From contig JBGSSC010000475.1 of NCBI GenBank assembly GCA_041737265.1, positions 1-60,609 of the forward strand: a stretch of DNA of 60,609 bases, read 5' to 3'. This DNA is from Terrimicrobiaceae bacterium (GTDB lineage: Bacteria > Verrucomicrobiota > Verrucomicrobiia > Chthoniobacterales > Terrimicrobiaceae). Positions within the stretch are counted from its first letter, which is position 1, and each line of letters begins with the position of its first letter. This document shows positions 1 to 60,609 of the stretch, piece by piece. The position numbers and the translations under genes are program-made. The notes under the pieces were generated by a model. That model ran no database searches. It was not told where the DNA came from and saw only the letters and a list, made by a program, of their open reading frames with translations.

Positions 1-635
1 AGGGCTCGGTGCGGGCGCTGCGTTGGGAGACCGACGGCACCCTGCGCGCCTGGTGCGGCGGGCGCGAAGGCGATCTGAACCAAGGCGTCGTCATCCGCGA
101 CGGGAAACTCGAAAGCGTCCTCCCCCTCGCCGGGGCCGGCCCGGAATGGACGGCTCCCGATGTGTCAGGCCTTGGCTCATTGCCGGTCGAAGTCGCAAAC
201 ACGACCCTGCCGTCTCGTCATGGCCGCCGACATCTTGCCAAACCCAGTTGCTGGGCTGCGTGGAGTGACGGTTGGGCGCTGGTTGGCACTCTCGATGGCA
301 TGGTGGCGAAAGTTCATCTGGCAAGTGGGCGGGTCGTAGCCCTCGGGGTCGCAAGCCCTCACGGCCCGGTGCATCAGATTGTGACCAACGCCGTGCGCAC
401 CCGCGCCTTCGGGGTGGCTGGAGATACGATGGATCTTGGGCAGGCCTTCTATTTTGATGAGGAGGTTGGATTGCGCGAGCTCGGCCGCACGCTGGCCGGG
501 GTAGAGGGATTGGGGCTCGTGGGCAACACCGAGCCTTGCTGCACGGCCCTCTCTCCGGACGGCAAAACCCTGGCTATCGGTGCCCTCGACGAACTCGGCT
601 CGGTTTACCTTTATCGCGAACCGGTCGTTGCATGA
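1..635 (+). CDS. beta-propeller-like repeat protein, C-terminal part only (gene begins upstream of the window); paralog of 31980..34118
   Basis: The frame is open from the window edge to TGA 633-635. Its ~208 aa align colinearly with the C-terminus of the 712-aa protein at 31980..34118 (GPVHQIVTNAVRTRAFGVAGDTMDLGQAFYFDEEVGLRELGR vs GPVHQLASDPASQQVYGVAGDELDLGLIFRWDPQAGLAELGR; SPDGKTLAIGALDELGSVYLY vs SPDGHSVAVGCMDRLGCVLVF). Family not recognised. Confidence 0.6.
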   Translation, partial: GSVRALRWETDGTLRAWCGGREGDLNQGVVIRDGKLESVLPLAGAGPEWTAPDVSGLGSLPVEVANTTLPSRHGRRHLAKPSCWAAWSDGWALVGTLDGMVAKVHLASGRVVALGVASPHGPVHQIVTNAVRTRAFGVAGDTMDLGQAFYFDEEVGLRELGRTLAGVEGLGLVGNTEPCCTALSPDGKTLAIGALDELGSVYLYREPVVA

Positions 636-2572
636 GTCAACCCCGCTATACCGCTGGCACGCTAAGCTACACCAAACCGGCGCTCTTTCTCCTCTTTGCC
701 TGGCTGCTCTGGGGCGACTTCTGCTTCATGATGATGGAGACGGTGGTGCCGGCGGTGGTGCCGCTCAAGCTGAACGCGCTTGAGGCACCGAACTGGTTGA
801 TCGGTCTCATTCTGACCACGGCGCCTGGCATTCTCAACATGACTCTCTGCCCGTGGGTCAGCTTTAAAAGCGATCGCTTTCGCAGCCGGTGGGGGCGGCG
901 AATTCCATTCATCCTGTTCACGCTACCGTTTCTTTGTGCCTCTTTGGTTCTGCTTGGGCTGAGTGAGAATATAGCAAGTTGGCTTCACGCCACCGTGGGC
1001 GCTCTAACGGGAGTGGCCCCGGCGACCCTGACCATTGGACTGATCGCGATCTTCATGTTTGCGTTCAAGTTTTTCGACATGTTTGTCGGGTCGGTTTTCC
1101 ACTGCCTGTTCAATGATACCGTCCCGGTCGAATTCATGGGGCGGTTCATGGGGCTTTTCCGCATCGTCAGCACGGCGGCGGGTGCCTTGTTCAACATTTT
1201 CATCTTCAAGTATTCCGATACCCACATGCGGGAAATCTTCATCGGGGCGGCTATTCTTTATCTCATAGGCATGGGCTGGATGTGTCTGCGCGTGAAGGAG
1301 GGCGAGTATCCGCCCGTGCAAGGGGAGGGGGAGCGAAGCGGGCTCCTTGGGGATATCAAAACTTACGGGAAGGAAAGTTTTTCCCACCGGCTTTACCTTC
1401 AAAGTTATTTGACCCAGGCGTTTAGCGTGATGGCTGCGGGCAGCGGTATTTTTCTGGTTTTTTTCTACCGGGAAATGGGGCTGACTCTGGAGCAAATCGG
1501 CTGGCTCGCCGGGTTGGGAGGGGTGGCCGCAATGGTCGCAACCCTTTTAGCCGCTTCCTTTGTGGATCGCTGGCATCCCCTTCGCATCATGACCTATCTG
1601 ACGATTTTCTCCGCTGTTTCTGGTTTCGCGAATTGGGTGTGGATACCGGTCACGCTGCCGGGCCAACTTTTTTTCTGGCTTGGAATCGGCACGACTGTCA
1701 CGGCGGCATTCAGCGGGGCTCTGGGAGGCATTAGCTCCTACACGATGCTGATGAGGATTTATCCCCAGTCCCGTTACGCCCAATTTTGTTCGGCCCGGGC
1801 CGTGGTCGCTTCGCTGGCAAATATCGGTGCCGGCTTTGCCGTGGGGCTGTTTCTCGACGGGATGAAATCCTTCTGGCCCGTAGGCGGGTTCTGTTACCGC
1901 TTCATGTTCCTGTGGGCATGGCCTTTCACCATCGCCGCTGCCGTCCTTATGGCGGCGCTCTATCGTGAATGGCGAAAATTAGGGGGTGATAGGCATTACC
2001 GTCCGCCCGCCCCGTGGAATGCCGATGGAAAGGATGAGATGGGTCGGGAGGAAGGTTTTAACATCCTTCTACGGCCCCGTTTGACCATGCTTTCTCTGCA
2101 TCTGTTCACGGCGGGGTTCGTGCTGACCTTGCTGCTCACTCCAGTGTTCTGCTCGATCATGCACCGTCACGGCCTCGTCGAGGCTTCGCGCTGGTATTTG
2201 ATCGCGTTTGTCCCGGCGATGTCGCTTCTTACTGCCCTTTGGCTATGGCTCGCTCGCACCGTGCGCAGGGACATCCACGAGTCCGTGGCTGGTCGCGTTC
2301 CGCGCCTCGGCATTCCGCATTATGGCGTGATGCTGGTGCTGGGAGTTCAGAGTCTGGTGGCATTCCCGATCTATTGGATGCAGATCCTCTGGACGAGCGA
2401 ACTCGATATGCAGCGGGAACTCCTCTTCTTTGCGGCAGCCAACATCCTCAGTTCTGCGGCCATTCTGGTCTTTGTCCAACTTTTGCGATGGGTGGAAAGG
2501 CCTGTCCAGCCTGAGCCGCAATCCGAACCGGAGCCCGCCCTCCTTTCCAGCGAAACCGCAACAGCCATTTGA
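632..2572 (+). CDS. MFS-type sugar transporter (paralog 1 of 3) with an extra ~180-aa C-terminal membrane extension
   Basis: ATG 632 overlaps the upstream stop (ATGA at 632-635); the longer track start at 536 lies inside the upstream gene. There are many hydrophobic segments. The N-terminal block GTLSYTKPALFLLFAWLLWGDFCFMMMETVVP...APNW...SDRFRSRWGRRIPF is shared with 38717..40213(-) and 49822..51264(+). Sequence after ~2020 (four more hydrophobic helices, PEPQSEPEP tail) is absent from both paralogs. Confidence 0.8.
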   Translation: MSQPRYTAGTLSYTKPALFLLFAWLLWGDFCFMMMETVVPAVVPLKLNALEAPNWLIGLILTTAPGILNMTLCPWVSFKSDRFRSRWGRRIPFILFTLPFLCASLVLLGLSENIASWLHATVGALTGVAPATLTIGLIAIFMFAFKFFDMFVGSVFHCLFNDTVPVEFMGRFMGLFRIVSTAAGALFNIFIFKYSDTHMREIFIGAAILYLIGMGWMCLRVKEGEYPPVQGEGERSGLLGDIKTYGKESFSHRLYLQSYLTQAFSVMAAGSGIFLVFFYREMGLTLEQIGWLAGLGGVAAMVATLLAASFVDRWHPLRIMTYLTIFSAVSGFANWVWIPVTLPGQLFFWLGIGTTVTAAFSGALGGISSYTMLMRIYPQSRYAQFCSARAVVASLANIGAGFAVGLFLDGMKSFWPVGGFCYRFMFLWAWPFTIAAAVLMAALYREWRKLGGDRHYRPPAPWNADGKDEMGREEGFNILLRPRLTMLSLHLFTAGFVLTLLLTPVFCSIMHRHGLVEASRWYLIAFVPAMSLLTALWLWLARTVRRDIHESVAGRVPRLGIPHYGVMLVLGVQSLVAFPIYWMQILWTSELDMQRELLFFAAANILSSAAILVFVQLLRWVERPVQPEPQSEPEPALLSSETATAI

Positions 2573-2577
2573 AGATT

Positions 2578-4545
2578 ATGACAACACATTCTCCACGTCC
2601 CGCTTCCACCCTCGAAGTCTCTGGCTCATTCGCCTTGGGCTGCAATTACTGGGCCTCCCATGCTGGCATTTTTATGTGGCGCGACTGGCGCCCCGACATC
2701 ATCGACGCCGACTTCGAGGCGCTGGCCACCAACGGAATTGAACTGCTACGCGTTTTTCCGCTCTGGTCCGATTTTCAACCCATCAGCCTCCTCCGTGGGC
2801 ATGGCGGGCGTCCCGTTGAAATGCGATTCGGAGAGGCAACGCTGCCGGCTGATCCAGTAGGTCGGGCCGGGGTATCGGCAGAAATGTTGGGGAGGTTTAT
2901 TACCCTCTGCGAACTGGCGGAAAAACACGGACTTCGTCTAATCGTCGGGCTCGTCACAGGATGGATGAGCGGTCGGCTTTTCGTTCCTCCGGCGCTCGAA
3001 GGGCTCAACCCGATTACCGACCCCGTCAGTCTTGCATGGCAGATGAGATACGTCCGAACCTTGGTGGAGAATCTTCGCTCGGAATCCTGCGTCGTTGCCT
3101 GGGACCTGGGGAACGAATGCAATTGCATGGGCCCGTCGCCATCGCGGGAGGCGGCCTATCTTTGGACGGCTTCAATCGGCAACACGATCAAGGCAGCTGA
3201 TTCCACCCGTCCGGTGATTTCCGGAATGCATGGACTTTCCTCGCCAGTGGATGCCCCTTTGAGTCCGTGGGTCATCGACGATCAGGCGGAATTGACCGAC
3301 ATCCTCACCACGCATCCCTATCCCTATTTCACGCGTCATACCCGCAACGATGCCGTGAATGGCTTTCGCACGACCATGCACGCCACGGCCGAATCGCGGT
3401 TCTACGCAGACCTTGGCGGCAAACCCTGCTTTGTCGAAGAGATCGGCGTCATGGGACCCATGATTGCAAGTGACGAGGTCGCCGCAGCGTTTGCACGAGT
3501 CATCCTGTATTCCCTGTGGGCCAATGACTGCCGCGCATTCCTCTGGTGGTGTAATCATGACCAGACCGAGCTGGTAAACGCTCCCTACGACTGGATTGGT
3601 GTGGAACTGGAACTGGGCCTTCTCCGGATCGACCATACGCCCAAGCCCGTGCTCCGGGAAATGAAAGCATTCCACGATTTTCTCGGCACGATTCCTTTCG
3701 CGGCCTTACCACCCCGCCATCGGGAAGCCGTCTGTCTTCTTACCCATGGACAGGACAACTGGGCGGCAGCCTATGGTGCATTTGTGCTTGGCAAGCAGGC
3801 GAAACTGGAAATGGATTTCCGCCATATCGAGCAATCGATCCCCGAGGCTCCGATCTATCTGCTGCCAAGCATCACTGGCATGAATTGCATCCCGCGCCGC
3901 CAGTGGAAGGAATTACTCTCCCGAGTTCGCGCCGGAGCCACCCTGTATCTCTCACTGGGAGATGGGATCGTGCCCCATTTCAATGAGGTCGCAGGGGTGG
4001 AACTCGTCACGCGCAGTGAGACGACGGGCCTCGCATCCGTCAGCTTGTCCAACGCCGAAAGATCGGTCTTGCCGCTGGTCGGAGCGGATAAAATTGCCGT
4101 GACTGCGGTTGACGCCGATGTGCTGGGAGTGCGGAGCGATGATGGCAGTCCTGCTTTTTGGAAAAACCGATATGGCAATGGGCAGATCATCGTGTTCGCA
4201 GCCCCGATCGAGACGGCGCTAACAAAAACACCGGGAACTTTTGACGCGGATTCCCCTCCCTACTGGAAGGTCTATCACGAGATCGCGAGTTCTCAACCGT
4301 GCCATCGCCGATTGGCAATCGAATCCCCGAATCTCGCGGTAACTGAGCATCCCATCGACTCGGGGCAATCGATGGCCGTGGTCATCAATCACACCGCAAC
4401 CGCGCAAACGGCAAGGGCTGTGCTCAATGAGGGATTCGCTATCGGTCGGATCGTGAGGGGCAATATCGAAAATGTTGGGGATGCAAATCCCCTCATTTCG
4501 ATCGCACCACACGATGCGGTCGTTTTCACCATTGAGAAATCGTGA
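2578..4545 (+). CDS. cytoplasmic clan GH-A (TIM-barrel) glycoside hydrolase, GH5-like or GH42-like, family unresolved
   Basis: No signal peptide. It has N-terminal GCNYWASHAG...ELLRVFPLWSDFQP, acid/base-type WDLGNECN and nucleophile-type CFVEEIGV, plus a long C-terminal non-catalytic region. ATG 2578 is preferred over TTG 2569, which overlaps the MFS stop. Confidence 0.65.
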   Translation: MTTHSPRPASTLEVSGSFALGCNYWASHAGIFMWRDWRPDIIDADFEALATNGIELLRVFPLWSDFQPISLLRGHGGRPVEMRFGEATLPADPVGRAGVSAEMLGRFITLCELAEKHGLRLIVGLVTGWMSGRLFVPPALEGLNPITDPVSLAWQMRYVRTLVENLRSESCVVAWDLGNECNCMGPSPSREAAYLWTASIGNTIKAADSTRPVISGMHGLSSPVDAPLSPWVIDDQAELTDILTTHPYPYFTRHTRNDAVNGFRTTMHATAESRFYADLGGKPCFVEEIGVMGPMIASDEVAAAFARVILYSLWANDCRAFLWWCNHDQTELVNAPYDWIGVELELGLLRIDHTPKPVLREMKAFHDFLGTIPFAALPPRHREAVCLLTHGQDNWAAAYGAFVLGKQAKLEMDFRHIEQSIPEAPIYLLPSITGMNCIPRRQWKELLSRVRAGATLYLSLGDGIVPHFNEVAGVELVTRSETTGLASVSLSNAERSVLPLVGADKIAVTAVDADVLGVRSDDGSPAFWKNRYGNGQIIVFAAPIETALTKTPGTFDADSPPYWKVYHEIASSQPCHRRLAIESPNLAVTEHPIDSGQSMAVVINHTATAQTARAVLNEGFAIGRIVRGNIENVGDANPLISIAPHDAVVFTIEKS

Positions 4546-4677
4546 GCGTTGGGAAATTCGCCCGGAACGATTCCCTTGGCGTCCTGGAATCGGCCAGAAC
4601 GCAGGAATAGCAGGGCAAAATATATGCCTCGGACCTCGCGATGGCGAAAGCGCCCCGGTTGCTGCGGGGTTAGCGCT

Positions 4678-4795
4678 GGAAATGCGCAAAAGGACAAGAT
4701 GATATGCGCATCTTGCTATTGTCGCATCAATGCTCAGGGGATAAATTTTTTCGCTGTCTTGGTCATCCCTCGAACGCAACTCGCACCCAAAAATT
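4678..4795 (+). promoter_or_regulatory. conserved upstream element, copy A (dyad CAAGATG-N7-CATCTTG plus putative -35/-10 and conserved leader)
   Basis: The ~45-nt core GCGCAAAAGGACAAGATGATATGCGCATCTTGCTATTGT recurs at 17513.. and 22057... The perfect dyad is at 4695-4715. TTGTCG (4719-4724) -N17- TAAATT (4742-4747) resembles a sigma70 promoter. GGGGAT (4737-4742) and ATCCC (4765-4769) form an inverted repeat bracketing the -10. The element sits ~55-170 nt upstream of ATG 4851. Confidence 0.5.
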
Positions 4796-4850
4796 GAACG
4801 ATTTGCTGCTCCCGAATCCGAAACCCTCAAGTCAGAACACGAACCTCTCT

Positions 4851-6083
4851 ATGAAAACGCAGAAACAGTCAGTCCTTCAAAGATCCTTTTTTTACGCCGC
4901 GCTCTTCGCCCTGCTGACCCAGGCCGCCCACACGGAGATCATTGATGTCCCTGCCGGAACTAATACTACCTTGCGCGCTGGGAAGGATGCTAGCTCTTAT
5001 ACATTGCACGGAGATTGGGCAGAGCCACCCGATGGCGGGCCGGCCAAGCTCATCACCGAAGGCACAGACCACACCACGGTCAGTGGTCCCATCACCGTGA
5101 ATTTTTTCGATTTTATCCAAGCCGCGAACGGGTCGGACTTGACGATTCAGGGAGGAATCTCAGGTGCCGCCGCAACATCCTACCTGACACTAGTCCCGTC
5201 GGAAGGGTCGACGATCACACTGGAGGGAAGTCCCGTTGTGCTTCCAACTTCCCTGGATGGCCTTGTTCTTTTTGGAGACCCGACTAACCAAGGAACGGTC
5301 GTCTTGAATGTCTCGGGAAACACGTGGGGAGGAGCGATTGTCCAGGAGGGCGGCACTCTGCGGACCGATGTAGCCAACGCGCTGCCAGCCGACGGGACGC
5401 TCATGGTCCACGGGAACCTCGATCTGAATGGTAAAGACCAAGCGATTGGCACTCTGGCTGACGATCTCCCCGGTGGCGGCGTTCCTGAAAATACCAGCGG
5501 AAATATTACCAGTAAAACCGCTGCTACACTAACTATTGAACAAAAAAATTTGCAGGGTCGGGATGACAGCAGTGGAAACAGAGTTGAGAGCAAGGGAAAT
5601 TTCTCCGGGTCAATTACCGGTGAGGTGTCGCTAGTCAAGCTGGGAGACGCCGTTTTGACTCTCGGTGGAGACATTGACATCAATGGGACGACTACGGTTA
5701 AGGAAGGTGCGCTTGCGGTGAATGGCCAGCTAAAAACCGCTCGGTTGACTGTGGCCCAAGGAGCTGAGCTCAAGATCAAAATGAGCATTGCAAGCCCTAG
5801 TATTATCACCAATGCCGTAGTAGTGGCCGGGAGCGATCTGGATATTACATCCTCCTCCGCGCAGCCCGCTGCCACAGCCGATCCAGTCTTTCTGGTAGTC
5901 AACAACAGTCGGGGAGTCGCGCTCGCCACATTCAAGTCCGTATCACTTAACGGGGAACCCTTGAAAGACCTTAATAATTTTGTCGTTGATGGTCAAAAAT
6001 TCCGCCTGGTTTACAATGCTAACTTCAACGGTCCCGGTTCAGACAGACTAGCCAACGACATCGCGCTGGTGCCAGTTCGTTGA
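4851..6083 (+). CDS. secreted autotransporter-associated beta-strand repeat (PATR) protein, no beta-barrel
   Basis: ATG 4851 gives the signal peptide MKTQKQSVLQRSFFYAALFALLTQAAHTE. It has PATR-like repeats (GTVVLNVSGNTWGGAIVQEGGTLRTD; AVLTLGGDIDINGTTTVKEGALAVNG). The C-terminus is a ~95-aa module, not a barrel. Confidence 0.7.
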   Translation: MKTQKQSVLQRSFFYAALFALLTQAAHTEIIDVPAGTNTTLRAGKDASSYTLHGDWAEPPDGGPAKLITEGTDHTTVSGPITVNFFDFIQAANGSDLTIQGGISGAAATSYLTLVPSEGSTITLEGSPVVLPTSLDGLVLFGDPTNQGTVVLNVSGNTWGGAIVQEGGTLRTDVANALPADGTLMVHGNLDLNGKDQAIGTLADDLPGGGVPENTSGNITSKTAATLTIEQKNLQGRDDSSGNRVESKGNFSGSITGEVSLVKLGDAVLTLGGDIDINGTTTVKEGALAVNGQLKTARLTVAQGAELKIKMSIASPSIITNAVVVAGSDLDITSSSAQPAATADPVFLVVNNSRGVALATFKSVSLNGEPLKDLNNFVVDGQKFRLVYNANFNGPGSDRLANDIALVPVR

Positions 6084-6215
6084 TTGTGTTCGCAGATTTC
6101 ACATGAGGCTAGCCATGTTCAGCCCATCGGTCGTGCCGATTCAAATATCGCCCAGAGTCCTTACCCCTGGTTCTACAACGCTCCGCCCAGCGAATCTAAG
6201 GACGTGATTCCTTAA
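6084..6215 (+). pseudogene. 3'-terminal relic of an H-X9-DG prepilin-like gene
   Basis: The frame from 6084 reads ...SHVQPIGRADSNIAQSPYPWFYNAPPSESKDVIP*, colinear with the C-terminus of 22181..22960 (...DGHVQACAPDDPNIATFPYPWIYNAPPSGFNDFITQ*). There is no start codon, no N-terminal prepilin segment, and the DG of the H-X9-DG motif is lost. Confidence 0.6.
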
Positions 6216-6223
6216 TTTCTATT

Positions 6224-7780
6224 GTGCCGACAATCGCAGCCTCCCCCCATCTTTCACTGATACCCTGGCCAGCAAAAATCGAATCGCGAGTGGGTATATT
6301 CCGTCTCCCGGCAGTGATCGAAATAAGGCTGGAGGGCGACGAATCCGCAGTGGCTCCACTCAGGGACTTACTGGCGGATGGTTGGCGAAACCAAACCGAG
6401 CTTTCGGGCGCAACACCCCGTTTCGCAGGAGAAATCGTGCTTAGCTTGGTGGAATCACTCGGGCAAAAGGAAGCTTACACGCTGGAGGTGTCGCCGAATG
6501 GCATAGAAATCAAAGCTGGAACCACCGCTGGCATTTTTTACGGAGTACAAACGCTGCTTCAGCTACTGCCTTCGGACGGTTCAGTGGAACTACCCTGCCT
6601 CAACATCGAAGACCAACCACGCTACCCTTGGCGTGGGATGCACTTGGATTGTGTGCGGCACTTCATGCCTGTGCCGTTTCTGAAAAAGTTCATCGACCTG
6701 ATGGCTCTCTTCAAATTCAACACTTTCCACTGGCACCTGACGGATGATCAGGGCTGGAGATTGGAAAGCAGACGCTACCCGCGCTTGACGGAGGTTGGCG
6801 CATGGCGCGCGGAGACCGTTCGAGGCTTTGAAAAAGGCCCCGGCGACGGTGTGCCGCATGGGGGCTTTTACACTCGTGAAGAAGCCCGCGAAATCGTGGA
6901 GTATGCGGCGGCTCGTTTCATCACCGTGGTTCCCGAGATCGAAATGCCGGGCCACGCGACGGCTGCGCTGGCGGCGTATCCGGAGTTCTCCTGCACGGGC
7001 GGACCATTCTCGGTTGCCACCGAGTGGGGCATCTTCCAAGATGTCTTTTGCGTTGGCAACGATGCGACACTGGCCTTCCTCGAAAACGTTCTCGATGAGG
7101 TCTTGGAAATTTTCCCCTCCACTTTCATCCATATCGGCGGTGACGAGTGCCCGAAAGATCGTTGGCGCGTTTGTCCAGAGTGTCAGGCGCGCATTCGCGC
7201 CGAGGGCCTGGCGGATGAGGACGCATTGCAATCCTGGTTGATCGGCAGGATGAGCCGTTTTCTGCAATCGCGCGGACGCCGACTCGTAGGCTGGGATGAA
7301 ATCCTTGAGGGTGGTCTGGCCGAGGGAGCGACCGTCATGTCTTGGCGCGGTGAAGCCGGGGGAATCGAGGCCTGCAATGCGGGCCACGATGTGGTCATGA
7401 CCCCAGGCGACCGGGTTTATTTTAACTTCTCGCAAGATCGCCCCGAAACCAATCCGCTGCTTCAGGAAATCCCCTACACCTCTTTGGAATCCGTCTATCG
7501 CTATGAGCCGACCCCAGAGCAGATCGACCCCGCGCAACGTCACCACCTGTTAGGCGCGCAGGGGCAACTGTGGACCGAATACATGCCGACCACGCGACGG
7601 GTCGAATACATGGCTTTCCCGCGTACACTGGCATTGGCTGAAGTTCTTTGGAGTCCGCGGGAAAGCCACGACTTCGCGTCGTTCGAACAGAGACTTCCCG
7701 CCGCGCTGCGCTTGTTCGACGAACGCGGTGTGAGCTACCGCACTCTCACTAAGACCGATAAAAACGCTCTAACTATCTAA
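6224..7780 (+). CDS. GH20 beta-N-acetylhexosaminidase
   Basis: It has the classical GH20 blocks FNTFHWHLTDDQGWRLES and FIHIGGDECPKD (catalytic D-E pair). GTG start at 6224; no obvious signal peptide. Confidence 0.85.
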   Translation: MPTIAASPHLSLIPWPAKIESRVGIFRLPAVIEIRLEGDESAVAPLRDLLADGWRNQTELSGATPRFAGEIVLSLVESLGQKEAYTLEVSPNGIEIKAGTTAGIFYGVQTLLQLLPSDGSVELPCLNIEDQPRYPWRGMHLDCVRHFMPVPFLKKFIDLMALFKFNTFHWHLTDDQGWRLESRRYPRLTEVGAWRAETVRGFEKGPGDGVPHGGFYTREEAREIVEYAAARFITVVPEIEMPGHATAALAAYPEFSCTGGPFSVATEWGIFQDVFCVGNDATLAFLENVLDEVLEIFPSTFIHIGGDECPKDRWRVCPECQARIRAEGLADEDALQSWLIGRMSRFLQSRGRRLVGWDEILEGGLAEGATVMSWRGEAGGIEACNAGHDVVMTPGDRVYFNFSQDRPETNPLLQEIPYTSLESVYRYEPTPEQIDPAQRHHLLGAQGQLWTEYMPTTRRVEYMAFPRTLALAEVLWSPRESHDFASFEQRLPAALRLFDERGVSYRTLTKTDKNALTI

Positions 7781-7785
7781 TAATT

Positions 7786-10700
7786 ATGCACAAACGTTTC
7801 TTCTCCCTTTCTAACAAAGTATCCGCTCTGGGCCTCGCAGTTTTTTGCCTGGCCGCCTCCGGTTGTGATAGCAAGCCCGAGCAATCCGCGAAGCCTGTCG
7901 ATCCGCAGAAGATCGAGACAAACCCCGACGCTGGTAAAAAGGCACTCACGGTTCCGGTCATTCCGAATTCCTCCTTTGAGCAGGGCGCCGATGGCAAGCC
8001 CCTCGGATGGAGCGGGGTGGGAAAAGTGGCCTGGAGTCAAGGTGATGCGGCCGACGGCACCGGGTATGTCTCTGTTTCCTCCGGCATTGCCTCCAACGAG
8101 GCAGAGGGAGTCTCGGGTGAAATCGGCTGGCTGAGCGATCCGGTGAGTTTGGTGCCGGGAGTCGCTTATGAACTGCGGTTTCGCTGCCGTTACCGTCCAG
8201 AGAATCTCTTTGCTCCTGCCCACGCTTTTGTGGGACCGGAATGTGCCCGGCAACTCATTCCCCTAGAGGGTTCTCAACTGGTCTCGCCCTGGCGTTCCCA
8301 CTCCGTGCGTTTCGTTGCCCCGGCTGCGCCTCCCACCAATGGCCAGCGGATTTTTCTCGGACAACATCAGCTCAAGGGAACGATCGATTACGATGGCATC
8401 GAATTGTATCCCATTAAACTCGCCGAGTCGTCCGTCGATGGGATGTTGCTCGGACAAGGTGAACGTATCGCAGGAAATGCTTACACTTTCACGGCTCCCT
8501 TCGGCGATAAAGCGTTTCGCAATGTCAGCCGGGCATTGGAGTCGTGTAACAACGTCTTCCACGGAAACCGCTGGCGGTTCAGCAACCCGGCTGACAGCGT
8601 TGTTTATCGGCACGAAATCGCCGGACGCAAGCAACTCTCCGCCGCGCTCGCCTTGGGGATGATGTTCCACGAACCCACGAGTTGGGGACTCGGCGTCGAG
8701 GTCTCAACCAACGGCAAGGACTTCCGGAAGGTCACAACGATCAAACAAAACAGCCCGACCAAAGTGGAGATTCCTGCGGACTTATTGCCGGCTTCCACGG
8801 TTTGGGTCCGTTTGAGCAATGACACCACAGATCCTTCCAAGCCGGTGTTTTTTCAAGTGACCGGCTATGAATACACCGCCACTCTTGACGGAGCTCCGAT
8901 CACAGCGACCGGCCAGACGGCCGCGTTGACGGTGCTGGGTGAAGATGCGGCGGCTGAAATTCAACCGCTGGCATCCAATTCCTCGCAAGCCGTCTTCTCA
9001 CTCACCGCCCGCAACCTGGGAAAAGAGCCCATTGAAATCTCCCCTGTATTAGCGGTGAGCCACGATAATTCTGAGGAAAAAACTTACAGCGGAGTTCCGG
9101 CAAAATTGGCCCCGGGTGAAACGACGAACGTAGCAATCCCTTACTCCACCGACGCGGCCGGCTTTTACAATCTTCAGTTCAGCCTCGGCAAAAATCTCAA
9201 CACGCGTCTGGCAACCACGACCTTCGTGCCGATCATTGATGCCAACAACTATGGCGAGTTGCTTCCCTCGGCTTCACCAGGAGTCGGACTCTGGTGGGCT
9301 TCGTCGGGTTGGAAAGTCAACCAAACGCGTCCGCTCCCCACAGCCAAGGGAGAGGCGGTTCGAATCACTTTGGCCGGTAACGAGGCCGAGTCCGCTCAGA
9401 TCGTGGTAAGGCCCGACGCCGCACTCACTGGTCTCACGGCCACCGTCGGAGAACTGCGCTCCGCCTCTGGCGCTGTGCTTCCTGCGGACGCCACCGACGT
9501 GTTGAGGGTAGGATATGTGAAAGTCGAGATCGCCTCCGACGAGTTCGGTAGCGTAGGCAACTGGCCAGACCCACTCCCTCCGTTGAAGAAGGATGGAATC
9601 AATGTCCCTGCGGGCCAGAACCAGCCGCTCTGGATTCAGGTCAAGGCTCCGGCTAACACTCCTCCCGGCGTGTATCGCGGCCAGATCACCGTTAAAGCCG
9701 ATGGATTTGAAAGTAGCGTTCCATTGGAGGTCGAGGTTTATGGCTTTTCCCTTCCGGATAAGACCACTTGCCGAACACTCTTCGGGCTCAGAGCGGGACG
9801 CATTTGGGACTATCAGCGCCTCCAGAGCGATGCCGACAAGCGCACCGTCTGGGCCAAATATATGCGCCTTTTTAGCGATCATCGGATCAGCCCCTACGAT
9901 CCTGCGCCAGTCGACGGTTTTACTTATCGATTCCCGGTCGGCCACGATTTCTGGGACGGAGCAAAAATCTCCGACGCTCAGGCGCACGACGGAACGAAGT
10001 CGATGCTGGTCGAGGACCAGACCGATGCCGGAAACCCCCAAGTCTCCAGCGTCGATCCGATTCCAATGACCGGGCAAGCTCTCAAAATCAGTCTCTGGTA
10101 TCAAACGGCGAAACCGGATCAATCGGCCCTCGTGGTCCTAGGATTCCTCAACGGCGCAGGCCAACACCTACCGGGTAAAAATATTCTCTTCGAGCTCCCA
10201 GCGGCAACGTCGTGGACACGTTTTGAACAGGCGATCCCGAGCGTTCCTGCGGGTGCGACCGCGCTACGCATCCATCTCCAGGCATCCCCCTTTACGGAAA
10301 AAGGGGAAGCCCTCGGCACCCTCTGGGTCGATGAGATTTCGTTGAAGGACTCCGGCAACGGCAAGGAACTCATCGCCGATGGAAGCATGGAAACCGGAAG
10401 GTCGCCGGGGAATTCGACCGAGGTTGTCTTTGATTGGGCGGCGTGGGATACGGCGATGACCGAGGCCATCGATGTTTACCACTTTAATTCCTTCGTTCTG
10501 GGGGTTCCTGGGCTGGGTAGCGGCACCTTCCACGACAAAGCCGTGGGTTCGCTCGCCGGTTATGCCATGGGCACGCCCGAACACCGTGCCCTCTTCCGCG
10601 CCTGGTGTGCCGCCGCCCGCTCGCATCTGGAGGCCAAGGGATGGTTGGATAAGGCGGTCAGCTACTCATTCGATGAACCGGCAGAAAAAGATTATCCCTT

Positions 10701-11454
10701 TGTGATCGATCAACTTCGACTCTTGAAAGAGGATTTTCCGGGACTGCGGCGTATGGTGCCGATGAATCGTGGTTCCGCCCCCGACTTTATCAACTGGGTG
10801 GACTATTGGTGCCCGATTCTCAACTCCTTCGATCCGGTGTTTGCCCGGGAGCGCCAGAAGGCAGGTGACATTTTCACCTGGTATATCTGCACCGCGCCCC
10901 GCGCCCCCTACGTCGCCTCTTTTATCGACCGTCCGGCCACCGATCTACGCGTCTGGCTCTGGCAAAGTTGGCAGGCGCAAGTTGAAGGTATTCTTCTCTG
11001 GGAATCCAATTATTGGTCGAGCCCTAACGCCTACCCGGATACTCGCCAAAATCCTTATGAGGACTCCATGAGCTGGGTTGAGGGTTACGGGTTGGCGACC
11101 GGAGAGAAGCGTCCCTTTGCCGCTGGCGACGGAAGATTGATCTACCCCCCGGAGGCCTGCTTCGACGGCAGCGACGGCCCGGTGCTTGACGGACCCGTCT
11201 CGTCCATCCGCCTAGAAGCCCAGCGCGATGGCATCGAGGACTATGAATACCTCGTTATGTTGAAACGGATCCTCGGCGAAAAGCGAGATGCTCTTACGCC
11301 TGATCAAGTCGCGAGCTATGAAAAACTTTTGGAAGTGCCCGGAGAAATTACCGCAGGCCTAACCAGCTATACGACGGACCCTGTGCCAATCGCAGCCCGC
11401 CGCCAGGAAGTCGCCGAAGCCTTGGAAAGTCTCACCGATGAAACCAATCGCTAA
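7786..11454 (+). CDS. large surface lipoprotein with CBM4/9-like modules and a DUF4091 (GH123-like) C-terminal region, copy 1
   Basis: Lipobox LAVFCLAASG-C. It has jelly-roll CBM-like starts (IPNSSFEQGADGKPLGWSG...) and a second inserted module ending ...LWVDEISLKD. The C-terminal block SSIRLEAQRDGIEDYEYLVML is what I associate with DUF4091, the domain shared with GH123 beta-N-acetylgalactosaminidases. Confidence 0.7.
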   Translation: MHKRFFSLSNKVSALGLAVFCLAASGCDSKPEQSAKPVDPQKIETNPDAGKKALTVPVIPNSSFEQGADGKPLGWSGVGKVAWSQGDAADGTGYVSVSSGIASNEAEGVSGEIGWLSDPVSLVPGVAYELRFRCRYRPENLFAPAHAFVGPECARQLIPLEGSQLVSPWRSHSVRFVAPAAPPTNGQRIFLGQHQLKGTIDYDGIELYPIKLAESSVDGMLLGQGERIAGNAYTFTAPFGDKAFRNVSRALESCNNVFHGNRWRFSNPADSVVYRHEIAGRKQLSAALALGMMFHEPTSWGLGVEVSTNGKDFRKVTTIKQNSPTKVEIPADLLPASTVWVRLSNDTTDPSKPVFFQVTGYEYTATLDGAPITATGQTAALTVLGEDAAAEIQPLASNSSQAVFSLTARNLGKEPIEISPVLAVSHDNSEEKTYSGVPAKLAPGETTNVAIPYSTDAAGFYNLQFSLGKNLNTRLATTTFVPIIDANNYGELLPSASPGVGLWWASSGWKVNQTRPLPTAKGEAVRITLAGNEAESAQIVVRPDAALTGLTATVGELRSASGAVLPADATDVLRVGYVKVEIASDEFGSVGNWPDPLPPLKKDGINVPAGQNQPLWIQVKAPANTPPGVYRGQITVKADGFESSVPLEVEVYGFSLPDKTTCRTLFGLRAGRIWDYQRLQSDADKRTVWAKYMRLFSDHRISPYDPAPVDGFTYRFPVGHDFWDGAKISDAQAHDGTKSMLVEDQTDAGNPQVSSVDPIPMTGQALKISLWYQTAKPDQSALVVLGFLNGAGQHLPGKNILFELPAATSWTRFEQAIPSVPAGATALRIHLQASPFTEKGEALGTLWVDEISLKDSGNGKELIADGSMETGRSPGNSTEVVFDWAAWDTAMTEAIDVYHFNSFVLGVPGLGSGTFHDKAVGSLAGYAMGTPEHRALFRAWCAAARSHLEAKGWLDKAVSYSFDEPAEKDYPFVIDQLRLLKEDFPGLRRMVPMNRGSAPDFINWVDYWCPILNSFDPVFARERQKAGDIFTWYICTAPRAPYVASFIDRPATDLRVWLWQSWQAQVEGILLWESNYWSSPNAYPDTRQNPYEDSMSWVEGYGLATGEKRPFAAGDGRLIYPPEACFDGSDGPVLDGPVSSIRLEAQRDGIEDYEYLVMLKRILGEKRDALTPDQVASYEKLLEVPGEITAGLTSYTTDPVPIAARRQEVAEALESLTDETNR
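7828..11430 (+). repeat. direct repeat copy 1 (~3.6 kb) of the DUF4091 lipoprotein gene
   Basis: It is colinear with 13810-17409. Long stretches are nucleotide-identical (e.g. 7921-8100 vs 13897-14080), and roughly nine of ten residues are identical by eye. Signal-peptide N-termini and the last ~10 codons differ. Confidence 0.85.
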
Positions 11455-13312
11455 CCAGGAAAATTTGACCGCAAAACTCCATCGCTACGAGGGAGCCGCT
11501 CTCTGCGAGGAAATTCGTCTGCCCATCACTTCGTCGCCGCAGGCTTGTGAAGCGCACTCCATTCCCGTCACGGCCACTCTGACCAAGCTGACCCTGCCCA
11601 CGTATGCGGTCAGGCAGCGATCTCAGCTGCCTCCGCTTTTCGACGGGGATAACGTCTACCCGTTTTCGATCTACCCGTTCGACAGCGCGCTGGAGAACAA
11701 CCCGGTGCCAAGTCTCGTGGACTACCAATCGGTTGAGCTTAACAACGGCCTTATCAAGGTGACCGTTCTCCCCTCACTCGGCGGGCGAATTTACCAGATC
11801 GAAGATGTGCGGACCGGCGGATTGTATCTCCACGAAAATCGTTGCGTGCGGCCTACGCGCGTTCCGCCGCGCTGGAATTTCATCAGCCTCGGTATCGAGC
11901 ATAATTTCCCCTATGCTCATTCCCCGACCGGCAACGAGCCCGTCGGATGCGAGTTGCTGTCCCGGGATGATGGTGCGGCAGGTGTGGCGATGGGATGCCG
12001 CGAGCCTCAATGGGGACTGAGTTGGCGTTGTGAGGTGTGGCTGCATCCAGGGTTTCGCGGCGTGGTGGTTTCCACCCGTTGCTGGAACGATACCGACACT
12101 GCGCGAAAGGTGCAGTGGTGGAGCAATTGTGCGCAGCCCGGCGGCAGTGATACCGAGTTTGTTTATCCTCAGGAGCCGTATGAAGCTCATATCGATGGAC
12201 AGGGAAATGGCATTTGGCCCATGTTTCATGGCATCGACCTGCGTTGGCACCGGAATTACGACCGCATGGTCGGCGTGTTTTTGAAACCCACCGCGACGGA
12301 TTGGTTCGGCATTTATCATCATCTGCGGGACTGGGGGCTTCTTCACTTGGCCGATCCTGCGAAATTGCCCGGCAAAAAACTCTGGAGCTTCGGGAATTCC
12401 GGGCCGACGGCCGATTGGTCGCTCACGATGACCCGCGACGGTGATCAGAATGTCGAAATTCAGGCAGGCGTTCCCGAATTACAATCCGAGTCGCTCGACT
12501 TGGCGCCGGGCGGAGATTTCTCGTTTGAGGAAATGTGGATACCGATGGATGACCGAAGCGATTTCGAGGACGGCAAGCGCCCGGTCTTCGCCTCCATAGC
12601 CGCCGAAATCGGTGGGATCGCCGCGCCTCCTCGGAAATTGCCTGCTGGCCAACCCGTTAGCGTGTGGGAGGACCTGATCGTTGCGTTTCAAACGGCACAG
12701 TCCGACTTTTTATTAGTTGAGAGAAATCACGCCGGAGCTTCCTGGCCACCGGCGAGTCTCGCTCTTGGAGAGCCCTTGGCCTGGGCCGCAGCCTCCGGAG
12801 ACGAAACTTGGATGGTGGCACGCGCCGTCTGGTTGGCTGCATGCGACCGCTGGGACGAGGCGCTTCAGGCCCTCGCAGACGTTATCGACAGGCACCCTGA
12901 TTCGTTTTCTGCCCACGCCCTTATGGGCCTGTTGAAATGGAAAAAACAGGCCGATCCTGTCGCGGGTCGCCACTTCTTGTTCCGGGCGCTTGATCTGAAT
13001 TTCGAGAACAGCACCGCCTGTCACCTCGATGCACTTTTAAAAGAACAAGGCGATCTCGCTAGCCGGCAGTCATTGCTTGGGCGTTGGGCGCTCAAAGAAG
13101 ATTATCGCTTTAACGAGATTTTTGCCGAACTACTCCTTGATTCGGGAGATGCGCGGGGTTGTCTCAAGTTTCTGGAATCCCGAACCTGGTCGCGACACCA
13201 TTGCCGTCATCGGCGGACGAAAATGTGGGTGGCTGCGAGGGCAGTCCTAGGGCTGGCCACTGAGCCGGTGCCTGCTTCCCTTGGCGAAGATCCATACCTG
13301 GTGGGAAGATAA
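11438..13312 (+). CDS. DUF5107-like protein with C-terminal TPR-like helical region
   Basis: ATG 11438 overlaps the upstream gene by 17 nt. The block ELNNGLIKVTVLPSLGGRIYQIEDVRTGGLYLHENRCVRPTRVPPRWNFISLGIEHNFPYAHSPTG matches my recollection of DUF5107. The C-terminal ~200 aa are helical-repeat-like. No signal peptide. Confidence 0.55.
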   Translation: MKPIANQENLTAKLHRYEGAALCEEIRLPITSSPQACEAHSIPVTATLTKLTLPTYAVRQRSQLPPLFDGDNVYPFSIYPFDSALENNPVPSLVDYQSVELNNGLIKVTVLPSLGGRIYQIEDVRTGGLYLHENRCVRPTRVPPRWNFISLGIEHNFPYAHSPTGNEPVGCELLSRDDGAAGVAMGCREPQWGLSWRCEVWLHPGFRGVVVSTRCWNDTDTARKVQWWSNCAQPGGSDTEFVYPQEPYEAHIDGQGNGIWPMFHGIDLRWHRNYDRMVGVFLKPTATDWFGIYHHLRDWGLLHLADPAKLPGKKLWSFGNSGPTADWSLTMTRDGDQNVEIQAGVPELQSESLDLAPGGDFSFEEMWIPMDDRSDFEDGKRPVFASIAAEIGGIAAPPRKLPAGQPVSVWEDLIVAFQTAQSDFLLVERNHAGASWPPASLALGEPLAWAAASGDETWMVARAVWLAACDRWDEALQALADVIDRHPDSFSAHALMGLLKWKKQADPVAGRHFLFRALDLNFENSTACHLDALLKEQGDLASRQSLLGRWALKEDYRFNEIFAELLLDSGDARGCLKFLESRTWSRHHCRHRRTKMWVAARAVLGLATEPVPASLGEDPYLVGR

Positions 13313-13384
13313 AGAATAAACTCCAGGCTCTGCCGTCCCAACGCTCCAGAAACATGATCAAAACGAACGCTAAACCAACGCACA

Positions 13385-13734
13385 GGGTTGACGCCGGAAG
13401 CACCATCATCCGCCTCGAAGCCCAGCGAGATGGCATCGAGGACTATTATACCTCGTCAGCCGATGCCATATCGGTTGCCGGGAGCGAGCTGGATTCTACG
13501 TCTTCCTCGTCGCAGCCTTCGGCCAACGCCGAACCGCTCTTTCTGATTGTCAACAATAGTCGGAACATCGAACCCAGTGCATTTAAGTCCGTATCCGTAA
13601 ACGATGGCTATCCGGCCGACCCGAATAATCTCGTCGTTGAGGGGGCTAAGATTTCACCTGGTTTACAATTTAAACTTCAACAGTCCGGACTCGGACAACC
13701 CAGCCGACGATATCGCCTAGTGCCTCTCGGTTAA
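13385..13734 (+). pseudogene. mosaic relic: DUF4091-gene 3' fragment fused to PATR-gene 3' fragment (frameshifted)
   Basis: 13385-13455 (VDAGSTIIRLEAQRDGIEDYY) matches 11185-11255 of the DUF4091 gene (VLDGPVSSIRLEAQRDGIEDYEY). 13456-13734 (SVAGSELDSTSSSSQPSANAEPLFLIVNNSRNIEPSAFKSVSVNDG...) matches the PATR C-terminus at ~5800-6083. The last ~25 codons match only after a +1 shift (RFHLVYNLNFNSPDSDNPADDIA* vs KFRLVYNANFNGPGSDRLANDIA). Confidence 0.75.
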
Positions 13735-13785
13735 CGTTTTTGAATTATACAAAACCCTCAAATTGAGCACCTGAAAAAATCTTTT

Positions 13786-16700
13786 ATGATAAAACTATAC
13801 GCCCTCAGCTTTGCCGTCTTTTGCCTAGTCGCCTCCGGTTGTGATCGCAAACCCGAGCCATCCGAGAAGCCTGTCGAGCCGCAGAAGACGGAGACAAACC
13901 CAGACGATGGTAAAAAAGCGCTCACGGTTCCGGTCATTCCGAGTTCCTCCTTTGAGCAGGGCGCCGATGGCAAGCCCCTCGGATGGAGCGGGGTCGGAAA
14001 AGTGGCTTGGAGTCAAGGTGATGCAGCCGACGGCACCGGGTATGTCTCTGTTTCCTCCGGCATTGCCTCCAACGAGGCAGAGGGAGTCTCGGGTGAAATC
14101 GGCTGGCTGAGCGATCCGGTGAGCCTGATGCCTGGAGTCGCTTACGAACTGCGCTTTCGCTGCCGTTACCGTCCAGAGAATCTCTTTGCTCCAGCCAATG
14201 CTTTTGTGGGACCGGAATGTGCCCGGCTCCTCATTCCCTTGGAGGCCTCTCAACTGGTCTCGCCTTGGCGTTCCCACTCCGTGCGCTTCGTCGCCCCGGC
14301 TGCGCCTCCCACTAATGGTCAGCGGATTTTTCTCGGGCAATATCAGCTCAAGGGCACAATCGATTACGATGGGATCGAATTGTATCCCATCAAATTGGCC
14401 GAGTCGTCCGTCGATGGGATGTTGCTCGGACAAGGTGAACGCATCACAGGAAATAATTACACTTTCACGGCTCCCTTCGGCGATAAAACGTTTCGCAATG
14501 TCAGCCGGGCATTGGAGTCGTGTAACAACGTCTTCCACGAAAACCGCTGGCGGTTCAGCAACCCGGGTGACAGCGTCGTGTATCGGCATGAAATCGCTGG
14601 ACGCAAGCAACTCTCTGCCGCGCTCTCTCTGAGCGTCATGTTCCACGAAACAACGAGTTGGGGACTCGGCGTAGAGGTCTCAACCAATGGCAAAGACTTC
14701 CGGCAGGTCGCCACTATTAAACAAGGAAGCCCGACTAAGGTGGCGATTCCCGCGGACTTGTTGCCGGCGTCCACGGTATGGGTCCGTTTGAGCAATGACA
14801 CCTCGGATCCTTCCAAGCCGGTGTTTTTTCAAGTGCCCGGCTATGACTACACCGCGACTCTGGATGGAGCTCCAGTCATAGCGACCGGCCAGACGTCCGC
14901 GTTGACGGTGCTGGGCGAAGATGCGGCAGTTGAGGTTCAACCGCTGGTATCCAATTCCTCGCAGGCCGTCTTCTCACTGACCGCCCGCAACGTGGGAAAA
15001 GAGCCCATCGAAATCTCTCCCACGTTAACGGTGAGCCACGATGATTCTGAGGGAAAAGCTTACAGCGGTGTTCCGGCGAAATTGGCCCCGGGCGAAACGG
15101 CGAACGTGGCAATCCCTTACTCCACCGACGCGGCGGGCTTTTACAAACTTCAGTTCAGTCTCGGAAAAAATCTCAACACCCGCCTGGCGACCACGACCTT
15201 CGTGCCGATCATCGATGCCAACAACTATGGCGAGTTGCTTCCCTCGGCTTCACCGGGAGTTGGACTCTGGTGGGCATCGTCGGGTTGGAAAGTCAACCAA
15301 ACGCGCCCGCTCCCCACAGCCAAGGGTGAGGCGGTTCGAATCAGTGTGGCTGGCAACGAGGCTGAGGCCGCTCAGATCGTGGTAAGGCCCGACGCCGCAC
15401 TCACTGGTCTCACGGCCACCGTCGGAGAACTGCGCACCGAATCCGGGGCGGGGCTTCCTGCGGACGCCACGGACGTGCTGAGGGTAGGATATGTGAACGT
15501 AGAGATCGCCTCCGACGAGTTCGGTAGTGTAGGCAACTGGCCAGACCCACTCCCTCCGTTAAAGAAGGATGGAATCAATGTCCCTGCGGGCCAGAACCAG
15601 CCGCTCTGGATTCAGGTCAAGGCTCCAGCTAACACTCCTCCCGGCGTGTATCGCGGCCAGATCACCGTTAATGCCGACGGATTCGAAAGCAGCGTTCCAT
15701 TGGAGGTTGAGGTTTATGGATTTTCCCTTCCGGACACCACGACTTGCCGGACATTGTTCGGGCTCAACGCGGGACGCATTTGGGACTATCAGCGCCTCCA
15801 GAGCGATGCCGACAAGCGCACCGTCTGGGCCAAATATATGCGCCTCTTTAGCGATCATCGGATCAGTCCCTACGATCCTGCGCCAGTCGACGGTTTTACT
15901 TATCGATTCCCGGTCGGCCACGATTTCTGGGACGGAGCAAAAATCTCCGACGCTCAGGCGCACGACGGAACGAAGTCTTTGTTGGTTGAAGATTCGAGCG
16001 ATTCAGCGAATCCCCAAGTTTACAGCGTCAAGCCGATCGGCATCACAGGGAAACCGCTCCAACTCAGCCTGTGGTATCAAACGGAAAAGGCGGATCAACC
16101 AGCCCTGGTGGTCCTAGGATTCCTCAACGGCGCAGGCCAACAACTACCGGGTAAAAATATTCTCTTCGAGCTCCCAGCCGCAGCGTCGTGGACACGTTTT
16201 GAACAGGCGATCCCGAGTGTTCCTGCGGGGGCGACGGCGCTACGCATCTATCTCCAGGCCTCCCCTTGGACGGAAAAAGGCGAGGCCCTTGGCACCCTTC
16301 GGGTCGACGAGATTTCGTTGAAGGACTCCGGCAACGCCGAGGAACTCATCGCCGATGGAAGCATAGAGACCGGAAGGTCGCCGGGGAATTCGACCGAGGT
16401 TGTCTTTGATTGGGCGGCGTGGGATGCCGCCATGACCGAGGCGATGGACGTTTACCACTTTAATTCCTTCCTGCTAAGTGTTCCAGGCTTGGGTAGCGGC
16501 ACCTTCCACGACAAAGCCGTGGGCTCACTCGCCGGTTATGCCATGGGAACGCCCGAACACCGAGCACTCTTCCGCGCGTGGTGTGCCGCCGCCCGCTCGC
16601 ATCTGGAGGCCAAGGGGTGGTTGGATAAGGCGGTCTGCTATCCATTCGATGAGCCTGCGGAAAAGGACTATCCCTTTGTCATTGGGCAGTTGCGTCTCCT

Positions 16701-17430
16701 GAAAGAGGATTTTCCAGGACTGCGGCGCATGGTGCCAATGAATCGTGGTTCCGCTCCCGACTTTATCAACTGGGTGGACTATTGGTGCCCGATTTTGAGC
16801 ACCTTTGATCCGGTGTTTGCCAGGGAGCGCCAGAAGGCAGGTGACATTTTCACCTGGTATATCTGCACCGCGCCCCGCGCCCCCTACATCGCTGCTTTTA
16901 TTGACCGCCCTGCCACCGATCTACGCGTTTGGCTCTGGCAAAGCTGGCTGGCCAACATCGAAGGCATTCTCATCTGGGAATCCAATTGGTGGACGAGCCC
17001 CACGGCCTACCCGGATGCTCGCCAAAATCCTTATGAGGACTCCATGAGTTGGGTCGGGGGTTACGGGGTGGCGACCGGAGAGAAACAGCCATGGGCCGCT
17101 GGAGACGGACGACTTATCTACCCGCCGGAAGCCTGCTTCGACGGTGGCACTGGTCCGGTGCTTGATGGACCCGTCTCGTCCATCCGCCTCGAAGCCCAGC
17201 GCGATGGCATCGAGGACTGTGAATACCTCGTCATGCTCAAAACACTGCTGGCTGAAAAACGCGGGACGCTGACGCCCGATCAAGTCGCACGCTATGAAAA
17301 ACTGTTGGAAGTGCCCGGAGAAATTACCGCCGGCCTGACCAGCTATACGACGAGCCCTGAGCCAATCGCAGCCCGCCGTCAGGAAGTCGCCACAGCTCTG
17401 GAAGAGCTAACCAACAGTCCCGCTCGCTAA
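13786..17430 (+). CDS. large surface lipoprotein, CBM4/9-like plus DUF4091 (GH123-like), copy 2
   Basis: Lipobox FCLVASG-C. It is colinear with and highly similar to 7786..11454 over the full length. The inserted CBM-like module (~16000-16100) is the most diverged segment. Confidence 0.7.
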   Translation: MIKLYALSFAVFCLVASGCDRKPEPSEKPVEPQKTETNPDDGKKALTVPVIPSSSFEQGADGKPLGWSGVGKVAWSQGDAADGTGYVSVSSGIASNEAEGVSGEIGWLSDPVSLMPGVAYELRFRCRYRPENLFAPANAFVGPECARLLIPLEASQLVSPWRSHSVRFVAPAAPPTNGQRIFLGQYQLKGTIDYDGIELYPIKLAESSVDGMLLGQGERITGNNYTFTAPFGDKTFRNVSRALESCNNVFHENRWRFSNPGDSVVYRHEIAGRKQLSAALSLSVMFHETTSWGLGVEVSTNGKDFRQVATIKQGSPTKVAIPADLLPASTVWVRLSNDTSDPSKPVFFQVPGYDYTATLDGAPVIATGQTSALTVLGEDAAVEVQPLVSNSSQAVFSLTARNVGKEPIEISPTLTVSHDDSEGKAYSGVPAKLAPGETANVAIPYSTDAAGFYKLQFSLGKNLNTRLATTTFVPIIDANNYGELLPSASPGVGLWWASSGWKVNQTRPLPTAKGEAVRISVAGNEAEAAQIVVRPDAALTGLTATVGELRTESGAGLPADATDVLRVGYVNVEIASDEFGSVGNWPDPLPPLKKDGINVPAGQNQPLWIQVKAPANTPPGVYRGQITVNADGFESSVPLEVEVYGFSLPDTTTCRTLFGLNAGRIWDYQRLQSDADKRTVWAKYMRLFSDHRISPYDPAPVDGFTYRFPVGHDFWDGAKISDAQAHDGTKSLLVEDSSDSANPQVYSVKPIGITGKPLQLSLWYQTEKADQPALVVLGFLNGAGQQLPGKNILFELPAAASWTRFEQAIPSVPAGATALRIYLQASPWTEKGEALGTLRVDEISLKDSGNAEELIADGSIETGRSPGNSTEVVFDWAAWDAAMTEAMDVYHFNSFLLSVPGLGSGTFHDKAVGSLAGYAMGTPEHRALFRAWCAAARSHLEAKGWLDKAVCYPFDEPAEKDYPFVIGQLRLLKEDFPGLRRMVPMNRGSAPDFINWVDYWCPILSTFDPVFARERQKAGDIFTWYICTAPRAPYIAAFIDRPATDLRVWLWQSWLANIEGILIWESNWWTSPTAYPDARQNPYEDSMSWVGGYGVATGEKQPWAAGDGRLIYPPEACFDGGTGPVLDGPVSSIRLEAQRDGIEDCEYLVMLKTLLAEKRGTLTPDQVARYEKLLEVPGEITAGLTSYTTSPEPIAARRQEVATALEELTNSPAR
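13810..17409 (+). repeat. direct repeat copy 2 (~3.6 kb) of the DUF4091 lipoprotein gene
   Basis: See copy 1 (7828-11430). The copies are separated by the DUF5107 gene and the mosaic relic. Confidence 0.85.
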
Positions 17431-17512
17431 CCCAAAAGGGTGCAACCCAAAAATCGATGTCTTGCAGCCGGAACACTGTCTGCGCCACGGAGATATTGGA
17501 CGTGCGTTTTTA

Positions 17513-17630
17513 GAACTGCGCGAAAAGACAAGAAGGTATTCGCATCTTGCCATTGTAGCATCAATGCGCAGGGGATAAGTTTTTGTCACTGTTTTGGCAA
17601 TCCCTCGAACCCATCTCTCACCCAAAAACT
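17513..17630 (+). promoter_or_regulatory. conserved upstream element, copy B
   Basis: It aligns with copy A over ~115 nt. The dyad CAAGA-N11-TCTTG is at 17529-17549. TTGTAG (17553-17558) -N17- TAAGTT (17576-17581). GGGGAT (17571-17576) and ATCCC (17600-17604) are inverted. The leader ATCCCTCGAACCCATCTCTCACCCAAAAAC matches copy A's ATCCCTCGAACGCAACTCGCACCCAAAAAT. It lies upstream of ATG 17648. Confidence 0.5.
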
Positions 17631-17647
17631 CCAAAAGTTCTCTTCTT

Positions 17648-18403
17648 ATGCAAACATCCTTAAATCATTGGGCACTGCCCTTGGCCGTCGCCATGGTGTT
17701 GATTTCCACGGGATTATCGGTCCGGGCAGAAGCAGATGGGCTTATTCTGAACTACGATTTTAGTCAGGCGGCGGGGGAAACCGTTGAGGATTTGTCCTCC
17801 TCGCAGCATGACGGTGAGCTTATGGGAGGGGCCTCGATTGCGGACGAAGGGACGTCGGGAAACGTGCTGGAGCTGGATGGTGTGTCAGGGATGGTGACGA
17901 TCTCGGGGCTTGATGGTTTGCGAATCAAGGACGGTCTCACCATTTCTGCAGTCGTGCGCTTTGACGACGCCGACTCCCCGGATTCCGCCGGAATGATCAT
18001 TTGGAAACCGGAGTGTTTCCTCTTCGGACGCAACGGCGAGGGACATCTTTATTTTAACATCTATTCCGGTGTGGATCCAAACACCGATGACGGTTGGCTG
18101 GCTTCGCCGGTGAGCAACGAACCCATTCCGACTGGCGAATTCGTCCATGTCGCCGTCACCGTTGAGAAGGTCAATGACGGAGCAGGCGTTAACGGCTACC
18201 AGTCTCTGCTATGGGTGAACGGACAGATCGTGACTGATAAGAAGTATAACAACGTGGTCTTTCCGGAGAATGATAATCCGGTGGATATCGGGAAAGGCTG
18301 GGGCGGACCGTGGTTTTTCAAGGGCCAGATGCAGTCGATCCAGATCTATGATCGCGCGTTGACGGCGCAGGAGATTCAGGACGCCTCTAACGATAGGAAG
18401 TAA
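17648..18403 (+). CDS. secreted stand-alone LamG (concanavalin A-like lectin, Laminin_G_3-type) domain protein
   Basis: ATG 17648 gives the signal peptide MQTSLNHWALPLAVAMVLISTGLSVRAEA. LamG pattern: VLELDGVSG...GLTISAVVRF...FVHVAVT...LWVNGQIV...VDIGKGWGGPWFFKGQMQSIQIYDRALTAQEI. About half its residues are identical to the N-terminal domain of the next gene. Confidence 0.75.
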   Translation: MQTSLNHWALPLAVAMVLISTGLSVRAEADGLILNYDFSQAAGETVEDLSSSQHDGELMGGASIADEGTSGNVLELDGVSGMVTISGLDGLRIKDGLTISAVVRFDDADSPDSAGMIIWKPECFLFGRNGEGHLYFNIYSGVDPNTDDGWLASPVSNEPIPTGEFVHVAVTVEKVNDGAGVNGYQSLLWVNGQIVTDKKYNNVVFPENDNPVDIGKGWGGPWFFKGQMQSIQIYDRALTAQEIQDASNDRK

Positions 18404-18444
18404 GGGACCCCTGACTTTTTAGGATTCGATTTGCGCCGCCGCCG

Positions 18445-21400
18445 ATGATTCGAAGACCATCCATTATGAAATTCTTATTCCTCGCATTTTTCGCGACGAC
18501 TTTAACCTTGCTCGCTGCTGCGCCGGATGAGGGGCTGGTTCTCAGCTATGACTTCGGACAGGCGGACGGCGGAAGAGTGAAGGATTTGTCTCCGCGCGGG
18601 AACGACGGAAAGCTTGAAAGAGGTGCCAAGCTGGAGGTGGACCGTCATGGGACGGTGCTGGAGTTGGATGGCGTCACGCAATTTGCCTCCGTCCCCTCCC
18701 TCACGCAGTTCCAGGTGGATCGGGGACTGACGATCTCGGCTGTCGTTCGCTTTGAAGATAAGAACCCGCCTCCGGATGACGGGGATATGATTCTGTGGAA
18801 ACCGGAAACCTTCCTGCTGGCGCGCGATGCGAATGGGCATCTTTATTTTAACCTCAATGACGGCAAAAACTGGGTGGGTGAAGTCCGCAGCACGGCCAAG
18901 CTGCCTGTGGGTGAATATGTCCATGTCGCCGCGACCGCTGAGTATGTGGACAACACCGCGCAGGGATTCGCCGGCTACCGGGTCAATCTCTGGATTAATG
19001 GCGAACCGGCGGGCAGCGGGCAATTCAATCGGGCGACCTTCGCTAAGAATGCTCAGCCGGTGGACATCGGAAAAGGGTGGGGCGGTCCGTGGTTTTTCCG
19101 AGGGCGCATCGCGAGCGTGCAGCTCTATGACCGGGCCTTGACCCAAGGCGACATCCTCGCTCGAGCTGCCGGGAGTCTTTACGTCCAAGGCGTCAAAAAA
19201 AGCGCGCCGATTCCAGCCGCAGTGCAAGCCAGACTGGACGCTCTCACGGCCGGAGCCGGGTCACCCGAAGAAGCCTGGATCATCGGAAACATCGCCCGGT
19301 TGATGCGCGATCTACGCTTTGCAGCACTCAGCGAGTCACTTCTCGACCGGGCCGAGGCGATGCAGGCCTCCAAGCTCGGCACCGCACCAAATTGGTGGCA
19401 AAAGATCACTTCGCTCTTCCAGACCAGCATACCTTGGGATGCCGTCGCATGGTGGCAGGCCAATGGCAGTCCTGGACTTCGGGTCGTTCAGGGCAGTCAG
19501 ATGCATGTTGCCCTGGCGGTGACATCGACCCACTGCGAAGTAGCTGGGATTTTTGACTCCGTGGCCCAGCGTGAATTGCTTGGAGAGATGGGTTCCTTGT
19601 GGACGGCGGAAGGACGCGACGCTTCTGGAAACAAAATCCGGATCGCTAGTGAAGAAGTTCCATCTGCCTTCTCACAAGAGCCTCAGCAAAGCGGGGACTC
19701 AACTCGGTTCACGATCACTTGGAAACATCCCGCGACACCAGGCGCGCCCTGGGGTTTCTCCGCCCGGAGCGAAATGAAGCTCCAGAATCGCCGCCTCTCA
19801 ATGAATCTCAAGGTGGACAACCAGTCTCCCGAGGTTGTCCTCGCGCAAGTCGTCTTCCCGGCCATTGCCTTCCGCCAATTAGAACAAGGCGTGGATACCC
19901 TGCTGGCTCCGGCATTTTATGGAGAAACCCGTCCGGATTTCGTGCGCAAAAACCTGTCCTATGCGAGAACCTACCCCGGTGCCGGTGCCACCATGCAATT
20001 CGGTGCCCACTACGATCAAAAGGGCGGGGTCTATTTCGGCGCGGAAGACCCCGAGGCGCAGGCCAAGCTCTTCACGATCGAAGGAAAATTTGGCCAGCTC
20101 GCGACCTCGTGGCGCTGGTATGTCGGCAACCACGGCAAGGGCGGCAACAGTTTTTCGACCAGTGGCTGGGCGGCGGTCGAGGGATTTGACGGGGATTGGT
20201 TTGATGCCGGGCGGATCTATAAACGTTGGTTGGAACGCGAAGCACCGTGGTTCCCGAAACTCGGCCGTCCGGACTCCCCGCAGTGGTATAAAGAAAACAC
20301 CGCCATCGTCCAAGGATTTGGCCAGTTTCTGGATGACTTTGTTTCCTATTTTGGCCTTCCGTTTATCTACCACGACAATGATTGGGACAAAATCGGCGGC
20401 GGATCGGCGATGGGACCCTGGCCCACAGCGGTTGCCAAGGACAATTATCGCTCGGAGGTGGAGGCACGTCAGCGAAAAGGAATCTCCACCCGGTCTTATA
20501 TGAATTACCGGATCTGGTCGCAGTCGGATCCCGCCTACCAACAAATCGGCCAATCATCCGCCGCAAAAAACCCCGATGGCAGCCTCGGCAGCACCGAAGA
20601 ATATGCCGCCGTCGGCGGTGCACCTGGACTTCACGCCGTGATGTGTCCCGCCGCACCGGCGTATCAGGCCAACCGTGGTGCGCTGTTAGAGTATATGGCC
20701 AATCAAGGCATAGGGGTGATCTACATGGACCAGATGGGCGCCGGAGAGCCTGTGCTATGCTTCGATCCCACGCACGGCCATTCCTTGGGTGGCGGGGAGA
20801 GCTGGATGAAAGAAGGCTACTGGAAATACGTCCCCGGGTTTCGACAGAAGCTCAAGAGTGCTCACCCGGAGCTAGCGATGGATACGGAGGATATGGCAGA
20901 GCCCGTGGCTAACCTTGTTGACGGATTCCTGCCATGGCGCACCTTTGCGGTCAGTCCCGGTGCGACCCCTGTGCCGCTCTTTCTCTCCATTTACGGAGGC
21001 CGCGTTCAGTTCACCGGCAAGAGCTTCGATGGTAATGATCAAAAGGCCTTTTTCGCCATCACCGGCGAGCAACTCGTCCAAGGTGAGCAACTCGGCTACA
21101 TCTGGCCAAACAAAATTCTCATGAGCGAGCCGCGCAGCGCTTTCTTCAAGCGGCTGGCCCTGACCCGACTGGCCATGCTGCCGTTTTTTAACGAAGGGGA
21201 AATGGAGCGGCCTCTCACTTTTAAAGGCCTGCCCACCTTCGTTTCCGATTGGGGCTACTATGGTCCTCGGCTGATGGAATCCCCAGCCATCATGCATGCC
21301 GTGTGGAGAAGCCCGGCGGGGGTCGCCTTGGTGTTTGTCAACGTTACTGATTCGGAGGTCAGCGCAGAAGTGGACTTTGATGGCCAACGCCATGGGCTTG

Positions 21401-22044
21401 TCGGGGAGAATCTCACATTACGCAAGGCGGATGGATCCGCCGCTGATCCGCAGCCGGTCGGAAGCCGTTTCAAACAAACCCTGCGTCTGCCGCCTTACAC
21501 GCCGGAGGTGTGGATCATCAGCCCGTCTGACGCCCCCGCACAACCGGCACTTGATCGCGCCATGAAAGGCCTGAGCGCCGCACGTGCCATCCCGATGCCG
21601 ACCCAAAACGCGAATGCGCCTCTCTCAGGCCCAGTAAATGCCCGCTACCTTCGTATCGAAGCCCGCTACGATACGATCCAAATGGCAGAATTCGAAGTCC
21701 TGTCCGGCGGGGTCAATGTGGCCCTCAATAAACAAGCAACGCAATCCTCGCAACGGGGCACTTCCACAAACGCCGGCCCGATGAAGGCCGTGGACGGCAA
21801 CACTCGTTCGCCGCTGACGAACGACTCGGCAAACTCGATGAGTGCGACCGATTTTCGGGCAGAGGAATGGTGGGAAGTGGACCTCGGACAAAGCTTCCCA
21901 ATAGACTCCCTGCGCATCCATGCCCTTTACAGTGAACCGCTGCACGAGCGCCGGATCAAGGCCCTCGATGACAAACGGGAAGTGGTTTGGGATACCGAAA
22001 TCCACCAGTCGAAACCGCTGCACGACATCACGCTTCCACAGTAA
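18445..22044 (+). CDS. secreted multidomain protein: N-terminal LamG, large uncharacterised putative glycoside-hydrolase core, C-terminal F5/8-type-C/fucolectin-like domain
   Basis: Signal peptide MKFLFLAFFATTLTLLAAAP (ATG 18445 or 18466). The LamG block ends ...GKGWGGPWFFRGRIASVQLYDRALT. The core carries CFDPTHGHSLGGGESW (~20755-20805). The C-terminal NVALNKQATQSS...AVDGNT...WWEVDLGQSFPIDSLRIH (21715-22041) is a discoidin/fucolectin-type signature. Confidence 0.65.
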   Translation: MIRRPSIMKFLFLAFFATTLTLLAAAPDEGLVLSYDFGQADGGRVKDLSPRGNDGKLERGAKLEVDRHGTVLELDGVTQFASVPSLTQFQVDRGLTISAVVRFEDKNPPPDDGDMILWKPETFLLARDANGHLYFNLNDGKNWVGEVRSTAKLPVGEYVHVAATAEYVDNTAQGFAGYRVNLWINGEPAGSGQFNRATFAKNAQPVDIGKGWGGPWFFRGRIASVQLYDRALTQGDILARAAGSLYVQGVKKSAPIPAAVQARLDALTAGAGSPEEAWIIGNIARLMRDLRFAALSESLLDRAEAMQASKLGTAPNWWQKITSLFQTSIPWDAVAWWQANGSPGLRVVQGSQMHVALAVTSTHCEVAGIFDSVAQRELLGEMGSLWTAEGRDASGNKIRIASEEVPSAFSQEPQQSGDSTRFTITWKHPATPGAPWGFSARSEMKLQNRRLSMNLKVDNQSPEVVLAQVVFPAIAFRQLEQGVDTLLAPAFYGETRPDFVRKNLSYARTYPGAGATMQFGAHYDQKGGVYFGAEDPEAQAKLFTIEGKFGQLATSWRWYVGNHGKGGNSFSTSGWAAVEGFDGDWFDAGRIYKRWLEREAPWFPKLGRPDSPQWYKENTAIVQGFGQFLDDFVSYFGLPFIYHDNDWDKIGGGSAMGPWPTAVAKDNYRSEVEARQRKGISTRSYMNYRIWSQSDPAYQQIGQSSAAKNPDGSLGSTEEYAAVGGAPGLHAVMCPAAPAYQANRGALLEYMANQGIGVIYMDQMGAGEPVLCFDPTHGHSLGGGESWMKEGYWKYVPGFRQKLKSAHPELAMDTEDMAEPVANLVDGFLPWRTFAVSPGATPVPLFLSIYGGRVQFTGKSFDGNDQKAFFAITGEQLVQGEQLGYIWPNKILMSEPRSAFFKRLALTRLAMLPFFNEGEMERPLTFKGLPTFVSDWGYYGPRLMESPAIMHAVWRSPAGVALVFVNVTDSEVSAEVDFDGQRHGLVGENLTLRKADGSAADPQPVGSRFKQTLRLPPYTPEVWIISPSDAPAQPALDRAMKGLSAARAIPMPTQNANAPLSGPVNARYLRIEARYDTIQMAEFEVLSGGVNVALNKQATQSSQRGTSTNAGPMKAVDGNTRSPLTNDSANSMSATDFRAEEWWEVDLGQSFPIDSLRIHALYSEPLHERRIKALDDKREVVWDTEIHQSKPLHDITLPQ

Positions 22045-22056
22045 TTTCCAAGTTCA

Positions 22057-22101
22057 GAATACGCAAAAAGACAAGACAATATGCGCATCTTGCCATTGTG
22101 A
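22057..22101 (+). promoter_or_regulatory. conserved upstream element, copy C (core only)
   Basis: GAATACGCAAAAAGACAAGACAATATGCGCATCTTGCCATTGTGA matches the A and B cores, with the dyad at 22072-22092. Downstream similarity is lost, but a GATAAATTTTTTT box like copy A's -10 region reappears at 22164-22176, just before ATG 22181. Confidence 0.45.
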
Positions 22102-22180
22102 AAGACGCAGCGAAGGAAGAAATTGATGTCGTTGGCGTAGCATCATCCATTCGAAAAATAGAAGATAAATTTTTTTCATA

Positions 22181-22960
22181 ATGACGATCTCGACTCCCCT
22201 AAAAAAAACCAATCAAAAAGCTGTCGGTCGGTTCATGGAGTGGAATTCCTTTTCAAAAGTCCGCCAGTGCGAGCGGGCCTTTACCTTGATCGAGCTTCTG
22301 GTGGTCATCGCCATCGTGGCGATTCTGGCCGCCTTGCTGTCGGCCGGGGTTTCCCGAATGAAAACCACGGCCAATGCTGCCAAATGCATCTCCAACTTGA
22401 GGCAGCTCTACGTTTGTGCACAGGCTTTTTCTTCGGACAACGATGGCTATCTGCCTCAGGCGGCCTGGTATTTGCCCAGGGATTTCCTTGGCATGGCCCA
22501 GTTTAAGTATCCCTCTCTGGTCGATTATGGTGCGGATAAAATCAAAGGGTGTCCCGAATCGCCCAGTCTGTCATTGACCAGTTATGGAATGAACAGTCGT
22601 CTGATCCCGTATACCTACTTTGGGGATACGGATTGGGGTCCGGGCCAGGACCGCTACTACTACCGCAGTCCCTTCAGATGGGCCAATATTACTAAGCCTG
22701 CCCAAACCCTCCTCTTCAGCGATACGGGTGCCGATTCCGTTCAATCGGCCTACTATTTTGTGAGCGGCCTCTCTGAGCTCACCGGGATAATCGATGTGAA
22801 AGGACGGAATGCGTGGAGGCACAACGGAAAATTCAATGCGGTCTTTTGCGACGGCCATGTTCAGGCCTGCGCTCCTGATGACCCAAACATCGCTACCTTC
22901 CCTTACCCGTGGATCTATAATGCGCCCCCCAGCGGATTTAATGATTTCATCACCCAGTAA
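22181..22960 (+). CDS. prepilin-type N-terminal cleavage/methylation domain protein of the H-X9-DG family (pseudopilin-like)
   Basis: Class-III-signal-like ERA-FTLIELLVVIAIVAILAALL and C-terminal HNGKFNAVFCDGH (H, nine residues, DG). The alternative ATG 22235 gives a 15-aa leader, similar to the 13-aa leader of the paralog at 44612. Confidence 0.8.
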   Translation: MTISTPLKKTNQKAVGRFMEWNSFSKVRQCERAFTLIELLVVIAIVAILAALLSAGVSRMKTTANAAKCISNLRQLYVCAQAFSSDNDGYLPQAAWYLPRDFLGMAQFKYPSLVDYGADKIKGCPESPSLSLTSYGMNSRLIPYTYFGDTDWGPGQDRYYYRSPFRWANITKPAQTLLFSDTGADSVQSAYYFVSGLSELTGIIDVKGRNAWRHNGKFNAVFCDGHVQACAPDDPNIATFPYPWIYNAPPSGFNDFITQ

Positions 22961-22975
22961 GGCTGAATAAACGTT

Positions 22976-24457
22976 ATGCTAGATAATCACTGTCTCAACG
23001 GCTGGTGGGATTTCCTGCCGGTTGAAACAAGCACACAAATTCCCGCCGAGGTTCCCGTCACCGGTTGGAACCCTGAAGCCGTTCTCACACCTTCGTGGTG
23101 GACGAAATCCCGTTGGGCAGTGCGCCGTCGCGGGGAGCGGAGTTATCGTTGCCTGCCCAAGACCGATACCTATCACGAGGACGACGAGTTTCTCTTCGAT
23201 GCCTACGGCTACCCTTTGGAGTGGGCGCAAAAGCGCTCGGGCTGGCTGCGGCGCGAATGGGTGCAGGCGAAACAACCCGATGGCCAGCGTTCGGTGCTAA
23301 CCCTCAAGGGCGTAATGCCCCGTGGCGCGCTTTTCGTGAATGGCCGTTTCGTCTGCGAACACGATGATCCTTGCATGCCCTGGACGGCGGATATCACCGC
23401 ATTCTTGCGTGAAGGCCAAAACGAATTGGCCGTCTTCATCGCCGACTTCCGCCGCGACGAACGTGGTCGCCCGCTGGTGCCGTGCGGCGCTGAATTTATC
23501 ATAACCGCCCATTGTGGGATAACGGGCGATGTTTTCCTGGCGACATATCCGGAGGTCTCCGTATCCAGGACGCAGATTCGCGCGGTCGATCCCCACACCG
23601 TGGATGTTGTCTGGCAGGTGCGTAATGATAGTGCCGAATGCGTCACGGTTACCCTGAGCCCCGATCTCGCCGAATGGAGCCGTGATCTCGATGTGTGGGC
23701 TGCGGTCACCGCCTTGCCTCTCGATTCTATAAAACTGGAAATTCCCGCCGGATCCTGCGGCGAGGCCAGCGCGCGAGTGCATCATGCCAAGGCGAAGCTT
23801 TGGGATACCACTTCGCCCAATCTCTATTCGTTGCGCACCCGGCTGGTAGTGGATGGGCGTGAGGGAGATCGCGCGACGACTCGCTTTGGTTTCCGCACGA
23901 TCCGCATCGAGGGCAAAGACATCTTGGTCAACGACCATCCCGTGCACTTTTTCTCCGACTGGGGACATAAGGCCACGCCCTTCCATCTCACCGAATCTTG
24001 GATTCGGCAATGGTTCGGTATGATGCGCGACGCCCACATGAATCACACCCGCCTCCATGCCTATGTGCATGACGAGCGGTTTCTCGAACTGGCCGATGAG
24101 CTGGGGATCTTTGTGACGGTCGAAACCAGCATTCACGGATCGGGCGGCGAACAGGCTTCGGATTCGCCGATCTATTGGGAAGCAGCCCGCAAGCAGGTCC
24201 ACGGGATGGTGAAACTTTTTGCCCATCATCCCTGCGTGGTGCTCTGGTCGGCGGAGAACGAGATGCGTTGGAACCGCGACACAACGCTGCTCTACAAAGA
24301 AGAGCTGCCGAAGATCCGTCGGCTTTTCAATGAGCTAGATCCGACGCGTCCGGCCTATCACGATGGCGACACCTCGCTCTGGGACGAGAGCGAGCTGGAG
24401 ATTATCAACCGCCACTACGGCAAAGAGGTCGCCGGTTACGGCTGGTGGGATCAGTAG
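22976..24457 (+). CDS. GH2 glycoside hydrolase, N-terminal portion (sugar-binding, Ig-like and first part of the TIM barrel), ended by an in-frame TAG
   Basis: GH2-type N-terminus LNGWWDF, LYSLRT..., FGFRTIRIEG, and acid/base block VVLWSAENEM. It stops at TAG 24455-24457, in the same frame as the next ORF. Confidence 0.75.
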   Translation: MLDNHCLNGWWDFLPVETSTQIPAEVPVTGWNPEAVLTPSWWTKSRWAVRRRGERSYRCLPKTDTYHEDDEFLFDAYGYPLEWAQKRSGWLRREWVQAKQPDGQRSVLTLKGVMPRGALFVNGRFVCEHDDPCMPWTADITAFLREGQNELAVFIADFRRDERGRPLVPCGAEFIITAHCGITGDVFLATYPEVSVSRTQIRAVDPHTVDVVWQVRNDSAECVTVTLSPDLAEWSRDLDVWAAVTALPLDSIKLEIPAGSCGEASARVHHAKAKLWDTTSPNLYSLRTRLVVDGREGDRATTRFGFRTIRIEGKDILVNDHPVHFFSDWGHKATPFHLTESWIRQWFGMMRDAHMNHTRLHAYVHDERFLELADELGIFVTVETSIHGSGGEQASDSPIYWEAARKQVHGMVKLFAHHPCVVLWSAENEMRWNRDTTLLYKEELPKIRRLFNELDPTRPAYHDGDTSLWDESELEIINRHYGKEVAGYGWWDQ

Positions 24458-24478
24458 CGACCGCTGCACGCAGGTGAA

Positions 24479-26872
24479 ATGTCGATCCATCACCTCATGG
24501 GTGCCAACAACACCGTAGCATTGGGTGGCGACCGGGTGTTTGAAAACTACGCCAACCTCGAGCGCTCGGCCTCCGAGGACGCGCTATTGATTATTGAAAG
24601 CGCGCGTATTCGCGGGGTCTGTCTGCTCGCGCCGTGGAACCTCTCCTGCAACGTCAACCCGCGCATGGATGCCGAGTTGGTGCGCATCGATTACCCGGAC
24701 TGGTCCGCGCCCGGCGCGAAGCCTCTCTTTGTGCCGCCGCACTCGAGTGAGTTCGCATTCTGGAAGCCGGAAGAAAAGGGCTACACCGCCTCGGTGAGTT
24801 TCGATCTCATCCGGCAATCCTTCCGTCCGGTCGCGGTGATTGATGAATCACGCCGTTCGCAATACCACGCAGGCGCCGCCGTGGTGCGTCATCTCCACGT
24901 GGTCAACGACACCGCCAGCGATCTCACGGGCACGGTCCGGGTAAAATTGGGTAACCGCCTGGTTCACGAGTCCACCGTCAGCGTGGAGCGCGGTCGCGTG
25001 CAATGCGTCGATGCCGCTTGGACGGTGGCCGACGTTTCCACCAGCGGCGAGCAGGCCTACGACGTATCTTTTGATTCCGATGGCGGCAGCGACTCGTGGG
25101 AACGCCCTTGGTTTGTAGCCAAAGAGTTCGCTTCCGACCGCCCTTTGCGAAACCTCGCGGTGACGCTCGTCGGGACCGATGCGCTCGCTGAAACCTTGAG
25201 CAAACTGGCAGCGCGCGTCCGCTCCGTCGCGACCTTGGAGGAGATTAATCCCGCCTCCGATCGCGTGGTGCTCGTCGCGCCTTTTGCGATCAAAGCCACT
25301 TCGGCGGATCGCCTGCGCGAATTGCTCGATGTCGGCGTGCGCGTCGTTCTGCTGGAGCAGCGGACAAGTGTCTTTCCGGGCTCACCGATGAAGGAACAGT
25401 CGGTGCCGACCGCGTGGAAGCGTTCGCCGCTGCACCCGGTTTTTCACAACATCGGTGAAGAGTTGCTCAAGTTCTGGGGCGACACACCTTACCCTGCGCT
25501 GGCGGGCGATCACTTTGTTATCCACAGCGCCTACACCAAGGGAAGCGGACGTCATGCCTCTTGTCTGGCTGACACCGGTGACGGCGGCTTTGGCTATGGC
25601 GATCTCGAGGGACAGGCCATTCTGGAACTTGAGGACGGCGCGGGGCTATTGTTAGCCTGCCAGTTCCTTATTGGTGAGCGATTTGGTGACCTTCCGGTGG
25701 CCGAGCTCCTCTTGGTTAACCTCCTCCGGCGTGCCGCCGACTGGAAGTTGAGCCCGAGCGCAACGGTGGAGATGACCAAGGAGTTTTCACCGTCGCTGCT
25801 GGAGGCGGTGAATGAGGGCGCAACGTTGATTGTCAGTAATCCCACCGAAGCCGCGCTGGCGGAGTGGGCTCAAGCTCTCGCCGTAAAGCTCCAAACCCGC
25901 ACGGATCCATCTGGCCTCTATCAAGCGGTACGCACGGCAGAAGGGCACCCGCTTGTGGAAGGCATCTCACAATACGACCTCAGCGGCATCGAGACGTGGA
26001 CTTACAGCTGGCACAACGTCCCGAACAAACCGGTCGCAGCGCGCATGATACTTCCCGCTGCGCGTCTCGAGGAGTTGCTTGTCACCGCGCCGCGTTCCGC
26101 CCTCCGTGAACTCTACGTCTATGACGGCAGTTCGGAAATGCTCCGCGCTCACACCGCCAGTCGCTTTTGCTATGGCACGGAGTTGGCGGATTTTGGTCTG
26201 CTCGCAGGTCTCGTTCGCCACGGCCGGGGGAGGGTTGTTTTTTCCCTGCTGGATGATACCGCCGAGGCTCCGGTTCGTTTGGGGCGTGTGCTTCATGCGT
26301 TGCAGAGAAACGTCGGCGGGCGCGTTGCTGACCGTGTTTGGGATGTGCCTGCAGTTGAACCGGAAAATCGCAGCGAAGGTTTCCCGACCAAGCTCCATCG
26401 CTGTCTCGAACCGCAAAATCAAGAATCCCTTCAGCGCCTCGTGGCTGCCACCAAACCGTTGCAGGATTTCTTCGGCTCACGGCAGATGCTCACCCAGTCA
26501 AGCTGGGAAGAAATCGAACTGCCCGACGGTCGCCTCATCGCGGGAACCGAACTCCCGGTGATCGTGGCAGGCACGGTCAACTCCCCTCGCCCGCGCAAAA
26601 ACGTCGAGATCAGCGTGCTCAACTGCCCCAATCCGGAAGAGCAGGTTTTTTGTGATATCGAAGGAGACGGGAAGCTCACCTTCTTCCTCAATAGCGTCGA
26701 GATCGCCAGCGCCAGTTTAGACGGTGGAGTTGTTACAGTTCCCGACATAGAGCTGGAGGCTGGCAATAATCATTATCTGATCCACTGGCACCCAACCAAA
26801 CCCGACGCCAAAATCCGGATGCAATGGCGCAATATCATGCGAAAGCCTGAAAAAACGCTCCAATTTTTTTAG
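24479..26872 (+). CDS. GH2 glycoside hydrolase, C-terminal continuation (same frame as 22976..24457)
   Basis: 24458-24478 reads RPLHAGE in frame and then MSIHHLMGAN, resembling the LacZ nucleophile block RPLILCEYAHAMGN. The Glu codon GAA at 24476-24478 lies between the two ORFs. About 790 aa of accessory domains follow. Confidence 0.65.
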   Translation: MSIHHLMGANNTVALGGDRVFENYANLERSASEDALLIIESARIRGVCLLAPWNLSCNVNPRMDAELVRIDYPDWSAPGAKPLFVPPHSSEFAFWKPEEKGYTASVSFDLIRQSFRPVAVIDESRRSQYHAGAAVVRHLHVVNDTASDLTGTVRVKLGNRLVHESTVSVERGRVQCVDAAWTVADVSTSGEQAYDVSFDSDGGSDSWERPWFVAKEFASDRPLRNLAVTLVGTDALAETLSKLAARVRSVATLEEINPASDRVVLVAPFAIKATSADRLRELLDVGVRVVLLEQRTSVFPGSPMKEQSVPTAWKRSPLHPVFHNIGEELLKFWGDTPYPALAGDHFVIHSAYTKGSGRHASCLADTGDGGFGYGDLEGQAILELEDGAGLLLACQFLIGERFGDLPVAELLLVNLLRRAADWKLSPSATVEMTKEFSPSLLEAVNEGATLIVSNPTEAALAEWAQALAVKLQTRTDPSGLYQAVRTAEGHPLVEGISQYDLSGIETWTYSWHNVPNKPVAARMILPAARLEELLVTAPRSALRELYVYDGSSEMLRAHTASRFCYGTELADFGLLAGLVRHGRGRVVFSLLDDTAEAPVRLGRVLHALQRNVGGRVADRVWDVPAVEPENRSEGFPTKLHRCLEPQNQESLQRLVAATKPLQDFFGSRQMLTQSSWEEIELPDGRLIAGTELPVIVAGTVNSPRPRKNVEISVLNCPNPEEQVFCDIEGDGKLTFFLNSVEIASASLDGGVVTVPDIELEAGNNHYLIHWHPTKPDAKIRMQWRNIMRKPEKTLQFF

Positions 26873-26994
26873 GACCTTTTGATTTCATTTTAAAAATCAC
26901 GGTCGCGGCCGACCCGAAGATATCACTGCAAAATACTTTCCAGAAAATTACCCGGTTGCTGCGGCGATCAGGGGGCTCCCTCGCGACTCGCCTC

Positions 26995-28290
26995 ATGAAA
27001 AATTATCCCGTCATATACGACTCCACTTATCTCACGCATGGCGACGGACGTTATCCGCTTGCCGACATCACGCCTCTTCAAGACTCCGCTCGGGCCTCAG
27101 TCATCACTGATGAATTTCTTGGTCAGCATTGGAAGAAAATGGTTCGCCAACCCATCGGCAACCTCAAGCGGCCGTATGTGGTTCCGGGCGTGTATGAGGC
27201 CCTTTGGGACTGGGACAGTTTCTTTATTGCCTGCGCCATGCCGGAGGAATCGATTCCTTATGGCCAGGGCTCGATCCTGAACCTCCTCGACGGGGTGCGC
27301 GAGGATGGACGCCCACCCAAGATGGCGTCACCCAACGGTGCTTATCTCTACGAAGCGCATCCCTACCCATTGCATGCCCAATTCTGCTATCTCATCGCCG
27401 ACAGGATGGGTCATTTTGAATGGGTGGATGCCGTGTGGGAAAAGTTGCTCAAGGTGGATGACTGGTATGAGCGCGAAACCATGGTCCGAGGCGGCTACCC
27501 CGTTTGGCTGGGACTCCATGGAAACGGCATCGACAACAACCCTGCCGTTTATGGGCGTCCGCCGAAGTCGAGCGCTGGGGTGGATCTTGCCTGCTGGCAT
27601 TATCGAGACCTCCGCGCTATGGCCAAACTGGCCGATCAACTCAATAAGCCGGGTGCCGAGCAATTCCGGGAGCGCGCCAACAATCTCGGTCGTCTGGTGC
27701 GCACCCGCTACTGGGATCAAATGGACGATTTTTTCTACAACATCGATTGCCTAACCGACAAGGGAGAGACCGCGCTTCAAGGGGTCACCTGGGAGACTTT
27801 TCTCAAGTTCCGCAACTGGGCTTCTTTCTTTCCCCTCTGGGCCCGGTTGGCCACTCCGGAGCAGGCTCTTGCCCTGCGCAACCGGATGATGGATGCCAGG
27901 GAGTTTCTCGCGCCGGCCGGGTTGCGCTCGCACAGCGCACGGGATCCGATTTACCACAACACTGCCACCGGCAACCCATCCAACTGGCAGGGGCCGGTCT
28001 GGGGGCTGAGCACGTTCCTTTCGGCCTACTGCCTCAACCACCATGGATACCGCGAAGATTCCATTGACCTTGCCTCGCGCCTGCTCAAGGTTTTTGCCGC
28101 TGACGTCGAAACAAACAGGTGTTTACACGAGTTCTATCATGGCGATACCAGCCAGCCACTGATCAATCCGGGTTTCCTAAGCTGGAACTTGCTGGCTCAT
28201 GGCCTCATGAATAACTTGCAACGCACCTTCGATCCGACCACGGGGTCGCTGCTCGACGAGCATGTGGGATCTGAGCCTCCTGCAGAATGA
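26995..28290 (+). CDS. (alpha/alpha)6-barrel glycoside hydrolase, GH63/GH37-like (clan GH-G)
   Basis: ATG 26995 (the upstream TTG is less likely). Motifs YEALWDWDSFF, GLHGNGIDNNP and GNPSNWQGPVWGLSTF are reminiscent of trehalase/GH63-type barrels. No signal peptide. Confidence 0.55.
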   Translation: MKNYPVIYDSTYLTHGDGRYPLADITPLQDSARASVITDEFLGQHWKKMVRQPIGNLKRPYVVPGVYEALWDWDSFFIACAMPEESIPYGQGSILNLLDGVREDGRPPKMASPNGAYLYEAHPYPLHAQFCYLIADRMGHFEWVDAVWEKLLKVDDWYERETMVRGGYPVWLGLHGNGIDNNPAVYGRPPKSSAGVDLACWHYRDLRAMAKLADQLNKPGAEQFRERANNLGRLVRTRYWDQMDDFFYNIDCLTDKGETALQGVTWETFLKFRNWASFFPLWARLATPEQALALRNRMMDAREFLAPAGLRSHSARDPIYHNTATGNPSNWQGPVWGLSTFLSAYCLNHHGYREDSIDLASRLLKVFAADVETNRCLHEFYHGDTSQPLINPGFLSWNLLAHGLMNNLQRTFDPTTGSLLDEHVGSEPPAE

Positions 28291-28312
28291 TAATTCAGCG
28301 CAACAACACACC

Positions 28313-29329
28313 ATGAAAATCGAAACTGAAAGCGCCAGCGGACGAGGCGCACAACGCCTGAGCATCGAGAAACTCCAAAGCTGGGAGGCTTTGAAATTCG
28401 GGATGTTTATCCACTATGGCATGAGCACCTACACGGGTTCGGAACTGCCCGACGGAAGTCACCCATCCACCCTCTACTCGCCGGATAAGCTCGATGTGGA
28501 CCAGTGGGTCTCCGTTGCCCGCGACGTCGGGATGAAATACGCTGTGCTCACCACGAAGCATGTTGCAGGTCACTGCCTCTGGCCGACCAAGCTCAATGAC
28601 TACCACGTCGGCACCAGCGGCAACCAAACCGATGTGGTCGAGGCCTTCGTCAAGGCCTGTGAAAAACGCGGGGTGCTGCCGGGCTTCTATTATTGCTCAT
28701 GGGACAACCACAATGTCTTCGGCTCGCAAACCCCGAGCCACGTGGCGGACTGGGAGCGTGCGCAGTTCGGGCTCATCCCCGATACCCAGCTTTCCTTCAC
28801 ATCGCGCGCTTATGTGGATTTCCAAAGCGCGCAGATTGAAGAACTCCTCACCCAATACGGCCCGGTCGGTGAAGTCTGGATTGATATTCCAAGCGTCCTA
28901 CCACGATTCTATCGCCACGAGCTCTACAATCAGATTGCCGGGCACCAACAGCAGTCGGTCATCATGATGAACAATGGGATCAGCGACGGCTCCATCTATC
29001 CCATCGCCAAAGCCTGGCCGGCAGACATCATCGCCATTGAGCGCTTTCTACCCAACAGCCACACCGGCCATGTCAAATGGCGCGATATCGAGGGTGAAAA
29101 TTATTACATGCCCGGTGAAGTCTGCGACCCCATTGGACGCGAATGGTTCTTCACCGAGGAAGACCAGCCCCGCAGCGACGAGGAACTGCTCGGCATGTAT
29201 CTCGTGAGCATCAGCCGCGGCACGAACCTCCTCCTCGATGTCGGCCCCAACAAGCACGGCCTGATTCCGCAAAAGTATGTGGGTGCCCTGCAGCGGCTGC
29301 GAAAAAATCTCGACCTTCTCGGGGTGTGA
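28313..29329 (+). CDS. GH29 alpha-L-fucosidase (catalytic domain only)
   Basis: LKFGMFIHYGMSTY and AVLTTKHVAGHCLWPTK match the GH29 FG.F.HWG / KHHDGF blocks. ATG 28313 lies after the upstream stop at 28288-28290. No signal peptide. Confidence 0.75.
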   Translation: MKIETESASGRGAQRLSIEKLQSWEALKFGMFIHYGMSTYTGSELPDGSHPSTLYSPDKLDVDQWVSVARDVGMKYAVLTTKHVAGHCLWPTKLNDYHVGTSGNQTDVVEAFVKACEKRGVLPGFYYCSWDNHNVFGSQTPSHVADWERAQFGLIPDTQLSFTSRAYVDFQSAQIEELLTQYGPVGEVWIDIPSVLPRFYRHELYNQIAGHQQQSVIMMNNGISDGSIYPIAKAWPADIIAIERFLPNSHTGHVKWRDIEGENYYMPGEVCDPIGREWFFTEEDQPRSDEELLGMYLVSISRGTNLLLDVGPNKHGLIPQKYVGALQRLRKNLDLLGV

Positions 29330-29689
29330 CCAACCCGAGATCGGAACAGATACGCCAAAAAAAACACCCGTAACGACACAATCTAACTTCGGAGTTCGGG
29401 GTGAAAATTCCGGATTAGAAGCGTTTGTCTTCGCCAAGATGGCTGGTTACCTGGTAGTCCAAGGCCGAGGCCGCGTTCAGGCTATCCCACCAATACAGCT
29501 TCCGGCGGTCTTCGATTTCCGGGGTAACTTCCAGGACTCCGGCGCTCAACCGGGCGCGGTTTCGACTCCAACAGGCCATGGATGTCCTTCTGTGCGTCGG
29601 CCCGGCAGGGTCACGGAGGACTTCTGCAAAACAAGTCCACCCGATTGACGGCGGCCATCAAGCCGTGCCATGCCGGCAATCCGCCGGGT

Positions 29690-29932
29690 TTACTTGGGCA
29701 TCAGCGCCGCCTTGAGCGTGGGCAGCAATACTTCGTGATAATCCTCGGCTTGGGGATGAATGCGATCGGGCACCAGCTTGTCAAAACGCGTAGGATCCTC
29801 CGTCATGAGCTTCAGCCAGTTCGGATAGTGATCCACCAGGATGAGGTTACGTTCCTTGGCCACGTCACGGTGGATTTGAAGGTATTCGGTGGAGGCTGAT
29901 GGCTTTGAATGGGGCGGTTTTAAAGTTATGAC
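29690..29932 (-). pseudogene. C-terminal relic of an SGNH/GDSL-type hydrolase gene
   Basis: The minus-strand frame reads ...YLQIHRDVAKERNLILVDHYPNWLKLMTEDPTRFDKLVPDRIHPQAEDYHEVLLPTLKAALMPK*, like SGNH block V (D..HP). The frame opens only at 29932, immediately after the stop of the upstream gene, with no start and no blocks I-III. Confidence 0.45.
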
Positions 29933-29947
29933 CTATAAACCATTTAT

Positions 29948-31972
29948 TTAGTTTGTATTAATAACAAGCAGGGTGTGTTCGCGCACGGGTTTCGGGCTGA
30001 AGCGGATGGCGCGGGAGGATTTGCGAAACTTCAGTTCGTGACCGGTCATCGGGTCGTGGATTTTTTCGATCTTCAGACCTTCGGCCAGAGTGATGGAAAA
30101 GCCTCCGATCGGGAGTGGGTCGTTGAGCGACTCGAAGGAATTGCGGTCGCGGCGGTCGGCGGTGAAGGGGAGCATCTGGAGGACGATTGCCCCATCCTTT
30201 TCGCCAAGAGTGATTTCGAGCTGGCCCGGCGCGTTGGTCCGCAGCAGGCGCTGGGGCAGAAGTTTCTCGAAAACATTCCGCAGCAGCGTGCGGTGAGCGT
30301 GGTAGCCGGTGCTCAGGTAGGCGGCGAGAAGCGGTTGGGCGAAGGTAATGATCCGGCCATCCTTTGCGGAAATCATCGCCGCTCCCGCTTCAACGATGTC
30401 AGGCCCGTGGAAGTGACCGTAAAAATGCGCGCGGTTGCGGACAAACGGCGGCGTCTTCAGGCGCGCAAGGACTTTGCTGCCGGTCGCTGGCTTGATTTCC
30501 AGGCCTGGTGCGTGGACGTAATGGGCCATGTCGGGCAAGCCCCTGGCGAGGCGGCCTTCGACGGAGTAATAGCTGCCGGGGTGCTCGCTGGGTGTGGCGC
30601 TTTTGACACCAAGCAAGGCGTGCCAGCGAGCGGCGAAGGATGCAGCCGTGAGGATCGCATTCGGATCGACCAGCAGGGATCCGCCGCCGGTGACGAAGGC
30701 TTCGAGTTTGTCGAGTGCCGCTTCGGTAATCGGAGGTGTGGATACGATGAGCGTGCGCAGGCCGCTCCAATCCATCGAGGCATCGACGACATCCCACTGA
30801 ATGTGTTCTTCGGTTAAAAATTTGACCGCACCGTAGAGCGTGTCGAAGAGGGATACGCCGCTGCTCTTGGCCGCGACCATGGCCGCGCTTTCCACGCCGT
30901 CGGGGACGAGGATCGCCACCTCTCGCAGGCGCTTCATGCCCACGCACCAGGGCTGCCGGGGTTCGAGGAAGGTGTAGGCCTCGCCGATGGTTTGATAGAC
31001 GCCTTTTTCCAGGGCGCCGTTGCAGTGCATGTGGTCGCCGATGCAGCTGGAGGCCCCGACCATGAGATGCGTGGCGACTTGATACTTCAACTGGGCCGGC
31101 GAGACGAGCGTGCCGAAGTCGCCCCAGTTTTTCAGGAAGCGACCGGTCATACCCATCACGGGAACACCTGTATTGGAAAAATAACGACCGAGCAGCGGGA
31201 ACGCCAGCCAGCCGGTCTGGAACGGGAGGGTCTCGGCGTAGAAACCCGAGACCACGCCTTTGGCCTTGGCCGCTTCGCCGAACGCGTTGTAGCAGCCGAT
31301 TTCCAGGCGCAGGCCGGGATGAATCGCATCCATGCGACGGCGCAGTTCGCGCGCGAAGCGGTCGTGCGTGGCAGAATTGAACTGCTGGTGGGCGGTGTTG
31401 TCGTGCGGGTCGATGCCTTGCTCGTTCAACTGCCGCTGGCAATCATCGCAGAAACAACTGCCGGGCAGGTAGCCGGCCATGTCGATGAAGATGCCGTCCA
31501 CCGGATGGAGGCGCAGACACTCCTCGACATGCGGGAAGAAGAAACTTTCCAGCCACGAGCCGCGATTCGGGCAAAGCCAACGCCAGAAAAGCTCCGAGCC
31601 ATCGTGCAGGATTTGGGAATCAACCGGCTTGCCATCGAGGAATTGAGCGACGTGTTCCGGATGCGCTTCAGCAAAGACCTCGTCCACGTTCAGGCTGAAG
31701 TAGGCGAGCACCGGAATCTTGCGCTTGGAGGCCTCGGCAACCGCTTGTCCGAACAGATCGAAGCCGAGACCAGGGTGGCGCGTTCCGACTTTTGTGTCGA
31801 AATAGGAGTAGCCGTGGTGGCATTTGGCGAAGAGCGCGATCGAGTTGATCTTGGCCGCTTCGAGTGTGTCGAAGAAGGTCTTGGCATCGAACTTGTCTCC
31901 GACTTTCACAAAGCCTGGAGTATGAAAGTCCAGGTGGATCTGGCGGAGTTCGTTTTGATGGATATTGTTCAT
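29948..31972 (-). CDS. cytoplasmic TIM-barrel putative glycoside hydrolase (GHL6-like N-terminus with GH42-type trimerisation-like C-terminal region)
   Basis: ATG at 31972-31970 gives MNNIHQNELRQIHLDFHTPGF...INSIALFAKCHHGYSYFDTKVGTRHPGL. The upstream 51 codons of the track ORF overlap the preceding gene. The family name is recalled, not verified. Confidence 0.5.
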   Translation of the reverse strand: MNNIHQNELRQIHLDFHTPGFVKVGDKFDAKTFFDTLEAAKINSIALFAKCHHGYSYFDTKVGTRHPGLGFDLFGQAVAEASKRKIPVLAYFSLNVDEVFAEAHPEHVAQFLDGKPVDSQILHDGSELFWRWLCPNRGSWLESFFFPHVEECLRLHPVDGIFIDMAGYLPGSCFCDDCQRQLNEQGIDPHDNTAHQQFNSATHDRFARELRRRMDAIHPGLRLEIGCYNAFGEAAKAKGVVSGFYAETLPFQTGWLAFPLLGRYFSNTGVPVMGMTGRFLKNWGDFGTLVSPAQLKYQVATHLMVGASSCIGDHMHCNGALEKGVYQTIGEAYTFLEPRQPWCVGMKRLREVAILVPDGVESAAMVAAKSSGVSLFDTLYGAVKFLTEEHIQWDVVDASMDWSGLRTLIVSTPPITEAALDKLEAFVTGGGSLLVDPNAILTAASFAARWHALLGVKSATPSEHPGSYYSVEGRLARGLPDMAHYVHAPGLEIKPATGSKVLARLKTPPFVRNRAHFYGHFHGPDIVEAGAAMISAKDGRIITFAQPLLAAYLSTGYHAHRTLLRNVFEKLLPQRLLRTNAPGQLEITLGEKDGAIVLQMLPFTADRRDRNSFESLNDPLPIGGFSITLAEGLKIEKIHDPMTGHELKFRKSSRAIRFSPKPVREHTLLVINTN

Positions 31973-31979
31973 ATTGTTA

Positions 31980-34118
31980 TCATTTTTCGCCCGCAGTCCG
32001 TCCGGAAGTGGTTGGCCGGATAGGCGTTTTTGTTGAAAAGGCCGGATCGATAAAAACAAGCACGCACCCGAGGCGGTCCATGCAGCCGACAGCAACCGAG
32101 TGCCCATCAGGCGAGACGGCCACACTCGTCGGACGATTGCACGTGACCTGCCCCGGCTCGGTGGGCAGGGACAAATTCGGACGGCCGAGTTCTGCTAGAC
32201 CGGCTTGCGGGTCCCATCGAAAAATGAGCCCCAGATCCAGTTCATCGCCCGCGACGCCATAGACCTGCTGGCTGGCGGGATCGCTGGCCAGCTGGTGAAC
32301 CGGTCCCATGACGCTGAGCGCGCCGTAGGAGGTGATTTTTCCCGAAGATTCGTCGAGCCGCGCGATCATGCCGTCTGAGGTTCCGAGCAGGAGACCGCCT
32401 TCCACCGGGCAAGAGGCTGTGGTGACTGCACGAAACTTTCTTCCGGAACGCGCGGGAAGCCCTTCCGGGAACGGTTGCTGCCGCCCAATCGGCAATGCTG
32501 GAACCGTATTCATGCGCAATAGCGCTCCTGTCCCCGGATTCCACTGGAACGCATGGAGCGCATCGGTCGGGCTGCCGCACATGATGGCGACCGTCCCGTC
32601 CCCGGCCCAACTCACCGAGTGGATGTGACCCTCATTCGTAGGGACATGCTCCCACACCCGCAGGGCTGTCGCCGACGCACACGCGACGGACGTTGAGGCT
32701 TCCTTTGCCATGTAAGCGGACATATCCTTTATGAAGTCGGCACACTCCCGATATGGCTTTGCGGCTGGTGAGCCGGACACTTTCGGGAACAACTCTGCTG
32801 CTTCTGTCGAAAACATTACTGGCAACGGATCGAGCAAGGTTGCATCGGTCATCTCGACGGCATCTGCGGCCGGCTGCGAGAAGATCGCACGGAGGTCGAG
32901 CACGGTGATCACCGGGGGATCTTCCGCATGGTTGGTATCCGCAATAAAAAGCGTGTCCGTGCGGGGGTCGAGGATCGTTTCGCTAATGCCAAAGGTCATT
33001 CGCTCCGGCGTGCCAATGGCTCCCATGAGCTGAGGTTTTTCTCCGCGCATCACATCCCAGCGGATCAATTGCATGGGTGTTCCCGGCATCCCGTAAGGCG
33101 CTCCCAAGGCAGTCCAGAGAACGCCCGTGCTATCGAAGCGAAACATCGTGCAGATGTTGGGCTGGATGTGGCGAAACTCCTCCGGGACGTGATTTCCGAC
33201 GCGCTCGATGGTGCCCGACCCGGGGTCGAGCGCATAAACGAAATCCGCGAAAACCCATGACATCCACATCCGTCCATCGGGCCCGATATCCGAGTTGGCC
33301 AGCACCCGGTGATGGCCGTAGAGGCGGTTCGTCTCCGGCGGCTGGGGAACAAGGCCCATGTCCTCGACTGAGTCGGCTCCCGGCCGGACACGCCAGAGGT
33401 GCCCGGATCTGCTGGAGGTGTAGATATTCCCCAGCGGATCGCGGAACAAATAGTAGCTGCCGAATTCCGTGATTTTCCCGTAGTCCGTCAGCTTTCGCGA
33501 ATCGAGGTCCAGCCGGTAGAGATGGCCCCGCAAAAACGTATTGAAGAACACGGCATTGCGGTCCGGGTCATAGACCATGCCGTAGATCGAATCGCGGGGC
33601 ACCGGGCAGCCGAGCGTCTCGACTTTCCGCGTCTTCGGGTCAAAAATGAGAACATGCGACCCAGGGAATCCCTCCCAGTGATCGTAGTAGTGGCTTTCAA
33701 ACATCCAGTATTTGTGCGAGGGCGCCGGTGAGGTGGTATGCGTGCTCATCACCAGACGCCCGTCATTGATCGGGTGGATCGAGGTGTGAATCTTGCTCGG
33801 GGGGATCGCCCGCGCGGGGCACATCGTCACCTCGCCGCCATCAAAGAGCTGTTCAAACTTTCGCGTGACGGGATCAAACTCGAAGAGAATGACCGAGGCC
33901 GATGCGGAGAACTCGTTGCAGAGCGCGGCATAATGTTTGCCGTTGCCGCCCTCGGCGTAGTTCCAAACCGCGTTGTGCGTGGAAACAATCGGGAACGCGT
34001 GCTGCGTCACGCTCCCGCCCGTTAGAAAACAACGCGCCGCCTTCGGAAACGAGCCGAATTGGAAGGGCTGGCCAATCGGGTCGGCAGAAGGCGGAATTTC
34101 AATGTCAGGATTTTTCAT
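31980..34118 (-). CDS. cytoplasmic beta-propeller-like repeat protein, function unknown (paralog of 1..635)
   Basis: ATG 34118-34116 (MKNPDIEIPP...), 2 nt after the upstream stop. It has repetitive strand-rich blocks (IYGMVYDPDRNAVFFNTFLRGHLYRLDL..., GNIYTSSRSGHLWRV...). Its C-terminus is colinear with the partial ORF at the window start. No signal peptide. Confidence 0.65.
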   Translation of the reverse strand: MKNPDIEIPPSADPIGQPFQFGSFPKAARCFLTGGSVTQHAFPIVSTHNAVWNYAEGGNGKHYAALCNEFSASASVILFEFDPVTRKFEQLFDGGEVTMCPARAIPPSKIHTSIHPINDGRLVMSTHTTSPAPSHKYWMFESHYYDHWEGFPGSHVLIFDPKTRKVETLGCPVPRDSIYGMVYDPDRNAVFFNTFLRGHLYRLDLDSRKLTDYGKITEFGSYYLFRDPLGNIYTSSRSGHLWRVRPGADSVEDMGLVPQPPETNRLYGHHRVLANSDIGPDGRMWMSWVFADFVYALDPGSGTIERVGNHVPEEFRHIQPNICTMFRFDSTGVLWTALGAPYGMPGTPMQLIRWDVMRGEKPQLMGAIGTPERMTFGISETILDPRTDTLFIADTNHAEDPPVITVLDLRAIFSQPAADAVEMTDATLLDPLPVMFSTEAAELFPKVSGSPAAKPYRECADFIKDMSAYMAKEASTSVACASATALRVWEHVPTNEGHIHSVSWAGDGTVAIMCGSPTDALHAFQWNPGTGALLRMNTVPALPIGRQQPFPEGLPARSGRKFRAVTTASCPVEGGLLLGTSDGMIARLDESSGKITSYGALSVMGPVHQLASDPASQQVYGVAGDELDLGLIFRWDPQAGLAELGRPNLSLPTEPGQVTCNRPTSVAVSPDGHSVAVGCMDRLGCVLVFIDPAFSTKTPIRPTTSGRTAGEK

Positions 34119-34120
34119 GT

Positions 34121-34315
34121 TCAATCCTTCGTTTCTGCATTCATCCCGAGAGCGGCGAAGCGAGGCTCACCGGAGCCGGTTCCACCTCGCAGGGTGAAGC
34201 CGATGATCCGACTCTCGCCGGCACGCAGGGAAAAGAAGTTGTCGTCGAACTGGTCGCCCACGGTCACTCCGGCGAGCGCGCGGAAATCGAGGTGGATTTG
34301 GCGGTGCAGGGTCAT
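34121..34315 (-). CDS. 64-aa mini-ORF resembling an orphan GH2/beta-mannosidase C-terminal Ig-like domain (possible relic)
   Basis: HLDFRALAGVTVGDQFDDNFFSLRAGESRIIGFTLRG parallels the FLSDNYLTLAPRQSVRLEL block that ends the upstream GH2 (34354..36963). The frame is open back to 34366, overlapping that gene's 3' end in another frame. Confidence 0.35.
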   Translation of the reverse strand: MTLHRQIHLDFRALAGVTVGDQFDDNFFSLRAGESRIIGFTLRGGTGSGEPRFAALGMNAETKD

Positions 34316-34353
34316 GGGCGTTTTTACTCTATCGGTGAAGAGGCGTTCTGGCT

Positions 34354-36963
34354 TTACCCACGCCCGTTAGCGGCTTCCCACTTCCATCGAAGCGGTGCGG
34401 AAGCGACATCGGGTTTGCGAAGGGCGAGCTCCAGCCGGACGGACTGCCTGGGTGCGAGGGTGAGATAGTTGTCGCTTAAAAAATAATCCTCCTCGCGGTA
34501 ATTTAAGCACTCGAGCCCCGCCCAGATCGCCGGCACTTCGGAGAGATTTTCGACATCGATCAGGGCGCCGCGTTCGTGTTGTTCAATGGTCGAGATGCTC
34601 AGATTGCACAGGGGCAGGCGTTCCATCGCCTTCGATTGATGCCAGTCGAAGTTGAATGGATAATAATTTTGCGAGATAACCTCGCCCTTCGCGTCCCTCA
34701 GGGTGAGCAAGACGGAGAAGAAGCTCTGGTCGGGGGTCTGCACTTTATCCATTTCCGCGCTCGGGTGGCCGAGTAGGTGATAAAGAGGAAATAGGTAGCC
34801 GATGCCGTTCATATCAAACACCTCTTCCGCGGAGCCGCTCGCCACATCCTGGCTGGTCATGCAGGTGCGGACTTCCCGTCCATCAGTGGCGATCTTCATG
34901 CCATAGGGTTCGTCGGCGCCAACGCGGAAGAGTTCGCGGAGGCTGGCATCGTAAAGTCGCAACTCAGGACGATAACCGCTCAAATTTGTGCCGCTCTCAT
35001 TGATCACTCGCACCCAGCTCCGCAGACGATCCCGCACATCGAACCGGCGCGGCTTGTATTTCATCACGATGGCGACCGGCGCAAAGGCGCGGCGCACGAA
35101 GTAATAAAGGGCTTTGGGAGCGCCATAGCCATCCACGAGTCCCGATCCAAGGGAGACGCACTGGTCGTTCCAGCACCAAGGAAAAGATCCGGAGTTATAA
35201 AAGAGGCGACTGCGCCAGGTGCCAATCAACGCAAAGAGAGCAAATCCTCCATAAACACGCGTGTAATACATCAGCTCTTCCCAAGAGCGGAAGGGAGCTG
35301 CGGTGAGCGGGTCGGGATTTTCGACTCCCGTGAAGCCCTTGTTGAATCGCTGGTTCCAGGGCGCGTTGTTGATCCGGTGAAAATGGATGTGCGCCGGGGG
35401 CGGCCACAGCAAGGCAGCCTCGGGCAGGAAGCGCGTGATTTGTCGCATGGATTGGCCAACGAGGAACGAATGATTGCCGCCCCAGAACTCGACGCTTAGC
35501 TTCGGGTCGCCGTCGAGGTAGTTTTGCAGCGAGGCGGTGCCCTCCGTATGATAGCCGAAATGATCATACTCATCCGTGAGACCGTCGCTGAGCGAGTAGG
35601 AGCTGTAAAAGTAGCGTCGGCGCGGATCAAGTTCGGCCAGGATGCAGCGCCCGATCTCACAAAGATCCCAAAGCGGATGCCCTCGCACCTCGGCATTGAG
35701 CAGTTCGTTCCCACCCATCCAGGCCACCACGCAGGTGTGTGAGCGCAGGTCGCGCACCAGTCGGCGCATTTGAAGGCGATAGATCTCGTGGTCGACCTTG
35801 GTGGCGTCCGTCACATTGCAGACCCGCAGATCATGCAGAAGGACGATCCCATGCTCATCGCAAAGCTCGTAGAATGCGCGATCTTCCCGGGCGTATCCGC
35901 TGAACCGCCGGAGCGAGTTGAAGTTTCCCTCCTTCAGAAGTCGGACATGCCATTCGTAACTCTCGCGCCGCAGCCGGAGCATTTTATCTTGGCCAGGTTG
36001 GTTGGCTCCGCGCAGGTAAACGGGTAGCCCATTTATTATCAGCGTGAGTTCGTGGGCCGTGCCGGAATTGCGCCGCCAGGCAATGGTGCGAATGCCAACT
36101 CGGCGTTCAAGGGCAGAGCCGGTTTGCGGACAGGCCAGCAGGAATTGGTAGAGAGGCTGTTTCCCATGCCCATTGGGATACCAAAGCTCCGGTTTCTCCA
36201 GCTTCGCCAGCATGGCATTCTCTCCATCCCTGGTGATCTCCGGTTTTAGAATGGTGCCGTCCGGCCCTACGACCGTGAGTTCGGGCTGGCCGTGGTTTCC
36301 GCCCCACCGCTCCCAGCTAACCCGGATGGTTGCGGATGAGGCATCGGCCTCGAGCGTCTCCACCCAGCAATCGCTCAACGCTTCCGGCGTGCGAGTTTCC
36401 AAGCGAACCGGGAGCCAGATGCCGGCGGTGACAAGCCGGACAAAGTAGTTGCCCGCCATCAATTGCGCTGGCTTGAGATAGCGGGAACAGTTTTTGAAAT
36501 CCTCGTCGTAGCAGTGACCGGCTTTGAAGGCTGCCAGCGCCGCGTCCGGGTCGGTCTCCGCAGGAAGGATGTGAACAACGATCTCGTTGTCTCCCGCGAC
36601 CAAGCGACTCGTCACCTCGAATTCCGGTCCGGCAAACATCCCTTCGAACGCTCCGAGCTTCTCGCCATTGAGGAAGACTTCCGAACGAACATCAATTCCC
36701 TCGAACACCAGAAAGACCGGCCCAACCGTGCCCGGCGTCCAGACGAAGTTTTTGTGATACCACCAATGGTTTTTCTCCATCGGAATGAGGCCGATGAAGT
36801 TTTTCTCCACCATCGGATCGGGAATGACCCCGAGTTCGTGAAGCTGGACATGAACCTCGCCAGGAACGGAAACCGTCCACGCGGTTTCCTGGGTAAAGAT
36901 CGGCGTGGAGCCGTCGGTATGGTGGGACAATTGCCACGGGCCAGATAAGTCGACTGAACTCAT
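34354..36963 (-). CDS. GH2 glycoside hydrolase, beta-mannosidase-like
   Basis: N-terminal LSGPWQL, FLNGEKLG and acid/base-type VVAWMGGNEL, with a C-terminal mannosidase-type Ig-like end (FLSDNYLTLAP). No signal peptide. Confidence 0.7.
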   Translation of the reverse strand: MSSVDLSGPWQLSHHTDGSTPIFTQETAWTVSVPGEVHVQLHELGVIPDPMVEKNFIGLIPMEKNHWWYHKNFVWTPGTVGPVFLVFEGIDVRSEVFLNGEKLGAFEGMFAGPEFEVTSRLVAGDNEIVVHILPAETDPDAALAAFKAGHCYDEDFKNCSRYLKPAQLMAGNYFVRLVTAGIWLPVRLETRTPEALSDCWVETLEADASSATIRVSWERWGGNHGQPELTVVGPDGTILKPEITRDGENAMLAKLEKPELWYPNGHGKQPLYQFLLACPQTGSALERRVGIRTIAWRRNSGTAHELTLIINGLPVYLRGANQPGQDKMLRLRRESYEWHVRLLKEGNFNSLRRFSGYAREDRAFYELCDEHGIVLLHDLRVCNVTDATKVDHEIYRLQMRRLVRDLRSHTCVVAWMGGNELLNAEVRGHPLWDLCEIGRCILAELDPRRRYFYSSYSLSDGLTDEYDHFGYHTEGTASLQNYLDGDPKLSVEFWGGNHSFLVGQSMRQITRFLPEAALLWPPPAHIHFHRINNAPWNQRFNKGFTGVENPDPLTAAPFRSWEELMYYTRVYGGFALFALIGTWRSRLFYNSGSFPWCWNDQCVSLGSGLVDGYGAPKALYYFVRRAFAPVAIVMKYKPRRFDVRDRLRSWVRVINESGTNLSGYRPELRLYDASLRELFRVGADEPYGMKIATDGREVRTCMTSQDVASGSAEEVFDMNGIGYLFPLYHLLGHPSAEMDKVQTPDQSFFSVLLTLRDAKGEVISQNYYPFNFDWHQSKAMERLPLCNLSISTIEQHERGALIDVENLSEVPAIWAGLECLNYREEDYFLSDNYLTLAPRQSVRLELALRKPDVASAPLRWKWEAANGRG

Positions 36964-37047
36964 AAATGATTAGGATGCGATGAAGAGTTGGAGCAGATTG
37001 TGAAATGAGGCGAAGGTCAGATCCCTAGATGTTTTCCGACCGGATAT

Positions 37048-38679
37048 TCATTGCGCGTCGAGTTTGAAAACGCCGAAGGAGATGCCTGCCATGGTGATCT
37101 TCCAGCCCGATTTCGTTCTCTCGACCGTGGCGCCATGTGAGGAGAGAGACCTTGGATTGGGGATCACTTTGCCGGGGCGAATGTCCGCGCTGACCGCTTG
37201 AGCAGACGGGTTCACGGCGACAACGATCGTCTCCGCGCCAAGTTTGCGCTGATAGACAAAGGGATATTGGTTCTTCTCGGCGTAAAGCGGCTCGAAGTCA
37301 CCGTCGCCCCCAAGGGCGGGATGTTCGCGGCGCAGCTTGGACAAAAGCCGGAAGTAATTAAGGAGCGACTCGGGATCGGTTTCCTGCGCCCGGATGGTTG
37401 GGCGGTTTTTGGCGGGATCGATCGGGAGATAGAGGTCTTTTGCTTTGGCGGTGGAAAAGCCTGCATTCTTGCCCGACGACCACTGCATCGGGGTGCGTGC
37501 CCCAGTGCGGTTGTAGCCTCCTTCTTTGGATACGAGTCCGCGGACATAGCCCATGCCGATCTCGTCGCCGCAATAGAGATACGGCACACCGGGCATGGTC
37601 ATAAGGAAGGTGAAGGCGACCTTCAGTTCCTCCATTGTGCGCCCTTCGGCAAGGCGCATGATGTCGTGGTTGCCCGTGGGAATCGAGATGTGGCCGGCAC
37701 CTCGTGTCTCGCGGTAATGCTTGAGATAGTAGTCAAGAAACACGCGGATGTCCCCCCGGCCTTTGCGGTCGAAAAAGCTGCGAGTGACATTCTCAAACAT
37801 TCCGAAAAGATCGCGCTCCGGCTCGCTGCGAAAGAGGGATGTGTAGGCCGGATCATTGAAGTGGATGAGAAAATCAATGTGGAAGCCGGCCGCGATCGCT
37901 CTCGCCGGATCCGACCATTCCGCGATGAGGACGGCCTCGGGATATTCCGTGTCATACATGGCGCGCATGTCTGCCCAGAGCTTCATCGTTTCCTTAAAGT
38001 CCGTGTCGCCTTTGACCAGCGAAGAAGCCATGTCCACGCGGAAGCCATCAGCGCCGGCATCGAGCCAGTAGCACATGATATTCTTCATCTCCTCGCGGGT
38101 AGCCAGACAGTCGGGGTGCTCAACGGGCAGTTGCCACGGCTTCTTCGGATCAGGCTTGGCGAAGCCGTAGTTGAGCGCGGGCTGGAAGTGGAAAAAGTTT
38201 GTCATATAAGCGCCGTCCCGCTCCGAAAATCCCGAGACGGCGGGAACCCCGGCCCCGTGCCAAACGCTGTCGGTCCAGACATAACGGTTGGTGTATTTGT
38301 TCTTCGTGGCTTGGGCGGATTTCTGGAACCACGGGTGTTCGGTCGAGGTGTGGCCGGCGACGAGGTCGAGGCAGACGCGCAGACCGCGCTTGTGCGCTTC
38401 TTTGAAGAGGAGCTTCAAATCGGCATTCGTTCCGTAGCGCGCTGCGACTTTGTAGAAATCGCTGACATCATAGCCGGCGTCGCCGAAGGGAGACTCGAAG
38501 CACGGGTTCAACCAGATCGCGTCACATCCGAGTGAGCGGATGTAGTCGAGCTTGGCAATGACGCCCGGCAGGTCGCCGATGCCGTCTCCGTTGGTGTCGA
38601 GAAAACTCTGCGGATAGACTTCGTAGAAGATCGCGTTGGCAACCCAGGAAGGGCGGCGCTTATTTTTTTTGGTGGTCAT
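37048..38679 (-). CDS. GH13 alpha-glucosidase / oligo-1,6-glucosidase-like enzyme
   Basis: All four GH13 regions are present: DAIWLNPCFESP...GYDVSDFY, VCLDLVAGHTS, GADGFRVDMA (nucleophile), AVLIAEWS (acid/base), GNHDIMR. Confidence 0.85.
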   Translation of the reverse strand: MTTKKNKRRPSWVANAIFYEVYPQSFLDTNGDGIGDLPGVIAKLDYIRSLGCDAIWLNPCFESPFGDAGYDVSDFYKVAARYGTNADLKLLFKEAHKRGLRVCLDLVAGHTSTEHPWFQKSAQATKNKYTNRYVWTDSVWHGAGVPAVSGFSERDGAYMTNFFHFQPALNYGFAKPDPKKPWQLPVEHPDCLATREEMKNIMCYWLDAGADGFRVDMASSLVKGDTDFKETMKLWADMRAMYDTEYPEAVLIAEWSDPARAIAAGFHIDFLIHFNDPAYTSLFRSEPERDLFGMFENVTRSFFDRKGRGDIRVFLDYYLKHYRETRGAGHISIPTGNHDIMRLAEGRTMEELKVAFTFLMTMPGVPYLYCGDEIGMGYVRGLVSKEGGYNRTGARTPMQWSSGKNAGFSTAKAKDLYLPIDPAKNRPTIRAQETDPESLLNYFRLLSKLRREHPALGGDGDFEPLYAEKNQYPFVYQRKLGAETIVVAVNPSAQAVSADIRPGKVIPNPRSLSSHGATVERTKSGWKITMAGISFGVFKLDAQ

Positions 38680-38716
38680 AAAATATCATTCCACAGCGAG
38701 TTGGCGTGTAAAATAG

Positions 38717-40213
38717 CTAGTGTGAAGTCGCCGCCGGGCCGTTCGCAACCTCCTCGGGGTCCGAGCCGGGCGGGACATAGTGGGCGTCGCCGCCAAGCTG
38801 TTTCCAAGTGCGGTAGAGGCTAACGAGGAAATACATTCCCAAGCCAAGGAAAGGGAGTGTCCACACCGGGATCATGCGGTAGTAAAAGTCCTTGCCCCAT
38901 GTCGCGTCCGGGAAAAATGTGCGCATGAGGTCGATGAAGCCGCCGGCCATCAGGCCGCCGAGCGCCGACGCGGCGGCCCCGCAGATCGCGTTGAAGGAGC
39001 AGAACTGCCCGTAGCGCGACCGGGGCAGGATTCTCATGAACATGGGCATTGAGATCGCGTTATTGATCATGGCGAGCGGCAGATTGACCACCTGGAGCGC
39101 GATCAAAATCCGGAAATTGATCTCCGGCGTGAAGTCGGTGAAAAGCCAGACGAAATTCAGCGGGGCCGTTAGGAGCAGCCCGGCCTGGACCCACATCATC
39201 ACCCGCAGGGGATGGATGCGGTCGGCCAGCGCCCCGGCCGGATAGGTTAGGATCATATTGGCAATGGCCACCGCTGCGGCGATGCTGCCAAGCTGATGGA
39301 GCGTCAACCCCAGCGACAAGTTGAGGAAAACGGCAAAAATCCCGCAGGCCGCAGAGAGGTTCCAGAACGTGTAGGTCAGGAAAAAATAACGGTAGATGGG
39401 GTGTTGGAGGCATTCAGCGGCATAGTTCCTGACGAGCAGAAAGAGGTTGGTGCGGCCTTCCACCAGCTTGGCCGGGGGTGGGTATTTTCCTTCCTTGACG
39501 AAGAAGCACATTAGGCTGAATCCAACGAGGTAAAGACCTGCCACGCAGAGGAAGATCAGCCGCAGGTGGCTCAGGGCATACTCGTAGATAAAGTAGCTGT
39601 AGAGCGCGCCTGCCCCCGCCCCGACCATCCGGAAAAGACCGAGAAACCGCGCCATGAACTGCTGGGGCACCACGTCGTTGAAGAAATACCAAAAGACCGT
39701 GTTGACGAACATGTCGCTCAACTTGAAGAGCCCCATAGCCACAGCAATGACGACGACCGTGGTCCCCGCAGCGCTCCAGCCAGTTGTCACACCAATCAGG
39801 CCGTGCAGCCACGTTCCGATTTCCGTGGAGAAGGCCAGTAGACAGAGCGCCAGCGAGACGAACGGAACGGTGAAAAGCATGAACGGGATTCGCCGCCCGA
39901 AGCGCCCCCGGTGGCGGTCACTAGCGGTGCTGATGAACGGGTTCATCAGCACGTTGAGAATGCTTGGGATCGTCAGAATCACCAAGCCCAGGACCCAGTT
40001 CGGGGCCTGCAGTTCACCCAACCGCAGCGGCACGATGCTGGGAACCACGGTCTCCATCATCGTAAAACAAAAATCGCCCCATAAGAGCCACGTGAAGAGC
40101 CACGCGAGTCCCGCCGGGGAATAAACCAGGGTGCCAACCGTAAACTGTTTGGGACGGGACGCCGGGGGCAACGGCTCGGGTAATGAATCGACGGGAGCGG
40201 GCAGGCGGGGCAT
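38717..40213 (-). CDS. MFS-type sugar transporter (paralog 2 of 3)
   Basis: GTLVYSPAGLAWLFTWLLWGDFCFTMMETVVPSIVPLRL...APNW...SDRHRGRFGRRIPF and ~12 hydrophobic segments. It is the first gene of the minus-strand operon. Confidence 0.8.
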   Translation of the reverse strand: MPRLPAPVDSLPEPLPPASRPKQFTVGTLVYSPAGLAWLFTWLLWGDFCFTMMETVVPSIVPLRLGELQAPNWVLGLVILTIPSILNVLMNPFISTASDRHRGRFGRRIPFMLFTVPFVSLALCLLAFSTEIGTWLHGLIGVTTGWSAAGTTVVVIAVAMGLFKLSDMFVNTVFWYFFNDVVPQQFMARFLGLFRMVGAGAGALYSYFIYEYALSHLRLIFLCVAGLYLVGFSLMCFFVKEGKYPPPAKLVEGRTNLFLLVRNYAAECLQHPIYRYFFLTYTFWNLSAACGIFAVFLNLSLGLTLHQLGSIAAAVAIANMILTYPAGALADRIHPLRVMMWVQAGLLLTAPLNFVWLFTDFTPEINFRILIALQVVNLPLAMINNAISMPMFMRILPRSRYGQFCSFNAICGAAASALGGLMAGGFIDLMRTFFPDATWGKDFYYRMIPVWTLPFLGLGMYFLVSLYRTWKQLGGDAHYVPPGSDPEEVANGPAATSH

Positions 40214-40228
40214 TTTAAACTGTTTTGA

Positions 40229-40272
40229 TTTTCACGATGTGAACGCCAGAATGACGGGTTTCACCGTGAAAA
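40229..40272. promoter_or_regulatory. twin palindromes TTCAC-GAT-GTGAA (40231-40243) and TTTCAC-C-GTGAAA (40259-40271), nested in an 8-bp outer inverted repeat TTTTCACG/CGTGAAAA
   Basis: Read directly from the sequence. They lie 16-60 nt upstream of the MFS start (40213, minus strand), in the 326-nt divergent intergenic region shared with the regulator gene. A possible minus-strand -10 TATGAT lies at 40296-40291. Confidence 0.5.
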
Positions 40273-40539
40273 CTGCGTCGTTTTCAGTTGATCATATTTC
40301 TGTGGTGCTTGACCTAAGACTAATGTATGAAAAGAACAAGAAAGAATCGCCTGTATGACCCAAGCACAACCCGGAAACGCTCGAAATAGAGCGGCAGAGC
40401 CCTTTAAAATACAAAAAACATACTTTTTCCCTAGTCAAGCTGGATTGGTGCTTAAAACCACGCTTTATCCATCGACAACACGAAACGTTCAAATGCAGAC
40501 ACAACATATTTTTGAGGAAAAACCAGTTGGGGGCGAGCG

Positions 40540-41652
40540 ATGCTGAACCTCACCTTCACAAGTCGCGGCGGACTCAACGAGCAGATCCAGAGGGCCTTCC
40601 GGGAAAAGGTTGCCTCCGGGGAGCTGGCCCCTGGGCAGCGGCTGCCCACCGATGCGGAGTTCGCGGCCCAGTGGGGCGTTCATCATAACACCGTCCGCCA
40701 GGCTCTCGCAGAATTGGCCACGGAAGGTCTTCTCGTCCGTCATCGCGGACGCGGCACCTCGGTCTCTGCCGGTCGCGTCAAGCAGCATGTCGGAATCCTC
40801 TGCCCCACACGGCACCTCACCTCGCGCGGAAACGCCTCAACGCAGTTATTCCTACAATACTATCAGGACTGGGCCCATGAGCACCACGACCAATCGAAAC
40901 TCTATCTCGTCGATCATTCGCCCGACGATCAACCGTCGCTCCAACAATCAGATTTTCTGCGCGACCTCGATTCCAAACTTTTGCGCGGTTGTCTCGTACT
41001 GAATACCGCCGAATACGACAACCCTTGCTTGTTCGAAAAACTCAGGGCTCATCGCATTCCACTGGTGCTGCTCTGCGAGATGGCGATGAATTTTCCAACG
41101 GTCTGCTTCGATCAGGCTGACATCATCCGTCAAGGAGTGGCCTATCTCGCGCAACGCGGCTGTCGCCGCATCGGGGTGATCTGCGGAATCGATCCCCTGC
41201 CGGGAGCGCACCAAGCGGGCGCAACCTATGGCCGCGCCCTCCGGGAGGTTCTCAAAGATCTCGGCCAGCCCTGGCGACGCGATTCATTAAAGGATGAACG
41301 GCGCCCCACTGAGGAGTCCGGTTATCTGGCGATGAAGGAACTCTGGACTCAGGGACTTGAGAAGCCCGACGGGGTATTGTGCTGCGATGATGTGATGACG
41401 CGCGGAGTTTTTCAGGCCTGGTCGGACCTCGGCCTTCGGGCGCCTCAGGATCTGAATTTTATCACCCATTCCAATCGGGGGCTTCCGATCTTTCATCCGG
41501 TTCCCTTGACCCGCCTGGAGGCCGACGTGGGTGAGCTGGCAAGCGTGGCTGGTGAGATGCTGAATTCTCTGATGGCCAATCTTCCGCTTGCCCATCGTTC
41601 GCAAGATATCAAGCATACCTTGATCCCGGGGCAAACTTGCGGAGAATCCTAG
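40540..41652 (+). CDS. transcriptional regulator: GntR-type winged-HTH fused to a LacI/PBP1-type sugar-binding domain
   Basis: The N-terminus LPTDAEFAAQWGVHHNTVRQALAELATEGLLVRHRGRGTSV is a GntR-type wHTH. The remaining ~290 aa look like a LacI-family ligand domain (RIPLVLLC..., CRRIGVICG..., PDGVLCCDDVMTRGV). A GGGGG Shine-Dalgarno-like run precedes the ATG. Confidence 0.75.
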   Translation: MLNLTFTSRGGLNEQIQRAFREKVASGELAPGQRLPTDAEFAAQWGVHHNTVRQALAELATEGLLVRHRGRGTSVSAGRVKQHVGILCPTRHLTSRGNASTQLFLQYYQDWAHEHHDQSKLYLVDHSPDDQPSLQQSDFLRDLDSKLLRGCLVLNTAEYDNPCLFEKLRAHRIPLVLLCEMAMNFPTVCFDQADIIRQGVAYLAQRGCRRIGVICGIDPLPGAHQAGATYGRALREVLKDLGQPWRRDSLKDERRPTEESGYLAMKELWTQGLEKPDGVLCCDDVMTRGVFQAWSDLGLRAPQDLNFITHSNRGLPIFHPVPLTRLEADVGELASVAGEMLNSLMANLPLAHRSQDIKHTLIPGQTCGES

Positions 41653-41703
41653 CCTTCAGAAGATCCTCGTTATTTCGGCATAAAAGTCCCCAGAAAGATT
41701 TAA

Positions 41704-41733
41704 TTGACGATTCTCTTGCGATATAAATATACA
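41704..41733 (+). promoter_or_regulatory. possible sigma70-type promoter TTGACG-N18-TATACA
   Basis: This is the best -35/-10-like pair in the AT-richer 470-nt gap upstream of the DUF4838 operon. It is a pattern match only. Confidence 0.25.
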
Positions 41734-42120
41734 AAAACTACAGAAAAGCTCGCTCTCTCTAAACACCAACTTAAAAATAAGAACCACCCAGTCATGAAAA
41801 CCACAAAAAATCATCCTCGCCTCGGCGATCCCCTTGCTGACCGCACTCTCCAGCCCGCAGGCGCGCGGAAATCGCTCTAGACTTCGACCGTCTTGCGGAT
41901 GCCACGAAGGTCAAATTCCTCATCGACGATATCCAGATTGGCAGTCCGAACATTGAGAACACGAAGCCCGGCGGTCGGTAACGAAACTCCAGTCCAAATG
42001 CTTCCGGCGAAATACAATCCATGACCCGTATCATCGTCGGTGAAATCGCCTCGCATCGTTTTCCTTTGGCTGAAGAAGGCCGCAATCACCTCAGAATCCA
42101 ATGATAAAACACCACTCTCA

Positions 42121-44601
42121 GTGATTAACGGCCTCCGCATCCTAACAGTCACCCTGCTCTGCCTGACGCTATTTGGCTGCGGGAAAAAGGAGACATCGCT
42201 GCAGCTTGCCAACGACGGGAAATCCTCCGTCTGCATTGCATTAGCGGACTCTGCCTCTAAGCCGGAAAAATCAGCGGCCGCCGAGCTCGCGACCTACCTG
42301 AAAAAAGCGACAGGAGCGGAGTTCCCCATCGTTAAACCACAAGAGGCTGCTGGCCGACCCACCATCGCCGTCGGGCCCGGCGCAGCCAAGGCGCTGCTTC
42401 CGGATCTCGATCTGACCAAGTGGGGCGACCAGGGACTCGGCGAGGACGGAATTGTGCTCAAGTCAGCGGGATCGAACCTGATTCTGACCGGTGCCGAGGG
42501 CTCGCAGCGCGGAACGCTTTATGCGGTGTATGAATTTCTCGAGCGCACAGCCGGGGTCCGCTGGTGGACGCACACCGAGGAAACCGTCCCGCACAATCCC
42601 ACCCTCGCTGTGGAGTCGCTGGATATCCGGTATAAGCCGCCCTTCCTGTCCCGTGAGCCCTTCAGTTGGGGCATGACGCTAGGCGATCCCTATGACGCCT
42701 TTGACGATTCGGATGCCGCCGTGAAGGATTGGGACGTGGTGCGTTTCGCAGCGAGACAACGCAGCAACGGACATGGGGCGATGCTCCCTGCCAGCCTCGG
42801 CGGATGCCTCCTCCCGATCGGCTTTGTTCACACCAGCTACCAATTTCTGCCGCCGGGTAACTATTTCAAGGATCACCCGGATTGGTATAGCGAAGTCAAG
42901 GGGGTTCGAACAGCAGTGGGCGGCGAGGCGGGACATGGGCGCGGGCAGCTCTGCTGGACCAATGACGAAATGCTCGGGGAGCTGACTAAAGTGATTCTGG
43001 AAAAAATCCGCAAGAATCCGCAGCTCGGAATGGTCGATGTCAGCCAGAACGACTGGGACGACCACTGCGAGTGCGCCAAGTGCAAGGCGCTGGATGATGC
43101 CGGTGGCTCCCACGCGGCTTCTCTGATCTACGGCGTCAACCGCGTGGCAGAGGCGGTCGAAAAAGAGTTTCCAGGATTCCTTATCCAGACGCTCGCTTAC
43201 CAATACACGCGCAAGCCGCCCACGAACGTGCGCCCACGTGACAACGTCGTGATCCGTCTTGCCGTCATTGAGCGGGGCGCGACCCAGCCGATTGATAGTG
43301 ATCAGAACCGAGCCATGTTCGATGACCTCAAGGGCTGGTCGGCGGTCGCACCCAAACTTTCCATTTGGGATTATGTATCGAATGTTTACGGACCGCTCAC
43401 GCCGCATCCGAAGCATCAGGTGTTCGCCAAGGACTTCCGCACCTACCGCGACAACCACGCGGTTGGTGTATTCTTGGAGGGCGAATCGATCGGCGCGACC
43501 GATTTTATTGACTTCAAGAACTATCTCATGGCGCGGCTCTTGTGGGATCCCTCCCGCGATGAAAATGCGGTGATCGACGAGTTTCTTAATGGCTACTACG
43601 GCAAAGCCGGGCCATTCCTCCGCCAGGTCCTCGACCTTTACGCGGAGAAAGGAAGTCTGGCATTTCTCGGATCGTTTAATGACGGACTGGACGCGTCGTG
43701 GCTGGACCTTGCGGCGATGAACCGGGCGACCGAACTCTTCCAGCAGGCGGAAACGGCCGTCGCGCGCGCTCCCGAGGAACTGGCCCGGGTGAAAAGGGCG
43801 CGTCTCTCCCTCGACCATCAATGGCTGTTCAGCTATGGACGCTACCGGGAGCAGGCCGAACGCGATAAGGTATCCTTCCTTGGCCCGCAAGATCCGGCCA
43901 AGGCCCTCGCCGATTTTTCCACAGCGTTCCATCAAACCGCCACACCGCTCGACCAAACGTGGATGCCGACCTTTCAAAAAGTGCTGGATTTTGGCAGCGG
44001 AAAAGAGGGCTGGGATGCGTTCTTCGAACATTTTAAGGAGAAGGCCAAGCCACCGGCACTGGTGCCAGAGGCGTTCCGTAGCCTCCCGCCTTCAAGCGTC
44101 ATCGATATGGACGAGTCCCGGTGCTTCATTTACAAGGCTTCCGGCGCGACGATCGTGCCAGATCCCAAGGCCTCGAACGGTTTGGCCATGCGGGTTCCGA
44201 AAGCCCCCGCGCCGAGCTGGGGGTTGCAGGCACATACCAAACTCTTGAGTGCCTTAGGTGGTTTGGGCAGGTATCATGTCTATGCCGTGGCTCGTTGCGA
44301 ACTCCAAGCCGAATCCGGCGCCGCCTTCGTCGCCGGTCTCTATGACAGCCGGAGCAAACAGGGCATGGGAACGGTCAGTTTCCCAATCGGCAAACCCGCA
44401 CCCGCACTTGCATCCGGGGAGATCGACGCAAATCCGGCGGTCTTGGGAGTCACCACGAGCGGCAGCCCTGTCACTGATGGCGAGTATCATGTTTACGACC
44501 TCGGGGTCTATGACTTGTCGCACGGCCAGATGTATGTGTGGGTCGGCACAACGACTGGCGATCTGTTTGTAGACCGCTTCCTTTTCGTTAAAGAACCGTG
44601 A
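42121..44601 (+). CDS. DUF4838-like surface lipoprotein (putative glycan-active)
   Basis: GTG 42121 gives MINGLRILTVTLLCLTLFG-C (lipobox). LANDGKSSVCIALADSASKPEKSAAAELATYLKKATGAEFPIV, GTLYAVYEFLERTAGVRWW and HCECAKCKALD match my recollection of DUF4838. The longer track start at 42040 adds 27 non-signal residues. Confidence 0.6.
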   Translation: MINGLRILTVTLLCLTLFGCGKKETSLQLANDGKSSVCIALADSASKPEKSAAAELATYLKKATGAEFPIVKPQEAAGRPTIAVGPGAAKALLPDLDLTKWGDQGLGEDGIVLKSAGSNLILTGAEGSQRGTLYAVYEFLERTAGVRWWTHTEETVPHNPTLAVESLDIRYKPPFLSREPFSWGMTLGDPYDAFDDSDAAVKDWDVVRFAARQRSNGHGAMLPASLGGCLLPIGFVHTSYQFLPPGNYFKDHPDWYSEVKGVRTAVGGEAGHGRGQLCWTNDEMLGELTKVILEKIRKNPQLGMVDVSQNDWDDHCECAKCKALDDAGGSHAASLIYGVNRVAEAVEKEFPGFLIQTLAYQYTRKPPTNVRPRDNVVIRLAVIERGATQPIDSDQNRAMFDDLKGWSAVAPKLSIWDYVSNVYGPLTPHPKHQVFAKDFRTYRDNHAVGVFLEGESIGATDFIDFKNYLMARLLWDPSRDENAVIDEFLNGYYGKAGPFLRQVLDLYAEKGSLAFLGSFNDGLDASWLDLAAMNRATELFQQAETAVARAPEELARVKRARLSLDHQWLFSYGRYREQAERDKVSFLGPQDPAKALADFSTAFHQTATPLDQTWMPTFQKVLDFGSGKEGWDAFFEHFKEKAKPPALVPEAFRSLPPSSVIDMDESRCFIYKASGATIVPDPKASNGLAMRVPKAPAPSWGLQAHTKLLSALGGLGRYHVYAVARCELQAESGAAFVAGLYDSRSKQGMGTVSFPIGKPAPALASGEIDANPAVLGVTTSGSPVTDGEYHVYDLGVYDLSHGQMYVWVGTTTGDLFVDRFLFVKEP

Positions 44602-44611
44602 CTTCCGAATC

Positions 44612-45370
44612 ATGAAAATCAAAACGGACACGGTCTGCACAAGGCACGCGTTCACTTTGATCGAGGTGCTCACGGTCATCGCGGTCATCGCCATTCTTGC
44701 AGCACTCCTTTTTCCGGTCTTTGGCCGGGTGAGAAAATCGGCGGACAATGCCAAGTGCGTGAGCAACCTGCGCCAGCTCGGGGCGGCATTGACCACGATG
44801 ATCGGCGACCAAGCACCCAACCTGTCGGTTCACTACTACGATGGCTCCATAGAGCCGACCTGGTCATCCGATCTGGTGGACAAAGGCTATCTGACGTCCG
44901 ATGTGATGAAAAAGGTTGCCCGCTGCCCATCCTTGGCCACGCCAGCGAAGCATCTCGAAAACTACAGTTTCTTCTGCTACGGCCTGAACCGGTTGGCCAC
45001 GTTGACGAGGGTATCCGATCCCACGGCAAGCCCGCCGGTGCAGTGGGATGAAAAAATCAACACCTTGACCCTTCCCAAAGCCTCTTCCTCCGCCATCTTG
45101 GGAGACTCGGTTCTGCGTCCTGACTGGGACAACGCCTATCAATGGTTATTTTTTGGAGTTGGCAATGATGGCGATGGCGGAATTGTCCACGTCTGGCACA
45201 GCGGGCTAGCCAACTTCTTCTTCCTCGACGGGCACATTGAAGCCCTGAAGCCAGCTGAAATCCGTTCCCTGCAAACAGCAAACCCAGAGATCTACAGCCA
45301 AGGTCCGTTGGAGTATGCGGAGGAAACCATCAGTCCCGATGGCAAGGCTTCGATGAAAACGCTTCCGTAG
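44612..45370 (+). CDS. prepilin-type N-terminal domain protein of the H-X9-DG family (pseudopilin-like), paralog 2
   Basis: MKIKTDTVCTRHA-FTLIEVLTVIAVIAILAALLFPVF and HSGLANFFFLDGH (H-X9-DG). It starts 10 nt after the DUF4838 stop. Confidence 0.8.
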   Translation: MKIKTDTVCTRHAFTLIEVLTVIAVIAILAALLFPVFGRVRKSADNAKCVSNLRQLGAALTTMIGDQAPNLSVHYYDGSIEPTWSSDLVDKGYLTSDVMKKVARCPSLATPAKHLENYSFFCYGLNRLATLTRVSDPTASPPVQWDEKINTLTLPKASSSAILGDSVLRPDWDNAYQWLFFGVGNDGDGGIVHVWHSGLANFFFLDGHIEALKPAEIRSLQTANPEIYSQGPLEYAEETISPDGKASMKTLP

Positions 45371-45447
45371 TCCCATCGGCTAGTGGACTAAAGTGCCAAC
45401 GAAAACGAACGAGAAATCAACGAATCCCCGTCATCGACTGCACCAAC

Positions 45448-48400
45448 TTGAAAAACACTCCCTTTATTCTTTTCACCGTAGCTCTCGTCTTGTTGGCCGT
45501 GGGTTGTCGCAAGACGGCGACGACATCTCAGCCGCCGCCTGATCCGTCGCTGGTCTTCTCCCTTAGTGAGTTGGCGGAAACCGCAGTGAAACCCGGTTAC
45601 GTCCCGTCTACCGTCGAGCGCGGCACCTTAAAAGGTGATGCCCTGATCCGGGAGGGCACTCTTGTTCTCGACGGGAGTGGAGACTTTGCCGAAGTGCCCG
45701 ATAGCAAAGATTTCGCGCTCGCTCAAGGGCTCACACTGGAGGCCGTCGTCAAGCTGACTGCTAACAAAAACCATATGTTTGTCGGCAAGGTCGAGGATTG
45801 GCTTTTCGGATACGACGGTGAGGGGCGCCTCTACTTTAACATCAAGGCAAAAAAGGGTGATTGGTCCTGTGCCTCCCAGTCCGCAGGCAAAATCATTAAG
45901 GAAGGCGAATGGGTGCATGTGGCTGCGGTTTACAAGCCCAACCGCGATCCGCTCGCCGCCGCCAAGGGGCGGGTCGAGATTTACCTCAACGGAATCAATG
46001 TGGGATCAAGGGAAATGCTCTTCGAACCGGAGGAAACCGCCGGCCCGCTGCGCATCGGACGGCTCTGGGGTGACAGCGACCAGGCGGGTGTCTGGGATAT
46101 GAACGGGGAGATCCGCACTCTCCGCATTTACAAACGGGCGATGGATGCGTCGGAAATCGTCTCGCTGGCCTGCGATCAGCCGGGCATCCGCATGGACCCG
46201 CTGGTCTTCGAGGTGGTGCCGGATGTTATCGGAGGTCGTCTCGGGATCCGCGCCAAGCCCCAGCTATCGGCCTCAGCTCGGGCGGCTCTACAGGCGGCTG
46301 CGGCACGGGGTAAGGCGTCGCTGAGCGTAACCGTGCGAGGTCCCAATAAAGACAACGCCGCCACGCAGGAAGCCCGTTTCGCTTATGATCCCCAAACCGC
46401 GATCTACTGGATGCCTTACCGTTGGGCCGATGGCCAGCATGAGGTGAGCCTCAGCCTGGAAGGTGGCAGTTCTGCGATCACGGCCTCGCGCTCTGTGACC
46501 AAGCCGCCGACTCCCTGGCTCGGGCAAAGCAAGGCGCCAACAGAAGTATTGGCTCCCTGGACACCGCTGCAGACTTCCGACGGGAGGGTCGTCGAGTGCT
46601 GGGGTCGCCGCTATCTTTTTGACGGCCCCTTCCCGAAAAGCATCCTCAATCAGGGCCGCGAAATGCTGCGTGCCCCGATCACGCTCCAAGCCAAAAGCGG
46701 AGACCGGCAGGGGCGCCTTGAGGAAACCACACGCGCCACGGTGACGGAGAGCCCGGTTCGCGCCGAGTTCAAAGGAGAGGGCTCGTTTTCCGGCATCCCC
46801 GATCTGAAGGTCTCATGGACGTCCTGGACGGAATACGACGGGGTGACCTACACCACCGTCACGCTCACGCCGTCTGGAAAGAATGTTCAACTCGATGCGC
46901 TCAGCCTTTCCATCCCGCTGCGTCCCGACATGACCCGGTATCTCATCGGCGTCATGGGCGATCACCCCCTCAAATTTAAGGGAGGCGGCGACCCGGCAAG
47001 CAGGCCGATTCGGCTCGACGGCCAGCGGGTCGAATTGGAGCGCTTCATGCCGTATCTCTGGCTCAACAATCTCGACGAGGGCTTTGTCTGGTTTGCCGAT
47101 TCGGACGCTAACTGGGTGACCCCCGACGGCCGTGCGCCGATCGTGGTGGATGGCGGGGCGGAGGCTGGCATCACGCTTCGGCTCATCGACGAGCCCACCA
47201 CGCTCACTGGCCCGGTCACCTACTCCCTCGGCTTCCAAGCCACGCCCGTCAAGCCACTGCGGGCCGACCGTTTCTCCCATCGCTGGGGCGAGACCGCCCA
47301 CCAGCCGGAGGTCAGCAACTTTGTTTATCTCGCAGGGTTTTCCAAGAGCGAGGGAATGTGGCTGCCGGCGGATGGACCGAAGCTCAAAGGCTATCTCGAT
47401 GCGCAGTTGGCGAAGGGCATTTCCTGCTTTCCCTATGCATCGCTTAACGGCACGGGAGACCACAACCAGGTCTATGATTTCTTCCAATCGCTTTGGCACG
47501 CGCCGGGCGGTTATGTCTTCGGGCCGTTCAACCGCTCCATCAGTTATCCGAGCTATCTCGAAGATGGCAAACGCGTCAGCCCTTTCATGGGCGAAGAAGC
47601 CCTCAAGGCACAGGTGCAACACAGCGTGCCACGGGTTAATCCCGGCCTGCCTTCCTATGCCGACTACCTCTGCTGGACGGCGGAAGAACTCGAACGTCAG
47701 TCGGGGCCGGTGAGTCTTTACACCGATCTCTCGTATCATGTGGATCCGGCGTGGACCACGGATCTCGCCAAAGTGAACCCGGCACACCTCGGGGTGGATC
47801 AGTTTGGACGCACATTTTTCGATTACCGAATTCTCGGGATGCGAGACCTCGCCCGGCGACTGGCTGAGATCGTGCGCCGCCACAGCACGCCGGAGCGTCC
47901 TCTGACCTGGATGGCCCACGACCAAAACCGCTTCTGCCCCGTTTATCACGGCTATGCCGACTGGTGGTTTCCCGGCGAGCAATACAACGACGTCTTTTCG
48001 AAACACGGCCCGTTCGGCCTGATGGATGGAAGCATTCCAGTCGAACAGTTTCGCGTCGAGAGCGCCGACGAGCGCGCTTCCGGGGTGCCCGGCGTCCTGC
48101 TGACGCAGTTCCTGCGCTGGAGTTTCATGCGCGATCCGGGCTTCTGGGGCGCCGACCAGCTTAAGGCGGCACCGACTCCGGAATTGCTGAATGCCGCTGC
48201 CGACTCAGTCATCGCCCGCTGCGCGGTCGAGGGCGTGGAATTTCTCGCCACCTGGGAGATGAAAGATGCGGCACCGGAGTGGTGGAAACTGCGCAAGCGC
48301 CTCGGCCTTGATTCCTTTGAAGCCCGCTTCTTACCCTATTGGCGTTCCGGCTGCCCGGCCACGACCAACACGGAGGCGGCCATGGTCTCGGCCTACGCCT

Positions 48401-48624
48401 TTGATGGAAAGCGTGCGGTGCTGGTCATCGCTAACCCTCTCCCCAACGAAATGCCCGTCGAGGTTGCCGTGGACTTGAGCGCTCTGAATTGGCCAGCGGG
48501 CGCAGTGCCTCTCCTCACCGACGAGCGGACCGGCGCCAGCATCCCTTGGAAAGACGGACATTTCACCGTTCCGGTCAAAGCGCGGAATTACACGCTAGTC
48601 AGTCTAAGCACGATGTTTCGATAG
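45448..48624 (+). CDS. large surface lipoprotein: N-terminal LamG domain plus ~800-aa uncharacterised region
   Basis: A TTG start is required for the signal peptide/lipobox MKNTPFILFTVALVLLAVG-C. The LamG pattern (LVLDGSGDFAEVP...GLTLEAVVKL...WVHVAAV...IYLNGINVG...GEIRTLRIYKRAMDASEI) is a divergent paralog of 17648 and 18445. I do not recognise the remainder. Confidence 0.6.
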   Translation: MKNTPFILFTVALVLLAVGCRKTATTSQPPPDPSLVFSLSELAETAVKPGYVPSTVERGTLKGDALIREGTLVLDGSGDFAEVPDSKDFALAQGLTLEAVVKLTANKNHMFVGKVEDWLFGYDGEGRLYFNIKAKKGDWSCASQSAGKIIKEGEWVHVAAVYKPNRDPLAAAKGRVEIYLNGINVGSREMLFEPEETAGPLRIGRLWGDSDQAGVWDMNGEIRTLRIYKRAMDASEIVSLACDQPGIRMDPLVFEVVPDVIGGRLGIRAKPQLSASARAALQAAAARGKASLSVTVRGPNKDNAATQEARFAYDPQTAIYWMPYRWADGQHEVSLSLEGGSSAITASRSVTKPPTPWLGQSKAPTEVLAPWTPLQTSDGRVVECWGRRYLFDGPFPKSILNQGREMLRAPITLQAKSGDRQGRLEETTRATVTESPVRAEFKGEGSFSGIPDLKVSWTSWTEYDGVTYTTVTLTPSGKNVQLDALSLSIPLRPDMTRYLIGVMGDHPLKFKGGGDPASRPIRLDGQRVELERFMPYLWLNNLDEGFVWFADSDANWVTPDGRAPIVVDGGAEAGITLRLIDEPTTLTGPVTYSLGFQATPVKPLRADRFSHRWGETAHQPEVSNFVYLAGFSKSEGMWLPADGPKLKGYLDAQLAKGISCFPYASLNGTGDHNQVYDFFQSLWHAPGGYVFGPFNRSISYPSYLEDGKRVSPFMGEEALKAQVQHSVPRVNPGLPSYADYLCWTAEELERQSGPVSLYTDLSYHVDPAWTTDLAKVNPAHLGVDQFGRTFFDYRILGMRDLARRLAEIVRRHSTPERPLTWMAHDQNRFCPVYHGYADWWFPGEQYNDVFSKHGPFGLMDGSIPVEQFRVESADERASGVPGVLLTQFLRWSFMRDPGFWGADQLKAAPTPELLNAAADSVIARCAVEGVEFLATWEMKDAAPEWWKLRKRLGLDSFEARFLPYWRSGCPATTNTEAAMVSAYAFDGKRAVLVIANPLPNEMPVEVAVDLSALNWPAGAVPLLTDERTGASIPWKDGHFTVPVKARNYTLVSLSTMFR

Positions 48625-48948
48625 GCGGTTCATACAAATGCCCGGATCCCAACAGTCAAACACGCTCAAGCCTCCAAGGCTACCGTCTCAAGACTCTCCC
48701 TCTCTCCCGCAAACTCAATCAAGCGGGATGCGTGTTGGTGACGAAATCTTTCACGCGGAGGCCGCTCAATAAATCCGTTAGGCCCATGATCCACCGCGAA
48801 AACCCATCCTTTCCCAGGAAGGCGGGCAGCAGGATTTTTTCCCGCACGTGGAAAATGAGTTTCAGAAGACCTCCTTTGGCTGAGACGGCCGGCTGATTTT
48901 CATCCGAGATCTCATGCCCGATCAAACGAACATGTCTCACTCAATTTT

Positions 48949-49392
48949 ATGATAAATAATGAATGTTTAAATGGCTGGTGGGATTTCCTGCCGGTCGAAA
49001 CCACCACCGAAATTCCCGCCCAGGTTCCCGTCGCAGATGAAACCACTTACTTTACCAATGGCAGCGGGGCCTATCCCGTCGCCGACATCATTGCCGTCGA
49101 GCGTTTTCTCCCCAATAGCCACGCCGGCCATGTCAAATGGCGCGAGATCGAAGGCAAGAAATACTACATGCCCGGCGAAGTCTGCGACCCCATCGGACGC
49201 GAGTGGTTCTTCACCGAGGACGACCAACCCCGCAGTGACGAGGAATTGCTTGGCATGTATCTCGTGAGCATCAGCCGCGGGACCAATCTCCTGCTAGATG
49301 TCGGCCCTGACAAGCACGGCCTGATTCCGCAAAAGTATGTGGGCGCCTTGCAGCGGCTGCGAAAAAATCTCGACCGGCTTGGCGTTGTCTGA
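48949..49392 (+). pseudogene. chimeric ORF: first 28 codons of a GH2 gene fused to the last ~110 codons of a GH29 fucosidase gene
   Basis: MINNECLNGWWDFLPVETTTEIPAQVPV matches 22976.. (MLDNHCLNGWWDFLPVETSTQIPAEVPV). From ~49057 onward, ...DIIAVERFLPNSHAGHVKWREIEGKKYYMPGEVCDPIGREWFFTEDDQPRSDEELLGMYLVSISRGTNLLLDVGPDKHGLIPQKYVGALQRLRKNLDRLG matches the C-terminus of 28313..29329 almost residue for residue. It lacks the GH29 catalytic N-terminal blocks. Confidence 0.8.
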
Positions 49393-49579
49393 GCAGGTGT
49401 TTTTATAACAACCGATGAAGACATGACTATTCCCACCTCATACATCCTCCGCGTCGTCGGTCTCGGCAAAGACCGAAGCATTATTTCATCCGTATTTGCC
49501 AATGAACACTGGTCCATAGGTAAAATTTGCGAAAAGAACGAAGGCAAAAACCTTGCTGCTTACAATTTCGCTGACTTCT

Positions 49580-49598
49580 GAGGCGATGGCCTCGCCTC
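49580..49598 (+). terminator. GC-rich hairpin GAGGCGA-TGGCC-TCGCCTC
   Basis: It is a perfect 7-bp stem with a 5-nt loop, read directly from the sequence. It has no clean U-tract (followed by TAGGAAATTAGAGTTTCTTG), so its role as a terminator is uncertain. Confidence 0.25.
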
Positions 49599-49821
49599 TA
49601 GGAAATTAGAGTTTCTTGAGCGGCTGATGAAGGTTGACGGAAGGCCGTGCTGTTAATGATGGAAGGCATTTCCGGAATTCTCAGACCATCGGTGAATGGT
49701 TAAAACCTTCGTGAACGGGATCCCGCAAGATCGCAAATTGCTCATCCCCCTATTTGCAATACATTTTTGCTTTGCACACCGGGCAAAAGTCCCATGGTAA
49801 AGCCAATGAACTCGTCCTGCC

Positions 49822-51264
49822 ATGAGCAACGCCCCCTCTGATCCCGCCGCGAAAACCTTTCATGTCGGAACGCTCACCTATACCAAGGCCGGGCTGTTTT
49901 CTCTCTTCACGTGGCTGCTGTGGGGTGACTTCTGTTTTATGCTCATGGAGGTGGCGGCTCCGGCGGTGCTGCAGGTCAATCTCAATGAGATGGGCGCGCC
50001 GAACTGGGTGCTTGGGCTGGTGCTTTCAACGATTCCGGGAATCTTAAACATGACCGTTTGTCCGGCCTCCAGCTTCTGGAGTGACCGGTTCCGCAGCCGT
50101 TGGGGACGTCGGATTCCGTTTTTATTCCTCGCGACAATTCCGCTCACTTTTTTCCTCATTCTCCTCGGGTTTTCCAAACAAATCGGCACTTTGCTGCATG
50201 GGGCAATCCATGGAGGGATTTCGCAGACGGCTGTTATCATCGGCGTCGTTGTTGTTTTGGTTTTCTGCTTCCAGGTCTTCAACATGGTTGTGGCCTCGGT
50301 TTATTACTACTTGTTCAATGACGTGGTCCCGGCGGAAGTGCTTGCGCGGTTCATGTCGATATTCCGGATCGTCGGGGTGCTCTCCGGCGCGGTCTTCAAT
50401 TGGTTTTTTCTCAAATATGCGGTGAGTCATATGACTGAAGTGTATTTGATCGCGGCCGGGCTCTACGCAACGGCCTTTTTGCTGATGTGTTGGAAGGTGA
50501 AAGAAGGCGAATACCCTCCGCCCCCGGCCCATCCGGATGGCGGGTCGGGAATCATTAGCGGCATCAAAACATTTTTTGTGGAGTCCTATTCGATCAAGTT
50601 CTACTGGCTCTTTTTTCCGGCCAACACATGTTTTGCATTAACCTCAGTCGCAGGGGGATTTAACATTCTCCAAGCCCGTTCCATCGGGGTTGACCTCGAT
50701 TTTTTTGGCAAGACAACAGCGATTGCCTCGATTGTCAGTGCCGTGCTGATGTATCCCGCCGGAATTGTCTCGGACCGAACCCATCCCTTGCGGGTTCTCA
50801 TGTGGGCCACGATCGCATTGCTGATTATCCAACCGCTCTGGCTGATCTTCTTGTTTATGGATTTCAGCCCCGGCGTGTCCCACGGGATTTTTATCGCCAT
50901 CACAGCTGTCACAGCACCGGCACTCGCCCTCTACATGGCTGCCGAGCTTCCAATGTATATGCGAATTCTTCCCAAGTCCCGCTACGGGCAGTTCTGCTCG
51001 GCCAATGCCATGGTCCGCTCGTTTGCCATCATCATCGGAGGGTTAGTTATCGGGATTGCTCTGGACCGGCTCGCGATCTGGTTCCCGACTAAGGATTATT
51101 GCTATCGTTTTGTCCCGCTCTGGTCGCTCGTCTTTATCGGTGCTTCGTTGTTTTTCCTCCGCAGGCTCTACGCGGATTGGCAGATGCGGGGCGGCATGAC
51201 GTCGTATCATCCTCCGGGTTTTGAACCAAAGGACGAACCTGATGCCGAGACTGTCTCCACATGA
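49822..51264 (+). CDS. MFS-type sugar transporter (paralog 3 of 3)
   Basis: GTLTYTKAGLFSLFTWLLWGDFCFMLMEVAAPAVLQVNL...APNW...SDRFRSRWGRRIPF and ~12 hydrophobic segments. It is the first gene of a tightly packed 7-gene block. Confidence 0.8.
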   Translation: MSNAPSDPAAKTFHVGTLTYTKAGLFSLFTWLLWGDFCFMLMEVAAPAVLQVNLNEMGAPNWVLGLVLSTIPGILNMTVCPASSFWSDRFRSRWGRRIPFLFLATIPLTFFLILLGFSKQIGTLLHGAIHGGISQTAVIIGVVVVLVFCFQVFNMVVASVYYYLFNDVVPAEVLARFMSIFRIVGVLSGAVFNWFFLKYAVSHMTEVYLIAAGLYATAFLLMCWKVKEGEYPPPPAHPDGGSGIISGIKTFFVESYSIKFYWLFFPANTCFALTSVAGGFNILQARSIGVDLDFFGKTTAIASIVSAVLMYPAGIVSDRTHPLRVLMWATIALLIIQPLWLIFLFMDFSPGVSHGIFIAITAVTAPALALYMAAELPMYMRILPKSRYGQFCSANAMVRSFAIIIGGLVIGIALDRLAIWFPTKDYCYRFVPLWSLVFIGASLFFLRRLYADWQMRGGMTSYHPPGFEPKDEPDAETVST

Positions 51265-53231
51265 AAAATTCAATCAAAGAACCCAAGCGACTGACCCGCG
51301 CCGAAAGCTTTCTCGGCTTTCATTTTGACTTTCACGCGACCGCCGACAACCAGCCGATCGGCGGGCGTTCGTTCAGGGCCGATCTGGCCAGGATGCTGCG
51401 TGCGGCAAAGCCAGACTATGTGCAGTGCGATTGCAAGGGACACCCCGGCGTTTCGAGTTATCCGACAAAGGTGGGAAATCCCGCGCCGAAATTTGCGGGC
51501 GACGCGCTGAAGGTCTGGCGCGAAGAAACCGCCCGGCAGGGAGTGGCGCTCTTCATGCATTACTCGGGAGTGTGGGACACCGAGGCGCTCCGGCTTCATC
51601 CAGAATGGGCGCGAATTGACGAAAAGGGGAAGCGTGATCCTAATAACACTTCGGTTTTCGGTCGTTATGTCCACGAGCTGATGATTCCCCAGTTCGTCGA
51701 ACTCCGCAGGGAATACGACGTGGACGGCTTCTGGGTGGATGGCGACTGCTGGGCCACCGGACAGGATTACCATCCGGAGGTGCTTAAAAAATTCCGTAGC
51801 CTGACTGGCCTACGTACCGTTCCAAAAAAGATCGGAGATCCCGGCTTTTTTGAATTCACCGAGATGTGTCGTGAAGGCTTTCGTGAGTATGTGCGGACGT
51901 ATGTGAACGCGCTGCACGAGCAATGCCCTGGAGTTCAAGTGGCCAGCAATTGGGCGTTCAGTTCTTTCATGCCCGAGCCGGTCAGTGTTCCTGTCGATTT
52001 TCTCTCTGGCGACTACGCCATGATTGATGCGGTGAACTCCGCGCGGTTTGAAGGGCGGTGTCTCATGCATCAGGGAAAAGCTTGGGACCTTATGGCATGG
52101 GCGTTTGCGGCCAAGTCACTCAACGATTGCTTCACCGCGAAGTCGATCGTGCAGATCCAGCGCGAAGCCGCGATCGTGCTGGCGCTCGGGGGTGGCATCC
52201 AGGTTTATTTCCAGCAACGGCGGGACGGATCGATCCCGGCGCATGAAATCGACACGATGATCGAAGTGGCGAAGTTCTGTCGCCGTCGTCAGAAGTTTTG
52301 TCATCGGGCCACCAGCGTCCCGCAGGTGGCGGTGCTTCTTTCCAAAGATGCCTTCTATCGCGGAAACCGGCGCGTGTTCGGAGCTTGGGACGGTAATTAC
52401 CTCGCGCTTTGGGGGCTGGTGAGCGGACTGATCGAAAACCAAACCTGTGTCGATGTGGTCGGCGAGCACCATCTCAGCGGTTCGATGGGAAGGTTTCCGC
52501 TCATCGTCATTCCGGAGTGGCAGTCGCTGGAGGAAGATTTTCGCCAAGAGCTGTTGGCTTACGTTCGCGACGGTGGTCGACTGCTCGCAGTCGGATGCGG
52601 GCCAACCAAGCTCTTTGCAGAAGAACTTGGACTTTCGATCGTGAGTGATGCTTCCCGGCAGGACCGTTGGCTCGCCGCCCCATGCGGGCTTGCTGGTGTC
52701 CGCAGTGATGGCCTCACCCTCAAGTCTGCGCGAGGCACAAAAGTCACCGCCGTGTGGCACGAGGAACGGGATCCGACCGCACTCAGTCATCCCGCCGTTG
52801 TGAAACGTAAACTCGGACGCGGAGCGATCGCTGCCATGTGTTTTGACTTTGGGACGGCCTACAGGGAACACAAGACATGTCATGCCCGGGACTTCCTTGG
52901 TGCCGTTGTGAGGGATCTTTTTCCAGATCCGATTGTTGAAATTCAAGGCACTCATCTGGTTGATGTCAGTCTCATGACCAAGGACGGCGACCTATTTGTT
53001 CATCTTGTGAACACGTCCGGTCCCCATGCCCAGCTCGATGTGCCGACACACGACGAAATCTTGCCGATCCTTCACGTCACAGTGCGAATCCGCCTCGACA
53101 AAAAACCGCAGATGATCACGAGGCAACCCGCCGGAAAACCACTCCCGTTCACGTGGAGCAAGGGCATTTGCAACCTCGCCATTTCTCAGATTGATGTTCA
53201 TGAAATCATCCAAATCCGTCCCGCCAGCTAA
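51261..53231 (+). CDS. cytoplasmic TIM-barrel putative glycosidase (GH29/GHL-like layout), family unresolved
   Basis: ATGA overlap with the MFS stop (51261-51264). FHFDFHA...YVQCDCKGHPGVSSYPTKVG...ALFMHYSGVWD...ELRREYDVDGFWVDGDCW echoes the layout of GH29 (KHHDGF...W.DG) and of the 29948..31972 protein. No signal peptide. Confidence 0.45.
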   Translation: MKNSIKEPKRLTRAESFLGFHFDFHATADNQPIGGRSFRADLARMLRAAKPDYVQCDCKGHPGVSSYPTKVGNPAPKFAGDALKVWREETARQGVALFMHYSGVWDTEALRLHPEWARIDEKGKRDPNNTSVFGRYVHELMIPQFVELRREYDVDGFWVDGDCWATGQDYHPEVLKKFRSLTGLRTVPKKIGDPGFFEFTEMCREGFREYVRTYVNALHEQCPGVQVASNWAFSSFMPEPVSVPVDFLSGDYAMIDAVNSARFEGRCLMHQGKAWDLMAWAFAAKSLNDCFTAKSIVQIQREAAIVLALGGGIQVYFQQRRDGSIPAHEIDTMIEVAKFCRRRQKFCHRATSVPQVAVLLSKDAFYRGNRRVFGAWDGNYLALWGLVSGLIENQTCVDVVGEHHLSGSMGRFPLIVIPEWQSLEEDFRQELLAYVRDGGRLLAVGCGPTKLFAEELGLSIVSDASRQDRWLAAPCGLAGVRSDGLTLKSARGTKVTAVWHEERDPTALSHPAVVKRKLGRGAIAAMCFDFGTAYREHKTCHARDFLGAVVRDLFPDPIVEIQGTHLVDVSLMTKDGDLFVHLVNTSGPHAQLDVPTHDEILPILHVTVRIRLDKKPQMITRQPAGKPLPFTWSKGICNLAISQIDVHEIIQIRPAS

Positions 53232-55536
53232 CAAGAGTTTTAGCAATCCGACGATTCCTGATGCGCTCAAGCAAGCCCGCTGGATCTGGCCGGGGCTGCA
53301 AAACCACGATTTGAACAACGGCTATGCGCTGTTTCGCAAGGCGTTCACTCTGGATGTGGTTCCGAAACGAGCCCGGCTTTCCATCACCGCCGATCAAGCG
53401 TATCGATTATATATCAACGGCACCTACGTGTGCAGCGGCCCGGCACGCGGCTTCCAGACCCATTGGCCGTATGATCAACTCGATGTGGCCCCACACCTCA
53501 AGGCAGGCCGTAATGTGATCGCCGTGCGAGCCTATCATCCGGGATGCGGGACGTTTTCGTATGTCTCTCACGACACCGCCGGAGTGCTCCTCGCCTTGGA
53601 GGTCGGAAAAGTCCGCTTGGTCACGGATCATTCGTGGAAGTGTCGCCGTCAGACCGGGGTGAACAAAAACACGGTCCCCTACAGCGCCCAGTTGGCATTT
53701 CAGGAGCATGTGGATCTGCGCGAAGAATTTCCGGATTGGTTCAAACCAAACTTCCGCGATGCGGACTGGGAACATCCTTATGACAGCCGCACGTGGAATG
53801 CGATGCCGTGGTATTCCTTGGAGTCACGGGGGATCCCGATGTTGAAGGAGGATGAGATCTTTTTTGGAAAGCTCATCGGGCGTGCCAGTGGTGCGGCGCA
53901 CAGCGATGCCGCCTCTCCGCGCGATGTTTTCCTTCAACGGTATCATGATGGCCTGACCCACCAACCTGCTACGTCTACCGCTAAGGCATTGAGTTTTAAT
54001 CCCGCCGGCGAGCGGCGCTGGGAAAGTGTCCTGATCGATTTTGGCCGCACCATCGTGGGCACGCAACTTCTCATCGCCAAAGGCGCAAAAGGCGGGGAGA
54101 TCGTGGATATCACATTTTACGAAACCCTCGGGAAGGACACGCTCACGCCGGACGTTGATACCAAGTCGTTCTCCGCGCTTGCCATGGGGAACCGGGCTGT
54201 CCTGCGTGGCGGCACGAACGAGCACACGTTTTTTCATCCCATGGGTTTCCGCTACGCCGTGCTGACCGTGCGGGATTCGGAGGTTCCACTAAAGCTAGAT
54301 TTTTCGGTTCGGAGAATGGCCTATCCACACACTCGCGAGGGGACATTTCAATCGTCGGATGCCACTCTCAATGCCATTTGGGAATCGTGTGCCTGGACCC
54401 AGGAATGCTGCAGCCTTGATGCGTATGTGGACACACCCTGGCGTGAGCAGGCCCAATGGTGGGGCGACGCGCGGGTGCAGGCATGGAACACCTTTCATTT
54501 CTGCAATGACGCCCGGCTTCTGCGGCGTGGTATCCATTGTATTGCGTCGCAGACCGTTCCGAATGGCCTCACTTACGCCCATGCGCCGACCAAAGCCCAC
54601 TCGTGCATCCTGCCGGATTTCAGTCTCACTTGGATTCTCACACTCTGGGATCACTACTGGCAGACCGGTTCAACCGAGGCCTTTGAAACTCACGAGGCAA
54701 CCGTCGGTGGTATTCTGAATTATTTCCGTGAAATGACCGATCCAAAAACCGGACTGATCCGTCATGACCCGCGGTACTGGCTCTTCCTCGATTGGACGAC
54801 TTTGCACAAAGAGGGATGTCCCACCGTTTTGAGCCTCTGGTTGCTCGAAGCCCTGGACAAGGTCGTCCGACTACACACCGCAACTGGTCAGGCCGGGAAA
54901 GCCCAACCTCTGAAAACCTGGAGCGCCCACCTTCGAAAGTCTCTCCTGCGTCTTGTTGGTCGTGATGGCCTTTTGGCCGATGGCTATGACGCCAAGGGCA
55001 AAGTGGTGAAGCAGTCTTCGATCCACTCCCAGACACTGGCGTTGCTTACCAATCTGGCACCCGAACACGAAGCAGCAATGCTCGGGAAGCGCCTTCTTCC
55101 CTACATCCGAGGGGAAGAGACGTTTGAGGCCATGCCCACTTCCTATTGGGTCACCTATGTTCTTACGGAGTTGTCGAAACGTGGTTACGGAACGGACGTC
55201 GTGACCTTCATCAAAACACATTGGGCAAAAATGGCTGAGCATGGCACGACTTGGGAAACCTTTGAACCCGGACGCGGGAATGAGAGCTTTTCCCATGCCT
55301 GGTCGGCGCATCCACTGTACCACCTCATGCAGATCCTTGGTGGGATCCGTCAGACAGCACCCGGATGGGAAACGATTTCTTTTGACCCGACGTTCATCGG
55401 AGATTTCCTGGATTGCAGGATTCCCACCCCGCATGGTCCGATCCAATCTACATGGAAGCGTCAGGGAGAATCCCACGAGGTCGAACTATTTCTCCCCAAA
55501 GGCATCACCGCATCCCAACCTCAAAGAAAAAATTGA
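53194..55536 (+). CDS. GH78-like (alpha-L-rhamnosidase family) six-hairpin glycoside hydrolase
   Basis: The N-terminal ARWIWPG...YALFRKAFTL...LSITADQAYRLYINGTYV (rhamnosidase N-domain style) and DTPWREQAQWWGDARVQ (compare D.P.RE...W.GD of GH78). The start at ATG 53194 or 53200 overlaps the upstream gene by ~30-40 nt. Confidence 0.6.
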   Translation: MFMKSSKSVPPANKSFSNPTIPDALKQARWIWPGLQNHDLNNGYALFRKAFTLDVVPKRARLSITADQAYRLYINGTYVCSGPARGFQTHWPYDQLDVAPHLKAGRNVIAVRAYHPGCGTFSYVSHDTAGVLLALEVGKVRLVTDHSWKCRRQTGVNKNTVPYSAQLAFQEHVDLREEFPDWFKPNFRDADWEHPYDSRTWNAMPWYSLESRGIPMLKEDEIFFGKLIGRASGAAHSDAASPRDVFLQRYHDGLTHQPATSTAKALSFNPAGERRWESVLIDFGRTIVGTQLLIAKGAKGGEIVDITFYETLGKDTLTPDVDTKSFSALAMGNRAVLRGGTNEHTFFHPMGFRYAVLTVRDSEVPLKLDFSVRRMAYPHTREGTFQSSDATLNAIWESCAWTQECCSLDAYVDTPWREQAQWWGDARVQAWNTFHFCNDARLLRRGIHCIASQTVPNGLTYAHAPTKAHSCILPDFSLTWILTLWDHYWQTGSTEAFETHEATVGGILNYFREMTDPKTGLIRHDPRYWLFLDWTTLHKEGCPTVLSLWLLEALDKVVRLHTATGQAGKAQPLKTWSAHLRKSLLRLVGRDGLLADGYDAKGKVVKQSSIHSQTLALLTNLAPEHEAAMLGKRLLPYIRGEETFEAMPTSYWVTYVLTELSKRGYGTDVVTFIKTHWAKMAEHGTTWETFEPGRGNESFSHAWSAHPLYHLMQILGGIRQTAPGWETISFDPTFIGDFLDCRIPTPHGPIQSTWKRQGESHEVELFLPKGITASQPQRKN

Positions 55537-55540
55537 ACCC

Positions 55541-56434
55541 ATGAATACCATCACGGCAAAACAACTTTACGGCTGGTGCCGGATTCCTGCTTCGGAGTTG
55601 GAAGTCCATCCGGGCCGCAAAGTTCCATTCCGCATAGTTCCTGACCCGGCAGCGATGGGGGCGCTCATGGCCCTTGAGCTTGCGGACATCATCTCCGATT
55701 CCAATAAAAACAACCAACCCATTCGTGCCATCATTCCCTGCGGTCCGGCCTGTTGGTATCGGCCTTTTGCCGAGGTCGTGAACCGGGAGCGGATCAGCTT
55801 GCGCAACCTCACGGTCTTCCACATGGACGAGTGCCTTGACTGGCAGGGACGCGAACTGCCACGCAATCATCCCTACAGTTTTCGGGGATTCATGGAGCGC
55901 GAATTTTATGGTCCTATTGAGCCGGAATTGCTCACCCCGGAGGAAAACCGCTGGTGGCCGAACGCGACAAATTTTCAACAAATCGCCGATGAGATCGCGC
56001 GGGCGCCCATTGATATTACCTATGGCGGCTGGGGTCAGGACGGCCACATTGCTTACAATCAGGCCCGTCGACATCCCTTCAGTGCGCTCTCACTCGATGA
56101 CCTTCGCAACTGTTCCGTGCGGGTGCAGGATAACAACCTGGACACCATCATCGCACTCGCTCAGCGCACGTTTGGCTGTGCTTATCAGTTTGTGCCGCCG
56201 ATGAGTGTGACCCTTGGATTGAAGGAATGCCTTTCAGCAAAGAAGGTGCGCCTTTTCAGTGACACTGGATCATGGAAACAAACCGCCCTGCGCGTCGCCC
56301 TTTTCAGCGAACCTACGCCGGAGTATCCCATGACCTTATTGCAGGAACACCCGGATGCCCTCATCACAGCAACGCTCGAAACCGCCACCCACCCGGTGAG
56401 CGTTCACCCCGAATGGGATCTTGGGATTTCATGA
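55541..56434 (+). CDS. glucosamine-6-phosphate deaminase/isomerase (NagB) superfamily protein
   Basis: ATG 55541 lies 4 nt after the upstream stop. TVFHMDECLDW and GGWGQDGHIAYN resemble the NagB DE and GxGxDGH blocks. The 100-codon upstream extension in the track overlaps the GH78-like gene. Confidence 0.6.
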   Translation: MNTITAKQLYGWCRIPASELEVHPGRKVPFRIVPDPAAMGALMALELADIISDSNKNNQPIRAIIPCGPACWYRPFAEVVNRERISLRNLTVFHMDECLDWQGRELPRNHPYSFRGFMEREFYGPIEPELLTPEENRWWPNATNFQQIADEIARAPIDITYGGWGQDGHIAYNQARRHPFSALSLDDLRNCSVRVQDNNLDTIIALAQRTFGCAYQFVPPMSVTLGLKECLSAKKVRLFSDTGSWKQTALRVALFSEPTPEYPMTLLQEHPDALITATLETATHPVSVHPEWDLGIS

Positions 56435-57459
56435 CAGATCACCTCATGCCAAAGAAATACGAAACCATGATCGGGACCGGCGGCATTGGCACGGGGACGT
56501 TTTTTGCGCTGAGCGGGAACCACACACTTGGGCGTGAGGAAAGCCGTGGCGGCAGGTTTCTTGAGCGCCGTGACTACTGCAAACTTCACATCATCAGTCA
56601 CTACGTTCAGCGGTTGGTGGGCGGTGATTTTAAGACCCTGCCGATTGGCAAGGTCGGCGATGATGCAGCCGGGCACAGGCTGATGGAGGAAATGCAGGCA
56701 GAGGGCTTGGACGTTTCACTGACCACCATCCTGCCCGGCGAGCAGACACTGCATTGTCTTTGTTTGCTGTATCCCGACGGATCAGGCGGCAATCTCACAG
56801 TGACCGATTCCGCCAGTGGGCGGGTTACGGCGGATGATATCAAGATGGCCGTGCCATGGTTCGATAGGTATGCCACGCGCGGGATTGCTCTGGCAGTCCC
56901 CGAAGTTCCGATGGCCGCGAGTCTTGAACTGCTCGACATGGCCGGGAAGTTTGACTTCCTCAGGGCGGCCTCATTTTCCTCGGAGGAAATGGCAGCCGTG
57001 CGTGAATGCGGTCTGCTCTCGCAAGTGGAGTTGCTTGCAATCAATCTTGATGAGGCAGCGAGCCTTGCGGGAAGCAGCGGGGAGGGAGGTCCGCAGGAGA
57101 TCATCAAAAGGATTGCCGACAGTCTGGGAGATAGGTTTCCGCACTTGAAACTTTCCATCACGGCCGGCGCAACCGGCAGTTGGACCGTCGATGGAGGAAA
57201 AGTCATTTTCATCGCGGCTCCGAACGTCCAAGTCCAGAGTGCCGCAGGAGCTGGCGATGCCCATTTCTCCGGCATCCTCGCAGGGCTTTCCACAGGGCTT
57301 TCCCTCGCGGAGGCCCACTGGATTGGCGTCCTCGCCGGGGCGATGTCGGTTACCAGTGCCCACACCATTCATCCCGACATTGACCGGCCTGCCTTGCGCG
57401 AATTTGCCGCGCGGCACGGACTCGAGCTGCCGGGAGCAGTCCGCGATTTTCTCAACTAA
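56431..57459 (+). CDS. PfkB-family (ribokinase-like) sugar kinase
   Basis: ATGA overlap with the upstream stop (56431-56434). It has the C-terminal GAGDAHFSGILAGL signature and an N-terminal glycine-rich IGTGGIGTG. Confidence 0.7.
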   Translation: MTDHLMPKKYETMIGTGGIGTGTFFALSGNHTLGREESRGGRFLERRDYCKLHIISHYVQRLVGGDFKTLPIGKVGDDAAGHRLMEEMQAEGLDVSLTTILPGEQTLHCLCLLYPDGSGGNLTVTDSASGRVTADDIKMAVPWFDRYATRGIALAVPEVPMAASLELLDMAGKFDFLRAASFSSEEMAAVRECGLLSQVELLAINLDEAASLAGSSGEGGPQEIIKRIADSLGDRFPHLKLSITAGATGSWTVDGGKVIFIAAPNVQVQSAAGAGDAHFSGILAGLSTGLSLAEAHWIGVLAGAMSVTSAHTIHPDIDRPALREFAARHGLELPGAVRDFLN

Positions 57460-57468
57460 AGTAACAAA

Positions 57469-57780
57469 ATGTCCGTCACCATGCGCATCCTCCAACAATT
57501 CGATGTTCGGAGGGAAAAAGAATTCCTTGAACTCGAACGCCACTTCGCCGCTCTTGAAAAGGCCCGCCTCGACCTTCCGCAAGGCAGGCGTATGAAGCCG
57601 ATCTCGGGCGGTGAGCCGTGTAACACGCTCGTCTGGCAAGGCGAGTTCGCCACCCTGGATGCTGCGCACCAGGCACTGGCAGCCTTCTCGGCGGACGATG
57701 CCCACGAGGCGCTCTTTGCCAGGCAGTCGGAATTTTTCCAATCTGTCAAAATCGAGTTTTACGAAAATCTCGATTACTGA
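57469..57780 (+). CDS. 103-aa conserved-looking hypothetical protein (possibly a small alpha+beta barrel / mutarotase-like fold)
   Basis: It is tightly embedded, 9 nt after the kinase stop and 4 nt before the next start. Composition is balanced, and size and position resemble sugar mutarotase/Dabb-type accessory proteins. I recognise no motif. Confidence 0.45.
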   Translation: MSVTMRILQQFDVRREKEFLELERHFAALEKARLDLPQGRRMKPISGGEPCNTLVWQGEFATLDAAHQALAAFSADDAHEALFARQSEFFQSVKIEFYENLDY

Positions 57781-57784
57781 AGTC

Positions 57785-58837
57785 ATGACCCGGGTTTTCG
57801 ACATCCACACCCATGTCTTTCCGCATTATGCCGACCTTGCTGTGGAGGCGATGGATCGCAGCGGGATCGAGGCCTCGGTGGTGCTCGCATGGCACGATGG
57901 ATTCGGTGAAGGATTAAAACGCCATCTTGATGCGTTCGCAAAATATCCCGGACGCTTTTTCACCTTCGGCAATGTTGACTTTCGCCGCATCAACGAGCCC
58001 GGCTTCGCTACCGCCGCGGCCGCCCAGATGGAGCGCGATGCGTCCGCAGGCATGTGCGGCCTGAAAGTTTACAAGGCTCTCGGCCTTGATTACCGAAGGC
58101 CTGACGGCCGCTTCTGGCGACCGAACGATCCCGAACTTGATCCGATCTGGGCGAAGGCCGGAGAACTCGGTCTCCCGGTGCTGATTCACAGCGCCGATCC
58201 GCCCTGTTTTTGGGAACCCGTCAATGAATTCAACTTCTGGAACGGCGTGCTCCACGGCGAGTATGCATGGTGGACATACTACAACAAAGGCCTGTCGTCC
58301 GCCAACGAGTTGCTCGGCGACCGTCTTGAAATGGTCGCGTGCCACCGCAATACCACGTTCATCTTCCCGCACTGCGCGGAAAAAGCAGACTCCCTTGATA
58401 GTGCCGCTGAGGATTTGGATGCCCATGCAAACATCGTCTATGACTTCTCTGCCCGGATCCCGGAACTCGCCCGGAGTGCCCGCAGGGCCGCCCACACCCG
58501 GGAATTTTTCGCAGCCTACGCAGACCGGATATTCTTCGGCACGGATGTGATCTATGACGATACCAACGTGCCAACCGGCCAACAGGCCCAGATCCTTTAT
58601 CAGCCCGGCGAGGTCCCGCTCCGTGGAGCCGACCCCAGAGAACGCTACATTGAAACCACGGCGGCATTCAACCGCTCCAACATCGAGTGGATCACGTCGT
58701 CACACATCCAAACCACGCCGTTTTTCAAACGCAGCATAGCGCCTTTTGAAATTCATGGCCTCGGACTGCCGGACGATATCGCTGCCAAAATTCTTTACGA
58801 TAATGCGGCCCGCCTCCTTGGGTTGTCAGCCGGCTGA
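57785..58837 (+). CDS. metal-dependent TIM-barrel amidohydrolase (amidohydrolase_2/PF04909-like)
   Basis: ATG 57785 gives MTRVFDIHTHVFP (H-x-H metal motif at the N-terminus). It also has LPVLIHSADP and IFFGTDV blocks. The track ORF start at 57611 overlaps the 103-aa gene. Confidence 0.65.
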   Translation: MTRVFDIHTHVFPHYADLAVEAMDRSGIEASVVLAWHDGFGEGLKRHLDAFAKYPGRFFTFGNVDFRRINEPGFATAAAAQMERDASAGMCGLKVYKALGLDYRRPDGRFWRPNDPELDPIWAKAGELGLPVLIHSADPPCFWEPVNEFNFWNGVLHGEYAWWTYYNKGLSSANELLGDRLEMVACHRNTTFIFPHCAEKADSLDSAAEDLDAHANIVYDFSARIPELARSARRAAHTREFFAAYADRIFFGTDVIYDDTNVPTGQQAQILYQPGEVPLRGADPRERYIETTAAFNRSNIEWITSSHIQTTPFFKRSIAPFEIHGLGLPDDIAAKILYDNAARLLGLSAG

Positions 58838-59067
58838 ACGAATCCGTGAAAATAAAAAATCCTGATGTTTCGGTTTAAACGGTTGACGAATAGTCCTCGA
58901 AACAGAACTCCAACTGTTCTTGGGGTTTTCGGTAGCCTCGAAGAACAGAGCGTTCGTACAGGATTGTGTCGAGGAGAAGCTCCTCCAAAAAACGGCTCCC
59001 TGATGAAGCCGGGCGACCTCGGGAAGCCGCGTGTGGCCAAGTTTTAGAAAGGTTACCGGGCCTCTCG

Positions 59068-59925
59068 CTATGAGCTATTACCGCGCATTGCAGAGATAAT
59101 GATGGCGGGTCCCGTGCGTGTAATTTGTTGATTGAACACCCGCAACTCGAACTCAGCTGCCAATTCGGTATCCTCTTCTTTGTGGCCCTTTTCTGCGGCC
59201 AGGACGTTTTCAAGAGGAAACGGCGGGACGCACAAAGGCCAGTTCAGCGAGGCGATGCCGAATCGCTGGGCGAGCAGAGCCGCTGCAATAGATTCAGCCA
59301 GAGGCCACAAAAAGAACCGGAGTGGAGTCGGATTTGTTGGCGGGAGGCAAAAGACAGTGAGGGAACGCCCCCTCCACACCGCATATTCGCAGGCGTGATT
59401 GGCGTGCGCTTCGATCCTCTCGCGGATGAACGGGTGGAATGGCGCGAGAATCGAACCATCCACTGCCGGATGGATCGTGATGGCATAGGTGGTGGTGGAA
59501 TTCATGGACACTGCGAGAGACACTACCACACAGAAAACGCCAAAAGCTGTCCTACCCCATAGAATGATAAATACTGTTCCGCTTGATCGCAAAATCAACC
59601 GCCACCAAGATCCCTCCATGCAAGCACTGATCAAAAGATTGAAAACTCTCTTCGTGAAAAAGCTCCCCTCGCAACGAATTTGGACCCGGTGGGTGAAATA
59701 GACCCATGAATGCGATGTGCGAGCGTGCCAACCTTTCTGAGTATGCCATCTGGGAGAGAACGGGGGAGATTTTTCGATATTACGGACTGGCCTTTGATCA
59801 GCTGCCATCTCGGTAAACTGAGAACAATCTAGGATGTGCAGCGCCATTATGTCTGTTGCACTCTTAAACCCGGCCACAAGGGAATCAATCTTCAGGAGGC
59901 TCCATCCTAACGTGATAACTTCCAT
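59068..59925 (-). CDS. hypothetical ORF in the lower-GC region (real extent uncertain)
   Basis: It is the longest ORF in 58.9-60.0 kb. I recognise no motif, and an internal Met (MNSTTTYAITIHP...) could be the true start. It competes with a + strand ORF at 59125..59562. Confidence 0.2.
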   Translation of the reverse strand: MEVITLGWSLLKIDSLVAGFKSATDIMALHILDCSQFTEMAADQRPVRNIEKSPPFSPRWHTQKGWHARTSHSWVYFTHRVQIRCEGSFFTKRVFNLLISACMEGSWWRLILRSSGTVFIILWGRTAFGVFCVVVSLAVSMNSTTTYAITIHPAVDGSILAPFHPFIRERIEAHANHACEYAVWRGRSLTVFCLPPTNPTPLRFFLWPLAESIAAALLAQRFGIASLNWPLCVPPFPLENVLAAEKGHKEEDTELAAEFELRVFNQQITRTGPAIIISAMRGNSS

Positions 59926-60072
59926 TCAATTTCGGAGGGATTTTGTTGCCATTCTGCTGCCAAAAAGTCGCCAAAAACTGATCGGTTTCCTTGGATTTCT
60001 GTGGCCCTCCTTGTGACTGGCATGAAACCCATTTCATCCTCTGTTTATGAGATCTAACGAGCGTTTGCAGAG

Positions 60073-60100
60073 TGGCGACCCTAACGGGATTCGAACCTGT
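60073..60100 (-). other. tRNA 3'-end fragment (T-arm, acceptor 3' strand, CCA), att-like
   Basis: The minus strand reads ACAGG-TTCGAAT-CCCGT-TAGGGTC-G-CCA: a canonical T-loop, a T-stem with one mismatch, a 7-nt acceptor strand, a discriminator base and CCA. No matching 5' acceptor strand (GACCCTA), D-arm or anticodon arm lies upstream. Confidence 0.5.
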
Positions 60101-60150
60101 GAAGTCGTAAGCAAGGGGCTTTGAAGAACCCGAGGTTGCGCGTGACGCCT

Positions 60151-60609
60151 CTACACCTTCGCGATCCAACCTCGAATTTCAAGTGCATTCAGCCGAGCAC
60201 GAACCGTGGAGACTTTACCTTCCTCCCAATCAAACGCGGTCGGAACGTTATCGGGATCACCTGCACCAGGGTCAATAAGATCGCGAAAGACACCGAATTT
60301 GGTGACGGTATCCTCGACAGAGTAAAGATGCGCGTGCGCCGTGGGCGCTCCATTCGTCCATTCCCAAACGACCTCCTTATTTTTTTCAGTCGCTATGAGG
60401 AGCTTCTTGACTGCCATGGCGATTTCTTTGTCCAGGCCATCCGTCTTCAAGGTTTTCAGCGTCGCTGCCACATCCTTGAGGGTATCTTCTGGACGCACAC
60501 CCTTCAACGTTTCATCCAAGCCGACAGAGGACACCTGCTTGTGCCAATAATGGCGCTGGATGGTTTCGATCGTATCGCCCGACCAAGCAGATACTTTCAT
60601 GATGGTGAT
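60151..60609 (-). CDS. tyrosine-recombinase-like protein, C-terminal part (continues beyond the window) with an unusual ~125-aa tail
   Basis: The frame is open to the window edge. AWSGDTIETIQRHYWH resembles the LGHS.I.TT.RYxH block that carries the catalytic Tyr. About 125 further residues follow, where recombinases normally end within ~30 aa. Confidence 0.4.
   Translation of the reverse strand: MTIMKVSAWSGDTIETIQRHYWHKQVSSVGLDETLKGVRPEDTLKDVAATLKTLKTDGLDKEIAMAVKKLLIATEKNKEVVWEWTNGAPTAHAHLYSVEDTVTKFGVFRDLIDPGAGDPDNVPTAFDWEEGKVSTVRARLNALEIRGWIAKV

Follow-up and report, generated by a model that had tools for sequence, protein, structure and literature searches.

H-X9-DG pilin-like proteins as possible envelope partners of exported LamG proteins in glycan-utilisation loci of a Terrimicrobiaceae bacterium

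What could a type IV pilin-like protein contribute when its gene stands between two secreted LamG proteins and a series of glycosidases that lack signal peptides? The question is raised by positions 17513-29329 of a 60,609-nt stretch of DNA from a Terrimicrobiaceae bacterium (GCA_041737265.1, JBGSSC010000475.1:1-60609), which was analysed as a whole and is referred to here as the window. A sequence-only reading had described two secreted LamG genes followed by an H-X9-DG prepilin-like gene (pilin1) under a common upstream element; Pfam, NCBIfam and three copies of the element bear this out (Table 1).

Gene content of the window

The small LamG-only protein (Laminin_G_3, E 5e-19) is followed by a 1199-aa LamG-DUF6259-F5/8 type C product, which is probably an enzyme. 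Both proteins have type I signal peptides, as judged by inspection, like all signal peptides in the window. A third LamG protein is encoded at a second pilin locus. In all three, a Laminin_G_3 module (PF13385, 69-78 bits, cutoff 27.6) comes directly after a Sec or lipoprotein signal peptide, and each gene lies beside a pilin gene. A pilin-LamG fusion protein was searched for and none was found.

Table 1 Features of the window
Feature	Position	Strand	Remarks
Upstream element, copy 1	4681-4722	+	Ahead of PATR gene
Secreted PATR (beta-strand repeat) protein	4851-6083 (ORF from 4704)	+	Likely start M50 at 4851; signal peptide MKTQKQSVLQRSFFYAALFALLTQAAHT
Relic, 3' end of H-X9-DG pilin gene	6111-6209	+	Contains SPYPWFYNAPPS; matches pilin1 residues 225-257
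PATR/GH123 relic	13407-13717
Upstream element, copy 2	17515-17556	+	Ahead of LamG gene
Small secreted LamG-only protein	17648-18403 (ORF from 17594)	+	Likely start M at 17648; signal peptide MQTSLNHWALPLAVAMVLISTGLSVRA
Secreted 1199-aa LamG protein	18445-22044	+	Pfam: Laminin_G_3 (N-terminal), DUF6259, F5/8 type C (C-terminal)
Upstream element, copy 3	22058-22099	+	Directly ahead of pilin1
Pilin1, H-X9-DG prepilin-like protein	22181-22960	+	N_methyl (Pfam); TIGR04294
GH2-type gene, about 1298 codons	22976-26872	+	Pfam GH2; split by in-frame TAG; no signal peptide
GH63-like/MGH1-like glycoside hydrolase	26956-28290	+	Pfam; no signal peptide
GH29 alpha-L-fucosidase	28262-29329	+	Likely start M at 28310; Pfam; no signal peptide
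DUF4838 lipoprotein	42040-44601	+	Lipobox LTLFGC; immediately 5' of pilin2
Pilin2, second H-X9-DG prepilin-like protein	44612-45370	+
Lipoprotein, LamG and GH123_N-like region	45448-48624	+	LamG N-terminal
Collapsed relic of second GH2…GH29 module	48949-49386	+	GH2 codons 1-28, then GH29 codons 251-355

Only 15 nt (22961-22975) separate pilin1 from the glycosidase run, whose GH2, GH63-like and GH29 products were all found by inspection to lack signal peptides, as had been claimed. An in-frame TAG at 24455-24457 splits the GH2 gene, for which the ORF finder reports 22976-24457 and 24479-26872 separately. The latter ORF (797 aa), passed over in the sequence-only reading, is in frame with the 5' part and is the GH2 continuation; its beginning, RPLHAGEMSIHHLMG, resembles a GH2 nucleophile-type motif when read by eye.

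The 45-nt element, with the core TGCGCA...GACAAGA-N3-TATGCGCATCTTGC, occurs exactly three times, against zero expected in shuffles, and each copy precedes a gene for an exported protein or a pilin. The leader of the LamG gene behind copy 2 resembles the PATR leader over about 110 nt. In three related loci (L085, L086 and L088), weak homologues of the element lie in the space that separates an AraC/PBP regulator from the leading gene of the orthologous operon.

The recurrence of the arrangement within the window was likewise found, as a DUF4838 lipoprotein, pilin2 and a LamG-GH123_N lipoprotein at 42040-48624. Since the two pilins are only 31% identical, this second locus is not a recent copy. 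The pilin relic proposed near 6084-6215 narrows to 6111-6209, where it occupies the site of an intact pilin in relatives, the window PATR gene being orthologous to the one in front of the pilin there. The PATR-GH20-GH123 genes beside the relic remain intact, which means that the pilin is either dispensable at this site or provided from the gene at 22181. Duplications and relics abound in the window, and its present gene order is thus derived.

CAZymes constitute about half of the window genes, so that CAZyme adjacency is expected here by chance. Four MFS permease genes are present, neither pilin adjoining one. As had been stated, no SusC/D, TonB-dependent receptor (TonB_dep_Rec, Plug) or ABC binding protein occurs among the 31 principal ORFs scanned, which were drawn from ORFs of at least 200 aa in the window. 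No secretin, assembly ATPase, platform protein or prepilin peptidase was found in the window or any related locus examined, and no PilM family member in Pfam scans of the window.

Two short members of a large pilin-like family

Both pilins possess a class III signal, in which a short basic leader with G/A at -1 is followed by F+1, E+5 and about 20 hydrophobic residues; it reads ERA/FTLIELLVV in pilin1 and RHA/FTLIEVLTV in pilin2. Pilin1 scores above cutoff with PF07963 (33.2 bits, cutoff 21.2), TIGR02532 (29.3, cutoff 16.3) and the H-X9-DG model TIGR04294 (26.1, cutoff 19). Pilin2 reaches 24.3 and 27.2 bits with the former two models and has no match to TIGR04294; its H-X9-DG motif, H-SGLANFFFL-DG, was recognised by inspection, the counterpart in pilin1 being H-NGKFNAVFC-DG. 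Residues F+1, T+2, L+3 and E+5 are invariant in 42 family members, as is expected of assembling subunits and not of a plain membrane anchor.

The H-X9-DG/DUF1559 family (TIGR04294, PF07596) is expanded in Planctomycetota, Verrucomicrobiota and Lentisphaerota. The window pilins share with it the class III signal with Glu+5, an AKCxSNLRQL box, two conserved Cys and the C-terminal RH…DGH motif (RH-x4-N-x2-F-x-DGH in pilin1), but are short (252-259 aa) and show no match to PF07596 (SBP_bac_10, DUF1559) at E<=0.01. Many homologues at 30-37% identity do carry PF07596, also in combination with PF07963, which makes the window pilins divergent, short relatives. The type II secretion major pseudopilin GspG was considered and rejected: the pilins scored 23.4 and 25.7 bits with TIGR01710 (cutoff 88.85), matching it in the N-terminal helix only, and the GspG/H/J equivalog models scored 17-26 bits against cutoffs of 65-89.

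AF2 models (pLDDT 69 and 74, pTM 0.67 and 0.79) consist of a long helix followed by beta strands. The N-terminal helix is the sole part aligning to known pilins; Foldseek searches with these models retrieved no PDB relative of the head at E<=1e-3 and no similarity to a solute-binding protein fold, and fold searches revealed no recognisable carbohydrate-binding fold in the head. The pilin-like Amuc_1102 of Akkermansia (7DSZ) was absent from both PDB sequence and fold matches. The family is very large and divergent, with 156,424 clusters at E<=1e-3 and only three at E<=1e-30, and no function has been demonstrated for it (PMC10632474, PMC8567305). Its members fractionate with membranes in Tuwongella; in T. 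immobilis the genes are 'evenly spread around the genome', and their flanking genes often encode type I or II signal peptides (PMC8567305).

Neighbourhoods in related genomes and across PVC bacteria

In related metagenome loci a pilin is kept beside exported proteins of the PATR, PEP-CTERM or LamG type, with GH and MFS genes behind it and with varying gene order and pilin paralogue. Pilin1 orthologues (53-68% identity) directly follow a secreted PATR protein and are succeeded either by GH123/GH20 or by genes for a 681-aa protein, an MFS permease and a GH63-like enzyme. The PATR-pilin1 pair is present, with gaps of 3-92 nt, in L001, L085, L087 and L088, as well as in the window, where the pilin is the relic. 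Pilin2 orthologues come after a DUF4838 lipoprotein or small signal-peptide proteins and before MFS/GH78/GH106. On two other contigs, orthologues of the LamG pair come straight after a third H-X9-DG paralogue, which shares 31-35% identity with pilin1 and pilin2; in L093 this pilin gene overlaps the LamG gene by 4 nt and the LamG-DUF6259 orthologue comes next, and L094 has the same order.

These loci belong to closely related genomes, and their conserved order may partly be inherited rather than selected. The comparison supports the view that pilin genes in this clade are conserved parts of glycan-utilisation loci and not random insertions, a placement not mentioned in the literature that we found on H-X9-DG/DUF1559. 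As related genomes keep the arrangement, the family is probably tied to exported proteins.

The sequence-only reading had proposed that H-X9-DG genes be checked for enrichment next to LamG, CAZyme and lipoprotein genes across PVC genomes. Among 70 immediate neighbours of 39 such genes in a PVC-wide sample, no Pfam family appeared more than twice, and no CAZyme or LamG family recurred; the neighbours were functionally mixed (ribonucleotide reductase, aminotransferases, WD40 proteins, a sulfatase, GH30). The CAZyme/LamG link is lineage-specific. Signal peptides, in turn, were in excess in adjacent same-strand genes (15/31 vs 68/273, one-sided Fisher p=0.007), and also beside the pilins of the window (4/6 vs 7/29, p=0.03), in statistics based on few genes, roughly called ORFs and a home-made heuristic. 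The PVC-wide excess agrees with the published remark on flanking signal-peptide genes (PMC8567305) and fits an export or display role as well as one in glycan capture.

Possible roles of the pilins

We tentatively favour, at rather less than an even chance, a role of the pilin in the envelope, as a co-regulated partner of its exported neighbours. From the observed gene content, motifs, shared element and conserved neighbourhoods, the locus may be read as a glycan-utilisation regulon in three tiers. Exported proteins would form the first: the LamG-only protein and the LamG-DUF6259-F5/8C enzyme, with the PATR beta-helix protein and the lipoprotein GH123, DUF4838 and LamG-GH123N enzymes elsewhere in the window. 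The H-X9-DG pilin-like protein would be the second tier, and MFS permeases with signal-peptide-less glycosidases (GH2, GH63-like, GH29, GH20 and others) the third, the latter finishing imported oligosaccharides in the cytoplasm. After cleavage by a prepilin peptidase, the pilin would be inserted into a short pseudopilus by a type II secretion or type IV pilus-like machine whose genes lie elsewhere. As a dedicated partner of the adjacent exported proteins, it could aid their crossing of the outer membrane or hold them at the surface; its physical contact with LamG and PATR proteins is presumed, as is the transport direction. The shared 45-nt element would switch the whole set on together. Counted against the model are the lack of assembly genes nearby, a head with no PDB relative and the missed PF07596, as are the decayed pilin, the GH2 stop codon and the kinship of the related genomes, along with the limits of the signal-peptide statistics and the lack of a pilin-LamG fusion.

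Parts of this scheme have counterparts in known systems. In the Klebsiella Pul secreton, type II secretion pseudopilins are co-encoded and co-regulated with the surface lipoprotein pullulanase, and the pseudopilus of type II secretion contacts its cargo. The likeness lies in pilin-like subunits co-encoded and co-regulated with an exported, polysaccharide-degrading surface lipoprotein; here, however, GspD/E/F are not nearby, a locus has one pilin gene instead of a gspG-K set, and genomes would hold hundreds of paralogues rather than one set. Type IV pili form PilVWX-PilY1 tip complexes, and Streptococcus sanguinis has modular lectin pilins, with PilC carrying a ConA/LamG-like module. These systems also pair a pilin with a fibre-presented non-pilin or lectin module, much as the LamG-only and PATR proteins are encoded beside or overlapping a pilin gene. 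The lectin module of PilC is fused to the pilin, whereas here it is a separate Sec-exported polypeptide, and the locus contains neither pilus machinery nor other minor pilins. Sus-like PULs of Bacteroidota are similar as substrate-regulated clusters combining surface lipoprotein glycosidases and non-catalytic glycan-binding proteins with an importer and intracellular exo-glycosidases. They differ in using SusC/SusD and a TonB-dependent transporter, not found here among the 31 principal ORFs, in place of MFS permeases, and in a final hydrolysis that is periplasmic there and apparently cytoplasmic here.

The proposal that the pseudopilins may be a functional analogue of Sus-like capture finds partial support: pilins are conserved in glycan-utilisation loci of this clade, but the CAZyme/LamG link is not PVC-wide. 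As a new, PVC-specific concept it is anticipated by published work on pilus-dependent glycan capture (PMC5394234, PMC13174399, PMC12418764). Dextran attaches to pili-like fibres that emerge from crateriform structures in Planctomycetes (Boedeker et al. 2017, PMC5394234). This is likewise fibre-linked polysaccharide binding in PVC bacteria with a proposed uptake without Sus, although it was seen by microscopy with subunits unassigned to H-X9-DG genes, while our case is made from gene context. Akkermansia has the pilus-containing mucin utilisation loci MUL1/MUL2 (Davey et al. 2023; PMC13174399, PMC12418764), which, as these sources describe them, also link pilus-type proteins of Verrucomicrobiota to fucose-rich host or algal glycans with no reliance on SusC/D. 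In the same accounts MUL2 is a fixed locus of four genes (Amuc_1099-1102, PilM included) outside individual GH operons, unlike the loci here, where neither an Amuc_1102-type pilin (no 7DSZ match) nor PilM was found.

Such precedents lend some weight to an uptake fibre, the second option of the sequence-only reading; they include the need for MUL loci in Akkermansia mucin uptake and the proposal that aquatic Akkermansiaceae use a type IV-like pilus for fucose-rich glycans (PMC13174399, PMC12418764). H-X9-DG pilins would then build, or sit at the tip of, a retractile pseudopilus; this fibre would itself bind polysaccharide and pull it into the periplasm via a channel in the outer membrane, much as competence pseudopili take up DNA, and MFS permeases would import the fragments. 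The lack of SusC/D or a TonB-dependent receptor in the 60 kb is in line with this, as is the repeated order of MFS permease and cytoplasmic GHs behind pilin orthologues (L091, L001, L003, and L090 without intergenic gap). We nonetheless consider it unlikely, given that the recurrent feature of the mixed PVC-wide neighbours is a signal peptide and not a sugar function, that no carbohydrate-binding fold is recognisable in the head, and that the window pilins have no sequence similarity to Amuc_1102. More improbable still is a membrane-tethered periplasmic binding protein, anchored in the inner membrane by its helix and passing oligosaccharides from its head to an adjacent MFS permease. It would suit the orthologous loci in which the pilin directly precedes an MFS gene, the Pfam name 'SBP_bac_10' of the PF07596 domain in homologues, and the membrane fractionation in Tuwongella (PMC8567305). 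Yet a plain anchor does not need Glu+5 and a whole class III signal invariant across the family, Foldseek shows no solute-binding fold, and no pilin in the window adjoins an MFS gene. Moreover, MFS permeases, to our knowledge, make no use of binding proteins.

It is also doubtful that there is no specific link at all, with fast-duplicating genes scattered over PVC genomes, CAZyme neighbours inevitable in a half-CAZyme region, order in relatives due to shared ancestry and the element spread by segmental duplications. The size and divergence of the family, its even spread in T. immobilis (PMC8567305), the duplications and relics of the window, a dead pilin included, and the mixed PVC-wide neighbours would all be accounted for. 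What speaks against it is that three paralogues (31-35% identical) each lie beside LamG or other exported proteins with tiny gaps or overlaps while the remaining context differs, and that the LamG pair retains a pilin neighbour despite a different paralogue and order; to this are added the enrichment of signal-peptide neighbours in both samples and the conservation of the element at the head of orthologous operons.

The favoured role as envelope partner can be taken one step further, in a more speculative form that we hold to be rather unlikely: H-X9-DG pseudopilins may be cargo-specific adaptors, each paralogue recognising the exported proteins encoded beside it and loading a shared T2SS/T4P-like machine. 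The feature recognised here would be the N-terminal LamG module or the PATR beta-helix, with secretion or surface display as the outcome. If so, the hundreds of paralogues per PVC genome would constitute a modular addressing system for the exoproteome and, in CAZyme-rich Verrucomicrobiota, the outer, substrate-capturing tier of PULs, replacing SusC/D-associated surface proteins.

Gene layout, relics and the interrupted GH2 gene

The sequence-only reading had described a pair of secreted LamG proteins followed by an H-X9-DG prepilin-like gene (pilin1) and, after a 15-nt gap, a run of glycosidases lacking signal peptides; Pfam and NCBIfam matches and the translations confirmed every part of this layout. 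The proposed sharing of an upstream element by the LamG and pilin genes was also borne out, the 45-nt element occurring in exactly three copies in 60.6 kb where none is expected. The arrangement recurs, as claimed, with a second pilin (pilin2, 31% identical to pilin1) placed between two lipoprotein genes, and the relic suspected near 6084-6215 is the decayed end of a third pilin gene.

Features of the pilin-bearing loci in window coordinates
Feature	Position	Strand	Setting or basis
45-nt element, third copy	4681-4722	+	ahead of the gene for a secreted PATR-repeat (beta-strand repeat) protein
Decayed 3' end of third pilin gene	6111-6209		
45-nt element	17515-17556	+	heads the LamG-only gene
Small LamG-only protein	ORF 17594-18403, likely start 17648	+	clear type I signal peptide; Pfam, translation
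1199-aa protein: N-terminal LamG, DUF6259, C-terminal F5/8 type C	18445-22044	+	type I signal peptide
45-nt element, further copy	22058-22099	+	5' of the prepilin-like gene
Pilin1, 259-aa prepilin-like protein	22181-22960	+	curated cutoffs of PF07963, TIGR02532 and TIGR04294 passed
GH2, GH63-like/MGH1-like and GH29 genes without signal peptides	begin 15 nt past pilin1	+	Pfam, translations
Pilin2	44612-45370		H-X9-DG motif present; flanked by DUF4838 lipoprotein and LamG+GH123_N lipoprotein

The reported absence of SusC/D, TonB-dependent receptors and ABC binding proteins was upheld in a scan of the 31 principal ORFs, which were chosen from those of 200 aa or longer. The window encodes four MFS permeases, one GntR/PBP regulator, many cytoplasmic exo-glycosidases (GH20, GH13, GH78, a second GH2 and two GHL6) and lipoprotein GH123 enzymes. 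From the permeases and the two sets of enzymes, a plain route is predicted to be at hand already, in which surface cleavage would be followed by MFS import and cytoplasmic finishing.

The region is heavily rearranged. The GH123 genes at 7786-11454 and 13786-17430 are paralogues of recent origin with 91% nucleotide identity at the 5' end, and two 3'-end relics, one of GH123 (13407-13446) and one of PATR (13462-13717), lie in the spacer before the second (13407-13717). Directly after the LamG-GH123N gene of the pilin2 locus, positions 48949-49386 hold the remains of a further, collapsed GH2…GH29 module, with GH2 codons 1-28 (79% amino acid identity), 37 nt and then GH29 codons 251-355 (91%). The order described as a pseudopilin leading a glycosidase operon thus exists now, but it is a derived arrangement.

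The left edge of the window (9-2572) encodes the last 208 aa of a protein homologous to a 681-aa protein, then a 678-aa MFS permease, the same pair that trails pilin1 orthologues in the metagenome loci L001 and L003; a further pilin gene may lie just beyond this edge. In L003, a 114-aa ORF immediately 5' of the pilin (6445-6789) resembles a decayed pilin (ELLVAISILV…SASNLRQL) and would be a second instance of pilin decay beside an intact copy. The MFS permeases at 536-2572, 38717-40213 and 49822-51264, and that of locus L090 (10843-12342), form one paralogous group (39-52% identity) with a distinctive common N-terminal motif, …VGTLxYxxAGLxxLFxWLLWGDFCF…, and are joined to differing sets of glycosidases.

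The GH2 gene (22976-26872) is broken by an in-frame TAG at 24455-24457. The 797-aa ORF 3' of the TAG keeps the GH2 frame, and the two listed ORFs represent one gene of about 1298 codons. Across the stop the sequence reads GWWDQ*RPLHAGEMSIHHLMG, where RPLHAGEMSIHHLMG opens the 797-aa ORF and, judged by eye, looks like the GH2 catalytic-nucleophile region. In the upstream ORF, the Pfam GH2 TIM-barrel match ends midway along the profile. The TAG could be a sequencing error, a nonsense mutation (pseudogene) or a site of read-through. When support for read-through was sought in homologues, PDB alignments ended before the TAG and the related loci retrieved contained no orthologue; a metagenome scan with the C-terminal ORF returned no relatives.

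Upstream element and neighbourhoods in related loci

Weak homologues of the element were found in L085 (5575-5619), L086 (1986-2030) and L088 (1406-1449), where they occupy the short gap that separates the first operon gene from a divergently oriented AraC-type regulator carrying a periplasmic-binding-protein domain. No such regulator adjoins any of the three window copies. Placement at operon heads beside an AraC/PBP regulator fits a putative promoter or operator. Rfam has no match in the window, so the element does not belong to a known class of riboswitch or small RNA. Neither sigma-54 nor sigma-70 hexamers at normal spacing were convincing in the element by eye, and a consensus promoter scan listed no site there. 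Its minus strand scores as a terminator-like hairpin, yet no minus-strand gene ends there, and a terminator reading was rejected.

Two arrangements were seen around close pilin1 orthologues (53-68% identity) from metagenome contigs. In L085-L089 the divergent AraC/PBP regulator is followed by a PEP-CTERM protein of about 230 aa, a PATR protein and the pilin, and after the pilin come a lipoprotein GH123 (80-85% identical to the window GH123), a 770-aa protein and GH20; this set clearly corresponds to window 4681-13312, in which the pilin has decayed. In L001 and L003 the pilin precedes the 681-aa protein, an MFS permease (51% identical to that at 536-2572) and an MGH1-like glycosidase. Orthologues of pilin2 (63-82% identity) lie 3' of a DUF4838 lipoprotein or small signal-peptide proteins and 5' of MFS, GH78 or GH106 genes.

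The reverse approach, a search begun from the LamG-only protein rather than the pilin, yielded two orthologues (52-56% identity), each between an H-X9-DG pilin (5') and a LamG-DUF6259 orthologue (3'). In L093 there is a 4-nt overlap between the pilin gene and the LamG gene, and this pilin represents a third paralogue, with just 31-35% identity to pilin1 and pilin2. Since both LamG-only orthologues directly follow a third-paralogue pilin, the LamG pair retains a pilin neighbour despite changes of order and paralogue. A metagenome scan with the LamG-DUF6259 alignment found no relatives.

PEP-CTERM-type C-termini, exemplified by the sorting signal EPSTW-LLLVGSLTVMVVL-RRRR, are encoded just 5' of the pilin in L085 (5712-6386), L001 (5485-6240), L092 (2-2170), L090 (5006-5335) and L093 (1511-2743). 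This points to putative exosortase-dependent surface proteins in the same cassettes as the pilins.

Pilin family and PVC-wide neighbours

As judged from similarity searches, the pilin1 family is enormous and very divergent: a word-indexed search gave at least 5658 matches at E<=1e-5, and among 1.84 billion representatives 156,424 clusters matched at E<=1e-3 and only 3 at E<=1e-30. Named relatives belong to Verrucomicrobiae, Limisphaerales and Coraliomargarita. In 42 aligned members the prepilin N-terminus (F+1, T+2, L+3, E+5), two Cys, the SNLRQL box and the RH…N..F.DGH motif are invariant, and the intervening loops vary. AlphaFold2 predicts a long N-terminal helix, then a small beta-rich head, with pLDDT 69 for the full-length model (42 sequences) and pLDDT 74, pTM 0.79 for the model of the head only, which had a deeper alignment (144 sequences). 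For the head, two Foldseek searches of the PDB gave nothing at E<=1e-3, and no GspG/PilA head or lectin was recognisable; in a PDB sequence search the match was confined to the N-terminal helix of pilins.

No pilin-LamG fusion occurred among the long family members inspected, which were a LacI+pilin protein (P0300) and a pilin2-like N-terminus joined to a GH39 C-terminal fragment (P0138). Both are probably merged gene calls or deletions, and both once more put pilins beside sugar-utilisation genes. A 'TafC fimbrial protein' match of the LamG-only protein was dismissed (25 bits against a cutoff of 410), only the LamG fold being in common with TafC, a haloarchaeal Tat-fimbria subunit.

In Planctomycetota, Verrucomicrobiota and Lentisphaerota, the H-X9-DG/DUF1559 proteins rank with the largest paralogous families; their expansion, and their lack of a demonstrated function, are established (PMC2754498, PMC10632474, PMC8567305), and Planctopirus limnophila has 68 paralogues, two of them essential (PMC10632474). 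We surveyed an arbitrary sample of at least 80 loci across PVC phyla, with distant family members (<=34% identity), crude ORF calls and 39 H-X9-DG genes. Their 70 immediate neighbours matched 120 Pfam families, none in more than two proteins, with the census covering the 25 commonest families per set; examples are ribonucleotide reductase, aminotransferases, WD40 proteins, a sulfatase, GH30, MFS and a TonB receptor. The 29 same-strand neighbours likewise had no recurrent family. In this sample, therefore, H-X9-DG genes are not generally associated with LamG or with any particular CAZyme family.

The sequence-only reading had proposed to look for enrichment of LamG and CAZyme genes beside H-X9-DG genes; no such family recurred, and what emerged was an excess of signal peptides. 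By a home-made heuristic, these were predicted for 15 of 31 same-strand genes within 300 nt against 68 of 273 genes lying farther off in those loci (one-sided Fisher p=0.007), with no excess among all +/-1 neighbours. The excess agrees with a remark on Tuwongella immobilis, whose H-X9-DG genes are said to be spread evenly round the genome, are often flanked by type I/II signal-peptide genes and have products that fractionate with membranes (PMC8567305). Small predicted lipoproteins (124-178 aa) lie downstream of H-X9-DG genes in L038 (7224-7757), L042 (4895-5266) and L045 (2755-3162), i.e., at 3 of 14 same-strand downstream positions; lipoproteins of this kind may recur as partners of other family members.

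Possible roles of the pilin

The best-supported interpretation makes the H-X9-DG gene of this lineage a genuine co-regulated member of glycan-utilisation operons, whose specific tie would be to the adjacent exported proteins, not to the cytoplasmic glycosidases that follow here. The invariant Glu+5 argues that a machine with its genes at another site could assemble the pilin into a pseudopilus, and the pilin's tight or overlapping junctions with PATR and LamG genes suggest that it may physically partner their products. It is possible, and we hold it tentatively, that the pilin serves in export or display: it would either drive the adjacent exported proteins outward, as in type II secretion, or keep them on a fibre, much as minor pilins hold PilY1 and as in the lectin pilins of S. 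sanguinis.

That the pilin itself captures glycan as an uptake fibre seems unlikely. Still less credible is a tethered periplasmic binding protein, as the Foldseek searches of the PDB recognised no solute-binding fold in the head. H-X9-DG genes without any specific link to their neighbours are an improbable explanation too. CAZymes make up about half of the window genes, so chance would place a CAZyme beside a pilin. Chance accounts less readily for an exported neighbour, which occupies four of six pilin-flanking positions, the background being 7/29 (binomial p=0.03, a rough value, as the positions are non-independent).

Pilus-based glycan acquisition has already been proposed for Planctomycetes (PMC5394234, PMC12673574), and the Akkermansia MUL loci lend it genetic support, as related in PMC13174399 and PMC12418764. 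The searchable literature yielded no published link of H-X9-DG genes to glycan loci or exported-protein partners. With the family established and pilus-based acquisition in PVC bacteria already proposed, the finding is a useful, testable lead inside a known theme and not a new kind of system. The locus bears on how abundant PVC polysaccharide degraders capture and take up glycans without SusC/D, the hydrolase set pointing to fucosylated, GalNAc/GlcNAc-containing glycans as likely substrates. Together with its relatives it offers a small testable case, with one pilin, one or two exported LamG/PATR partners and a shared operator. If the pilin proves to be needed for export, display or uptake, the H-X9-DG family would gain a function and would be joined to the pilus-dependent glycan acquisition of Akkermansia and Planctomycetes.

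Follow-up and report, generated by a model that had tools for sequence, protein, structure and literature searches.

A DUF4838–pseudopilin–LamG gene block of a Terrimicrobiaceae bacterium as a probable slice of a larger glycan-utilisation cluster

Three adjacent genes of a Terrimicrobiaceae bacterium, encoding a DUF4838 lipoprotein, an H-X9-DG-type prepilin-like protein (hereafter pseudopilin) and a LamG-PF19543 lipoprotein, are in our assessment likely to be a slice of a larger, GntR-headed glycan-utilisation cluster, in which the pseudopilin would act as a subunit of a shared machine and have no dedicated partnership with its neighbours. Such a cluster would parallel a polysaccharide utilisation locus (PUL) while lacking SusC/SusD. 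The genes lie in a 60,609-nt stretch of DNA that was analysed as a whole and that we call the window (contig JBGSSC010000475.1; Table 1); related loci used for comparison are numbered with the prefix L. The three-gene arrangement itself came about recently and by accident in this lineage, in a region that is very fluid.

Table 1 Features of the GntR-headed run in the window
Feature	Coordinates	Strand	Details
GntR-family regulator, periplasmic-binding-protein-like sensor domain	40540..41652	+	Pfam GntR 65 bits, Peripla_BP_3 80.6 bits
DUF4838 lipoprotein, 826 aa from GTG start	42121..44601	+	ORF open from 42040
H-X9-DG-type prepilin-like protein ('pseudopilin'), 252 aa, ATG start	44612..45370	+	
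LamG-PF19543 lipoprotein, 1058 aa, TTG start	45448..48624	+	
Decayed duplicate of 22976-29329 block	48947..49375	+	blastn, blastp
MFS sugar transporter	49822..51264	+	Pfam MFS_1, MFS_2
GHL6-type putative glycosidase	51261-53231	+	Pfam
GH78-like alpha-L-rhamnosidase (predicted)	53191-55536	+	Pfam

The gene order of the run is DUF4838, pseudopilin, LamG-PF19543, remnant of the duplicated block, MFS, GHL6 and GH78. The GntR-family gene at its head is the probable regulator of the genes downstream; it also precedes the DUF4838 gene in L010, the closest genome relative, and lies further upstream in L007. Re-examination of the sequence confirmed the coordinates given by a first-pass annotation, with gaps of 10 nt between the DUF4838 and pseudopilin genes (44602-44611) and 77 nt between the pseudopilin and LamG genes (45371-45447). 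A terminator-like site on the + strand follows the LamG gene at 48876, and a search of 44601-45448 found none on that strand. The three genes form a tight same-strand block here and are probably co-transcribed. At the pseudopilin/LamG junction, an independent Logan contig spans 45195-45753 with zero differences. Values of dN/dS ranged from 0.05 to 0.30 across all genes compared with orthologs, and the DUF4838, pseudopilin and LamG-PF19543 genes are all under purifying selection. Five antisense or overlapping ORFs (42679-44031, 46813-48006, 44254-44820, 47132-47713 and 48489-48896) were rejected as spurious, because they have no Pfam match and lie inside conserved + strand genes or spacer. An Rfam scan of 40000-52000 gave no match, a tRNA search of the window was likewise negative, and none of the intergenic regions held a convincing operator-like inverted repeat. 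Pfam searches with the large ORFs of the 60-kb window gave no match to SusC/SusD or a TonB-dependent receptor, nor to secretion or pilus machinery (secretin, ATPase and platform genes).

The DUF4838 lipoprotein matched Pfam DUF4838 (PF16126) over the entire model (positions 1-325 of 325; 289 bits, E 4.8e-86). It comprises a GH67N/GH20b-like N-domain, the full-length DUF4838 TIM-barrel domain and a 200-aa C-terminal region with no Pfam match; phmmer and profile searches of PDB sequences with this protein returned nothing. DUF4838 provides the catalytic domain in BT1035 (GH163), an endo-beta-N-acetylglucosaminidase acting on complex N-glycans, and in Sp_0475 (GH185), a 6-sulfo-GlcNAcase with the active-site residues Q174, H227, D309 and Y436 (PMC10570127). 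The window protein is probably a lipoprotein glycosidase of the beta-HexNAc type with a GH163/GH185 catalytic domain, and would act on beta-linked HexNAc. Like those enzymes it carries DUF4838 at full length, its predicted lipoprotein nature recalls the surface-located BT1035, and a GH20 gene neighbours DUF4838 in relatives (L007). The dN/dS of its gene against orthologs was 0.15-0.16. As a putative sub-family member outside the characterised GH163/GH185 enzymes, the protein may interest enzyme discovery.

In the product of the third gene, a Laminin_G_3 (LamG) domain of the carbohydrate-binding type (78 bits, residues 75-237 of the 1058-aa protein) is fused to a body of approximately residues 300-1058 that matches PF19543 (GH123_N in Pfam; 48.2 bits against a cut-off of 22) in a collinear alignment, with stretches at model positions 333-488 and 852-928. 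The family holds 1226 representatives at E<=1e-30; PF19543 was matched by 40 of 41 homologs and GH123_cat by 0 of 41. A GH123 identity was rejected, as neither the window protein nor the 41 homologs matched PF13320, and an hhalign comparison with the true GH123 protein of the window put the probability at 0.1%. Residues D464, Y758, D760, R799, H824, D838, G843 and E844 are invariant in the family, and because Asp, Glu, His, Tyr and Arg are among these residues we consider the protein probably an uncharacterised glycosidase. Phmmer and profile searches of the PDB with this protein recovered LamG-domain matches only, and an AF2 model from a 10-sequence alignment was set aside, with a pLDDT of 51.6 that fell below 50 over most of residues 598-948. 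No member of this large family has been characterised or solved structurally, and the protein too may interest enzyme discovery. The paralogy to other LamG proteins of the window, proposed by the first-pass annotation, holds for the domain only, at 30-34% identity (29.8%, E 1.6e-18, with the 17594 protein; 33.7%, E 3e-17, with the 18445 protein), and hhalign against the window's LamG-DUF6259 protein likewise confined homology to the LamG domain.

Both flanking proteins carry a lipobox by pattern match, LTLFG-C in the DUF4838 protein and LLAVG-C in the LamG-PF19543 protein, and the lipoboxes are kept in most orthologs (LALLGC and LALTGC for the former, AFTSC and AFIGC for the latter). With these two lipoboxes and the class III prepilin signal of the pseudopilin, all three products are envelope-directed, as had been annotated. 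The same annotation had cast the flanking lipoproteins as lectin and enzyme; both are better seen as enzymes of the glycoside-hydrolase type than as lectin partners, with their activities predicted from family membership.

The pseudopilin matched PF07963 (N_methyl; 24.3 bits, cut-off 21.2) and TIGR02532 (27.2 bits, cut-off 16.3), and carries the class III signal RHA|FTLIE, in which the Glu at +5 (E18) is invariant in an 86-sequence family alignment. Its architecture is a long alpha1 helix and a beta-sheet head, and an AF2 model (pLDDT 90.5) has pilin-like topology; Foldseek searches with the model and the head domain gave no significant PDB match and no known binding protein. The annotated H-X9-DG motif is present as H196-SGLANFFFL-D206-G207, followed by H208; across the 86 aligned sequences D206 and G207 never vary, and at least 90% of them have H196. 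The near-invariant polar residues of the head domain are N52, H196, N201, D206 and H208. H-X9-DG prepilin-like genes number from tens to hundreds in PVC bacteria, and this pseudopilin is one of their many diverged paralogs. It shares with the H-X9-DG/DUF1559 family, which spans Planctomycetota, Verrucomicrobiota and Lentisphaerota (models TIGR02532 + TIGR04294, PF07963 + PF07596), a methylation motif with Glu+5 at the N-terminus, the conserved pair of Cys residues and an H-X9-DG-H motif at the C-terminus. This copy falls below the reporting level on TIGR04294 and PF07596 (no match at E<=0.01), and it ends in a conserved 45-residue tail of its own, found only in orthologs at >=60% identity. Most homologs at 26-35% identity carry PF07596, and the window paralog at 22181 matches TIGR04294 with 26.1 bits. 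Assignment as a GspG/PulG equivalog was rejected (TIGR01710, 25.7 bits against a cut-off of 88.85, with only residues 13-63, the N-terminal helix, aligning), and the label 'T2SS pseudopilin' for this product expresses resemblance only. We found no functional study of DUF1559 or H-X9-DG in the literature.

The first-pass annotation had proposed that the three genes form a discrete novel envelope system, present twice in the window with its order shuffled, and had named loss of synteny in relatives as an outcome that would refute it. Tight spacing on one strand and the envelope targeting signals agree with such a system. Its order is not kept in relatives: among the contexts examined, the DUF4838-pseudopilin-LamG triad occurs in the window only. 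Pseudopilin orthologs at 75-78% identity stand in the order DUF4838-pseudopilin-MFS without the LamG gene. L007 and L008 read GH20, DUF4838, pseudopilin, MFS, and L009 reads DUF4838, pseudopilin, MFS, GH78, with the LamG gene missing between pseudopilin and MFS in all three. The MFS gene is the conserved immediate downstream neighbour of the pseudopilin in relatives; the window copy is 88-89% identical to the L009 gene directly after the pseudopilin there, and the L009 gene after MFS shares 81% identity with the GH78 protein of the window. The pseudopilin of L010 lies 5.7 kb and three genes away from DUF4838, and the order in L068 is pseudopilin, GH106. For LamG-PF19543 orthologs at 70-83% identity, the preceding gene is one for FAD-oxidoreductase, GH13 or GH16. 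Of the five contexts of these orthologs outside the window, four lack a pseudopilin next to the gene, and the fifth has a different paralog; no pseudopilin adjoins the ortholog in L001-L006 or L066/L067. Pseudopilins do flank the LamG-PF19543 ortholog of L069 on both sides, which speaks for a three-component system; at 28-30% identity, however, they are different paralogs. More broadly, pseudopilins beside DUF4838 or LamG genes elsewhere are different paralogs, with no ortholog pairs beyond close relatives, and a pseudopilin lies within 300 nt of a DUF4838 homolog at only 5 of 53 loci, leaving 48 without. Compared with close relatives, the LamG-PF19543 gene is, as gene order indicates, an insertion specific to this lineage that parts the pseudopilin from the MFS gene usually next to it.

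The two window instances do not bear out a second, rearranged copy of a module either. Their pseudopilins are 31% identical to each other and their LamG domains 30-34%, and at approximately 31% identity they are not a duplicated module. Only the GH2...GH29 remnant, the eroded copy that had been annotated downstream, is a recent duplicate. It holds 86 nt of the GH2 5' end (48947-49032, matching 22974-23059 at 85%) and 295 nt of the GH29 3' end (49081-49375, matching 29021-29315 at 89%), with a short GH63-like piece between them, all fused in frame as ORF 48949-49392. The pseudopilin lies outside the duplicate, because the duplicated stretch begins just before the GH2 start codon. A 12-nt direct repeat occurs within the remnant at 49026 and 49074, and similar remnants lie upstream of the L006 ortholog. 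By its position, the GH2/GH63/GH29 remnant is likewise inserted between pseudopilin and MFS, and duplications, deletions and shuffles have made a mosaic of the region as a whole. Both window pseudopilins stand beside a LamG gene (gene-order permutation, p ~0.03), an adjacency that favours the three-component system and is suggestive only. The DUF4838-pseudopilin pair, also in its favour, is kept in L007, L008 and L009. Loss of synteny largely refutes the three-component system, which we now regard as highly improbable. With that pair preserved among several close relatives and a LamG gene next to each window pseudopilin, a specific DUF4838/LamG-pseudopilin partnership at short evolutionary range is possible.

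Another explanation is that the pseudopilin is functionally unrelated to its neighbours, one of a hugely expanded set of mobile H-X9-DG paralogs dispersed over PVC genomes, whose adjacency to CAZyme genes would reflect the density of both classes. The count of 5 of 53 DUF4838 adjacencies is close to a local-density expectation (estimate 2.6-4), and the pseudopilin has a higher dN/dS (0.28-0.30) and a dS different from that of its neighbour. Of three family members picked irrespective of CAZymes, one adjoins an MBOAT gene with an esterase nearby, a second has an AP-endonuclease-fold gene beside it and a sulfatase one gene beyond that, and a third adjoins unknown genes. We nevertheless judge this explanation unlikely: the 10-nt spacing to DUF4838, with close or overlapping spacing in relatives, implies co-transcription, and pseudopilins repeatedly stand directly after the cluster regulator (LacI-pseudopilin-GH123 in L001, GntR-pseudopilin-GH16 in L069). 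The alginate-degradation cluster of Verruconatronum alginivorum (Verrucomicrobiota) speaks against it as well, as it contains a pulG-like pseudopilin with 67 paralogs; most alginate-over-expressed genes sit in this cluster and a second one, and over-expression on alginate was also seen for a different pseudopilin (PMC13274419). The window cluster resembles that alginate cluster in having a prepilin-type gene among CAZyme and transporter genes, an expanded family and machinery elsewhere; unlike it, with its alginate lyases, the window cluster has predicted HexNAc-, fucose- and rhamnose-type glycosidases. The trio is an ordinary case of this documented pattern of pseudopilin genes inside verrucomicrobial polysaccharide clusters. 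Of the functional linkage suggested at first pass, what stands is the tight co-directional block and the recurrence of pseudopilin genes in CAZyme clusters of relatives; the triad as such is unconserved.

We propose that a prepilin peptidase would process the pseudopilin and that a machine of the type II secretion or type IV filament kind, with its genes elsewhere in the genome, would assemble it, a route that we assume since machinery genes are absent from the 60-kb window. As a cluster-specific, co-induced subunit, it may help the co-expressed lipoprotein glycosidases to reach the cell surface or capture their glycan substrate, and would be no dedicated partner of the DUF4838 or LamG proteins. 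The Pul type II secretion system, whose pseudopilin is GspG/PulG, exports the lipoprotein pullulanase PulA. The window resembles it in the genetic linkage of a pilin-like subunit, with a homologous N-terminal helix, to lipoprotein glycoside hydrolases bound for the cell surface; unlike GspG/PulG, the window pseudopilin has no gspD, gspE or gspF nearby and a head domain without a Foldseek match. As in Bacteroidota SusC/SusD PULs, genes for surface lipoprotein glycosidases lie together with those for a sensor/regulator and transporters, probably under common regulation, but MFS transporters and a pseudopilin take the place of SusC/SusD and the TonB-dependent transporter.

That replacement raises the alternative that the pseudopilin is a subunit of a glycan-binding or glycan-capturing fibre, an analogue of SusD or a surface glycan-binding protein and not a secretion component. 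The clusters have MFS transporters and no SusC/SusD-type capture proteins, the related family PF07596 was originally classed among solute-binding proteins, and N52, H196, N201, D206 and H208 are compatible with a ligand or metal site. Those residues are conserved family-wide and are not cluster-specific, and the AF2 model matches no known binding protein; a role confined to capture is distinctly unlikely in our estimate, and we retain the shared-machine subunit as the preferred reading.

PVC bacteria are major degraders of complex glycans, and we know of no SusC/SusD machinery in them of the kind that explains glycan capture in Bacteroidota. The window locus is one more example and opens the H-X9-DG question in no new way. 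A wider proposal, which we offer speculatively and think improbable, is that the H-X9-DG pseudopilins within PVC operons for glycan degradation are substrate-induced, cluster-specific filament subunits that escort or display glycosidases across the outer membrane or capture glycan, a counterpart of SusD as a 'PUL marker', with DUF4838-pseudopilin as one working pair. If these proteins are indeed cluster-specific secretion or capture subunits, this would explain how enzymes are delivered and organised in PVC cells, and H-X9-DG genes would mark glycan-utilisation loci.

The DUF4838 lipoprotein gene, the H-X9-DG prepilin-like ('pseudopilin') gene and the LamG–PF19543 lipoprotein gene (genes 1, 2 and 3) form a tight, probably co-transcribed block in which a prepilin-like gene lies between two genes of the lipoprotein glycosidase type; the block sits in a repeatedly rearranged glycan-utilization cluster with a GntR-family regulator gene upstream. 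The gaps described in the first-pass annotation were recovered from the ORF coordinates: the gene 2 ATG follows the gene 1 stop codon after exactly 10 nt (CTTCCGAATC), and 77 nt separate the gene 2 stop codon from the gene 3 TTG. The gene 2–gene 3 junction also appears, with zero differences, in an independent Logan contig, and the sole conflicting loose end in the assembly check, at 49375, was the paralogous GH29 locus at 29316. As no + strand terminator-like site was found between genes 1 and 3, the trio is plausibly a single transcript in this genome. Each of the three shows purifying selection (dN/dS 0.15–0.30).

Positions of the trio and of other features of the window
Feature	Position	Strand	Description
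Gene 1	42040/42121–44601	+	ORF, open from 42040; first-pass start at 42121
Gene 2	44612–45370	+	ORF, ATG start
Gene 3	45448–48624	+	ORF, TTG start
GntR/PBP regulator gene	immediately upstream of gene 1
Terminator-like site	48876	+	3′ of gene 3
GH2 remnant	48947–49032		matches 86 nt at the 5′ end of the GH2 gene (22976), 85%
12-nt direct repeat	49026 and 49074		TCCCGTCGC(A/C)GA
GH29 remnant	49081–49375		matches 295 nt at the 3′ end of the GH29 gene, 89%
GH123-type gene	7786–11454		1222 aa
GH123-type gene	13786–17430		1214 aa
Pseudopilin genes	22181 and 44612		only two in the window
Glycoside-hydrolase-type genes			GH20, two GH123, two GH2, GH63-like, GH29, two GHL6, GH13, GH78-like
Other genes			DUF5107, LamG proteins, three MFS transporters, PfkB

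Both flanking proteins carry a signal peptide that ends in a lipobox, and the lipoboxes, already pointed out at first pass, are retained among orthologs. Pfam searches revealed a full-length DUF4838 domain (289 bits) in the gene 1 protein and a weak GH67N-like match in its N-domain. Two CAZy families have DUF4838 as their catalytic domain (PMC10570127): GH163, founded by BT1035, a surface endo-β-N-acetylglucosaminidase acting on complex N-glycans, and GH185, founded by Sp_0475, which works as a 6-sulfo-GlcNAcase by substrate-assisted catalysis. This domain makes gene 1 a predicted lipoprotein glycosidase gene rather than one whose product has no known role. The gene 3 protein combines Laminin_G_3 and PF19543 (Pfam) and is a member of a large family, with 1226 representatives (taken at 50% identity) scoring E ≤ 1e-30, in which 40 of 41 sampled homologs matched PF19543, 30 carried LamG and none had a GH123 catalytic domain. 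Residues D464, Y758, D760, R799, H824, D838, G843 and E844 are invariant in this family, a pattern that looks like an enzyme active site, and the protein is a probable, uncharacterized glycosidase. Sequence searches detected no solved-structure relative of the family, no kinship with the window's pair of canonical GH123 genes was detectable either, and the AF2 model of the gene 3 protein was of poor quality. The LamG domain is indeed paralogous to others in the window (30–34% identity to those at 17594 and 18445), and profile comparison (hhalign) confined the homology between gene 3 and the window's other large LamG protein (18445–22044) to this domain. The latter protein contains DUF6259, which is also matched by 9/41 of the gene 3 homologs, so that PF19543 may be akin to DUF6259, or the two may occur together in certain proteins.

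The gene 2 protein possesses a prepilin N-methylation motif (Pfam) and the C-terminal H196-X9-D206-G207 motif, and scores far under the GspG equivalog cut-off. In the family alignment (n = 86), E18, N52, D206 and G207 were invariant, and C49, C105, P106, Y123, H196, N201 and H208 were conserved in at least 90%. The AF2 model (pLDDT 90.5) pairs a long N-terminal helix with a β-sheet head, a predicted topology that is pilin-like, and Foldseek returned no significant PDB match to it. Within the head domain, the near-invariant C49/C105 pair suggests a disulfide, and the H196/N201/D206/H208 cluster suggests a putative metal or ligand site. Between the window and L007, a locus of a relative, dS was 0.42 for the pseudopilin gene versus 1.08 for the adjacent DUF4838 gene, and its dN/dS was higher (0.30 versus 0.15); recombination, gene conversion or codon constraints could lie behind these differences.

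The first-pass annotation had read the trio as a candidate novel system and had named loss of synteny as one observation that would speak against it; in relatives, the trio is not kept together. The order is GH20–DUF4838–pseudopilin–MFS at L007 and at a second relative's locus, L008, and DUF4838–pseudopilin–MFS–GH78 at a third, L009, where 1 kb that includes a duplicated 3′ fragment of DUF4838 separates the first two genes. The pseudopilin orthologs at these loci have 75–78% identity to the window copy, and the L009 MFS and GH78 proteins share 88% and 81% identity with the products of the window genes at 49822 and 53191. This shared pseudopilin–MFS adjacency marks gene 3 and the remnant behind it (45.4–49.8 kb) as an insertion between the pseudopilin gene and its usual MFS neighbour. 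The duplicated fragment, a DUF4838 3′ end at L009 1431–1750, lies directly 5′ of the pseudopilin, ~0.7 kb past the intact DUF4838 end, which suggests that 'DUF4838 tail plus pseudopilin' was relocated or duplicated there as a unit. The nearest genome match of this biofilm or hot-spring metagenome sequence, a Puniceicoccaceae MAG (DUF4838 protein 70% identity), has a GntR gene, a DUF4838 gene and then a GH5-like gene, with a pseudopilin ortholog fragment (~70% identity) 5.7 kb upstream of DUF4838, beyond three other genes; another ortholog (63%) has unknown genes on one side and GH106 on the other. Gene 3 orthologs (70–83% identity) are preceded by FAD-oxidoreductase, GH13 or GH16 genes and followed by GH43, GH63-like, GH2 and GH130 genes. 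An adjacent pseudopilin was absent from four of five such contexts; the fifth (L069) has one pseudopilin 1.6 kb upstream and another 124 nt downstream, both only 28–30% identical to the window copies. The recurrent companion of the LamG–PF19543 gene is a GH13/GH63-like/GH2 set, which includes a remnant string 5′ of the ortholog at locus L006, and not a pseudopilin. Among 53 loci with DUF4838 homologs (PVC and other phyla), five had a family pseudopilin within 300 nt, upstream in four of them, which we estimate to be close to expectation from local pseudopilin density. Weighing these contexts and the tight spacing together, we consider a dedicated three-part system of DUF4838, pseudopilin and LamG proteins very improbable; the trio arrangement is lineage-specific. 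Elsewhere in relatives a pseudopilin gene stands first after the cluster regulator, in the order LacI–pseudopilin–GH123 (L001 15003–18920) and GntR–pseudopilin–GH16 (L069 4246–7959), and a pseudopilin at the operon head may be a recurring feature.

Nearly all window genes are CAZyme, transporter or regulator genes, with no SusC/SusD and no secretion or pilus machinery genes among them. The trio had also been taken for a second instance of one module within the window; its parts turned out to be old paralogs instead (pseudopilins 31%, LamG domains 30–34% identity). The only recent duplicate among them is the eroded GH2...GH29 copy, which is real and begins just before the GH2 start codon, excluding the pseudopilin from the duplication. 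Between its two ends lies a ~48-nt piece resembling the GH63-like gene N-terminus, and the direct repeat bracketing this piece suggests microhomology-mediated deletions. The decayed GH2–DUF4350–GH63-like–GH29 copy is still open as a 147-aa in-frame chimera (48947–49392) of 28 aa GH2, a linker and 106 aa GH29. A similar string at L006 1–400, upstream of an 83%-identical LamG–PF19543 ortholog, comprises the C-terminus of a DUF4350-like gene and the N-termini of a GH63-like and a GH13 gene, indicating that the same neighbourhood decayed independently in a relative. The two GH123-type genes, which flank a DUF5107 gene and share 90% identity across 1212 residues, are the product of a recent segmental duplication inside the same cluster.

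That pseudopilin genes occur inside verrucomicrobial polysaccharide clusters is already on record. In Verruconatronum alginivorum, a pulG-like pseudopilin gene with 67 homologs in the genome lies within the alginate-degradation cluster. Of the 17 proteins over-expressed on alginate, 14 are encoded in that cluster or a second one; another pseudopilin, from outside both, is over-expressed as well, and the authors suggest export via a type II secretion system whose genes lie elsewhere (PMC13274419). Planctomycete genomes contain tens of DUF1559 genes, 74 in Rhodopirellula baltica (PMC2754498), and the literature searched yielded no functional study of the H-X9-DG/DUF1559 family. We compared the neighbours of three family members picked without regard to CAZymes: one adjoins an MBOAT gene and an unknown gene and has an esterase in the vicinity, one adjoins an AP-endonuclease-fold gene, the next gene beyond which encodes a sulfatase, and one is flanked by unknown genes, showing that the family is not exclusively tied to CAZymes. 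It is unlikely that gene 2 is a functionally unrelated, hitch-hiking paralog. On the basis of the class III signal, E+5 and the analogy with PulG/PulA, we suggest that a prepilin peptidase would mature the pseudopilin, that a shared type II secretion or type IV filament machine would use it, and that, as a co-induced accessory subunit, it would assist the surface enzymes of the cluster or bind the substrate of these enzymes. A glycan-capture fibre, which overlaps with the conjectural part of this accessory-subunit reading, seems to us distinctly unlikely. What was observed at first pass (coordinates, gaps, motifs and eroded copy) stands, and its interpretation as a system only in part. What H-X9-DG pseudopilins do in the glycan metabolism of PVC bacteria is in general a worthwhile question, but one on which the lineage-specific trio gives no special handle.
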